64,000 bases of DNA. It comes from Eledone cirrhosa (taxonomy: Eukaryota). The notes beneath the pieces were generated by a model. The model searched no databases. It saw only the letters and a list, made by a program, of their open reading frames with translations, and was not told the DNA's origin. Positions 1-64,000 of this stretch are shown piece by piece. A program made the position numbers and the translations under genes. The DNA lies in assembly GCA_964016885.1 (NCBI GenBank), contig OZ024741.1, positions 225,246,001 through 225,310,000 of the forward strand, given 5' to 3'. Within the stretch, counting starts at the first letter, position 1; every line of letters begins with the position of its first letter.

Positions 1-199
1 AATCCTTGTAAAATGAATTATGTATTTAGTCGGATATCTCTACGAATTCGAATAAAAGGTGTCTTCAGAAGGGATAGTTAGAAGAATAACCAGTTATTCA
101 ACCTGGCTGTAGTTGTGGCATTACTGTCGGAGATATTATTCATCTTAAATTTAATAATTAGTCTCCCACGCCAAAATATGCGACTGATCACGTTGATTG

Positions 200-231
<32 letters not shown>

Positions 232-511
232 TGTATGTATGTATGTATGTATGTATGTATGTATATAAAGATGTATTAACATATCATATAATGTATCGAT
301 GTATATTATATTCATGCTTATATATGTATGTATACATATAAAAGCACACTTACATACGCACCTCCACAGACACACACAGGCTCACAGCCCAAAGATAATA
401 CAACTTTAAACAAATAAAATAATGCTTACCTACGTGTATATATATATATATATATATAATTGAAAAAGTAGAGAATAACATGGTCAAGAGTACAAAAAAG
501 GGGATTTATTT

Positions 512-618
512 AGTTTAACAATTGTTTCTCTGATAAAGTTGTCTAAAAATTGCTGAACACTAGAAGCAGGGCCACTCAATTTCAAATACAATGCCAGCTC
601 GATCACTCTTCAGAAACT
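512..618 (-). ncRNA. Type I hammerhead ribozyme motif with extended stem II, in a (TA)n-flanked island (~460-690)
   Basis: Minus strand reads agttt-CTGAAGA-(long arm, tgatcgagctg/caactttatca pairing)-GAAAC-aatt-GTT-aaact. Stem I is agttt/aaact and stem III is palindromic. Confidence 0.7.
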
Positions 619-1100
619 GCTGCTGCTGTCATTATTTAGTATTCACAACTTCTAACTGGATTACCTATAACGATATTTTATTATCCCTTATATATATATA
701 TATATATAAGTTAAAACAATGAAATAAAAAATCAAGTCATTAGAGATATACTTCACTGCTTTACGATCGTTTCTAGGTGATGATAATACATTGTAGCTAT
801 ACTCCGTTATTGATCTATGTAAGGTTAGTTACAAAATATCAGATAAAGAGAATATTTACTTACATGCATATCACCCCAGAATAGACCCCACAACTTCCTG
901 TGGATACCTCTGTGTATATATATATATATATAATATTAAAGATACTATTTATGGTTATGTATATACTAAAACTTTTTATAGTTATATTTATTTTAAACAC
1001 TAAACAGTGAAGGTCAGTAATTTATTACTACCTTATTACCAGTAAGATAAATAGCTCAATGTAATAACATCAGTTGTTCTACAGAGCAGTTATATAGAAT

Positions 1101-1191
<91 letters not shown>

Positions 1192-1315
1192 ATCTATCTA
1201 TCTATATTCCTCTATATAGATAAATATATGGTTAAAATCTAAGCAAAAATATAGGGAATATAAAATAAATTGCTATAATATTATGCAATCCACTCAAACT
1301 ACACACTCACTCACT

Positions 1316-1352
<37 letters not shown>

Positions 1353-2019
1353 GTACACACATATATATATATATACACACACACATATATATATACACAT
1401 ATATATAAATATATGCATTAAAATACATTATGAACAAGAAAAATATTAATTTTGTTGGGAAATCTGGAAGAATTGTAAAATATTCTACCATTTCTGAAGT
1501 AAAATAATTTAACAATTTCCGAAAGAATTATTTACAAGAGAACTAATCTTTTATATTAGATTCTAGAAAGTAACGTTTTCTCCAATATTAGACTTTGACT
1601 GTTCGAATCATAGCTTTTACGGTACTCGTTAAATGTTATGCCCGTTTCATCGCTATTCATTTTGCAGAACTTGAAGCGGGAAGTTGTAGCATTTAAGTAT
1701 ATTTTTTAAATATGGACCTGGACGTTCCTTTTTAGTGTTTGTATTATCTTCACGTCAGCTCTGGTTGGCCAGAGGTCAAAGGCCTTCTGTGAACATTCCG
1801 TATTTTAAAGGTTTATCTATATTAACTAATATGACCATCATGTTTATAAGAGGTTTGGTTGTGATTGAGAGGGATTTGGCTGGTGTTTCTCTTCAACATC
1901 ATCAACCATATTCTCAGCAATTCAGTATTTTTATACCAATACAAGGCATTCAAAACTGCTTCGTAACTCAATTCACATATTCCGAAAGTAAATGTCTGGT
2001 GCTGTAATTAAATATATAT

Positions 2020-2460
2020 ATACACCAGGTCCGAACACAAAGGAACTAAACTCCCACTGTCACTGCCTCCGTTTCTTCCGCTCTCCCCATCTCCCACTAT
2101 TATTAGCAAATGGGGGCCCACGCGCTGGCCTCCCCGCGGCCCCGGCGGACAGAATAGAGAAGGCGTTTCCCCAGAGGATGGTGAGGGAGAGGCGCTGGAA
2201 GAGCCATTCCAGCTCGCGAGGCTCACACCTGCGTGTAGCCAAATCTGTGCTGGTGGTGGTGAGTAAGGAGGTGGTCCTTGGGCCAAGGGCACCAGAAGTC
2301 TCCACTGCTATGAGCTCGACCACACACCTGTCGGATAGCAACCGATATTTGGTGAGTTTACCCTCGTCGGCCCAAAGTGCAGCAGAGCCTGTGTTAATCG
2401 CAGACTGCATTAGGTTGCTGCTGGAGTATGTGCATTGGCACCCCTAATGAGGGGTTTACC
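2020..2460 (-). mobile_element. 5'-truncated CRE-like non-LTR retrotransposon 3' end (restriction-like endonuclease remnant)
   Basis: ORF 2060-2410 has K..KY..L....IAVETSG.LGP....PRE.EWLFQRLSL.I..GNA.SIL, preceded by GKPLI. It is a GC-rich island whose 3' end abuts a (TA)n. Confidence 0.7.
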
Positions 2461-2516
2461 ACCACAGAAAGATATTTTATTGTAAATTGTCTATAATATA
2501 ACACCAGACACGTTAG

Positions 2517-2731
2517 GGTGGTGGATTGGCAGTATTGGTAGAGAGTCGGGCACCATGCCTTGCAGCATAAAGTTACGGTTAACTTTGCCTTTCATCCTTA
2601 CGGGGTCGATAAAATAAAGCACCAGTAACGTACTGGGATCGATATAATCGACTTTCCTCTCGCCACGCCCCCCCCCCCCCCCCCCAAAAAAAAAAAAATT
2701 ACTGGCCTTGTGCCTATACTAGAAATCATTA
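2517..2731 (+). mobile_element. tRNA-derived SINE (B-box region deleted)
   Basis: A-box TGGCAGTATTGG, core GCCTTTCATCCTTACGGGGTCGATAAAATAAAG and tail CTGGCCTTGTGCC..TAGAAA are shared with about 10 copies in the window. Confidence 0.85.
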
Positions 2732-3339
2732 TAACACCAGGCAATACATCATAAGAATATTCCCTTCTCATTAAGAAAATATATAAAAATGTATGGTCCA
2801 TCCCATGATCTAAGGATTTCGTTTACCAGTTTAGAATTCTTCAAAATTGTTATAATTTCTTTCCATGCGATTCTTCCATACTTCTTCACATACAAATGTT
2901 TATAGATATTTTACAAATTCAAATCTAATTACTTAGAAATAACTTTTTTTGTAACTTTTATGCTGAATATGTTAGTTCTACTTAATTACATACGTTAACT
3001 CACAACAAAAGAGATTTAAAAACAAGTTTGTTAATTAAATTGTATATTATTTTTACTAGTTGACAGATGATTGTGAACATTCACATCAGAGTAAAGACTT
3101 TGATGTTTAATGCGATGCAGACATAGTGCTGTTTTATACGTTTCAAGAATATCTTAAGTGCTTTCATGTGGTACCATACATTCAGTTCTAACGAACATAG
3201 CTATTTACAAACATTGAAAATTAGGGATTTTGTTTTCATGTTTTTAAACTGTTGAAATAATTCATACAATCCTATCAGTGTTAAACTTCCCCTACACAAT
3301 CATTGAACAAATTCTCATCCCATGTTTGAATTCACTAGT

Positions 3340-3778
3340 ACAATAAAATAGCTCTAGGAAAGAGAGTTTTCCGAGCCATATATTATAATTGAATATAAAA
3401 GAGAAACGAACACAGACATATATGTGTTCAAATCGCAAGATACCAGATTCACTAAGGTGAAAAGAATACTAACTATAGACAATAGGGTTTGCCAGAATCA
3501 ATTTAAGAATAAATCAAGAAAATAAATACAAACCGGAATTGTGGTAACTACCAATCACCCAGACAGCTTTGGTAATGCTGTTTCGCAAAATTAATTGTGA
3601 AGAGGAATACCGATTCTTGCTCATCAGTGGGTGAAGATTTAGTATCCTGGACACTTCTAAGTATATAAAAAAACTGAATAGTGTGTGTATATATAATAAA
3701 GCACATGGTTTCTGAACGGCTCGAAAACTCTCTTTCCGAGAGCTATTTTATTGTAAGAGAATATTTTGAGTTTCTCTA
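3340..3778. mobile_element. ~440-bp element with terminal inverted repeats and an internal HHR (copy 1)
   Basis: Arm acaataaaatagctct..gagcc (3340-3377) is inverted at 3718-3755. A near-identical copy lies at 6018-6460. Confidence 0.8.
3555..3634 (-). ncRNA. Canonical type I hammerhead ribozyme
   Basis: tcaccca-CTGATGA-gcaaga..ttttgc-GAAACagc-attaccaaa-gctGTC-tgggtga. Stem I is a perfect 7 bp and the cleavage triplet is GUC. Confidence 0.9.
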
Positions 3779-3949
3779 TATATATATATAAATTTTCGCT
3801 TTACATAGCTATACTCTGTACAACACCATTCCAAACATTTCTATTTGTTTGATTTCCATCCTACATCCATAATTCTACAGCATCCATAACTACTAACTTG
3901 CTTCATTATCAATATCGTAAATCATTATATATGACTAATTTCTATTATG

Positions 3950-4278
3950 ACAGCGTAGTTTTGAGTTCAAAACCTGTCGAGGTTAGCTTAGCCTTTCATC
4001 TCTACGTGGTCTATAAAATAAAATACCAGTAACGCACGGGGTGGGGGTGGGGGTGATTTAATCGACTTTCCCCCTCTGCCCCAAATTGTTAGTCTTGGCA
4101 GTATCGGTAGAGGGTCGGACACCATGCTTTGACGCATAGAGTTACGGCCCTTGCTATTCTGTGTTCAAATCTCGCCGAGGTTAACTTTGCCTTTCATCCT
4201 TACGGGGTCGATAAAATAAAGTACCAGTAATGTACTGGATAATTGCTGGCCTTGTGCCAATAGTAGAAACAATTATTA
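3950..4278 (+). mobile_element. Two adjacent SINE copies (diverged partial plus near full-length 4095-4278)
   Basis: A-box TGGCAGTATCGG, B-box GTTCAAATC, and the shared core and tail. Confidence 0.85.
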
Positions 4279-4499
4279 CAGCGTAGTTTGAAAAGCTCGT
4301 TTTAGAAAAACTTCAAAGTCAGTGAGGCTTTTAAAAAATATACTTGACTTTATCTCGTGTATTGAATTCTTTATTCAGAGAGAGTTCGGTGTTGTTTTGT
4401 GAAATTAAGAAAAATCAATCACTTGCAAAAACTTTTGGAAGCAAGATAAAACGGCTGTATATATATATCCCCTTAACATTTACATTACTCTATATTTAC

Positions 4500-4677
4500 T
4501 ATTATATTTCCATAGTAAAGGCTTTACCTCACATAATTATCTCACATAATATCGAATCTATAAGAATTTGGTATTATTTATTTTGAGAACAATAACTTAA
4601 CATCAGTGTGAATGGCCAGTTACAGCCTGTTTGAACATAATTCTGGCCGGATATGGCCGGTTTAAATGCTAAAGGGA
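4500..4677 (-). mobile_element. piggyBac-like MITE end fragment
   Basis: Ends in GCTAAAGGG (reverse complement CCCTTTAGC). It is an inverted homologue of 61310-61500, which starts TTAA-CCCTTTAGC. Confidence 0.5.
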
Positions 4678-4736
4678 TATATATATATATAGTGACAATA
4701 AAAAGTCAGATTTGTAGCTTTTTATGAAACTTTATA

Positions 4737-4824
4737 GCATACTACAATTGTTTCGATATCGATCAGCTCGCTTTTGATCAATTGATCGGATGCCGACTCT
4801 TAATCGACACTTCTTCAGATATAC
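4737..4824 (-). ncRNA. Type I hammerhead motif with extended stem II
   Basis: gtatat-CTGAAGA-a-gtgtcgatta...tgatcgatat-c-GAAAC-aatt-GTA-gtatgc. Same family as 32120-32206. Confidence 0.8.
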
Positions 4825-4953
4825 GAGTTTACATGGGTGGGTCTCTACAGCCGCCTTAAACCAGGAGCACAACCCAGCGGGAGCCGGGCACCGTAACAGC
4901 ATTGAGTGCTTCGTTCAGCGTCGCCGCTAGTAACCACAAGTTACTCAAATAAT

Positions 4954-5435
<482 letters not shown>

Positions 5436-5534
5436 ATGTTGGTTGCTTAAAGCGTCCGTATGCGGTAGGCCGTATTAGCACTCAATGCTCTCGCAGAGTA
5501 TGATATCAAAGGAAAATCTGCTTCGTAGAATCGA

Positions 5535-5629
5535 GACGTATCCGATGACCGCGCGATTTCAGAGTCAGGTTTGATCACTATATCGATCGTGCCTCGAGCT
5601 GGTCGCCCGAGAAACAATTGTAATATGTC
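5535..5629 (+). ncRNA. Hammerhead-like motif with CCGATGA (U4C) core and extended stem II
   Basis: gacgtat-CCGATGA-(62 nt)-GAAAC-aatt-GTA-atatgtc. Stem I is 7 bp including one G.U pair. Confidence 0.65.
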
Positions 5630-5686
5630 CAGTAAATTCCTATCGTCGCAACACTGATTCTCTTTTTTCTGTGATATATATATATA

Positions 5687-5749
<63 letters not shown>

Positions 5750-5926
5750 TGGGCCGATGAAAATGAACCGGAAAAATCTTTACTTACCTATTACTACAAT
5801 ATTATATATAAATATGGTGTGTTACCTTTTCAACATATTGTATTTTAAAGAGCTCAGGATTTCTTCTCCTTTGAGCACATTATTTACAGGGAATTGCGAG
5901 GGCCTATGGCTCCGTTAATTTATCGT

Positions 5927-5979
<53 letters not shown>

Positions 5980-5996
5980 AAGGTATATATTGAGTT

Positions 5997-6459
5997 AGAA
6001 ATTCAAAATAGTCCCTTACAATAAAATAGCTCTAGGAAAGAGAGTTTTCCGAGCCATATATTATAATTGAATATAAAAGAAAAACGAACACAGATATATA
6101 CATATATGTGTTCAAATCGCAAGATACCAGATTCGCTAAAGTAAAAAGAATACTAACTATAGACAATAGGGTTTGCCAGAATCAATTTAAGAATAAATCA
6201 AGAAAATAAATACAAACCGGAATTGTGGTAACTACCAATCACCCAGACAGCTTTGGTAATGCTGTTTCGCAAAATTAATTGTGAAGAGGAATACCGATTC
6301 TTGCTCATCAGTGGGTGAAGATTTAGTATCCTGGACACTTCTAAGTATATTAAAAAACTGAATAGTGTGTGTGTATATAATAACGCACATGGTTTCTGAA
6401 CGGCTCGAAAACTCTCTTTCCGAGAGCTATTTTATTGTAAGAGAATATTTTGAGTTTCT
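5997..6459. mobile_element. TIR element with internal HHR (copy 2)
   Basis: ~60-bp inverted arms at 5997-6055 and 6402-6459. Duplicate of 3340-3778. Confidence 0.8.
6239..6318 (-). ncRNA. Canonical type I hammerhead ribozyme (same as 3555-3634)
   Basis: Same 80-nt sequence as copy 1. Confidence 0.9.
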
Positions 6460-6635
6460 CTCTATATATATATACATTTTCGCTTTACATAGCTAAATAC
6501 AATAAATGTAATCTGAGTTTTTCGAATATTGATAATAATATTCGATTCATTTGCAATTATGTAAACAAGCCTCATTTTAAAGCCATGTCAGTAGAATGAG
6601 CCCCTCATTCTTGCTCTTGTGTTGGCATGTAAACA

Positions 6636-6685
6636 GAACTGCGGACACTAATGTTTCTGGGTATTACCCTTCATCAGTAGAGTTC
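6636..6685 (-). ncRNA. Minimal type I hammerhead motif (left arm)
   Basis: gaactcta-CTGATGA-agggtaataccca-GAAACa-ttag-tGTC-cgcagttc. Stem I is imperfect. Confidence 0.7.
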
Positions 6686-6755
6686 CCTGTTCACCTGCCA
6701 ACTCCCAGAGCTAGTGAAAATATATATTTTCTAAAATATTTGGCAGGTGAACAGT

Positions 6756-6804
6756 GAACTGTACTGATGAAAGATATACCCAGAAACATTAGTGTCTGCA
6801 GTTC
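6756..6804 (+). ncRNA. Minimal type I hammerhead motif (right arm)
   Basis: gaactgta-CTGATGA-aagatataccca-GAAACa-ttag-tGTC-tgcagttc. Stem I is 8 bp and stem II is degraded. Confidence 0.75.
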
Positions 6805-6930
6805 TGTTTACATTCCAAGACAAGATAAGAACGAGGGGCTCATTCTACTGACATGGCTTTAAAAATGAGGCTTGTTTGCATAATTGCAAACGAATCCAAT
6901 ATTATTATTAATATTCGAAAAACTCAGATT

Positions 6931-7126
<196 letters not shown>

Positions 7127-7138
7127 TTAATATAGATG

Positions 7139-7189
7139 AGATTCTACAGGACTAGAACTGTTTCATTCATTAGAAATCATCAGGAATCT
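7139..7189 (-). ncRNA. Type I hammerhead ribozyme
   Basis: agattc-CTGATGA-tttctaatgaat-GAAACAG-ttctagtc-CTGTA-gaatct. Same family as 55569-55765. Confidence 0.85.
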
Positions 7190-7252
7190 GGGTATCAAAA
7201 AATAAAAAAATCTTACTTACTGTGGTTACCTCCGATTCAACCCGGAATAACG

Positions 7253-7283
<31 letters not shown>

Positions 7284-7352
7284 TATGAAGAGAGAAGAAA
7301 CATTTAGATATAATTAGTAATAAAATGTATCATACCTAAACTGCTCCTAAAT

Positions 7353-7442
7353 TCCTCGACTACGTAGTTTCGTGGCATAAACAAAAACAATATATCATAA
7401 AGATATAGAGTCCTTGCGAGGTCTGCCGTCTTATCAAGAGGA
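7353..7442 (-). ncRNA. Hammerhead with U3:A8 covariant core (TTGATAA) and extended stem II
   Basis: tcctc-TTGATAA-gacggca...tgccac-GAAAC-tacgta-GTC-gagga. Confidence 0.8.
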
Positions 7443-7947
7443 TACCTCATTTTACTAGTCTCAAGAACGCGTCTACACGACGTGAGAAAGAATCCCAAAA
7501 GGCGGAGGGGGAGATAGTCACGCGATATAACGGTCGAGAAACATAGCTAAGCCTCTTATAACCCCGAAGAAAATACCACGGAGGCGGAGGGGGTATTTAT
7601 ATCGAGGCCGTAGAAGAGGTGGTGAAGAAGGCGAGAAGTATGAGTAATGGAAGCTTTCCAGCTGTCCCCACACTTCAAAGATTGCTCGACCAGAGGGAGT
7701 TATTAACGATATATTTAGAAACACACAGATACATGCGGACACACACATATATACATGAATGCATCCGCACCCAACTGTGAGTTAAGGGTGCCAACTTCAC
7801 CGATGTTGCTCAATGAATGACTGGGACAGACCAATTCAGTTGAACTAGACTGAACCAGTATCAGAGTTAAAAATACATTATGAAGAGAGAAGAAACATTT
7901 AGATATAATTAGTAATAAAATGTATCATACCTAAACTGCTCCTAAAT

Positions 7948-8037
7948 TCCTCGACTACGTAGTTTCGTGGCATAAACAAAAACAATATATCATAAAGATA
8001 TAGAGTCCTTGCGAGGTCTGCCGACTTATCAAGAGGA
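7948..8037 (-). ncRNA. Second copy of the U3:A8 hammerhead
   Basis: Same motif 595 bp further along. Confidence 0.8.
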
Positions 8038-8569
8038 TACCTCATTTTACTAGTCTCAAGAACGCGTCTACACGACGTGAGAAAGAATCCCAAAAGGCGG
8101 AGGGGGAGATAGTCACTCGATATAACGGTCGAGAAACAGAGCTAAGCCTCTTATAACCCCGAAGAAAATACCACGGAGGCGGAGGGGGTATTTATATCGA
8201 GGCCGTAGAAGAGGTGGTGAAGAAGGCGAGAAGTATGAGTAATGGAAGCTTTCCAGCTGTCCCCACACTTCAAAGATTGCTCGACCAGAGGGAGTTATTA
8301 ACGATATATTTAGAAACACACAGATACATGCGGACACACACATATATACATGAATGCATCCGCACCCAACTGTGTGTGTGTGTATATATGTATATCGAAA
8401 CAGCCAGCGGGTTTGAAATTATAAATGTAAGCTATCGCCGTATTCTGTCTAAAGAAATTAAAGAAAATTATTTAGCCTCATAGTGGGGTTAAGAACCCTT
8501 GGAGAAATGGAAAAAGATGAGTATTGACGTACATGGGTGTCGAACCCACATCTTTGGTTACCCAGACCA

Positions 8570-8663
<94 letters not shown>

Positions 8664-8842
8664 ATATATATACGGGGTAACAAATAATAGTTATATGCAG
8701 TCCACTTAGGTGTAGGCCAGTTATGGTACTCTGGGTAGTGGATGATATCAACCACTTGGCTAAGTTTGACTCAACAAGGCGTTTCCATAGTGATGCTGCA
8801 AGTACGCTGTAATTCCTATGTTGTAAACACTTGGAGTAATAA

Positions 8843-9647
8843 TAAATCAGGAAAGAAGAGTGACACGGTGTGCTATACAAAAAAGGTTTTTAATCTAATT
8901 GCTGACAATTGTTTCTCTGAACTGGTAGGTCTAGAGATCGCTATCCGCTTATTTTCGCGTTACTCGATCGCCAATACAAAATTATAACCAGTCAATTCAT
9001 CGGAGCTTGCGAGAATGAAGAGAATATACAGGCACGAAAAGAATATACAGGCTACTGTATGTAGTAGTAATGGCATTCAGTTAGAACAATAACAACAATA
9101 TCAACAATGCTAGCAATAAATTATTTGAAATAATCAGAACATCAATCTAGGTGAGAAGTATAGTATATCTATAAAAAACAACTATTACGGCCAACTGACC
9201 TACATTGTTTAAAAACACCAGCTAATCTTTACACTAGATATAATACACCCTACGACAGTCTTTACATGTCAATTTTATACATCTGCCTCATGTCAGCTAA
9301 ATTTACACGCTAAAATCATAGATATACTATACTTCCCACCTAGATTGATGTTGTGATTATTTCAAATAATTTATTGCTAGCATTGTTGATATTGTTGTTA
9401 TTGTTCTAACTGAATGCCATTACTACTATATATAGTAGCCTGTATATTCTTTTCATGCCTGTATATTCTCTTCATTCTCGCAAGCTACGGTGAATTGACT
9501 GGTTATAACTTTGTATTGGCGATCAAGTAACGCGAAAATAAGCGGATAGCGATCTCTAGACCTACCAGTTCAGAGAAACAATTGTCAGCAATTAGATTAA
9601 AAACCTTTTTTGTATAGCAAACCGTGTCACTCTTCTTTCCTGATTTA
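8843..9647. repeat. Foldback with ~330-bp arms and ~145-bp spacer
   Basis: 8843-9172 is the reverse complement of ~9317-9647. The right arm abuts a (TA)n. Confidence 0.95.
8901..9006 (-). ncRNA. Hammerhead-like motif with CCGATGA core and extended stem II; mirror copy at 9484-9589 (+) has a decayed core
   Basis: gct-CCGATGA-at-tgactggt...accagttca-ga-GAAAC-aatt-GTC-agc. Confidence 0.6.
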
Positions 9648-9649
9648 TG

Positions 9650-9864
<215 letters not shown>

Positions 9865-9899
9865 GTATATATATTTATATATATATATGTATATGTATA

Positions 9900-9977
<78 letters not shown>

Positions 9978-10197
9978 AATATAAGTATGTAAACGTACAT
10001 ACATATATGTATACAGACGTACAGTAGTATGTATATATATATATACATACATGCACACAAATATATATATATATATGTACGTATGGATTCACCGAACATT
10101 TATTATAATGCTCGGTGTGTTTGTAAACAAACACCCTGTATTAAGCCGTAGTGTCCAGCAACCATCGTTGCTCGTTTGTTCAACACTGACAAAGGAA

Positions 10198-10238
10198 CGC
10201 TGTACTAGTTTCAAGCTTATTAGCTATCGTCAGCAACG
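10198..10238 (-). ncRNA. Minimal PLE-type hammerhead
   Basis: cgttg-CTGACGA-t-agct-aata-agct-t-GAAAC-ta-GTA-cagcg. Confidence 0.85.
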
Positions 10239-10485
10239 TATACCTTCCTGCCAGATTGTTGAACGTATATACTTACCTTATGCATATTAACGGCTGAGTA
10301 GCCCAATTTGCATATTTAAGTAACAGCCGTACTAAGAGTGGGAAATGAAATTTCGTTTCATTTTTTCCGTTTATCGTTTTCGGTGCACCCGGCCGATTAA
10401 CCCACTCGATATGCAAATTGGGCTACTCAGCCGTTAATATGCATAAGGTAAGTATATACGTTCAACAATCTGTCAGGAAGGTATA

Positions 10486-10518
10486 CGTTGCTGACGATAG
10501 CTTGAAACTAGTACAGCG
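10486..10518 (+). ncRNA. Minimal hammerhead, mirror copy with stem II deleted
   Basis: cgttg-CTGACGA-tagctt-GAAAC-ta-GTA-cagcg. Confidence 0.7.
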
Positions 10519-10910
10519 TTCCTTTGTCAGTGTTGAACAAACGAGCAACGATGGTTGCCGGACACTACGGCTTAATACGGGATGTTTGTTTACAAACACA
10601 CCGAGCATTATAATAAATGTTCGGTGAATCCATACGTACATATATATATGTGTGCATGTATGTATATATATATACATACTACTGTACGTCTGTATACATA
10701 TATGTATGTACGTGTACATACTTATATTTAAATAACAGCCGTACTAAGAGTGGGAAATGAAATATCGTTTCATTTTTTCCGTTTATATATATATGTATAT
10801 GTATATATATATGTATATATATGTATATATATGTATATATATATATATGTATATATAATATTAATTCAAACTATTAACTAAAATAGACATTCGTGTGATC
10901 AAGTATATTT

Positions 10911-10970
10911 TATTTTACATATTTCAGAGGTACTGAGCTATCTTCAACAGTACGTCCTCATCAGATAAAA
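10911..10970 (-). ncRNA. Slightly decayed hammerhead motif
   Basis: CTGATGA-ggac-gtactg...cagtac-ctct-GAAAT-at-GTA. Stem I is imperfect. Confidence 0.5.
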
Positions 10971-12179
10971 TAAGATGATACATGACATACCCTGACTAAG
11001 TAGATGGTTAAAATTCAGTCATGGCAGTGAATAAGACATGACAAAACTCAATATTTATATACCTTTAGATTGAGACATGAACAAATTACATATAATACAG
11101 AGTGTGCGTGTGAGAAAGCTTATAAAGATTCATAATAATAAACAACTACTAATATAATGCAAACTTACATAACTGTTAGAGATTCAAATAATTTAAATTA
11201 TTGAAGAAAGAAGAAGTGAAAGACAGAGAGAGAAACAGCTGAGGAAAAAGAGAGTTACTAGAAGTATAGAAGTATCTTATGCACGAAAGCAAAAGAAAAT
11301 TGAATAAGGATAGAGAGACGAGGATAAAATAATGTTTATAGTCTAAAACACAGGGAGGGAGATTTGTATTTGTATGGATAAACAGCGTATAATTAGATAA
11401 TGCAAAAATATATATATAAATAAATATATATTTGGGCATAGCTTTGTGAATGAATAATTTCGAATCGTTAAATTATCTAGAAATAATCAATCAATCAAAA
11501 TATCAAATATATCTGGGTGTAGTTAACTGAGGGTTTATTTTCGAGTCCTTAAGTTAATTAGAAATAGACTATTAATCAATTATATATATCCCAACGTATC
11601 CGGATGACCGTTAAATTTCAAATCTTTATGTTAGTTCAAAATAGTGAATTAATCTAAAGGCATGATATTTCAGGCTATACAATTTATAAGTATTTATATT
11701 ATAGTATAATATCATATTTAAAGTATTTGTAAACATGAGAAAGAAGAGACGTAATATTTTCTTCATCCCGAAGGTAATCCAAATTAAATTATATTAAAAA
11801 AATTTTATATTAAAGAGATTTTATATTAAAAAATAATTATTATATAATTTAGAAAGTAATTACGATTACAACTTTAAAAATTAAAAATTAAAAATTAGAA
11901 TGCCCTTAATTATCCAAAGGCCTTATAATTATACTTAAAAAGGATATTATTAAACTAGATATACGCATTTGTCTAAATTTATACAAAGAGTACATTGTTT
12001 AAAGTTTAAGACGATATTAGTCAGTTATATATAATATAATAAATAAATTACTGTTAATAGTGTTAAAAATAAGGTTTTACGTCAATTATTATATTAAAAA
12101 ATTATTCAACTAGGATCATGTAATACATATATACTATAAATATACAAATCAAACTTCATGAATCCTAAAAAAACCTCAC

Positions 12180-12210
<31 letters not shown>

Positions 12211-12311
12211 AGTTGAAAAAAATGAAAACGAAATTTCATTTCTCACTCTTAGTATGGCACTTACTTAAATGTAAGTCTGTATACATATATGTATGTACGT
12301 ATACATACATA

Positions 12312-12356
<45 letters not shown>

Positions 12357-12501
12357 GGAAGCAGAAAATTGCTTTTTGTGATCCAGTTTGTGGTTAAGAA
12401 AGCCAGTTTCATGGATGGTTTCACCGTACTGTTAGGGGTAACTCCATAAGTTTGTAATATTCCGTTCAATCTTGGAGTATAAAGTATAAAAGAGAAAACA
12501 C

Positions 12502-14618
12502 ATGATTATGAATATCAAATTCAAAAAGAGGAGGAACAATAAACTCCAGAATTACATAAATACATTCTTTAAAAAGCTGCGAACCACCAACGGAATTATT
12601 GTCGAAGTGGACAAACCTCAAATGTGTATACGATGGATGTTAATACATACAATAGCTTCATACGGAAGGAATTACATAGCAAATACAAAAAAACTAATGA
12701 GGCGGCACTGATAAACATCAACAACGAGGCACACAATATAGTCAAACACCTAGGAATAGAGGACAGAACGGAGCCACTTAGGCCATGTACCCCCACATTT
12801 AATCTCAAGGACCACAGAAAGGACCACAAGATAAACCTTGATTATAACCCCACAATTAGACTTATATGCCCGTCCAAATCGGACATCGGGAAAATTAGTA
12901 AACATATATTAGACAGAGTGATAGCACAAATGAAGAATAAACTAGTGATTAAACTATGGGGTAACTCTACCGAAACAATTAAGTGGTTTAACAATATAGC
13001 TAACAAAAAAGTATCTAAATTTATACAATTTGACATTAACGACTATATCCCCCCAACACCTTGGATAAAGCCTTAGCATTCGCCAAAGCCAATTCTGACC
13101 TAACAGATGACGAGATAAAATTCATATTAGCTGCTAGGAAAACAATAATTAAATTTGAAAACGCCTATTGGGAACGTAAGGATAGATTAAATAACTTTGA
13201 CATTATGATGGGGGCTAACGACTCGGCTCAAGTCACAGATTTAGTAGGTATTTACATAGCCCATAGTTTACAAAGTGAGTTTAGTGACCTTCACGGTGGA
13301 ATCTACAGAAACGACGCCCTTCTCCTAGTTAAGAACCTAAATAACCAGACCATAGAAAGACTGTAAGAATATTAGAAAGACTCTCGGTAAACTAGGCCTT
13401 AGCATAACGTATGAGTATAGCACTAAAACAGTTAACTTTCTAGACGCGACGCTTAACCTAAATACGGGACTTATAAGACCTTTTCAAAAGATTAATGAAA
13501 ACTTAGCATTCATCAACTGTAACTCAAACCACCCACTATCCATAATTAAATCCATTCCACGCAGCATATCCCTTAGGATCTCCCGCCTCTCGCCTAACCG
13601 ACAAATCTTCGAAGAACATGCAGAATACTACAATACCGCATTAGACAAGGCAGGCCACTTAGATAGAGTAGAATATATAGATGAAAGCCTCCGTAAAGCG
13701 CACACGAACACGCATAACACAAACTCCGGTAACACACGCACACACGCACTTACGCATAGAACTACAAAGTATACGGTAAATAGAAATACAACATCGAAAT
13801 CAAACAAGTCACGCAGTAGAAAATATATTTGGTATAACCCCATATTTAACACCTCTATTAGTACTAACCTATCCTCTACCTTCTTTAGAATAATAAATAA
13901 GCACTTTCCAGATTCACATAGATACAGCAAAATCCTTAACACTAATTCTATTAGACTATCTTACTCCACGGCACCAAACATAGAGGCACACATTAAGATG
14001 CTTAACGCTAAAAAGATACGTAACAACACCCGAACACAAATTTACAACAATAACAATACAATCACCATTGAACACAACAGAATATCTAATACTCAACCAC
14101 CCACTAATAGGCAAACAAAACGTAACACACTTGTACAGGCATCGCAGCCCACGAATAATGCCAAAGTTGCCCATGACAAGAATTGTAACTGCCACCTACC
14201 CGAAACCTGTCCATTACATAATGAATGTATGCAGTGTAACCTGGTTTACCAATGCATAGTGGAATCAGACAACCAGAAATGGTATTACATCGGAGCGACT
14301 GGGAATACATTTAAAGCTCGTTGGTATACACACCGTTACGCAATGAAACATTCTCAGCATCGTTATGTAACTACCCCTGCAAACAAGACCTGGCAACTGA
14401 GGGAAAGTAACCATCAATACACACTGAAGTGGAAAAAATTATCGAACTCTCCCCCATATCGGAGCGGTATTTGAAGCTGTCGATTATGCGACCTTGAGCT
14501 GTTCCACATCTTGAGTTCGAAGAATAAGTTACTCAACAATAAAGTCGAAAGATCAATTTATTGTAACCATAGACTCAAAGAGAAGTTTTCGCACTACAAG
14601 TGCAAATCGAACCCTTAA
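12502..14618 (+). pseudogene. Disrupted RT/GIY-YIG polyprotein ORF of the PLE
   Basis: Frameshift near 13060, stops at 13364 and 14472, and catalytic YRDD changed to YRND. Confidence 0.85.
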
Positions 14619-14873
14619 CCTCTTACTACCAACTGACAAACTTCATATACTTAAACTTTATACCCTCTTGTTGTATCTAAACCCTTTTAATTACCCACAA
14701 AAACCAATACCTATATCCCCCCTTCTCCTTCATTCCTCTTCTATTTCTTCGTTTTCTTCCTTCCCTTTTTGGCTATCTTTTCTTTTCTTCTTTCTCCCCC
14801 CTTCTTTGCTTTTATTTTTGTCATTATTATCTTTATCTTTATTTGTTATATATATATTTATCTCTTTATATCT

Positions 14874-14917
<44 letters not shown>

Positions 14918-15180
14918 ATCCCTCCCACTATGATCAATTTAATTCTCTTTAACTCACTACATTCCACGACATGAAGTCTACATATCAAAACTGATCAAGG
15001 AATCCTTCCACCTCTACCCCTCCCTCCATCTCAGTTTGTCACTCTACTTCCTAACTCTTCACCCCCTTCCTCTCTCTCTATACTATTCCGTTTGTCCCCT
15101 CTCCTTCTGATTCCTCTCTCTCTATACTAGTAAATACAATTCCAAATAAATGTTTTTTCTCTATTTCAAGAGTAACTTAC

Positions 15181-15282
15181 TATTTTGAAAAATTGGACTG
15201 TGAACAACAATTATAATTGAATGGCTGCTATTTGCAGTATAGCAATATAAGGTTGCACTTACCAATGAAACGGTCGTAAATA
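15181..15282 (+). ncRNA. U3:A8 hammerhead with extended stem II in the 3' end of the PLE
   Basis: tatt-TTGAAAA-attgg-(65 nt)-ccaat-GAAAC-ggtc-GTA-aata, 50 nt before the (TA)n. Confidence 0.7.
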
Positions 15283-15329
15283 CCTGGATAAAATCCTTCT
15301 CTTAATGCTTACCTGTGTTTTTTCTTTTA

Positions 15330-15381
<52 letters not shown>

Positions 15382-15577
15382 ACAGGGAGAAAGAGACGAT
15401 TATTATGAAGAAAAATATATTTTTGTTCCCTTTTTTAAATTTCTCTCTCTCTTTTTTCTGGGTTAGAAAATGATTAAAACGAAATGTTTTACTTTGTGTG
15501 AAGTGTTAAGGAATTAGTTGTTTTATTTATTATTTAACAATGACATTTATTGATCTATTTATATATTTAAAAATTGT

Positions 15578-15619
15578 CTATTACCGGTTTCAGCATTTTT
15601 ATGCATTATCAAATGATAG
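15578..15619 (-). ncRNA. Minimal U3:A8 hammerhead motif
   Basis: at-TTGATAA-t-gcat-aaaa-atgc-t-GAAAC-cg-GTA-at. Stem I is short and imperfect. Confidence 0.6.
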
Positions 15620-16019
15620 TGATATGTATTAGTGTGGTGTCGCACATGTTAAAGAAATGGTGCAGAAAGAATAATGTTACAAGGTTTATGAAGTGAAAAG
15701 TAAAAAGAAAAAAGAAAAAAAACGGGCGTGATGTAGAGCATAAAAAGTCAATGTGAAAGAAAAAAGAATGTTATTTACAGGCATAGTTCTTGAAGTTAAG
15801 CAGATCAAAATGTGTTAATATAGCAAGAGTGCTTAGTTGATCCGTGATTCCATGATGGAGGCAAATGGTGGACTGAGGTTTGATATGATTTACCTTGTTA
15901 GAGAGTTAATAGGCAGAGGGAGGCAACTCTTGGTGGATAATATTTAATTTATTTAAGAAAACGGATTTTATTATTATATATATTATTATTATTATTATTA
16001 TTATTATAATTATATATAT

Positions 16020-16053
<34 letters not shown>

Positions 16054-16308
16054 ATAAAATCCTTTTTCTTAAATAAATTAAATATCATCCAGCAAGAATT
16101 GCCTCCCCCTGCCTATTAACTCTTTCGAAAAACGTTGCAGCCGAAGGAAAACAGGAAGACGATACTTTGCTTCGTGAAGACGTTCTCTGGCAATTAACAG
16201 AATAAAACGAACATAATACGCCGTTTATCGGCTCGATTTGTAAAAAGTTAATTTTCAGGGTTAACGAAACGTACGTACCTGGTATGGCGCCGTTTTAGAA
16301 AGATGCCT

Positions 16309-16501
16309 TAATAATTGTTTCTACTATTGGCACAAGGCCAGAAAATTACCCAGTACATTACTGGTACTTTATTTTATCGACCCCGTAAGGATGAAAGGCA
16401 AAGTTAACCTCGGCGGGATTTGAACTCAGAATGGCAAGGGCCGTAACTCTATGCGTCAAAGCATGGCGTCCGAACCTCTACCGATACTGCCAATCCACCG
16501 C
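16309..16501 (-). mobile_element. tRNA-derived SINE, full length
   Basis: Reverse complement of the 4095-4278 family, with A and B boxes. Confidence 0.9.
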
Positions 16502-16651
16502 AATAATGATATATATGTATATATGTGTGTTTGGCGCCACGTTCGATATTTTACATCTCTCTTTCTCTCTCTCACTCTCTCTAATTCTATTTTTATTTTT
16601 CTCGGTATGCAAATGAGGCTACTCAGCCGATGTATACTTCAGAAAATCCTG

Positions 16652-16723
<72 letters not shown>

Positions 16724-17419
16724 AATGCATGTGCCTGTGCACGTGTCTCTACATATATATATATATATATGTACGTGGTATATATATAAACGTGTGTCTA
16801 TGGTATGCAGGCATCAATGCACTTATGCATTTATATTAATATCTGTACTAATTAGAATGATTATAATCATACTTGTCTATGACACCCTTGATTAAACTTT
16901 GCCACGATGGCGATATCTTCATCTATTTACCTGCGCAACACCCAACGCCGGACACCTGTACCCACACACCTATTCTTCCGATGCACGTTCGATTAATATC
17001 AAGGTGTGTCCTTAACTGATTGCTTTCTCAAGATGATTTTGTTGTTTTTGTTTCCATTTTCGCCTTGGAATTTGCCAGAAGTTTATTTCGGTTGCAATAT
17101 GCTGTTGTTTTGTGGTGTATAACGAAACATTCTAAATACAGTAACAGGGTCAACATGCAAATTAAGCAAATTTTCAACGATGGTGGCGGCGGGGAGGGGG
17201 GGGGGGCAGGGGTTGGTAGTGGCAGCAACAGCAGCAGTGGTAACGGTGGCAGTGGCAGAAGTCGCGGCGACGGCGGCGACGGGGCGGCAGTGGTGTTAGA
17301 GGTGGCAGCTTCAACGATGGTGGCGGGAGGGAGGGGTTGGTAGTGGAAGCAGCAGCAGCAGTGGTAACGGTGGCAGTGGCAGAAGTCGCGGCGGCGGCGG
17401 CGACGGGGCGGCAGTGGTG

Positions 17420-19430
17420 TTAGAGGTGGCAGCGATGGCAGCGATGGCAGCGATGGCAGTGGCAGAGGCGGCTGGGCCGCGGTGTTAATGGTGGCAGTGA
17501 TGGTAGTGATGACAACGATGGTAGCGATGGAGGCGGAGGCAGCGATGGCAGTGGTGGAAGTGATGGTAGTGGTGTTAATGGGGGCAGCGATGGTAGTGGT
17601 GGTAGCGATGGTAGTGGTGTTAATGGGGGCAGCGATGGTAGTGGTGGTAGCGATGGTAGTGGTGGCAGCGATGGTAGTGGTGGCAGCGATGGTAGTGGTG
17701 GCAGCGATGGTAGCGATGGTAGTGGTGGTAGCGATGGTAGTGGTGGCAGTGATGGTAGTGGTGGCAGCGATGGTAGTGGTGGCAGCGATGGTAGTGGTGG
17801 CAGTGATGGTAGTGGTGGTAGCGATGGTAGTGGTGGCAGTGATGGTAGTGGTGGCAGTGATGGTAGTGGTGGCAGTGATGGTAGTGGTGGCAGCGATGGT
17901 AGTGGTGGCAGTGATGGTAGTGGTGGTAGCGATGGTAGTGGTGGCAGTGATGGTAGTGGTGGCAGCGATGGTAGTGGTGTTAATGGGGGCAGCAATGGTA
18001 GTGGTGGCAGTGATGGTAGTGGTGGTAGCGATGGTAGTGGTGGTAGCGATGGTAGTGGTGGCAGCGATGGTAGTGGTGGCAGTGATGGTAGTGGTGGCAG
18101 TGATGGTAGTGGTGGCAGTGATGGTAGTGGTGGCAGCGATGGTAGTGGTGGCAGTGATGGTAGTGGTGTTAATGGGGGCAGCGATGGTAGTGGTGGCAGT
18201 GATGGTAGTGGTGGCAGTGATGGTAGTGGTGGCAGCGATGGTAGTGGTGGCAGTGATGGTAGTGGTGGCAGCGATGGTAGTGGTGGTAGCGATGGTAGTG
18301 GTGGCAGTGATGGTAGTGGTGGTAGCGATGGTAGTGGTGGCAGTGATGGTAGTGGTGGTAGTGATGGTAGTGGTGGCAGTGATGGTAGTGGTGGCAGTGA
18401 TGGTAGTGGTGGTAGCGATGGTAGTGGTGGCAGTGATGGTAGTGGTGGCAGTGATGGTAGTGGTGGTAGCGATGGTAGTGGTGGCAGTGATGGTAGTGGT
18501 GGTAGTGATGGTAGTGGTGGCAGTGATGGTAGTGGTGGTAGCGATGGTAGTGGTGGCAGCGATGGTAGTGGTGGCAGCGATGGTAGTGGTGGCAGTGATG
18601 GTAGTGGTGGTAGCGATGGTAGTGGTGGCAGTGATGGTAGTGGTGGCAGTGATGGTAGTGGTGGCAGTGATGGTAGTGGTGGCAGCGATGGTAGTGGTGG
18701 TAGCGATGGTAGTGGTGGCAGTGATGGTAGTGGTGGCAGCGATGGTAGTGGTGGCAGTGATGGTAGTGGTGGCAGTGATGGTAGTGGTGGTAGCGATGGT
18801 AGTGGTGGTAGCGATGGTAGTGGTGGCAGTGATGGTAGTGGTGGCAGTGATGGTAGTGGTGGTAGCGATGGTAGTGGTGGTAGCGATGGTAGTGGTGGCA
18901 GTGATGGTAGTGGTGGCAGTGATGGTAGTGGTGGCAGCGATGGTAGTGGTGGCAGTGATGGTAGTGGTGGCAGTGATGGTAGTGGTGGCAGTGATGGTAG
19001 TGGTGGCAGTGATGGTAGTGGTGGTAGCGATGGTAGTGGTGGCAGTGATGGTAGTGGTGGCAGTGATGGTAGTGGTGGCAGTGATGGTAGTGGTGGTAGC
19101 GATGGTAGTGGTGGCAGTGATGGTAGTGGTGGCAGTGATGGTAGTGGTGGTAGCGATGGTAGTGGTGGCAGTGATGGTAGTGGTGGCAGTGATGGTAGTG
19201 GTGGCAGTGATGGTAGTGGTGGTAGCGATGGCAGCGATGGTAGTGGTGGAAGCGATGGCAGCGATGGTAGTGGTGGTAGCGATGGCAGCGATGGTAGTGG
19301 TGGTAGCGATGGTAGTGGTGGCAGTGATGGTAGTGGTGGCAGCGATGGTAGTGGTGGCAGTGATGGTAGTGGTGGTAGCGATGGCAGCGATGGTAGTGGT
19401 GGCTGCGATGGTAGCAGAGGCAGTGGTGGC
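17420..19430. repeat. 18-bp G-rich minisatellite (GATGGTAGTGGTGGCAGT variants)
   Basis: About 100 tandem units, producing the PSLPPL and VMVVVA ORFs. Confidence 0.97.
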
Positions 19431-19639
19431 ATTTGTAGGTGTTTGTGTTGCTGGTGATGGTGGTGGTTGCGGTTGTGGTGTTTGGGGTGCTGGTGATGAT
19501 GGCGGTGGTGGTGATAGGGAAGTGGTGGTGGTGGTGGTTGTGGTGTTTGGGTGGTGGGATGGTGAGGGTTGTGGTGGTGGTGGGGTTAATGGATGTAGTG
19601 ATTATGCGGTGGATGTTGGAATATTTTTCGAATATATTT

Positions 19640-21611
19640 TTGTTGCTATTACCGTTGCAGCTGTTGTTGCTGTTGCTGCTGTTGTAGCTAGTGCTACTGT
19701 TGTTGTTATTGCTGTTGTTGTTGTTGTTGTTGTTGCTAGTGCTACTGTTGTTGTTATTGCTGTTGTTGTTGTTGTTGTTGCTAGTGCTACTGTTGTTGTT
19801 ATTGCTGTTGTTGTTGTTGTTGCTAGTGCTACTGTTGTTGTTATTGCTGTTGTTGTTGTTGCTAGTGCTACTGTTGTTGTTATTGCTGTTGTTGTTGTTG
19901 TTGTTGCTAGTGCTACTGTTGTTGTTATTGCTGTTGTTGTTGTTGTTGTTGTTGCTAGTGCTACTGTTGTTGTTATTGCTGTTGTTGTTGTTGTTGTAGC
20001 TAGTGCTACTGTTGTTGTTATTGCTGTTGTTGTTGTTGCTAGTGCTACTGTTGTTGTTATTGCTGTTGTTGTTGTTGTTGTTGCTAGTGCTACTGTTGTT
20101 GTTATTGCTGTTGTTGTTGTTGTTGTTGCTAGTGCTACTGTTGTTGTTATTGCTGTTGTTGTTGTTGTAGCTAGTGCTACTGTTGTTGTTATTGCTGTTG
20201 TTGTTGTTGTTGTTGTTGCTAGTGCTACTGTTGTTGTTATTGCTGTTGTTGTTGTTGTTGTTGCTAGTGCTACTGTTGTTGTTATTGCTGTTGTTGTTGT
20301 TGTTGTTGCTAGTGCTACTGTTGTTGTTATTGCTGTTGTTGTTGTTGTTGTTTCTAGTGCTACAGTGGTTGTTATTGCTGTTGTTGTTGTTGCTAGTGCT
20401 ACTGTTGTTGTTATTGCTGTTGTTGTTGTTGTTGTTGCTAGTGCTACTGTTGTTGTTATTGCTGTTGTTGTTGTTGCTAGTGCTACTGTTGTTGTTATTG
20501 CTGTTGTTGTTGAGGTTGTTGCTAGTGCTACTGTTGTTGTTATTGCTGTTGTTGTTGTTGTTGTTGCTAGTGCTACTGTTGTTGTTATTGCTGTTGTTGT
20601 TGTTGTTGTTGTTGCTAGTGCTACTGTTGTTGTTATTGCTGTTGTTGTTGTTGTTGTTGTTGCTAGTGCTACTGTTGTTGTTATTGCTGTTGTTGTTGTT
20701 GCTAGTGCTACTGTTGTTGTTATTGCTGTTGTTGTTGTTGTTGTTGCTAGTGCTACTGTTGTTGTTATTGCTGTTGTTGTTGTTGCTAGTGCTACTGTTG
20801 TTGTTATTGCTGTTGTTGTTGTTGTTGTTGCTAGTGCTACTGTTGTTGTTATTGCTGTTGTTGTTGTTGTTGTTGCTAGTGCCACTGTTGTTGTTATTGC
20901 TGTTGTTGTTGTTGTTGTTGTTGCTAGTGCTACTGTTGTTGTTATTGCTGTTGTTGTTGTTGTTGTTGCTAGTACTACTGTTGTTGTTATTGCTGTTGTT
21001 GTTGTTGTTGTTGTTGCTAGTGCTACTGTTGTTGTTATTGCTGTTGTTGTTGTTGTTGTTGCTAGTGCTACTGTTGTTGTTATTGCTGTTGTTGTTGTTG
21101 TTGTTGCTAGTGCTACTGTTGTTGTTATTGCTGTTGTTGTTGCTAGTGCTACTGTTGTTGTTATTGCTGTTGTTGTTGTTGTTGTTGCTAGTGCTACTGT
21201 TGTTGTTATTGCTGTTGTTGTTGTTGTTGTTGCTAGTGCTACTGTTGTTGTTATTGCTGTTGTTGTTGTTGTTGTTGCTAGTGCTACTGTTGTTGTTATT
21301 GTTGTTGTTGTTGTTGTTGTTGTTGCTAGTGCTACTGTTGTTGTTATTGCTGTTGTTGTTGTTGTTGTTGCTAGTGCTACTGTTGTTGTTATTGCTGTTG
21401 TTGTTGTTGCTAGTGCTACTGTTGTTGTTATTGCTGTTGTTGTTGTTGTTGTTGCTAGTGCTACTGTTGTTGTTATTGTTGTTGTTGTTGTTGCTAGTGC
21501 TACTGTTGTTGTTATTGCTGTTGTTGTTGTTGTTGTTGTTGCTAGTGCTACTGTTGTTGTTATTGCTGTTGTTGTTGTTGTTGTGGTGTTGCTAGTGCTA
21601 CTGTTGTTGTT

Positions 21612-21644
<33 letters not shown>

Positions 21645-23689
21645 GATAGTGCTACTGTTGTTGTTATTGTTGTTGTTGTTGTTGTTGCTAGAGCTACGGT
21701 TGTTGTTGTTATTGCTGTTGTTGTTGTTGTTAGTGCTACTGTTGTTGTTATTGCTGTTGTTGTTGTTCCTAGTGCTACTGTTGGTGTTATTGCTGTTGTT
21801 GTTGTTGCTAGTGCTACTGTAGTTGTTATTGCTGTTGTTGTTGTTGTTGCTAGTGCTACTGTTGTTGTTATTGCTGTTGTTGTTGTTGCTAGTGCTACTG
21901 TTGTTGTTGTTGCTGTTGTTGTTGCTAGTGCTACTGTTGTTGTTATTGCTGTTGTTGTTATTGCTGTTGTTGTTGTTGCTAGTGCTACTGTTGTTGTTAT
22001 TGCTGTTGTTGTTGCTAGTGCTTCTGTTGTTGTTATTGCTGTTGTTGTTGTTGCTAGTGCTACTGTTGTTCTTATTGCTGTTGTTGTTGTTGCTAGTGCT
22101 ACTGTTGTTGTTATTGCTGTTGTTGTTGTTGTTGCTAGTGCTACTGTTGTTGTTATTGCTGTTGTTGTTGTTGTTGTAGCTAGTGCTACTGTTGTTGTTA
22201 TTGCTGTTGTTGTTGTTGTTTCTAGTGCTAGAGTGGCTGTTATTGCTGTTGTTGTAGCTAGGGCTACTGTTGTTGTTGTTGTTGTTTCTAGTGCTACTGT
22301 TGTTGTTATTGCTGTTGTTTGTGTTGTTGCTAGTGCTACTGTTGTTGTTGTTGTTGCTGTTGTTGTTGCTAGTGCTACTGTTGTTGTTATTGCTGTTGTT
22401 GTTGTTGCTAGTGCTACTGTTGTTGTTATTGCTGTTGTTGTTGTTGCTAGTGCTACTGTTGTTGTTATTGCTGTTGTTGTTGTTGTTGCTAGTGCTACTG
22501 TTGTTCTTATTGCTGTTGTTGTTGTTGCTAGTGCTACTGTTGTTGTTATTGCTGTTGTTGTTGTTGTTGCTAGTGCTACTGTTGTTGTTATTGCTGTTGT
22601 TGTTGTTGTTGCTAGTGCTACTGTTGTTGTTATTGCTGTTGTTGTTGTTGTTGCTAGTGCTACTGTTGTTGTTATTGCTGTTGTTGTTGTTGCTAGTGCT
22701 ACTCTTGTTGTTATTGCTGTTGTTGTTGTTGTTGCTAGTGCTACTGTTGTTGTTATTGCTGTTGTTGTTGTTGTTGCTAGTGCTACTGTTGTTGTTATTG
22801 CTGTTGATGTTGTTGCTAGTGCTACTGTTGTTGTTAATGCTGTTGTTGTTGTTGTTAGTGCTACTGTTGTTGTTATTGCTGTTGTTGTTGTTGCTAGTGC
22901 TACTGTTGTTGTTATTGCTGTTGTTGTTATTGCTGTTGTTGTTGTTGCTAGTGCTACTGTTGTTGTTATTGCTGTTGTTGTTGTTGCTAGTGCTACTGTT
23001 GTTGTTATTGTTGTTGTTGTTGCTAGTGCTACTGTTGTTGTTATTGCTGTTGTTGTTGTTGCTAGTGCTACTGTTGTTGTTATTGCTGTTGTTGTTGTTG
23101 CTAGTGCTACTGTTGTTGTTATTGTTGTTGTTGTTGCTAGTGCTACTGTTGTTGTTATTGTTGTTGTTGTTGCTAGTGCTACTGTTGTTGTTATTGCTGT
23201 TGTTGTTGTTGCTAGTGCTACTGTCGTTGTTATTGCTGTTGTTGTTGTTGCTAGTGCTACTGTTGTTGTTATTGCTGCTGTTGTTGTTGTTAGTGCTACT
23301 GTTGTTGATACTGCTGGTGTTGTTGTTGTTGCTAGTGCTACTGTTGTTGTTATTGCTGTTGTTGTTGTTGTTGTTGCTAGTGCTACTGTTGTTGTTATTG
23401 TTATTGCTGTTGTTGTTGTTGCTAGTGCTACTGTTGTTGTTATTGCTGTTGTTGTTGTTATTGCTGTTGTTGTTGTTGTTGTTGTTGCTAGTGCTACTCT
23501 ATTTGTTATTGCTGTTGTTGTTGTTATTGCTGTTGTTGTTGTTGTTGCTAGTGCTACTGTTGTTGCTATTGCTGTTGTTGTTATTGCTTTTGTTGTTGTT
23601 GTTGTTGCTAGTGCTACTGTTGTTGCTATTGCTGTTGTTGTTGTTATTGCTGTTGTTGTTGTTGTTGTTGTTGTTGTTGCTAGTGCTTC

Positions 23690-23741
<52 letters not shown>

Positions 23742-26270
23742 GCTAGTGCTACTGTTGTTGTTATTGCTGTTGTTGTTGTTGCTAGTGCTACTGTTGTTGT
23801 TATTGCTGTTGTGGTTGTTGTTGCTAGTGCTTCTGTTGTTGTTGTTGTTGTTGTGTTTGTTGCTAGTGCTACTGTTGTTGTTATTGCTGTTGTTGTTGTT
23901 GTTGCTACTGCTACTGTTGTGGTTATTGCTGTTGTTGTTATTGCTGTTGTTGTTGTTGCTAGTGCTACTGTTGTTCTTATTGCTGTTGTTGTTGTTGCTA
24001 GTGCTACTGTTGTTGTTATTGTTGTTGTTGTTGTTGCTAGTGCTACTGTTGTTGTTATTGCTTTTGTTGTTGGTGTTGTTGCTAGTGCTACTGTTGTTGT
24101 TATTGTTGTTGTTGTTGTTGTTGCTAGTGCTACTGTTGTTGTTATTGCTGTTGTTGTTGTTGTTGCTAGTGCTACTGTTGTTGTTATTGCTGTTGTTGTT
24201 GTTGCTAGTGCTACTGTTGTTGTTATTGCTGTTGTTGTTGTTGTTGCTAGTGCTACTGTTGTTGTTATTGTTGTTGCTGTTGTTGTTGCTAGTGCTACTG
24301 TTGTTGTTATTGCTGTTGTTGTTGCTAGTTCTACTGTTGTTGTTATTGTTGTTGTCGTTGTTGTTGCTAGTGCTACTGTTGTTGTTATTGCTGTTGTTGT
24401 TGTTGTTGTTTCTAGTGCTACAGTGGTTGTTATTGCTGTTGTTGTTGTTGCTAGTGCTACTGTTGTTGTTATTGCTGTTGTTGTTGTTGTTGTTGCTAGT
24501 GCTACTGTTGTTGTTATTGCTGTTGTTGTTGTTGCTAGTGCTACTGTTGTTGTTATTGCTGTTGTTGTTGAGGTTGTTGCTAGTGCTACTGTTGTTGTTA
24601 TTGCTGTTGTTGTTGTTGTTGTTGTTGCTAGTGCTACTGTTGTTGTTATTGCTGTTGTTGTTGTTGTTGTTGCTAGTGCTACTGTTGTTGTTATTGCTGT
24701 TGTTGTTGTTGTTGTTGCTAGTGCTACTGTTGTTGTTATTGCTGTTGTTGTTGTTGTTGTTGTAGCTAGTGCTACTGTTGTTGTTGTTGCTAGTGCTACT
24801 GTTGTTTTTATTGCTGTTGTTGTTGTTGTTGTTGCTAGTGCTACTGTTGTTGTTATTGCTGTTGTTGTTGTTGTTGTTGTTGCTAGTGCTACTGTTGTTG
24901 TTATTGCTGTTGTTGTTGTTGTAGCTAGTGCTACTGTTGTTGTTATTGCTTTTGTTGTTGTTGTTGTTGCTAGTGCTACTGTTGTTGTTATTGCTGTTGT
25001 TGTTGTTGTTGTTGCTAGTGCTACTGTTGTTGTTATTGCTGTTGTTGTTGTTGTTGTTGCTAGTGCTACTGTTGTTGTTATTGCTGTTGTTGTTGTTGTT
25101 GTTGCTAGTGCTACTGTTGTTGTTATTGCTGTTGTTGTTGTTGTTGTTGCTAGTGCTACTGTTGTTGTTATTGCTGTTGTTGTTGTTGTTGTTGCTAGTG
25201 CTACTGTTGTTGTTATTGCTGTTGTTGTTGTTGTTGTTACTAGTGCTACTGTTGTTGTTATTGCTGTTGTTGTTGTTGTTGTTTCTAGTGCTACAGTGGT
25301 TGTTATTGCTGTTGTTGTTGTTGCTAGTGCTACTGTTGTTGTTATTGCTGTTGTTGTTGTTGTTGTTGCTAGTGCTACTGTTGTTGTTATTGCTGTTGTT
25401 GTTGTTGCTAGTGCTACTGTTGTTGTTATTGCTGTTGTTGTTGTTGTTGTTGCTAGTGCTACTGTTGTTGTTATTGCTGTTGTTGTTGTTGTTTTTGCTA
25501 GTGCTACTGTTGTTGTTATTGCTGTTGTTGTTGTTGTTGTTGTTGCTAGTGCTACTGTTGTTGTTATTGCTGTTGTTGTTGTTGTTGTTGTTGCTAGTGC
25601 TACTGTTGTTGTTATTGCTGTTGTTGTTGTTGCTAGTGCTACTGTTGTTGTTATTGCTGTTGTTGTTGTTGTTGTTGCTAGTGCTACTGTTGTTGTTATT
25701 GCTGTTGTTGTTGTTGCTAGTGCTACTGTTGTTGTTATTGCTGTTGTTGTTGTTGTTGTTGCTAGTGCTACTGTTGTTGTTATTGCTGTTGTTGTTGTTG
25801 TTGTTGCTAGTGCTACTGTTGTTGTTATTGCTGTTGTTGTTGTTGTTGTTGCTAGTGCTACTGTTGTTGTTACTGCTGTTGTTGTTGTTGTTGTTGCTAG
25901 TGCTACTGTTGTTGTTATTGCTGTTGTTGTTGTTGTTGTTGCTAGTGCTACTGTTGTTGTTATTGTTGTTGTTGTTGTTGTTGTTGCTAGTGCTACTGTT
26001 GTTGTTATTGCTGTTGTTGTTGTTGTTGTTGCTAGTGCTACTGTTGTTGTTATTGCTGTTGTTGTTGTTGCTAGTGCTACTGTTGTTGTTATTGCTGTTG
26101 TTGTTGTTGTTATTGCTAGTGCTACTGTTGTTGTTATTGTTGTTGTTGTTGTTGCTAGTGCTACTGTTGTTGTTATTGCTGTTGTTGTTGTTGTTGTTGT
26201 TGCTAGTGCTACTGTTGTTGTTATTGCTGTTGTTGTTGTTGTTGTTGTTGCTAGTGCTACTGTTGTTGTT

Positions 26271-26301
<31 letters not shown>

Positions 26302-28294
26302 CTAGTGCTACTGTTGTTGTTATTGTTGCTGTTGTTGTTGTTGCTAGAGCTACGGTTGTTTTTGTTATTGCTGTTGTTGTTGTTGTTAGTGCTACTGTTG
26401 TTGTTATTGCTGTTGTTGTTGTTGCTAGTGCTACTGTAGTTCTTATTGCTGTTGTTGTTGTTGTTGCTAGTGCTACTGTTGTTGTTATTGCTGTTGTTGT
26501 TGTTGCTAGTGCTACTGTTGTTGTTGTTGCTGTTGTTGTTGCTAGTGCTACTGTTGTTGTTATTGCTGTTGTTGTTGTTGCTAGTGCTACTGTTGTTGTT
26601 ATTGCTGTTGTTGTTGCTAGTGCTTCTGTTGTTGTTATTGCTGTTGTTGTTGTTGCTAGTGCTACTGTTGTTCTTATTGCTGTTGTTGTTGTTGCTAGTG
26701 CTACTGTTGTTGTTATTGCTGTTGTTGTTGTTGTTGCTAGTGCTACTGTTGTTGTTATTGCTGTTGTTGTTGTTGTTGTAGCTAGTGCTACTGTTTTTGT
26801 TATTGCTGTTGTTGTTGTTGTTGTTTCTAGTGCTACAGTGGTTGTTATTGCTGTTGTTGTAGCTAGGGCTACTGTTGTTGTTGTTGTTGTTTCTAGTGCT
26901 ACTGTTGTTGTTATTGCTGTTGTTGGTGTTGTTGCTAGTGCTACTGTTGTTGTTGTTGTTGCTGTTGTTGTTGCTAGTGCTACTGTTGTTGTTATTGCTG
27001 TTGTTGTTGTTGCTAGTGCTACTGTTGTTGTTATTGCTGTTGTTGTTGTTGCTAGTGCTACTGTTGTTGTTATTGCTGTTGTTGTTGTTGTTGCTAGTGC
27101 TACTGTTTTTCTTATTGCTGTTGTTGTTGTTGCTAGTGCTACTGTTGTTCTTATTGCTGTTGTTGTTGTTGTTGCTAGTGCTACTGTTGTTGTTATTGCT
27201 GTTGTTGTTGTTGTTGCTAGTGCTACTGTTGTTGTTATTGCTGTTGTTGTTGTTGCTAGTGCTACTGTTGTTGCTATTGCTGTTGTTGTTGTTGTTAGTG
27301 CTACTGTTGTTGTTAATGCTGTTGTTGTTGTTGTTGCTAGTGCTACTCTTGTTGTTATTGCTGTTGTTGTTGTTGTTGCTAGTGCTACTGTTGTTGTTAT
27401 TGCTGTTGTTGTTGTTGTTGTTGCTAGTGCTACTGTTGTTGTTATTGCTGTTGATGTTGTTGCTAGTGCTACTGTTGTTGTTAATGCTGTTGTTGTTGTT
27501 GTTAGTGCTACTGTTTTTGTTATTGCTGCTGTTGTTGCTAGTGCTACAGTTGTTGTTATTGCTGTTGTTGTTATTGCTGTTGTTGTTGTTGCTAGTGCTA
27601 CTGTTGTTGTTATTGCTGTTGTTGTTGTTGCTAGTGCTACTGTTGTTGTTATTGTTGTTGTTGTTGCTAGTGCTACTGTTGTTGTTATTGCTGTTGTTGT
27701 TGTTGCTAGTGCTACTGTTGTTGTTATTGCTGTTGTTGTTGTTGCTAGTGCTACTGTTGTTGTTATTGTTGTTGTTGTTGCTAGTGCTACTGTTGTTGTT
27801 ATTGCTGTTGTTGTTGTTGCTAGTGCTACTGTCGTTGTTATTGCTGTTGTTGTTGTTGCTAGTGCTACTGTTGTTGTTATTGCTGCTGTTGTTGTTGTTA
27901 GTGCTACTGTTGTTGATACTGCTGGTGTTGTTGTTGTTGCTAGTGCTACTGTTGTTGTTATTGCTGTTGTTGTTGTTGTTGTTGCTAGTGCTACTGTTGT
28001 TGTTATTGTTATTGCTGTTGTTGTTGTTGCTAGTGCTACTGTTGTTGTTATTGCTGTTGTTGTTGTTATTGCTGTTGTTGTTGTTGTTGTTGCTAGTGCT
28101 ACTCTATTTGTTATTGCTGTTGTTGTTGTTATTGCTGTTGTTGTTGTTGTTGTTGTTGCTAGTGCTACTGTTGTTGCTATTGCTGTTGTTGTTATTGCTT
28201 TTGTTGTTGTTGTTGTTGCTAGTGCTACTGTTGTTGCTATTGCTGTTGTTGTTGTTATTGCTGTTGTTGTTGTTGTTGTTGTTGTTAGTGCCTC

Positions 28295-28331
<37 letters not shown>

Positions 28332-29500
28332 GCTAGTGCTACTGTTGTTGTTATTGCTGTTGTTGTTGTTGCTAGTGCTACTGTTGTTGTTATTGCTGTT
28401 GTGGTTGTTGTTGCTAGTGCTTCTGTTGTTGTTGTTGTTGTTGTGTTTGTTGCTAGTGCTACTGTTGTTGTTATTGCTGTTGTTGTTGTTGTTGCTACTG
28501 CTACTGTTGTGGTTATTGCTGTTGTTGTTGCTAGTGCTACTGTTGTTGTTATTGCTGTTGTTGTTGTTGCTAGTGCTACTGTTGTTCTTATTGCTGTTGT
28601 TGTTGTTGCTAGTGCTACTGTTGTTGTTATTGTTGTTGTTGTTGTTGCTAGTGCTACTGTTGTTGTTATTGCTTTTGTTGTTGTTGTTGTTGCTAGTGCT
28701 ACTGTTGTTGTTATTGTTGTTGTTGTTGTTGTTGCTAGTGCTACTGTTGTTGTTATTGCTCTTGTTGTTGTTGTTGCTAGTGCTACTGTTGTTGTTATTG
28801 CTGTTTTTGTTGTTGTTGCTAGTGCTACTGTTGTTGTTATTGCTGTTGTTGTTGTTGTTGCTAGTGCTACTGTTGTTGTTATTGTTGTTGCTGTTGTTGT
28901 TGCTAGTGCTACTGTTGTTGTTATTGCTGTTGTTGTTGCTAGTTCTACTGTTGTTGTTATTGTTGTTGTCGTTGTTGTTGCTAGTGCTACTGTTGTTGTT
29001 ATTGCTGTTGTTGTTGTTGTTGCTAGTGCTACTGTTGTTGTTATTGCATTTGTTGTTGTTGTTGCTAGTGCTACTGTTGTTCTTATTGCTGTTGTTGTTG
29101 TTGTTGCTAGTGCTACTGTTGTTGTTATTGCTGTTGTTGTTGTTGCTAGTGCTACTTTTGCTGTTATTGCTGTTGTTGTTGCTAGTGCTACTGTTGTTGT
29201 TATTGCTGTTGTTGCTCTTGTTGTTGCTAGTGCTACTGTTGTTTTTATTGCTGTTGTTGCTGTTGTTGTTATTACAGCTGTTACTGGTGCTGTTGCTTTT
29301 GTTGTTACTGTTGTTGTTATTTTTGTTGTTGTTGTTGCTGTTGTTGTTATTGTTGTTGCTGTTCTTGTTGTTATTATTGTTGTCACTCTTGTTTTTGTTG
29401 TTTTTATTGCTACATTTGTTGATGATGTTGTTGATGATGTCATCGTGATCGTTATTTTTTTTGTCATGTCTGTAGTTGTTGTCATTGATGATGATGGTTG
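19640..29500. repeat. (GTT)n-based satellite, unit GCTAGTGCTACT(GTT)3ATTGCT(GTT)n, with a higher-order duplication
   Basis: About 10 kb of mostly 36-48-bp units. Variant markers recur at a ~4.6-kb offset. Confidence 0.97.
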
Positions 29501-29657
29501 TGGTAGTGGTGGCGGATTAATCCACAGATATGCGTACCCATAACGTAATTGCAGGGACATTCACCGTGTGACAAAGCGGACTATCTGAATTACAGGTATA
29601 GTCCATCTGCCGGGCGTTATTGGTTGAACTGAAGCTATATATATATATATATTTATA

Positions 29658-30543
29658 CGAGGTGTGTCACAAAAGTTCCAGGACTGATGTCACAAAAGAT
29701 TTATTTCAAATCCAAACTTCACACTAAGAATTTTCTGCTTCAAAGTAATCCCCCTGGAGTATGTAACTGTAATCTTAGCTCTCTTCAGCGATCAAACTTT
29801 TTTCTTCATAATTTTATATACATGTCCTCTGCTTCAGATCGTCAAGCAATGAGCACAGAGCAACGAACAAACTCCGCCAGAAGCACTGGGATTGCTGCAG
29901 CAAGTGTATGAAGATGAGACGATGTCACGCTCACGTGTTTTTGAGTGGTGCAAGAGGTTTAAAGAAGGACGCGAAGACGTGGAAGATGAACCCAGGAGCG
30001 GAAGGCCCTCAACAACCAGGACTAAGGTCAACGTTGAGAGCGTCAGGCAGATGGTGCGTAGCGATCATCGGGTGACTGTTCGACTGATGGCAAATGAGCT
30101 GGGCATGAATCGGGACAGCGTCTGGAAGATTCTCACTGAAGATTTTGACATGCGGAAAGTCACGCGAAGATGGTGCCAAAACTGCTGAACGATGACCAGA
30201 AGGGTCGACGCATACAAGTGTGCCAGGACATCCTCGAGCGTCTTAAAACCGAACCAGATTTGCTAGGGACAGTCATCACCGGTGATGAGTCATGGATCTT
30301 CGAGTACGACCCGGAGGGGATCCGTTTTGAAGACGTGGACGACATCAAAAAGGCCGTGACGACGGAACTGCGGAGGATCCCGGAAGAATCCTTCCAGGTG
30401 TGCATGCAAGCGTGGCAGAAAAGAATGGAAAAGTGCATTAGACTCCCGGGGATTACTTTGAAGGAGAAAACTCTTAGTGTGAAGTTTGGGTTTGAAATAA
30501 ATCTTTTGTGACATCAGTCCTGGAACTTTTCTGAAACACTTCG
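29658..30543 (+). mobile_element. Internally deleted mariner transposon with ~100-bp TIRs and TA target duplication
   Basis: TA|CGAGGTGTG...ACACTTCG|TA. HTH region VFEWCKRFKEGREDVEDEPRSGRP, then MVPKLL. TGDESWIFEYDPE is joined directly to the C-terminal GIRFEDV..WQKRMEKC. Confidence 0.95.
29892..30511 (+). pseudogene. Mariner transposase remnant (frameshifted, most of the catalytic domain deleted)
   Basis: Two ORFs, 29892-30188 and 30170-30511. Only the first catalytic Asp is retained. Confidence 0.9.
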
Positions 30544-30758
30544 TATATATAAAATTGTAGGTTTCAAGAACATTCAGATAAAATATATCCAATTTTTCTT
30601 CTCCCTAGTCCGTAGAAATAAACTAGATAAATAATCATTTAAACGGAGCTAAGTTTAAAATGTAAGTTTGAAGAAAAAATGCATATAAATTTTACCAAAA
30701 TTGTTCTAGTCCCGACTATCGATATTTTCGCTCGTACTTTGTGGATATATCCAATCCT

Positions 30759-30948
<190 letters not shown>

Positions 30949-30979
30949 GTATATATATATATATATGTATATATATATG

Positions 30980-31025
<46 letters not shown>

Positions 31026-31137
31026 TTGTAATAAAATGAAAACGAAATTTCATTTCTCACTCTTAGTACGGCACTTACTTAAATGTAAGTATGTATGTAT
31101 ACGTACATACATATATGTATACAGACGTACAGTAGCA

Positions 31138-31191
<54 letters not shown>

Positions 31192-31313
31192 CATACAGGT
31201 ACACATACATATATGTACGCATCAGTTTAACGGACGCTTATTATAGCGCCCGCTTTGTTCGTTTGTAAACAAACTGAACAGCCTGAATTTATGCCGCACG
31301 GTGTACCTGTATG

Positions 31314-31354
<41 letters not shown>

Positions 31355-31629
31355 GCATGCTACTGTACGTCTGTATACATATATGTATGTACGTATACAT
31401 ACATACTTACATATATATATATATATATTGTTATACTTGGGGAGGGTCATATTTGTGTAATATTGCCAGAATTAATAACAGAACACACTCACTGTTATCA
31501 GATAGGGTGAGGTAAGATACCAGTGTACTCGATACTTGGGGTAGTAGAGTTGGGTAGTTTTTAAGATATTTTGCTTAGATATGTTTGCCTTTTTGTTTTG
31601 ACTGCATGGCATGCTCATATATGGACTGT

Positions 31630-31725
31630 ATCCCTTCATAAGTTCAGCTAGATTCCTGCCGTCCTAATACAGATGGCTTCGTTCGGATCTAGCTGTCGAA
31701 ACGGCCGGAGCTCAGCCGTCGGGGT
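31630..31725 (+). ncRNA. U3:A8 hammerhead with G5C lesion and extended stem II
   Basis: atccc-TTCATAA-gtt-cagctagat...atctagctg-tc-GAAACggc-cggagctca-gccGTC-ggggt. The 3' half recurs at 62467-62500 and 62795-62919. Confidence 0.7.
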
Positions 31726-31814
31726 CTTGAATTTTTTACACATAAACACACACACACACACGCACACACACACATACACACACACACACGCACGCACGCA
31801 CACACGCACGCACG

Positions 31815-31928
<114 letters not shown>

Positions 31929-32119
31929 CACACATACACACACACATACACATATATATATAATCCTTATCGGGCCCTCCTCGTCTGTTTCTCGTTGGGT
32001 TGTACTCCAGATTTAAGGCGGCTATAGTTTGAAGAGTGTATATATAGGGTGACAATAGGAAGTCAGATTATGAGCTTGTTATGAAATTTTATAGCATATG
32101 TGACGACCCATGTAAACTC

Positions 32120-32206
32120 GCCTATCTGAGGAGATGTCGTTTAAAAGACGGGAGCTGATTGCCTGATCAAATTGAACTGATCGATATCGAAACAGTTGTA
32201 ATATGC
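32120..32206 (+). ncRNA. Type I hammerhead motif in an island with inverted ends (32054-32099 / 32201-32246)
   Basis: gcctat-CTGAGGA-gatgtcg...cgatatc-GAAAC-agtt-GTA-atatgc. Confidence 0.75.
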
Positions 32207-32254
32207 AATAAAGTTTCATAAAAAGCTGCAAATCTGACTTCCTATTCTCTCTCT

Positions 32255-32305
<51 letters not shown>

Positions 32306-32312
32306 TCTCTCT

Positions 32313-32372
<60 letters not shown>

Positions 32373-32380
<8 letters not shown>

Positions 32381-33075
32381 AAATAGGATTTCGCTTCAAG
32401 CATAGCTTTATACAATATGTATAAATATTTCGCATCTCCAAAGAAATACGGTTTTAGGAAGCCGTAGCTATGCAAATGGTGATGTCCAGCAGAAGCAAGA
32501 GGGACAACCGTCTATGCTTCTCAGGCTTAACTGGCCTTCGTCAGGACGGTTCTTCCCACCGCTTGCGACTGCTGGACTAGAAGACAGGCGAGAATATATA
32601 CATTTCTCGTCTGTGTAAATGAGGTGATTAATCTCATTTGCATATGAAGCTGCATAAGTTAGCTCAACTTATAATAAAAAAGAAATAGGACATCACCAGA
32701 GGGCGTTAGCCCCCGGTGTTTGCTTAGCTACGGCTTCCTAAAACCGTATTTCTTTGGAGATACGAAATATTTATACATATTGTATAAAGCTATGCTTGAA
32801 GCGAAATCCTATTTCTTTTATATTATAAGTTGAGCCAACTTATGCAGCTTCATATGCAAATGAGATTAATCACCTCATTTACACAGATGAGAAATGTATA
32901 TATTCTCGCCTGTCTTCTAGACCAGCAGTCGCAAGCGGTGGGAGGGACCGTCCTGAAATACATAGACGGTTGTCCCCCTTGCTTCTGCTAGACATCACCA
33001 GAGGGCGTTAGCCTCCCGGTGTTTGCATAACTACGGCTTCCTGAAACCGTATTTCTTTGGAGATACAAAATATTT

Positions 33076-33080
<5 letters not shown>
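32373..33080. mobile_element. Tandem plus inverted array of a ~300-325-bp HHR-bearing unit
   Basis: GACATCACCAGAGGGCGTTAGC occurs at 32689 and 32991 (period 302). 32373-32690 consists of inverted pieces. Decayed HHR at 32506-32551 (-): accgtc-CTGACGA-aggc..gcct-GAGAAGCATA-gacggt. Confidence 0.75.
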
Positions 33081-33133
<53 letters not shown>

Positions 33134-33718
33134 ACGTACATACATATATGTATACATACGTACAGTAGTATGTATATATATATACACACATGCACACATA
33201 TATGCACGTATCGGTTTACCGAACATTTATTATAATGCTCGGTTTGTTTGTTTGTAAACAAACAAACAGCCCGAATTACGGTGTGCCAGGCCGACTAAAC
33301 TCACTCGATATGCAAATTAGGCTGCTCAGCCGTTAATATGAATGAGGAAAGTATATACTTTCAGACGTTCAACCATCTGGCAGGAAGGTATACGATGCTG
33401 ACGATAGCTAATAAGCTTGAAACTATTTCCTGTGTCAGTGTTGAACAAAAAGGTGACGTGGTTGCCTAAACACTGTACGGCGTAATTCGGGCTGTTTGTT
33501 TGTTTACAAACAAACAAACCGAGCATTATAATAAATGTTCGGTAAACCGATACGTGGATATATATATGTGTGTATATATATACATACTACTGTACGTCTG
33601 TATACATATATGTATGTACGTATACATACATACATACTCACATTTAAGTAAGTGCCGTACTAAGAGTGAGAAATGAAATTTCGTTTCATTCTATTCCATT
33701 TATATATATATATATATA

Positions 33719-34421
33719 AATACAAATATAAATTATCGAGAATCGAATTTCGGCCCACGAAATAATGAAAAACAACCTTCGAGATGTGTGGCAAGTGCTC
33801 AATGATTCAGATGAACCAGAACTATAACAAACGTTAAAGGCCAAACACACTGAGACGATGGTTAAACAATCATTCGCATAGCCAAAAAAACGATCAAGTA
33901 ATTCGGGTCAAACAAATAAAAAATATCTGTGATTGAAAATTTACCCGGACCCCTGGAAGGTTGGTAAAATTCAGCATTTGGGTTTCTGCGGCTCCTAAAT
34001 CAAGTACTGTCCGCTTACATAAATAATGTTAGGCTTCTGGTAAGATGATTGAACAAGGAAGCCACTTTCTCAACAGGTTTTAGTTCAATGTTAATACAAG
34101 GACTGACTATTGCTGACTCCACGTGGGGATCGGCAAGGGAGGCAACCCCTATATCAGGCGAATGAATTCAGTTGTGTATATTATTGCAAGAATGCAAAAA
34201 CATCACAAATCGAATAGAGTTCTCAACAGAAGGGTTAAAATGAACATAAGCTATTCAACAGTCAATAGAATCAACTAAAAAATCAAGAAAATTAACTGGT
34301 CAATAGCTAGAGTCTGGAGATTAATACAAAGATAAATTACCGAGAATCGCATTTCGGCCCACGAATAACGAAAAACAACCTCCGAGATGTGTGGCAAGTG
34401 CTCAATGATTCAGATGAACCA
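33719..34421. repeat. ~100-bp direct repeats 604 bp apart, bounded by (TA)n
   Basis: 33719-33818 matches 34323-34421. Confidence 0.85.
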
Positions 34422-34504
34422 AACCAGAGTTATAACAAATTTCATATATATATATATATATGAAATATGAAATTTGAAATGTGCGCATCCCAACACTACT
34501 GACC

Positions 34505-34678
34505 ATAATAATTCTACTTTTGACACAAGGTCAGCAATTATCCCAGTTCATTACTGCTCCTTTATTTCATCGACCCCGTAAGGATGAAAGGCAAAGTTAA
34601 CCTCAGCGGGATTTGAACTCAGAGCGTAAAGGGACGTAACTCTATGGTACAAAGCAAGGCATCCGACCTTCTACCGAT
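34505..34678 (-). mobile_element. tRNA-derived SINE, diverged
   Basis: Family core CGACCCCGTAAGGATGAAAGGCAAAG and B-box GATTTGAAC. Confidence 0.85.
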
Positions 34679-35342
34679 AATATACCATCATTATAAATGA
34701 TAGCTGGCGACGAAAAATCATGGTTAGAGGTACGTGTGAGGAATGGAAACCAGCATCTCATGGATGTAAGGCGAGTGTGGTTAACCACTACACAAAAGAG
34801 TCGCAAGCCAACAATTCAGTCATTTTTGGAAGATTTTAAAATTTCAAATGACTTAGAAGTACAATACCTAGGATGAAATAAGCAATATTTTTACTATATG
34901 TATGTATGTATATATATATATATTACTAAAATTCTGCGATTGCTTGCTTGCTTGTTTGCTTGTCTGTAATGTAATACAGCCAAAAGGGCGCATAATGGGA
35001 AAATACTTTGAAAGGAAACTGCCCCTGAAATGGGAATACAAATGGAATAAAACAAGTTTCACGTAAATGGAAGCAATTGTTCCCGAGATATGGGTATCTT
35101 TATAAACAGAGAGAAGGATAGAGAGAAAGAGATAGTGGTTGTGAGAGAGTAGATTGGAAGAGAGACACAGAGAGAGGGAGAGGAGAAAGAGAGGGAGTAT
35201 GGAAGAGAGAGAGCTGGTGGTGTTGTTGTGTATATATATATATGTGAGTGTGTGTGTGTATATATATATATATATACGTGTGTGCCTATATGTGTGTGTG
35301 TCTATGACCAGTGTATATAGAACACAAACACCCCCATATATA

Positions 35343-35373
<31 letters not shown>

Positions 35374-35496
35374 GTATACACATATATATATATGGGCCTT
35401 CCAGTTTCATTTCCCATTATATACATGTCTGTGTATATTTTAATTATTTAAAAATTATTTTAAAGTGAACATGACCCTCGGGTCACAGGTGGCCTA

Positions 35497-35553
<57 letters not shown>

Positions 35554-35595
35554 GTTTAGCGAGGTTTTTTATATGAAATCGTGTGTCGAAACAAA

Positions 35596-36055
35596 TATTG
35601 TTATACTTGGGGAGGGTCATATTTGTGTAATATTGCCAGAATTAATAACAGAACACACTCACTGTTTGGTTGGTTTTCGCTTCTCGCTGTCTTTTATATC
35701 CGCGATCTAACTTAATCGGTCCTCAATGTTGCCATTGACTGACCGACGGTCAAAAATAATACAGATACGATATAGACACAAACACATATATATAGTTTAC
35801 ATAATTTACATAAATCTTTCGTTGCACATCTGCAACATCGTCATTTATGTAAATTATGTAAACTATATATATGTGTTTGTGTCTATATTGTATCTGTATT
35901 ATTTTTGACCGTCGGTCAGTCAATGGCAACATTGAGGACCGATTAAGTTAGATCGCAGATATAAAAGACAGCGAGAAGCGAAAACCAACCAAACAGTGAG
36001 TGTGTTCTGTTATTAATTCTGGCAATATTACACAAATATGACCCTCCCCAAGTAT

Positions 36056-36062
<7 letters not shown>
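35596..36062. repeat. Near-perfect palindrome with ~220-bp arms
   Basis: Mirror ORFs MLPLTDRRSK at 35726 (+) and 35932 (-). The arm end is shared with 31426-31497. Confidence 0.95.
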
Positions 36063-36104
<42 letters not shown>

Positions 36105-36242
36105 GGTGTTTGTGTTCTATATACACTGGTCATAGACACACAAACATATAAGTATAACAAATTCAGAAACGAAATATATATATATATAAATAAAATAAAA
36201 TAACAGGAGGCTGGACTGGTGTAAATCCTTGAAAGGTTTATT

Positions 36243-36300
36243 ATACTATGATCATTTCAATGACCGGGTTCCATATGAATCCAGTGATATCATCAGGTAT
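36243..36300 (-). ncRNA. Type I hammerhead ribozyme motif
   Basis: atac-CTGATGA-tatc-actgg...ccggt-catt-GAAAT-gatc-ATA-gtat, ~55 nt from a (TA)n. Confidence 0.8.
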
Positions 36301-39300
36301 TGGAATATAACAAAGGAATATGTAAAAAACCATGGGTCCGAAAAATCAGAGACAGAGACAAAGAGGACGACTGACCAACTAGCTGCTCGGCCAGTCGCCC
36401 TCAAAATGGTGGTAACTGAATCTACTAATGAACATCTGGTGAGGGGGCGAAGGCTTATAATGCACTACCACCTCTCCGTCAAAGAAAAAGGGGAAGAAAG
36501 AAAGGGAGAAAGAAGTCAGCATAAGGGTCACACTACATTCATGCTAGAAAATGCCGCGAAAAAATGCTACTTCAAAGAATCTATAACGGGTGTCTGTATG
36601 GTCTAATGTGTGAACCGAAGATTGGAACGTTAAACTTATGTTGCGAGTTATAGGATGAAATTAAATTAAATTAAAAATATTAAATTGCAAAACGATAAAT
36701 TGAAAAATAAGTTATTAGAGAATTAAAGGTTAAGGTAGCGAGATTTATTTAATGAACTTACGGAGAGAGTCTTATATTAACAAATTTATTTCGATAAGAT
36801 ATTAGGATGGGATATAGAGTAAAGATTTCGATTGGGAGTCCCCCCCCATCATGAGTCAGCCAGTCTCAAGTGGTATCGTCCAGCGAAAGGAATGGAAATT
36901 AATTTTTCCAAGTACTCTAGGAACGTAGCTACCTTAGGCTCCGGGACCGCTAGCGGGAACTCCACAATTTCGACAGGCCATCGTCTATACCAAACGAATA
37001 CTATTAAATCCCACATGAGGGGTTTATTTACGTGCCAGTAGAGGCATGATACAGCTAATAGTTATGCCTAAACCTGGAGTTTATAGGTATAAGTATAATA
37101 TGGCGGCCAAAACAGGCGGCGCGGTGGGACCGGGGCAAAGGAAGCCGTTCCGAGTAATTTCGTTTACCGAAAGAGGAGAAGTCTATTTTTCCGAGCACTC
37201 AAGGAAGGCTGAACTTTCCGAGTGCCCAGCGCGCAGCCGGGAAAAGCCACCACACAAGTCGAAGGTAGCAACCCCATGAAAAGTGCAAAAAGACCAAAAT
37301 TATTTTAAAGTCCCAGTTAGTCCGGGTTATAAGTAGTGTGGTTCTTAGGTGGGTAGGGGTCTATAAAAGGTGCATAATGACCTGAGTAAGAAAAGTTACA
37401 AAAAATAATAAAAGCAGGATACAAAGATAAAATACAAATATAAAGATAGAATACATTGATAAAAATACATTAATAAAATAATAAAAAATAAAAAAATATA
37501 AAACAAAATACATTAATGAAATAATAAAAAAATTAATAAAGGTAAATAAGAATCAATATTGATCAAGTTGTAGTAAGATAATACAGGTTGTACATATAGA
37601 TATAGAGGATGAAGGAGATGTATATAGTAGATATATATTAATAAAAGGAATTCCAACTTTGTCTGATTTACTCGTTTTATTTACAATCCTTTAAAATTAT
37701 AATGATATTATAGTATGGTAGAATATTAAATGTTAAGTGTTAATAGAACAAGTACTTTCATGTTTTTGCAATCTTCAGGGTCATATTCTGTGGTGACAGT
37801 CAAGTTTGCAATTTTCAACTGTAATGAGATGGGTAAATTGTGTACCTTATATACAGTGAAAAGTGGCTAAAGAATGCTAGGTTTTGCAAACTGTATTTCG
37901 ACCAATCGGTGTGTAGTTTCACTGGATTACTAAAGCTGATTGGTTTAGGCGTCACGGTTGGTTGAGCATGTCTAACGACTTCTATATCATCACCATCAAC
38001 ATCACTTTTAGTATTAATATTGTTGTTGTTGTTAGTGGTGGTAGTCGACATGGTCGTAGGCGTAGTCATAGTAGGAGTAATACCCCTAAGCATTATTATT
38101 GTTCATTTAGCTTGGGTTGGAATTTATCAATAAAATTCTTTTCTTTAATTTTTCTCTTGATTTCACTTGGGCTGTGTAATTTGTAGAATGGAAATATTAT
38201 GAATATTTTCTGACCACATGTTGCTAGATAGTTACTCAGGGGTATCTGACGGACATTTGGGTCTCTGATTTGCTGTCGGTGCACCCGTGCACGTTCCGAT
38301 AGTGCATTTCCAGTTTGACCGACATATAGTTCTTCACAATTCGGGCATTTAATGCAGTAAATTAGATTTCTGATTTGCAGTTCATATTTGCATTTGGGAA
38401 TATTTTTCCAGTTTTTGTGTTCATATATTGACCGGTGCGTATGGATTGACATGTGCCACATCGACTATCATTGCATTTAGATACAGTGAATGATTGGTCT
38501 TTGTTGTTAAGGTCAAACTTTGCCTTTGTTAGTAATTACTTCCAATTTTTCGGCTGTCTTTTACTAAGAGTCAAAGATCGGTCTGTGATTAAGCCTTTTA
38601 ATTCATTACTTTGAGCAATGATCGGTAGGTTTGCTTTGGCAGTGTTGAAGATATTCTGGTGACATGGGTTGTGTGTCATTATAAATGGTATGACCAGTTC
38701 TTGGTTTCTTCTTCCTTGGGTTGTCCTAAGTTGTTGTATAGGTATTTTTATAGCCCGCTGTATGCTATTTTCTATAAGTAGAGATGGGTATTTTTGTTTG
38801 AGCAAAAATTCTCTCAGTTCTGTTAGGCGTTTGTTCCTGGTATTCCTATATTCTACAATGGTACAAATTCTTCTGGTTAGGCAGTATGGGATATTGCGTT
38901 TTGTATGAGGTGGATGGCATGACTTAAAATTCAAATATTGATGGGTGTCTGTGTGTTTATAATATATATCTGTGGTAATGTTGGTGTCGTTTTTGATTAC
39001 CATTATATCTAGGAATGGTAATTTGGTACTGCTCATCTCTTTTGTGAATTGGAGAGATGGGTGTAGGTTATTCAGGAGGTATTGAACTCATCCAGAATAT
39101 CTAGAGATTCTGTCCAGATGATGAAACAGTCGTCAAGGTATCTCTTCCAACACTTTTCAATCTATTTTCTAAAGTCAGTACTATATTTTTGCTCTATTTC
39201 TTGGTAGAGTTGTTGTTCTAAGTATCCCATTACAGATTTCGCGTAAACGGGAGCAAACTTCGTTCCCATCGCTGTGCCTCTAATTTGGATGTAATTCTTT

Positions 39301-39390
39301 CCATGAAGAAGAAAGTGTTGTTTTTCAGAATAAGTTTGACTGCGTCTAATATAAATGGCGCTGTGAATCTAGTGGGAATCACTTCTCTAT

Positions 39391-39491
39391 GGATGAAAGG
39401 CAAAGTCAACCGCGGCGGGATTTGAACTCAGATCGTAAAGGGACGTAACTATGCTGGAAAGCATGGTGCCCGACCCTCTACCGATACTGCC
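39391..39491 (-). mobile_element. SINE fragment inside the PLE RT (duplicated at 43693-43793)
   Basis: GGATGAAAGGCAAAGTCAACC..CCGATACTGCC interrupts the RT between RPIIAG and motif B'. Confidence 0.85.
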
Positions 39492-40473
39492 TTCAAAATA
39501 ATGTCAACAAAATTGCTTAGACGGTGGGTAGGGCATGTTGGACCAGCTATAATAGGTCTAAGTTTTTAATCTTTTGGGTGTAGTAATTTAATGTACTCAC
39601 TTTTTTTGTTCTTTTACTGCCAGTTGGATCTCTTTTGACTTATGAACTTTCGGTAGGCCATACAGGTTGCTGGGCTTTGGCTCAAAATTGGTGATGTAGT
39701 CTCTTTCCTTATCAGTAAATGAGTTGTAGTATTTTGAAGCCAGGTTGTTGATCTTCTTCATGATGTTGTGGTCTATATTTGACGGTATTTCATGATAGAA
39801 TGTTGTGTCTTTCAGTTGTTCCTCAACCAAATCTTTGTAGTATTCAGCATCCATTATCACAATTGCACCCCCTTTATCTGCTTGTTTAATTATTATTCTT
39901 TTATCATTTTGTACACTTTTAAGTGCAGACATTCGGATTTGTTAATGTTTGGCCTAACATTAGTATTACGTTTAAGAGGAAATTTAGACAGGATGTCAAT
40001 GTATTGGTCGAGATAGATATTTCTTCCTTTTGGCGGAGTGAAATTTGATTTATTCTTTACTAGTGATTCATCACTCTCATTACTTTTATCAGCAAAGAAT
40101 TCTACAAGTCGTAATTTTCGACAGAATTCTCGGGTACCCTCCTTCAGTTCTTGGTGGTTGACTATTGGAGTCGATGTGAATTTCAGTCCTTTTGACAGAA
40201 TTTGCATTTCATCATTGTCAAGATCTCTTTTGGATGAATTAATTATTTTAGGATCTACGTGTTCAGTTGTTTGGGTATGTTTCCTCCTGGAGTTTTTCTT
40301 TTTCCGGTTTTTGTTGTCCTGGCGTTACAAAATGGATTTTTCTCTGTTCAGGATTTATATTCCTGTTGGTGTTTGCTTGATGAACTTTTGGTCGTGATAT
40401 TACATTTAGTTTCGTTATGGTTTTTGCCCTATTTTTGGTATTATGTATATTATTTTTCAATTTCTTGTTAGCA

Positions 40474-40660
40474 TGGTGGATTGGCAGTATCGGTAGAGAG
40501 TCGGACACCATGCTTTGAAGCATAGAGTTACGTCCCTTTATGATCTGAGTTCAAATCCCGCCGAGGTTAACTTTGCCTTTCATCCTTACGGGGTCGATAA
40601 AATAAAGTACCAGTCATGTACTGGGTAATTGCTGGCCTTGTGCCTAAAATAGAAACAATT
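40474..40660 (+). mobile_element. Full-length SINE inside the PLE (duplicated at 44776-44962)
   Basis: A-box, B-box GTTCAAATCC, and the family core and tail. Confidence 0.9.
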
Positions 40661-41848
40661 TTTTTTAACAATCTGGAAAAATGACCTAGGTTTGCTTTCA
40701 GGTTTAGATCGTTTTTTCGCCCAGTTTCTTGTGGGTAATCTCTGTTGAGATCTTCAGAGTGATCTGGTTATTCTACGGTTTTTCCCCCGTTCTCTGTTGG
40801 ATCTTGAGAATGGTCTCCTAGTTTTTCTACTTCTTTTGGTCTGGTCAAAGGAATATCTATCGTGTTTGTGCTTTTTGTTCATGTTGTGTGCGTTAGGGTG
40901 TTTTTGTAGAAAAAGCGAAGAGTTCTTACCGTAGTTCTTCTTTGATTCAAGGTAAGGTGAGTGTTTGTGTTGCCACGTGTTCTGGCGTATGTTGTGTTGG
41001 CGAGATTGTCCACTTTTAATGCTTTTTCTCAGAGTTCCAGAGTCTTTACCGTAATTTGCAGCATATTCATCGAGAAATAATTGTTTCTACTGCCATACAT
41101 TTCTTGATTTGCTTTCTTCTTTTGAGATATCTCTGATCTATAGTTCTCGTAGTTTTTCAGCTATATTACCAGTCGTTAGCTTTGAAATTTCGACTTCAAT
41201 TTGGTCATCGATAGCTTGGTATTTGGCTTTATAGCGGGATTGTTTACATTGAGTAATGGAGATGTCGGTCCTGAATTTTGTCAATGTAAGTTCCCATCGG
41301 AGTTTTGTTTCTTTTTCTGGTTCTCCTGCAATTTCTGTAATTAGGTATTAACGAGGGAGTATGGGTGCCGTTAGAGAGTGCCATTTCGAATGTGTTTCGA
41401 CATATTTTTCGCATTTGTATGCTTTCCAGAAGTTTTGTTTTCTTATGTTAAGAAATTTTTTCCATATCTTCCACATTTCTTTTCTTATTCGATGTGTTTT
41501 GTTTTCCAAATTTCTTTCGTTTAGTTCTGACATCCAAGGGGGTTGTGGTAGTCTTTCTCTTGTATCTTTGATAACTGTTGGTATAATTTCAGCTAAATTC
41601 TTAATTTCAGAGTTTATATGTTCAGTTATAAGTTTTCCGTCTGTAGATTGTTTTTCTATTTCCTTTAAAATAGAGGATTGTGTGTCAATCATCGTGATAA
41701 GTGTTGATAATTTCGATGATATCTCCTTTAGGATTTTTTCTGATTCTGTTGTTTTCATTTGTTGCTTTCCAGACATGTTGGCATATACAGAATATATATA
41801 TATATAAATAAATATACATGGGAGTGTATGATCGTGTATAGAAGATTA

Positions 41849-44800
41849 TATTAATAAAAGGAATTCCAACTTTGTCTGATTTACTAGTTTCATTTACAAT
41901 CCTTTAAAATTATAATGATATTATAGTATGGTAGAATATTAAATGTTAAGTGTTAATTGAACAAGTATTTCCATGCTTTCGCAATCTTCAGGCTCATATT
42001 CTGTGGTGACAGTCAAGTTTGCAATTTTCAACTGTAATGAGATGGGTAAATTGTGTGCCTTATATACAGTGAAAAGCGGCTAAAGAATGCTAAGTTTTGC
42101 AAACTGTATTTCGACCAAAGGTGTGTAGTTTCACTGAATTACTAAAGCTGATTGGTTTAGGCGTCATGGCTGATTGAGCATGTCTAACGACTTCTATTTG
42201 ACCCTATCCAAAGCATCAATTGTTTTGCTATTTTTAGAAATGATGAAAATGGCATCTTCTAGGGTTTTTATAAAAAGGACTTCAGTAATCATCACCATCA
42301 ACATCACTTTTAGTATTATTATTGTTGTTGTTGTTAGTGGTGGTAGTCGACAAGGTCGTAGGCGTAGTCATAGTAGGAGTAATACCCCTAAGCATTATTA
42401 TTGTTCATTTAGCTTGGGTTGGAATTTATCAATAAAATTATTTTCTTTAATTGTTCTCTTGATTTCACTTGGGCTGTGTAATTTGTAGAATGGAAATATT
42501 ATGAATATTTTCTGACCACATGTTGCTAGATAGTTACTCAGGGGTATCTGACGGACATTTGGGTCTCTGATTTGCTGTCGGTGCACCCGTGCACGTTCCG
42601 ATAGTGCATTTCCAGTTTGACCGACATATAGTTCTTCACAATTCGGGCATTTAATGCAGTAAATTAGATTTCTGATTTGCAGTTCATATTTGCATTTGGG
42701 AATATTTTTCCAGTTTTTGTGTTCATATATTGACCGGTGCGTATGGATTGACATGTGCCACATCGACTATCATTGCATTTAGATACAGTGAATGATTGGT
42801 CTTTGTTGTTAAGGTCAAACTTTGCCTTTGTTAGTAATTACTTCCAATTTTTCGGCTGTCTTTTACTAAGAGTCAAAGATCGGTCTGTGATTAAGCCTTT
42901 TAATTCATTACTTTGAGCAATGATCGGTAGGTTTGCTTTGGCAGTGTTGAAGATATTCTGGTGACATGGGTTGTGTGTCATTATAAATGGTATGACCAGT
43001 TCTTGGTTTCTTCTTCCTTGGGTTGTCCTAAGTTGTTGTATAGGTATTTTTATAGCCCGCTGTATGCTATTTTCTATAAGTAGAGATGGGTATTTTTGTT
43101 TGAGCAAAAATTCTCTCAGTTCTGTTAGGCGTTTGTTCCTGGTATTCCTATATTCTACAATGGTACAAATTCTTCTGGTTAGGCAGTATGGGATATTGCG
43201 TTTTGTATGAGGTGGATGGCATGACTTAAAATTCAAATATTGATGGGTGTCTGTGTGTTTATAATATATATCTGTGGTAATGTTGGTGTCGTTTTTGATT
43301 ACCATTATATCTAGGAATGGTAATTTGGTACTGCTCATCTCTTTTGTGAATTGGAGAGATGGGTGTAGGTTATTCAGGAGGTATTGAACTCATCCAGAAT
43401 ATCTAGAGATTCTGTCCAGATGATGAAACAGTCGTCAAGGTATCTCTTCCAACACTTTTCAATCTATTTTCTAAAGTCAGTACTATATTTTTGCTCTATT
43501 TCTTGGTAGAGTTGTTGTTCTAAGTATCCCATTACAGATTTCGCGTAAACGGGAGCAAACTTCGTTCCCATCGCTGTGCCTCTAATTTGGATGTAATTCT
43601 TTCCATGAAGAAGAAAGTGTTGTTTTTCAGAATAAGTTTGACTGCGTCTAATATAAATGGCGCTGTGAATCTAGTGGGAATCACTTCTCTATGGATGAAA
43701 GGCAAAGTCAACCGCGGCGGGATTTGAACTCAGATCGTAAAGGGACGTAACTATGCTGGAAAGCATGGTGCCCGACCCTCTACCGATACTGCCTTCAAAA
43801 TAATGTCAACAAAATTGCTTAGACGGTGGGTAGGGCATGTTGGACCAGCTATAATAGGTCTAAGTTTTTAATCTTTTGGGTGTAGTAATTTAATGTACTC
43901 ACTTTTTTTGTTCTTTTACTGCCAGTTGGATCTCTTTTGACTTATGAACTTTCGGTAGGCCATACAGGTTGCTGGGCTTTGGCTCAAAATTGGTGATGTA
44001 GTCTCTTTCCTTATCAGTAAATGAGTTGTAGTATTTTGAAGCCAGGTTGTTGATCTTCTTCATGATGTTGTGGTCTATATTTGACGGTATTTCATGATAG
44101 AATGTTGTGTCTTTCAGTTGTTCCTCAACCAAATCTTTGTAGTATTCAGCATCCATTATCACAATTGCACCCCCTTTATCTGCTTGTTTAATTATTATTC
44201 TTTTATCATTTTGTACACTTTTAAGTGCAGACATTCGGATTTGTTAATGTTTGGCCTAACATTAGTATTACGTTTAAGAGGAAATTTAGACAGGATGTCA
44301 ATGTATTGGTCGAGATAGATATTTCTTCCTTTTGGCGGAGTGAAATTTGATTTATTCTTTACTAGTGATTCATCACTCTCATTACTTTTATCAGCAAAGA
44401 ATTCTACAAGTCGTAATTTTCGACAGAATTCTCGGGTACCCTCCTTCAGTTCTTGGTGGTTGACTATTGGAGTCGATGTGAATTTCAGTCCTTTTGACAG
44501 AATTTGCATTTCATCATTGTCAAGATCTCTTTTGGATGAATTAATTATTTTAGGATCTACGTGTTCAGTTGTTTGGGTATGTTTCCTCCTGGAGTTTTTC
44601 TTTTTCCGGTTTTTGTTGTCCTGGCGTTACAAAATGGATTTTTCTCTGTTCAGGATTTATATTCCTGTTGGTGTTTGCTTGATGAACTTTTGGTCGTGAT
44701 ATTACATTTAGTTTCGTTATGGTTTTTGCCCTATTTTTGGTATTATGTATATTATTTTTCAATTTCTTGTTAGCATGGTGGATTGGCAGTATCGGTAGAG

Positions 44801-46150
44801 AGTCGGACACCATGCTTTGAAGCATAGAGTTACGTCCCTTTATGATCTGAGTTCAAATCCCGCCGAGGTTAACTTTGCCTTTCATCCTTACGGGGTCGAT
44901 AAAATAAAGTACCAGTCATGTACTGGGTAATTGCTGGCCTTGTGCCTAAAATAGAAACAATTTTTTTTAACAATCTGGAAAAATGACCTAGGTTTGCTTT
45001 CAGGTTTAGATCGTTTTTTCGCCCAGTTTCTTGTGGGTAATCTCTGTTGAGATCTTCAGAGTGATCTGGTTATTCTACGGTTTTTCCCCCGTTCTCTGTT
45101 GGATCTTGAGAATGGTCTCCTAGTTTTTCTACTTCTTTTGGTCTGGTCAAAGGAATATCTATCGTGTTTGTGCTTTTTGTTCATGTTGTGTGCGTTAGGG
45201 TGTTTTTGTAGAAAAAGCGAAGAGTTCTTACCGTAGTTCTTCTTTGATTCAAGGTAAGGTGAGTGTTTGTGTTGCCACGTGTTCTGGCGTATGTTGTGTT
45301 GGCGAGATTGTCCACTTTTAATGCTTTTTCTCAGAGTTCCAGAGTCTTTACCGTAATTTGCAGCATATTCATCGAGAAATAATTGTTTCTACTGCCATAC
45401 ATTTCTTGATTTGCTTTCTTCTTTTGAGATATCTCTGATCTATAGTTCTCGTAGTTTTTCAGCTATATTACCAGTCGTTAGCTTTGAAATTTCGACTTCA
45501 ATTTGGTCATCGATAGCTTGGTATTTGGCTTTATAGCGGGATTGTTTACATTGAGTAATGGAGATGTCGGTCCTGAATTTTGTCAATGTAAGTTCCCATC
45601 GGAGTTTTGTTTCTTTTTCTGGTTCTCCTGCAATTTCTGTAATTAGGTATTAACGAGGGAGTATGGGTGCCGTTAGAGAGTGCCATTTCGAATGTGTTTC
45701 GACATATTTTTCGCATTTGTATGCTTTCCAGAAGTTTTGTTTTCTTATGTTAAGAAATTTTTTCCATATCTTCCACATTTCTTTTCTTATTCGATGTGTT
45801 TTGTTTTCCAAATTTCTTTCGTTTAGTTCTGACATCCAAGGGGGTTGTGGTAGTCTTTCTCTTGTATCTTTGATAACTGTTGGTATAATTTCAGCTAAAT
45901 TCTTAATTTCAGAGTTTATATGTTCAGTTATAAGTTTTCCGTCTGTAGATTGTTTTTCTATTTCCTTTAAAATAGAGGATTGTGTGTCAATCATCGTGAT
46001 AAGTGTTGATAATTTCGATGATATCTCCTTTAGGATTTTTTCTGATTCTGTTGTTTTCATTTGTTGCTTTCCAGACATGTTGGCATATACAGAATATATA
46101 TATATATAAATAAATATACATGGGAGTGTATGATCGTGTATAGAAGATTA
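41849..46150 (-). mobile_element. Tandem duplicate of the PLE (copy B, period 4302 bp)
   Basis: Body ORFs repeat at +4302 with identical lesions and SINEs. Confidence 0.95.
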
Positions 46151-47109
46151 TATTAATAAAAGGAATTCCAACTTTGTCTGATTTACTAGTTTCATTTACA
46201 ATCCTTTAAAATTATAATGATATTATAGTATGGTAGAATATTAAATGTTAAGTGTTAATTGAACAAGTATTTCCATGCTTTCGCAATCTTCAGGCTCATA
46301 TTCTGTGGTGACAGTCAAGTTTGCAATTTTCAACTGTAATGAGATGGGTAAATTGTGTGCCTTATATACAGTGAAAAGCGGCTAAAGAATGCTAAGTTTT
46401 GCAAACTGTATTTCGACCAAAGGTGTGTAGTTTCACTGAATTACTAAAGCTGATTGGTTTAGGCGTCATGGCTGATTGAGCATGTCTAACGACTTCTATT
46501 TGACCCTATCCAAAGCATCAATTGTTTTGCTATTTTTAGAAATGATGAAAATGGCATCTTCTAGGGTTTTTATAAAAAGGACTTCAGTAATCATCACCAT
46601 CAACATCACTTTTAGTATTATTATTGTTGTTGTTGTTAGTGGTGGTAGTCGACAAGGTCGTAGGCGTAGTCATAGTAGGAGTAATACCCCTAAGCATTAT
46701 TATTGTTCATTTAGCTTGGGTTGGAATTTATCAATAAAATTATTTTCTTTAATTGTTCTCTTGATTTCACTTGGGCTGTGTAATTTGTAGAATGGAAATA
46801 TTATGAATATTTTCTGACCACATGTTGCTAGATAGTTACTCAGGGGTATCTGACGGACATTTGGGTCTCTGATTTGCTGTCGGTGCACCCGTGCACGTTC
46901 CGATAGTGCATTTCCAGTTTGACCGACATATAGTTCTTCACAATTCGGGCATTTAATGCAGTAAATTAGATTTCTGATTTGCAGTTCATATTTGCATTTG
47001 GGAATATTTTTCAAGTTTTTGTGTTCATATATTGACCAGTCTGTATGGATTGATATGTGCCACATCGACTATCATTGCATTTAGATACAGTGAATGATTG
47101 GTCTTTGTT
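46151..47109 (-). mobile_element. Upstream pseudo-LTR of the PLE (3' ~960 bp including GIY-YIG)
   Basis: Third copy of ORF 46700-47065 plus 3' UTR, truncated at ~47109. Confidence 0.9.
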
Positions 47110-47221
47110 TTAATTCATTATGCGCCCTTTTGGCTGTATTACATTACAGACAAGCAAACAAGCAAGCAAGCAATCGCAGAATTTTAGTAATATATATATA
47201 TACATACATACACACACACAC

Positions 47222-47329
<108 letters not shown>

Positions 47330-47412
47330 TTATTAAAATAACAGATTAAAGTTTAAGCAAAGAATCGCTGCTTTCACCCTTAACGGGATCTATATATATT
47401 ACTATATATATA

Positions 47413-48113
47413 TCAGAGACCCAAATGTCCATCAGATACCCCTGAGTAAACATCTAGCCACATGTGGTCAGAAAATATTTCTAATATTTCCATTCTACAA
47501 ATTACACAGCCCAAGTGAAATCAAGAGAACAATTAAAGAAAATAATTTTATTGATAAATTCCAACCCAAGCTAAATGAACAATAATAATGCTTAGGGGTA
47601 TTACTCCTACTATGACTACGCCTACGACCTTGTCGACTACCACCACTAACAACAACAACAATATTAATACTAAAAGTGATGTTGATGGTGATGATTACTG
47701 AAGACCTTTTATAAAAACCCAAGAAGATGCTATTTTCATCATTTCTAAAAATAGCAAAACAATTGATGTTTTGGATAGGGTCAAATAGAAGTCGTTAGAC
47801 ATGCTCAACCAGCCATGACGCCTAAACCAATTAGCTTTAGTAATCCAGTGAAACTACACATCGTACATTCTGTTGCCGCTTTTCACTGTATGTAAGGCAC
47901 ACAATTTACCCATCTCATTATAGTTGAAAATTGCAAACTTGACTGTCACCACAGAATATGAGCCTGAAGATTGCGAAAGCATGAAAGTACTTGTTCAATT
48001 AACACTTAACATTTAATATTCTACCATACTATTTCATTATAATATCATTATGATTTTAAAGGATTGTAAACAAAACGAGTAAATCAGACAAAGTTGGAAT
48101 TCCTTTTATTAAT
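47413..48113 (+). mobile_element. Inverted 3'-end copy of the Neptune-like PLE
   Basis: Reverse complement of ~46151-46872, ending CTTTTATTAATATA in a TA/CA repeat. Confidence 0.9.
47959..47997 (+). ncRNA. pLTR hammerhead (homologues on the minus strand at 37745-37783, 41958-41996 and 46260-46298)
   Basis: tgagc-CTGAAGA-t-tgc-gaaa-gca-t-GAAAG-ta-CTT-gttca, with palindromic aagtactt. Confidence 0.8.
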
Positions 48114-48381
48114 ATATACACACACATATATATACATATATATATATCGTTGCCTGATGTGGGGTTGTAATTATTAAAGAAAGAACCATCAATATATAAA
48201 CATAGTGGTAAATATACTATATTATATAAAACGCAACTAACTGACATGTACATTTCTAGGTACTCGACGGTGACACACATTCCAATGGTTGACGAACGAA
48301 GCATCAATAACATCAGTTTACTTCGGGAAACCTGAATATTTTGGAAGGTGTATGCCAGTATGCCTTGTGTTTTATAAAACA

Positions 48382-49018
48382 CTAGCAGAATGGCCCGGTG
48401 CTGCTCCGGAATCTAAACATGTATTGGCATGTTTATCTCTCCTTTCTGAAACGGTACAGAGAAGTACGGAATATCTCGGCCTGGGGATGGTATCTACATT
48501 TTGTGCTTATAAATGCTTTTTTTACAAAATATTTGCTTGTTTTACGGTGTATTCAAATAGGCTTGTTTTCAAGTAAAAATATTGTCTTAAAAGACTTTTT
48601 AATGAAAATGAAGGAAAATGGAAGCTTAATGTTGAAATTTCGAACTCATGAATTTTGCAGGTTAAAATTTGTTTGTGCAGGTTAAAAGATGTTCGTGTAT
48701 GTTTGTACTTTTGCACGCGTCGTTTATTCGTAACGTAATGACGCCATACAAGGGCAGAATGACGTCATAAAAGGGAAATAACTCGTCTCTCAGCTCTATT
48801 TATACATTTGAACTGAAAAATCAATACATTACAAATTCGATTTTTTCACTTGGCGCGGGTCGATTTGAACATTATTTTGACCGATGTCTTCGCCGGACCT
48901 TCATCTATAAGTGTAGTAATTTCACCGAAATTTAAACGTACGGTTTAGGAGGAGATGTGTGCCAACCGTTTTGGTAGACAGACAGACAGAAAGACAACCT
49001 CAGTTTTATATATATAGA
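48382..49018 (-). mobile_element. Non-autonomous Helitron
   Basis: Minus strand reads A|TCTATATATATAAAA..(TGTC)n...CCGG-7 nt-CCGG hairpin-9 nt-CTAG|T. No target duplication. Confidence 0.8.
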
Positions 49019-49439
49019 TATAGAGATGGCCGACTGAATACGCACGTGTGTTTTTTCTCATTTTCCCCGTTAGTTCCTCTCATCACTCTTTACTTTTTAT
49101 TATTCATTTTATGATGAAAGACTAGTGTCCGAAACTTTAATACTCTCTTCCTGCAATTTTAAGCATTAAACTAATATATTTCTTCCATGTATAGTCTCGG
49201 TTGTTTTGTTATTTTTGTCATTTCAGTTCACATTTTACACACAAACACAGATACAGGCGCACACACACATGCACACACTCACACACGCACACATATATAT
49301 ATATGTGCGCGTGTGTGTGTGTGTGTGTGTGTATATGTATATATATATATACACACATACACACACACATATATATATATATGTATATGTGTGTCTGTAT
49401 ATATATATCTACACACACACACATACACACACATGTGTG

Positions 49440-49508
<69 letters not shown>

Positions 49509-49509
49509 T

Positions 49510-49577
<68 letters not shown>

Positions 49578-49700
49578 GGTAAATATTGATGCAATTCAAT
49601 TCAAGCACTCAACGTACTTTTTCCACATAGGAGTGACGGAGTAAATATCGAATAAGGAAAAGCGAAGTAGTTTCAGATGTTCAAGTCTTTTAATAATAAT

Positions 49701-49774
49701 GCTGTGATATATATTTCAATGACGACACTGGCCACACTGTTCTGTGCGCGAGTGTCGTGTCATCATCAGACAGC
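49701..49774 (-). ncRNA. Type I hammerhead ribozyme
   Basis: gctgt-CTGATGA-tgac-acgacact...agtgtcgt-catt-GAAAT-atat-ATC-acagc. Confidence 0.85.
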
Positions 49775-49891
49775 TTGTTACATAATAAGGTGATGTTTCC
49801 GAGGCAATCCAAATTGGATCGACAAGGGAACGGATGAATTGCGTGTTTTTGGGTTTTTCAAGGGAGCGGATGAAACTACTTCGCTTTTCCT

Positions 49892-50028
<137 letters not shown>

Positions 50029-50074
50029 CACACACATATATACATATATATCTGTATATATATATGTGTGTTTG

Positions 50075-50122
<48 letters not shown>

Positions 50123-50125
50123 CAA

Positions 50126-50200
<75 letters not shown>

Positions 50201-50896
50201 AAATTAGGTTAAATTCACAACATTTTCATCTGTTGGATTGACGAGCTGCGGAAATAATTCCTTAGCGAAATCCGCGTATTCAACAGATAAAAATGTTGTG
50301 AATTTAATCTCTCTTTATATATTGATATATATATAATCCCATATGCTAAACTACAATACCAAGACTTCCACGTTCTTTTGAATAAAATCTTATGAAAACA
50401 TAGATATATATAAGTATTCTGATGAGGTTCATAAGAGCTTGATTATTGGGTCTCTTTTGGGAGACAAATTAAAAGCTAATGAACTAATTAGGAATGCACT
50501 GTAATTATTGACTCTATGCGTGAATGTGTGTGTGTGTGTGTGTGTATGTGTGAATGTGTGTGTGAGTGTGTGCTAGTGTGTGTGTGTGTGAATGTGTGTG
50601 TCTCTTTGCGTATGTTTGTCTGTATATATGTGTGTATGAGTGTGAATGTGTGTGTCTCTGTGTATGTATGTCTGTGTGTGTGCGCGTGTGCGCGTGTGAA
50701 TGTGTGTGTCTGTCTCTGTGCGTGTGTATGTGTTTTAAATTACCATGGTGTTATGTGTAAGCAACTGTGCGTTATAGTGATGTGTTGCATGTAGCTTTGT
50801 GTAGTATGGTGTTGGTTGTATGTGGCGTGTGGCCGTGTAGTAATGGTTGCCTATTATATATATATATGGAAAGGAGGAGGTTTGAGACCTTTATTT

Positions 50897-50933
50897 CCCT
50901 CTGAAGAAGAGATATTATCTCGAAAATTAAGGA
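50897..50933 (+). ncRNA. Ultra-minimal hammerhead (loopless stem III)
   Basis: cct-CTGAAGA-a-gagat-att-atctc-GAAAA-TTA-agg. Confidence 0.6.
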
Positions 50934-51046
50934 CATTTAAATAAATCTAAGGTAAATGACGAATTGTCAACAATATCTTTTGCAATTGCATTCTTTTTTC
51001 TATGTCCATACCTGCATTGTTTTGGCTTTATTATACATATTCAAAC

Positions 51047-51087
<41 letters not shown>

Positions 51088-51118
51088 GAAGTGGTTACAT
51101 AACAGTTAGTTAACCATA

Positions 51119-51158
51119 CCGAGAACAATTGTTTCACCTTATCGGATCCTCAGCTCGG
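51119..51158 (-). ncRNA. Minimal type I hammerhead (mirror copy)
   Basis: Exact reverse complement of 51171-51210. Confidence 0.88.
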
Positions 51159-51170
51159 AATGGGCCCATT

Positions 51171-51210
51171 CCGAGCTGAGGATCCGATAAGGTGAAACAA
51201 TTGTTCTCGG
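51171..51210 (+). ncRNA. Minimal type I hammerhead
   Basis: ccgag-CTGAGGA-t-cc-gataa-gg-t-GAAAC-aatt-GTT-ctcgg. Confidence 0.88.
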
Positions 51211-51533
51211 TATGGTGAACTAACTGTTGTGTAACCACTTCTACCTAACTCGTCCCATGGACTGAGTGCTCTACCATTACGGATATTACCTTCCAGTGTT
51301 CCACCACTATATATATATATATATATGCATGTATGCTTACTTGCATGCGTGTGTATTTATATTGAAGTTGTGCTGTGTGTCTATGTTGTGGGTGTAGTGA
51401 AGTGTATTTGAGCACAATCATGCTGCATATTTTTAATATTTCGTGTTGATAACAACTCTTCCCACTTTTTAACAACGTAAGCATATAATTCTTTGAGATA
51501 TTATTCAAATTATCCAAACAACAAAGGGAATCC

Positions 51534-52385
51534 AATACCAGGTAAACAGGTAGGTGAATAATAGTATGGACTGTTCCACTGTCACAGAAAGGGGAGTCTA
51601 CATTGTTCTTATTTCAATACCAGGAAACAGGTAGGTGACTAATAGTATGGACTGTTCCACTGTTACAGAAAAGGGAGTCTACATTGTTCTTATTTCAATA
51701 CCAGGAAACAGGTAGGTGAATAATAGTATGGACTGTTCCACTGTCACAGAAAAGGGAGCCTACATTGTTCTTATTTCAATACCAGGTAAACAAGTAGGTG
51801 AATGGACTGTTCCACTGTCACAGAAATGGGAGTTTACATTATGTTATTATTTCAATACCAGTTAAACGTGTAGGTGAATAATAATATGGACTGTTCCACT
51901 GTCACAGAAAGGGGAGTCTACATTGTTTTCTTATTTCAATACCAGGTAAACCTATAGGTGATTAATGGTTTTGACTATTCCACTGTCACAGAAAGGGGAG
52001 TTTACATTGTTTTCTTATTTCAATACCAGGTAAACGTGTAGGTGATTATTGGTTTGGACTGTTCCATTGTCACAGGCAGAGGAGTCTACATTATGTTTCT
52101 ATTTCAATACCAGGTGAATCTAAAGGTGACTAATGCCTTGAACTGTTCCACTAACACAGACAAGGGAGTTTACATTGTGTTCTTATTTCAATAACAGCTA
52201 AATCTTTAGCTGATTAATGGTATAGAACGATACATTGTCACAGTCAGTGCAGCCAACATTATCTTCCTATTTTCATACCAGACAAACCAGTAGGGGAATA
52301 ATAATATGGACTGTTCCAATGTCACAGACAGGGGAGTCAGCATTATGTTACTATTTCAATACCAGGTAAACATGTTGGTAATTAA
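51534..52385. repeat. ~82-84-bp minisatellite, about 10 copies
   Basis: Unit AATACCAGGTAAACAGGTAGGTGAATAATAGTATGGACTGTTCCACTGTCACAGAAAGGGGAGTCTACATTGTTCTTATTTC. Confidence 0.95.
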
Positions 52386-52544
52386 TGGTTTGGGTTATTT
52401 CTTCCAAAGTCACAAAAATTAATGTTATGTTCCTCTTTCAAATTTGTGTCTTTGGTTAGGACAAATCCAGCGTGAAATCCATTAAGAGAAGCAGATGGAG
52501 TGGCAGAGAACATGTAAGAAAGAGATATAGAGGAATAATTGACC

Positions 52545-52695
52545 ACAATACTGGACTGGTACGTATTTTTATTGTTCTCAGAAGGATGGAGGGCAAAGTT
52601 GACTGCAGTGAGATTTAAACCGAGAGCGAAGAGAGCTGGCACGAATACCGCAAAGCATTATCTCCTCTATTCTAACGACTCGGCCAATTCGTACC
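52545..52695 (-). mobile_element. Old, diverged SINE
   Basis: GAAGGATGGAGGGCAAAGTTGAC..GAGATTTAAACC..TCTAACGACTCGGCCAATTC. Confidence 0.6.
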
Positions 52696-53139
52696 GCGGC
52701 CTTTCTTTGACTCCAGTCTAAATATGTCTGTGGAATCAGTAGGATGTTGTAGGTTTCCCGTGACTTTGAAAAGAGTTAAAAAGTATTGTAGGTAGATTAA
52801 AGTAATGTCTGACTGAAATGGAAAGCTCACCTTAGTGATGTACGTATTCTATAGTAAGTTGAAAGAAGACTATCTAAGAAAAGAATAAGATGCTTTGACT
52901 TTGTGCTTTTGTTTCCGTATTCGAAGTATGTTAGGAGTAAACTGGAGCAGACTCGACGGATGTTACAGAAGAACAATTGGTTATAGTTTAGTATATCCAG
53001 GGAAGTGTAGAAAGAATTGATGTTTCGTGATATCACGATGAATCCCGCCCGGATACCAGCAGCGGGAATTTTTCTACACTTCCATTCTTCCACACACACA
53101 TACACACACTCTCACATACACACATATATTTTATATGTA

Positions 53140-53170
<31 letters not shown>

Positions 53171-53270
53171 CTGTATATATATATATATATGTAATATGTA
53201 TATATATATATGTAATATGTATATATATGTATATATATGTAATATGTAATATGTATTTATATGTATATGA

Positions 53271-53303
<33 letters not shown>

Positions 53304-53362
53304 AACAAGATGGCGTAGGGCAGAAGAAAGTAGAGTCACAAAAACACAGAAAAGAATTCCCA

Positions 53363-53405
53363 GTCACTGAAGAGGTCACAGAAAGTGTGACGAAAGAACT
53401 TTGAC
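53363..53405 (+). ncRNA. Minimal type I hammerhead
   Basis: gtca-CTGAAGA-g-gtcaca-gaaag-tgtgac-GAAAG-aa-CTT-tgac. Confidence 0.8.
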
Positions 53406-53606
53406 AATATATGAACAATCATCTGGTTGTGGAACCAACCAACCAGCCTGAAATTTATAAATTTAATTTATAATAAATTGAAGTGAAAGCTAATGGTGCG
53501 TGTGTTTCTTATTGGCAACATGACCCTTCCAAAGTATAACAATATCGGTTTCAACACCAGTTTTCAGATAAATAATCTTGCTAAACAAACTCTGAAACGA
53601 AATATA

Positions 53607-53716
53607 TGGCTGAGTGGTTAGAGAATTGGATTCGCAATCGTAAGGTTGTGAGTTCGATTCCTGGACCAGGCGATGCGTTATATCCTTGAGCAAGACACTT
53701 TATTTCACGTTGCTCC
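53607..53716 (+). mobile_element. Second tRNA-derived SINE family (5' part)
   Basis: A-box TGGCTGAGTGG, B-box GAGTTCGATTCC, then TCCTTGAGCAAGACACTT. Confidence 0.75.
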
Positions 53717-53837
53717 TTCTACCTGGAGTTGCGACTGATAGATAGTATTAGCAATTGGAAAGACCAACGGAAACATTGTTTCGTCGGTCCGATTTGACAA
53801 AATTCGATCGTTCCTATATATATATGTACATATATAT

Positions 53838-53913
<76 letters not shown>

Positions 53914-54249
53914 ATGTACACACAGACATAACGAATGGTGAACCAGCGAGCCAGCGAGTCAGTCTGCCAGAAATTCTTAACAGAAACAGGACAGAGAAAA
54001 TATAGAAATAAGAAAGGCAAAGACGAGAAATGAAAAGTATACAATGATACATTGCTGAAAGAATGAAACCTGAAACAAAAACCATTTAAAGAAGAATTGA
54101 CTTCAGTAAGCTGTCTTCTTAGATTCGTTTATTTCCTTTAGGTGCTTGCATATAAGGAAACAAACATTTTAGTTAATTTGATTACTGTATGGTTAAAAAA
54201 CACGGTCTATAGAGAGTCATTTTATATCAATCTATCTATATACACGTAT

Positions 54250-54318
54250 AATATGTATGTATGTACGTAATTATATATATGTGTGTGTCTGTGTGAATAT
54301 ATATATATATATATAAAT

Positions 54319-54349
<31 letters not shown>

Positions 54350-54437
54350 AATATATATATAAATATATATATATATATAAATATATATATATATATTAAA
54401 AAATATATATATACACACATGTACATAAACATATACA

Positions 54438-54509
<72 letters not shown>

Positions 54510-54792
54510 CATATATATATATATATATGCATGCATATATATATATATAAATATACATACACATATATATATATACATATACATATACATTAAAATATAT
54601 ATATTTACACACATGTGTATAAATATATATATACACATATACATAAACATAAACATATATATATATAAATAAACATATATGTACATAAACATATATATAT
54701 ACATATATATGTTTTAAAATATATATACACTCATGAGCATAAATATCTATATATCTCTATATATATATATAAATATATACACACTCATGTGC

Positions 54793-54845
<53 letters not shown>

Positions 54846-54895
54846 TGTATATGTTTATGTATGTATATATATATATTTTTTAATATATATATATA

Positions 54896-54945
<50 letters not shown>

Positions 54946-54985
54946 GACACACACATATATATAATTACGTACATACATACATATT
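54250..54985. repeat. Large inverted duplication of compound TA-rich sequence
   Basis: atgtatgtacgtaattatatatatgtgtgtgtctgtgtg (~54257) is mirrored at ~54940-54982. Confidence 0.8.
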
Positions 54986-55159
54986 TCAGTCTGAAATATT
55001 AATTGAATCAAAGTTACTTGACTTTAATACACAATGGTTTCATGCAAACAACCTCAGTTTATAAATAACTTTCCTTTCTTGTATTTTGGTGTGTGAATGA
55101 GTGTGTATGCGCCTGAATGTGTGTGTGTATGTATATTATATATATGTGTGTGTGTATAT

Positions 55160-57100
<1,941 letters not shown>

Positions 57101-57232
57101 GTATGTGTGTATTCAACACGTCTTGGTTTCTAACACATATAGGTTTTCATACTATCACAATGACACGCGTACACATACGTCCATACTACATACCAGTACA
57201 CGAATACACATATGCACACAAGTATATGTATA

Positions 57233-57362
<130 letters not shown>

Positions 57363-57364
57363 TA

Positions 57365-57443
<79 letters not shown>

Positions 57444-57509
57444 TCCAAATATATATATATGTGTATACTTACATAAAAATCTCTCTCTCTTGCTTTGCTG
57501 TCTGAATAA

Positions 57510-57567
<58 letters not shown>

Positions 57568-57568
57568 G

Positions 57569-57659
<91 letters not shown>

Positions 57660-57698
57660 GTATATATATATATATATATATGTATATGTATATATATG

Positions 57699-57796
<98 letters not shown>

Positions 57797-57894
57797 TATA
57801 CATATATACGTATGTATATGTAAACACACACACACGCTCACACACACATACACACACACACATATATATATATATATAACACACACACACACAC

Positions 57895-57969
<75 letters not shown>

Positions 57970-58176
57970 TATATATAGATATAGCACCCCAGGCTATGCC
58001 TCTTTTGTGAGAATTATAAAAATCTCCATCATAAATACATTTAAATAATTTACTGTAGAAACGGTGATATAGTCACACAAATACACCGCCACGCACACAT
58101 ATTCACGCATCTATGGACATGTATATTTTTACGCACACACACACACATACACACACACACACACACGCACACACAC

Positions 58177-58210
<34 letters not shown>

Positions 58211-58309
58211 ACTTTGTACATACTGATTTGTGTGCATGAATATCTGTATGTCTATTAAAGCGTTGTGCACCTATCTCTTTGTGTGTGTGTATCTTTATAT
58301 GTCTGTATG

Positions 58310-58710
58310 CATGCATGTATGTATGTATGTATGTATGTATGTATGTATGTATGTATGTATGTATGTTTGTATGTATGTATGTATGTATGTTTGTATGTAT
58401 GTATGTATGTAAGTATGTATGTATGTATATATGTAAGTATGTACGTATTTATGTATGTATGTATGTATGTAAGTATGTATGTTTGTATGTATGTATCTAT
58501 GTATGTTTGTATATATGTTTGTATGTATGTTTGTATGTATGTATGTATATATGTTTGTATGTATGTATGTAAGTATGTATGTATTTATATATGTAAGTAT
58601 GTACGTATTTATGTATGTATGTATGTATGTAAGTATGTATGTTTGTATGTATGTATCTATGTATGTTTGTATGTATGTTTGTATGTATGTTTGTATGTAT
58701 GTTTGTATGT
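58310..58710. repeat. (TATG)n microsatellite
   Basis: Visible tetranucleotide tract. Confidence 0.97.
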
Positions 58711-59864
58711 ACTTCACAGAATATTCTAGATTTCTGTGTAAGGTGACAAAATTTCCAATTCTGTAATATCAGTTGGTACTACATTTGATTAAAGTGAATA
58801 TCTAAAGAAAATGGAGAACTTTGATGTTTGAAAACACAATGACTGATTTCTTGCAATCATATCTGCACATTTCTCTCTGTTTGTTAGATTAAAGATAATG
58901 TCCTCTGCTATTCTTAAAAATGAGCCGAGCGAATATGATTTGAATGTTTGACAAATGTTGTAACCTTCAATCGTAGGCACAGAGCCACAATTTTGGACGA
59001 TGTTATATATCACCATTACGCTTATAGTAATCATTGTATTGGCACCGGAATGATATTAGGCAAAAGTTCACCACGGTTGGATTCGAACTCAAAGCATAAA
59101 TCGTCATAACGTAACATCTCTTTACGTTCTCAGTTGAAATCTCACGGAAGTCAATAAAGAAGAGATTTTACGAGTCTACTTAGAAATCTGTACGTTGTAG
59201 CCCGTTCTATTAGAAATAGGCAAATTTCCCTCAAATAACATACTTTCTTGATAAAATCAGGACACGTTGGGTACTATAGTCCTTGATATACTTCTTGTGA
59301 AGTTGAAAGTCAGACGTTCACAAGTCTTTGATTATAGTTCTGCAGAAGCAGGTCCGACCTGGGGCTAAAAAAATAAAACATAAAAAAAAAAATACTATCT
59401 AATCGGTTCCGAAATCTAAACACACATATAAAAGAATCATACACAAACTGTGCTTGTACAAGGATTAATACAAGATCAGAACCTATGATTAATATAATGT
59501 CACTTCCCATGAATAATACAAGAAGTATATATTTAGTGGGTGTAATGATAAATATTAGTTTAAGGATGTGAAGGTTTCTTTGGTTCATTTATGGTGTATG
59601 AAGATGATGAGTAAGTAGCTTCATGGTCGAGGAATCGCGAGTGAGTAGCTTCATGGTCGAGGAATGGCAAGTGAGTAAGTGAAGTGAGTCTCAGTGAGCC
59701 AAGAGAAGTTTTTTCATATTCGAGAAAACAAGTAGTTGTACTCGCTTGTTGTGGCGTGAAGTGATATTACAATGGGGCAAGATTATTTACATGGACAAGA
59801 ATGAACAAATGAACAAGACAACACTAATTTTAATGTTTTTATTTGTAACATGATATACAATAAT

Positions 59865-60047
59865 TGTTTCTACTTTAGGCACAAGGCCAGCAATTATCCA
59901 GTACATTACTGGTACTTTATTTTATCGACCCCGTAAGGATGAAAGGCAAAGTCAACCTCGGCGGGATTTGAACTCAGATCGTAAAGGGACGTAACTATGC
60001 TGGAAAGCATGGCGTCCGACCCTCTACCGATACTGCCAATCCACCGC
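59865..60047 (-). mobile_element. Full-length SINE with a 16-bp target-site duplication
   Basis: CATGATATACAATAAT occurs at 59849-59864 and 60048-60063. Confidence 0.92.
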
Positions 60048-60056
60048 CATGATATA

Positions 60057-60657
60057 CAATAATGCCCCGCTATATCGCGGTTCACTTTTTTGCGGTCCCG
60101 ATACATCTCGGATTTTTCTTTGGAGCGTTTCTAATTTCCTATCGCGATAATCCTCGCTACATCGCGGGTTTTTCGTTGGAACATATCTAATTTCTTATCG
60201 TGGTATGTACGTCTGAATAAAAAGGGTTACAATTTTAAACTTATTAAATAAGTTTCAATGTGGTTGAAGTGTATAGCGCAAGGAAGGGGTATGTTTTTAT
60301 TTTTCATTCCATTACTGTTTTACTGATTGTGTTTTTCTCTACTATAAACCTTTCATAGATTGACGGGAGATGTGCAGTGTATTACCAAGTGGCTAACGTG
60401 GCTGGTAATAGTCGTCATTGGTAACTAGTGGTGCGATGGTTGGTGGTAGTTTCTATACGATCGTTACTGGCTGTTTTTGGTGTTTAGATACAAAAGTGTT
60501 TTAATGAGTTTATATGTACTTAAAGCGTGTAGGATAGGTATTTTAAGGCTTAAACTATGAAAACAACGGTTGTCTTTATGGTCTCTCTATATCAAGGATT
60601 TTCATTTATCGCGGTTGGTTCTGGAACGTATCCCCCACGATAAACGGGAGATTACTG
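60057..60657. mobile_element. Tigger/pogo-like MITE
   Basis: TA|CAATAATGCCCCGCTATATCGCGG ... CCACGATAAACGAGGGATTACTG|TA imperfect TIRs, with internal TATCGCG sub-repeats. Confidence 0.75.
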
Positions 60658-61309
60658 TACTTCGAAATGATGCGCAACAATAAACAAGGTAAAACGTTGC
60701 ACGTATAGATGCAGTGTGTTATGGGTGCGAATGTAGAATACTATAGTAGCAATATTTATTAACTTATGTTGGTAGCAGGCTCAGCTAATGCTGGTCCTAG
60801 TAGGGCTGGCTAGCGAGTTTGTGTGTGAATATATCATGAGGCTTACGAAACAAGCTGTCTGCTGTAGAGTCGAATCAAACTGCATTTTGCGGAATCGAAA
60901 AGCTGACTAGAAGTTGAACATCTCTTGCATATATATAAGAATTAGGTTGCCCAGAAATATTAAAAAGTTGACCTCTTTTTGGATACTCTGACACCGCGAG
61001 CTTCCTACAAGAGAACATTATCTAGATTTTTGGCTTTGAGGTCACAGGTCAGTCTTTAGGTAGTCTTGCGTGGCAGGCTAAGAAAGCCATCGTGGGATAA
61101 ATATGTCGAGATTTCGATACATATAAGTATGAATAGAATGTAATGAAACGTGTAAAATGGGACAGTATGCCAACAAACAGGGTTATACAGAAACGGGTGA
61201 AAAAAATACAAAAACACCCCAAAAATCTGGGAAGCGTCACAATTTTTGGGGGTTTAAATAACTGTCGGAAAACCATAGATTAGTGTCGTACCTCAAAGAT
61301 ATTTCTCGA

Positions 61310-61500
61310 TTAACCCTTTAGCCTTTAAACTGGTCATAATAGGCCAGAATTCTCTCGCCTCTTTCTGTTCAAACCGGCCATAACCGGCTGGCTCATACCA
61401 ATGTTAATATATTGTTCTCAAAATATATAATATCAAAATCTCGTAGATTCGATATTATGTGAGATAATTATGTGAAATAAACTATTTACCATGAAAATAC
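61310..61500 (+). mobile_element. piggyBac-like MITE end fragment
   Basis: Starts TTAA-CCCTTTAGC. Homologous to 4500-4677. Confidence 0.5.
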
Positions 61501-61924
61501 AATAGCAAAAGAATAATGTAAATGCTAAAGAATTAAGAAGGCGTCGTTTGAAAGAGATGAACAACATGAGGGAAAGAATACTGTGTGCAGACGTCGCACA
61601 ACCAGAGTTGGACGAACATAATAAATGAATACCTGGCATAAAAAGGCTGTGATACAACATACGGACACAGAGATATACAGACACACATACAAGAACACAC
61701 ACACTCACTCACACATACACACAAACACACCGACATGCAAATATATATATTTCTTCGATTTTTTTCCGCCATGTTATTCGGCGATTGTTGTTTCATGACA
61801 TTATCGTTTATGAATTTGGTCTGATACGGATTTTTTTCATTGAACAACTGTGGACAACAACGTCGAAATAATTCTATACAACTACCATTCTATCGACCTA
61901 AATTCCTATTACGCACGCACATAA

Positions 61925-62015
<91 letters not shown>

Positions 62016-62192
62016 CATAGATATATATATGTAAATATCTATGTATGTATGTGTATATATATAGTTTTTTTTAAAAGTAGAAAAGTGCAGTGACCTCGAA
62101 GTTTCAGGTTGGTCGCTTCATCTGTCTACCATCTATCAACTACGTAAATAACCACCTTACTACAAAGTAAGCGTCAAAAGATCATATGCTTT

Positions 62193-62224
<32 letters not shown>

Positions 62225-62567
62225 CGAATACACACGCGCACGAACACACACACATATACACACACATATATTATATAAACACTTTGATTTCTCTCCGCTC
62301 TATCAACGTATGACGATTCAGACGTGGCTTCGTCGTCTTGAAACCGCTGGTAGTATGGCGCTAATCTAACAGTTAATATAAATACCCAGCTTCTACTTTA
62401 CTCATTCATTGCTTTTCCTTTCGTTTGTACCCACAACTATATATATTATTATAATGAGTGACTACTGCCCGACGGCTGAATTCTTGCCGTTTCGACAGCA
62501 AGTAGATTCACTCATCGTCGAGTACTAAGCTGAACAATGCTCTGATTTGTGTAAAATGGTAACTCCG

Positions 62568-62708
<141 letters not shown>

Positions 62709-62794
62709 CGAAGGAAATGTGGTAAGGAACCAGGTGGACCATAACGCACCAAAGTACTCAATACTTCCTATTATATATATATATATATATATAT

Positions 62795-62919
62795 ATAGGA
62801 GTAAGTAAGACCCCGACGGCTGAGCTCAAGCCGTTTCGACGGCTAATTCTGTACTGGCAGTACAGAATTAGCCGTCGAAACGGCTTGAGCTCAGCCGTCG
62901 GGGTCTTACTTACTCCTAT
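62795..62919. repeat. Perfect hairpin (62-bp arms, 1-nt loop) made of two hammerhead 3' halves
   Basis: GAAACggc-ttgagctca-gccGTC-ggggtc on both strands. Same family as 31630-31725. Confidence 0.92.
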
Positions 62920-63132
62920 TACCCACTCTACTACCCTAAGTATTGATTACTTTGGTGCGTTATGGTCCACCTGGTTCCTTACCACTTTTCCCACGCTATA
63001 TATATATATATATATATATATAGTAATAATAATAAATTTGAAGACTAAAATCCAAAGAGGGCTCGATAAGGATAAATATATATCAAATATATAAGAACCG
63101 TAGAGCGAATATTTATTAAAATGACAGATTAA

Positions 63133-63183
63133 AGTTTAAGCAAAGAATCGCTGCTTTGACCCTTAACGGGGTCTTCTGAAACT
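63133..63183 (-). ncRNA. Decayed hammerhead; truncated sister copy at 47350-47391
   Basis: Composite of both copies gives agttt-C(a)GAAGA-c-ccc-gttaa-ggg-t-GAAAGCA-..-TGCTT-aaact. Confidence 0.55.
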
Positions 63184-64000
63184 AACAAAGTCAATCTGTA
63201 AACGCAGAAGTGGATATTTCAAAAAACGTTGCAACCGGAGGAAGACAGGAAGACGATACTTTGGTTCGTGGAAACGTTCCCTGGCAAAGAACGGGAAAAA
63301 ACGAATATAATACGTCATTAAGACAGAACCACGTTTATGGTATAAAAGAAGTCGTAGACTAATGTTCTCTTAGGTGGTTCATAGAGACGTTCTCTGGCCA
63401 TGAACGGAAAAAACGAAGATTATACGTCATATGTGGAGCGTGGAGAACAATTGCACGCAAAGACAAACCACGTAAATGGTATAGCTGAAGTCGTAGACTA
63501 AATTTCTAACTAGGAAACCGAATGAATCTCTGCTTCAGAGCTAAGAATAAAGTAAATAAAATACAATACAGAGGTAATAAAAATTAAATAAATACATACA
63601 CGCATGCAAATACGTACATACACAAGCATACGTGGAAACACTTGCCATAGGTATACAAAACCACGCACATATAAATATGTGTGTGTCTGTGTGTGCGTGT
63701 ATACAAATAAATAAATAATTAAATAAACGTATATAAATAAATAAATACGTATATAACAAGCGCACACACATACCTACATGTAAATACACAAAGGTTCGGA
63801 GACGTAATTCAACCAAAACATGAAGTACACATATACACACACCCTACATACGTACGAACCTGCATACTCACACAGACGCAAAAATCCCGTATACACATAA
63901 CCAAACCATACGTACCAGAATATATAAAAAATTATACGCCATAACATATACAATCAAATATACGTACGAGAAAGTATACGTACCTTCACAAAACATACAG

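Follow-up and report, generated by a model that had tools for sequence, protein, structure and literature searches.

In this work we analyzed a stretch of 64,000 nucleotides of the genome of Eledone cirrhosa (the window), which carries a reverse transcriptase (RT)/GIY-YIG element with a hammerhead motif at its 3' end, as well as several isolated hammerheads with a long stem II, referred to as islands, at positions 512, 4737, 5535, 9484 and 36243. The question raised by this locus is whether the element and the islands have a common origin, and what the long arm of these hammerheads represents. An initial annotation, made from the sequence of the window, proposed that the islands share the architecture of the end of the element, and that they are extreme 5' truncations or trans-mobilised partners of Penelope-like elements (PLEs) of this kind.

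According to the sections of the report cited here, the Hydra clade of PLEs is defined by a single ORF with the motifs RWK, DKT and CxCx5C, a GIY-YIG endonuclease (EN) without CCHH, and CxxC/CxH; its members are generally shorter than 3 kb, insert in (TA)n, and carry a one-sided tail of 30-40 bp (Craig et al. 2021, PMC8557442; for the tail, legend of Fig. 2). Most metazoan PLE hammerhead copies are solo, and the relevant section of their description considers them 'probably related to truncated PLEs' (Cervera and de la Pena 2014, PMC4209133). For the Poseidon element PAc, the portion of the study referred to here reports two internal RT start sites, cutting and extension of both target strands, and a ribozyme that is protein-assisted (Frangieh et al. 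2024, PMC11167929).

Results

A hammerhead at the 3' end of the RT/GIY-YIG element

A descriptor scan of both strands located a type I hammerhead on the forward strand at 15181..15282, separated by 575 nt from the RT/GIY-YIG remnant that lies upstream. It includes a stem I of 4 bp (15181-84/15279-82), the core UUGAAAA with a U3:A8 pair (15185-91), the GAA (15267-69), and a palindromic stem III of 8 nt (15270-77) followed by the GUA triplet, the cut being predicted after 15278. Stem II (15192..15266) spans 75 nt from A9 to G12; its 5-bp base closes a 65-nt insert, and the arm is predicted to fold as an imperfect rod (z -2.9 versus shuffles). The U3:A8 core and the 65-nt insert are those of the initial annotation, which had placed the motif 50 nt before the terminal (TA)n.

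With the strict descriptor, 31 matches were obtained in 464 kb, made up of the window and of 40 further 10-kb stretches, versus 1-6 in five dinucleotide shuffles, and the class with an 8-nt stem III and a stem II of at least 30 nt gave 5 matches versus 0 in the shuffles. At the gathering level Rfam returned no hammerhead in the window; the whole-window list by E-value was dominated by microsatellite matches, among the matches listed, and a search of 15140-15325 with E up to 10 gave 4 chance matches and no hammerhead. Since short-loop descriptors and Rfam miss long-arm ribozymes, the hammerhead counts for such genomes are likely too low.

A core with the 3-8 pair and the NUH triplet is present in 20/20 copies, which were selected by this same region. 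Among the six named sites, U3:A8 is confined to the 15185 family; the others have CUGA-N-GA or U4C cores, U4C being the majority core in families I5535 (25/30 copies) and I9484 (29/30 copies). U3:A8 cores are also found in one short-arm family of the E. cirrhosa genome and in one metagenome Hydra (L267:4176, L270:4530, L379), so this covariation likely arose more than once. The stem III octamers of nine out of ten families are predicted to form an 8-bp self-complementary duplex, that of F467 being imperfect.

When the window monomer was folded, stems I and III failed to form, and three out of five whole hammerheads gave a folding z close to zero. It could be considered that the window-family hammerhead is a non-cleaving relic, kept since the region doubles as a start signal for the RT. 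Its stem I is formed by 4 A-U/U-A pairs and an upstream hairpin is able to sequester the core; two other families are fixed for U4C, which has been reported to lower in vitro activity considerably (PMC3088659), and, in the portion of the Poseidon study used here, ribozyme mutants still insert in vitro (PMC11167929). Nonetheless, U3:A8 is a two-sided change that preserves the 3-8 pair, the core letters and the self-complementary stem III are kept across 12 families whose UTRs are otherwise unalignable, and low activity of the monomer is the norm for PLE hammerheads; a relic seems to us rather improbable. We favor the reading of 15181-15282 as an RNA motif that is predicted to self-cleave and that lies at the 3' end of a PLE of the Hydra clade.

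Architecture of the window element and its intact relatives

The window copy lies between two (TA)n tracts (12280..12351 and 15328..15377) and consists of an inverted arm joined to a 5'-truncated body. The inverted arm (12352..12502, reverse strand) includes the last ~22 nt before the short 3' end described below and a tail of ~128 nt, and ends at the long 3' site. The body, on the forward strand, is formed by a 5'-truncated and frameshifted Hydra ORF remnant that includes RT, thumb, linker and GIY-YIG (12503..14609), followed by a 3' UTR that reaches the short 3' site (14610..15327). Within the remnant, the CxCx5C linker and a GIY-YIG endonuclease without CCHH map to 14154..14609, with one in-frame stop and with CxxC and CxH close to the end. 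The remnant is 92.6% identical over 2392 nt to a full-length copy in locus L021, and in this full unit the sequence of the inverted arm is located between the short 3' end and the start of the ORF, and corresponds to the 5' UTR.

In a genome protein search the best 150 of 34,200 candidates were scored, and nine loci with long open frames were examined. One of these, L463, has an intact 778-aa ORF (from Met) of the window's family, with the motifs RWK, DKT, YRDD, CxCx5C, YIG, CxxC and CxH, and behind this ORF lies the same U3:A8 hammerhead; the layout of L463 is an ORF of ~2.33 kb, a 3' UTR of ~0.9 kb and a 5' UTR. The window-family hammerhead is also carried by L465, and a search up to 1.5 kb from the stop of L464 and L466 did not detect it. 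The possibility contemplated in the initial annotation that other copies of this PLE lack the motif does not apply to L463 and L465, which were picked by their ORFs. In L467-L471 we found six near-identical intact 768-aa frames of a sister family with an 85-nt arm and 78% RT identity to the window's family; these frames also have the full set of Hydra motifs. This sister family is young, shows partial tandem repeats, and was likely active recently.

The assignment of these elements to Hydra rests on their motifs, matched by eye to those of Hydra-1_Obim, and on an EN tree that was built without Neptune, Poseidon and Nematis outgroups. RWK is present in L021 and L463 and has been truncated away in the window copy; DKT in place of DKG is found in L463 and in the drivers of I512 and I9484, and is frameshifted in the window copy; the CxCx5C linker is present in the window, L179, L181, L183 and L327; CCHH is absent, and CxxC and CxH flank the conserved E and N, as observed in the alignment and the EN sequences. 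Insertion into (TA)n holds for these elements, and the hammerhead in the terminal repeat is present as a variant, with U3:A8 and a 75-nt stem II. Unlike typical Hydra, the element exceeds 3 kb (L463), size being a typical and non-defining trait. No Pfam match was obtained for the Hydra proteins of the window or L021; among 25 homologues, GIY-YIG was matched in two and RVT_1 in one. Of 61 homologues, the one that bears an organism name comes from Octopus, which would suit a cephalopod host.

A different RT/GIY-YIG element occupies 38096-47800 on the reverse strand as tandem units ~4.3 kb apart, and adjoins at 37620 the unit that carries the 36243 hammerhead. It has a Pfam GIY-YIG match (E 2e-7) and a CxxC inside the endonuclease, and no hammerhead was found in it by the strict descriptor scan.

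Origin of the hammerhead islands

Island 512 (459..695, reverse strand; 79-nt arm, cut site 517) appears as a truncated 3' end of Hydra family I512 and has an inverted tail piece at 638-695. The same applies to island 4737 in relation to family I4737 (4692..4956, reverse strand; 57-nt arm, cut site 4743, inverted tail from 4845), and to island 5535 in relation to family I5535 (5431..5674, forward strand; 62-nt arm, U4C core, cut site 5622, inverted tail up to 5516). Island 9484 is an inverted pair of family I9484 (8670..9645; 81-nt arm, U4C core), in which the minus arm (~8670-9172) carries the tail, and the plus arm (9183-9645) has a decayed core with the cut site at 9586; it extends 399 nt 5' of its cut site. 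A further island of the I4737 type, absent from the initial annotation, is located at 31983..32246 (forward strand; 56-nt arm, cut site 32200, inverted tail).

The distance from the cut site to the microsatellite is 54 nt at 15185, 58 at 512, 51 at 4737, 52 at 5535, 59 at 9484 and 58 at 36243. The match in spacing on which the initial annotation relied is therefore real (51-59 nt at all six sites), but it is non-diagnostic, given that several short-arm Hydra consensi end ~35-46 nt past the cut site, as calculated from the entries used of Craig et al. Files S1 and S2.

The islands at 512, 4737, 5535 and 9484 each belong to a multi-copy family, and a first look gave at least 1,200-2,500 candidates per family. 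Extension in the 5' direction reached RT/GIY-YIG ORFs on the same strand in all four. Family I512 joins a Hydra RT/EN at 4 places among 30 loci, with 858-1042 nt from EN to core, and I9484 in 5/30 loci (825-842 nt). For I5535, no same-strand EN was found in the first 60 loci, and after walking 5' EN and hammerhead were found together in 7/30 loci, ~1.9-2.0 kb apart. For I4737 there was no EN join in the first 30 loci and one in the second 30 (L327), whose UTR is common in parts to L314, L319, L328 and L331; this is the weakest of the four links and rests on one EN-bearing locus. The shared 5' extents increase as an unbroken ladder that starts at ~150 nt and reaches full length or the edge of the loci, and a fixed 5' end for I4737 and I5535 was ruled out by walking 5'. 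In the EN tree the four driver families are distinct from one another and from the window's family. Given that each island joins its own Hydra endonuclease ORF in other copies, the islands are very probably 5' truncations of four separate Hydra families, and not of the window element. From the initial proposal, the truncation of the four islands was borne out (for 4737 at one locus) and so was their tie to autonomous drivers, except that the window element is the parent of none.

The islands could also be conceived as short non-autonomous retrozyme-like elements that are replicating units of their own, mobilised in trans. The start of many I4737 and I5535 copies lies no more than ~45 nt from the core, the non-coding 36243 unit carries a hammerhead at each end, and animal retrozymes have been reported to derive from PLE repeats, in the part of the report considered here (bioRxiv 10.64898/2026.07.22.740005). 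Against such an origin, the 5' ends form the ladder mentioned above, which reaches the ORFs in all four families, no short head-to-tail arrays were seen in the loci examined, and short starts are favored by ranking the matches on a hammerhead query. We consider it very improbable in general, and for 512, 5535 and 9484 it is already largely refuted; truncation of Hydra elements remains our reading of the four islands.

Eight copies of the six studied families are present in the 64-kb window (1-37620) versus two in 400 kb sampled elsewhere, an excess that may reflect either a local insertion hotspot or the selection of the window. Other hammerheads were noticed in the window. Two 97% identical 479-nt copies at 3340-3810 and 6017-6495 (reverse strand) have a different type I design, with a 7-bp stem I, a 36-nt stem II and a 19-nt stem III (cores at 3627 and 6311). 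The inverted pair at 10090-10640, which also occurs in L265, L268 and L297, carries a short-arm hammerhead with a 14-nt stem II and a 6-nt palindromic stem III (core at 10233, reverse strand), and a hammerhead-like match at 55632-55680, with a 12-nt stem II and a long stem III, lies within a common inverted repeat. The window also includes satellite arrays with units of 18 bp and 39-45 bp, which span ~12 kb (17538-29406) and contain very long open frames of low complexity, an 84-bp tandem repeat with higher-order periods of 168/252 bp (51533-52393), and a 120-aa frame (30149-30511, reverse strand) which we take to resemble a fragment of a mariner-type transposase.

Two fixed 3' ends and the pairing of inverted copies

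In every family a short 3' end is located 46-59 nt past the cut site, a long end follows after another 73-164 nt, and the tail starts with ACUC or a close variant. In the window's family, 7/20 copies run past the short end through the ~128-nt tail, so that the (TA)n junction that the initial annotation took as the terminus marks only the shorter of two fixed ends. The stretch between the short and the long end corresponds to the 5' UTR of the following unit. An independent sequencing run showed loose ends into (TA)n at both 3' sites.

Among 105 loci that were unselected on the tail we found 38 inverted pairs, 65 single copies and 2 duplicates. The inverted pairs combine a long with a short end in 37/38 cases and two short ends in one, and none combines two long ends (p 1.4e-10 versus 0.5). 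An earlier count of 81/83 long and short pairs was dropped because its queries contained tail sequence. A one-sided tail has been accounted for by two internal RT start sites, with cutting and extension of both strands (PMC11167929), and the count would fit one start site per strand.

A non-coding unit at 36243

The hammerhead at 36243 did not hold as an orphan long-arm island: the copy runs 1.44 kb 5' in the window (36185..37620, reverse strand; cut site 36247), has an arm of 31 nt, and represents the 3' portion of a 1.9-kb non-coding hammerhead unit. The hammerhead-to-hammerhead distance was 1887 and 1905 nt in two of the 16 loci checked. No Hydra profile match was found inside the unit in 29 loci, whereas the control set matched in 13/29. 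The unit is dispersed, and given that it shows the same tail and inversion pattern as the PLE families, it is likely mobilised in trans by the Hydra machinery, in agreement with the trans-mobilised partners initially proposed. No autonomous partner sharing its hammerhead was found among the sampled loci, and only partial tandems of the unit were seen. The tandem RT/GIY-YIG units at 38.1-47.8 kb were also considered as the element whose 3' end is 36243, and this was ruled out by the other 29 copies, which run past 37620 into a different common sequence. A sister of the unit (L275:300-1300) keeps 106/113 nt (94%) from the core to the 3' end, and ~78% just upstream.

Distribution of the long stem II among Hydra elements

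Of the Hydra rows used of Craig et al. File S2, 26/26 have a CUGA core and a loop II of 3-10 nt, including Hydra-1_Obim; the latter, an octopus family that is not among the rows of the EN tree, has a stem II of ~23 nt. We collected 79 metagenome Hydra loci, some of them near-duplicates, and scanned the 63 that reach the end of EN; in 34/34 of those with a hammerhead, stem II has 10-25 nt and the motif is placed 96-344 nt after EN. In the E. cirrhosa genome, 12 EN-linked families have a stem II of 31-99 nt and one (L214) has 11 nt, and short-arm hammerhead families are also present; the EN link of the 53-nt-arm family comes from one locus with a TA run in between. In the long-arm clade the distance from EN to core is 494-2023 nt, versus 96-344 nt in the metagenome Hydra elements.

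An EN tree of 47 rows, based on the 146 columns of the EN domain and with unsettled bootstrap, places 18 rows of the E. cirrhosa genome on one branch (97/86), the hammerhead being determined for 11 of these 18. L214, with its 11-nt arm, groups among the 28 metagenome rows, outside the long-arm branch. The similarity between arms tracks the EN tree (z ~4.5 for I4737/I5535, and ~3 for P15185/I512), and most pairs of arms have no sequence similarity. As judged from this tree, within the E. cirrhosa genome a single Hydra subclade is characterized by the long stem-II arm. Further long-arm hammerhead families were noticed in L270, L288, L289 and L300 (50-52 nt), L294 and L297 (49 nt) and L284 (36 nt), all of them with a stem III of 9-10 nt.

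A conserved internal loop in the arm

The arms fold as imperfect rods, with z from -0.7 to -5.6, and 9/12 at or below -1.9. In the window the conserved part of the arm (15216..15246) includes a helix closed by the pair G15219-C15243, followed by an internal loop in which A-R-U (15220-22; AAU in the window copy, AGU in the family) is opposite to Y-A-G (15240-42). In an alignment of six families of the window's subclade, G-A-x-U in the 5' strand and A-G-C in the 3' strand are invariant. The A-R-U/Y-A-G loop sits on a G-C pair 27-32 nt from A9 in 6/6 families, and is found in 26/27, 18/22 and 32/32 copies of three of the families. A relaxed motif is also present in I5535 and I4737, 13-14 nt from A9 (~2% of shuffles each), which gives eight families in total; these two were outside the derivation of the motif, and it was loosened by one letter, accepting any letter for Y, to include them. 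The motif is absent from eight other arms, including those of 36243 and the 99-nt arm.

RNAalifold returned no structure from the sequence-only alignment of the six families. In a hand-drawn structure, 90% of the cells are paired, versus 27-49% when the partners are slid, a count that leans in favor of the structure because it was drawn from the same six sequences; two-sided changes occur in 9/15 of its pairs, and in 3/5 of those in the helix under the motif. Within family I4737 no compensatory change was found among 21 arms.

With the same origin of the islands, the long arm could still be tolerated bulk, formed by fold-back or template-switch insertions in loop II that accumulated while the 3' UTRs in this host became longer in general, with selection acting on the base of stem II only. 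The long 3' UTRs of this clade would agree with this, as would the frequent formation of inverted repeats by these elements, the variable length of the arms (31-99 nt) with their general dissimilarity in sequence, and the eight arms that lack the motif. Substitution rates among genomic copies are also similar in arm and flank; given that decay after insertion is expected to be neutral, these rates are uninformative about the master elements. Tolerated bulk does not account well for the loop and its closing G-C pair, which six families have conserved, at an almost constant distance from the core, despite two-sided change in the neighboring helix, nor for the recurrence of the loop in the distant I5535/I4737 branch, and we regard it as unlikely. 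We consider it probable that the arm loop is under selection, and its conservation suggests that it is likely a docking site for a protein.

The sequencing run X5, whose kind is unrecorded and whose organism code is that of X1, has three A>G variants and one T>C variant at 44-62% of the depth in the 3' strand of the arm (L021:3183-3193; window 15240-15250). These variants are absent or nearly so in X1, and absent in 12/12 genomic copies; they may come from a diverged subfamily or, in case X5 is RNA, from A-to-I editing. Regarding A-to-I editing before insertion, the arms of the genomic copies showed A>G at 0.015 and T>C at 0.026, with no excess of A>G on the sense strand.

Discussion

We propose, with a probability that we estimate at roughly 70%, that the hammerhead forms the end of a Hydra PLE, that four of the islands are truncated Hydra families, and that the long arm is a trait of one subclade with a likely protein-docking loop. 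Following the biochemistry of Poseidon, the endonuclease would cut both strands of a TA tract, reverse transcription would start at two internal sites of the RNA, one per strand, and the two cDNAs would be joined at their 5' ends. Early stalling of reverse transcription would leave a hammerhead island, the ribozyme would cleave as a double hammerhead through its palindromic stem III with the help of a protein, and the 1.9-kb non-coding unit would borrow the Hydra machinery in trans.

These elements resemble the Hydra clade, including Hydra-1_Obim, in the single ORF with the same motifs, the (TA)n targeting, the 3' hammerhead with a palindromic stem III, and the inverted 5'-truncated partner with the tail on one end. 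They differ from the published elements, as far as the cited sections describe them, in that stem II has 31-99 nt, with one family having U3:A8 and two U4C, in contrast with a loop II of 3-10 nt and CUGA; in addition, their 3' UTRs reach 2 kb, their tails have 73-164 nt instead of 30-40 bp, and the units exceed 3 kb (PMC8557442). A short stem I, a palindromic stem III, an unpaired base at the foot of stem II, and a U3-A8 variant (Cercyon PLE) are shared with the metazoan PLE hammerheads, but the helix II considered 'large' in these is 6-8 bp long, and a long rod or conserved internal loop is not described in the section cited (PMC4209133). An enlarged loop II (29-35 nt) also occurs in PLE-X of spike mosses; according to the entries used of Craig et al. 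File S2, these are Chlamys-related, EN-minus and rDNA-targeting elements with shorter arms, and presumably independent.

With Poseidon PAc, as described in the cited portion of that study, the Hydra families share two fixed 3' ends past the hammerhead, the AT-rich target, and the cutting and extension of both strands. However, the PAc start sites are adjacent and inside the ORF, whereas here they would be in the 5' UTR, 73-164 nt apart, and the pairing of long and short ends was counted here on genomic copies (PMC11167929). The 36243 unit, in turn, is like the non-LTR retrozymes in being non-coding and hammerhead-bearing, and these are described as PLE-derived in the part of the report cited; in contrast, it is 1.9 kb long and dispersed, with the tail and inversion pattern of PLEs and partial tandems only (bioRxiv 10.64898/2026.07.22.740005).

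The interpretation of solo hammerheads as truncated PLEs has been published before, as have U3:A8 cores and one-sided tails, and the link of the islands to Hydra drivers was expected from the literature. In our literature search, which covered the PLE hammerhead variants incompletely, no account of long stem-II Hydra hammerheads was found; the search likewise gave no printed description of a long arm that is confined to one clade and bears a conserved loop, of the long tails, or of the 37/38 rule.

The role of the hammerhead in PLEs is puzzling, since it is kept everywhere and yet it was dispensable for insertion in vitro and needed a protein to cleave. The elements described here offer a handle on this role: a conserved loop that can be mutated, intact near-identical ORFs (L467-L471), two separated start sites, and the rule of long and short pairing. 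As a tentative idea, more doubtful than probable, the G-A-R-U/N-A-G-C loop may dock the telomerase-like RT of the element, which would switch on a weak ribozyme and gate its cleavage; jointly with this, the docked RT may set the short start site ~50 nt past the cut, coupling cleavage to twin priming at the long and short sites. The 1.9-kb non-coding unit, for its part, is a candidate intermediate between PLEs and retrozymes. If the docking idea is true, the long arm would be an RNA module grafted into stem II by a Hydra subclade, presumably a counterpart of the activation domain of telomerase RNA, and these elements would carry a natural protein-gated hammerhead.
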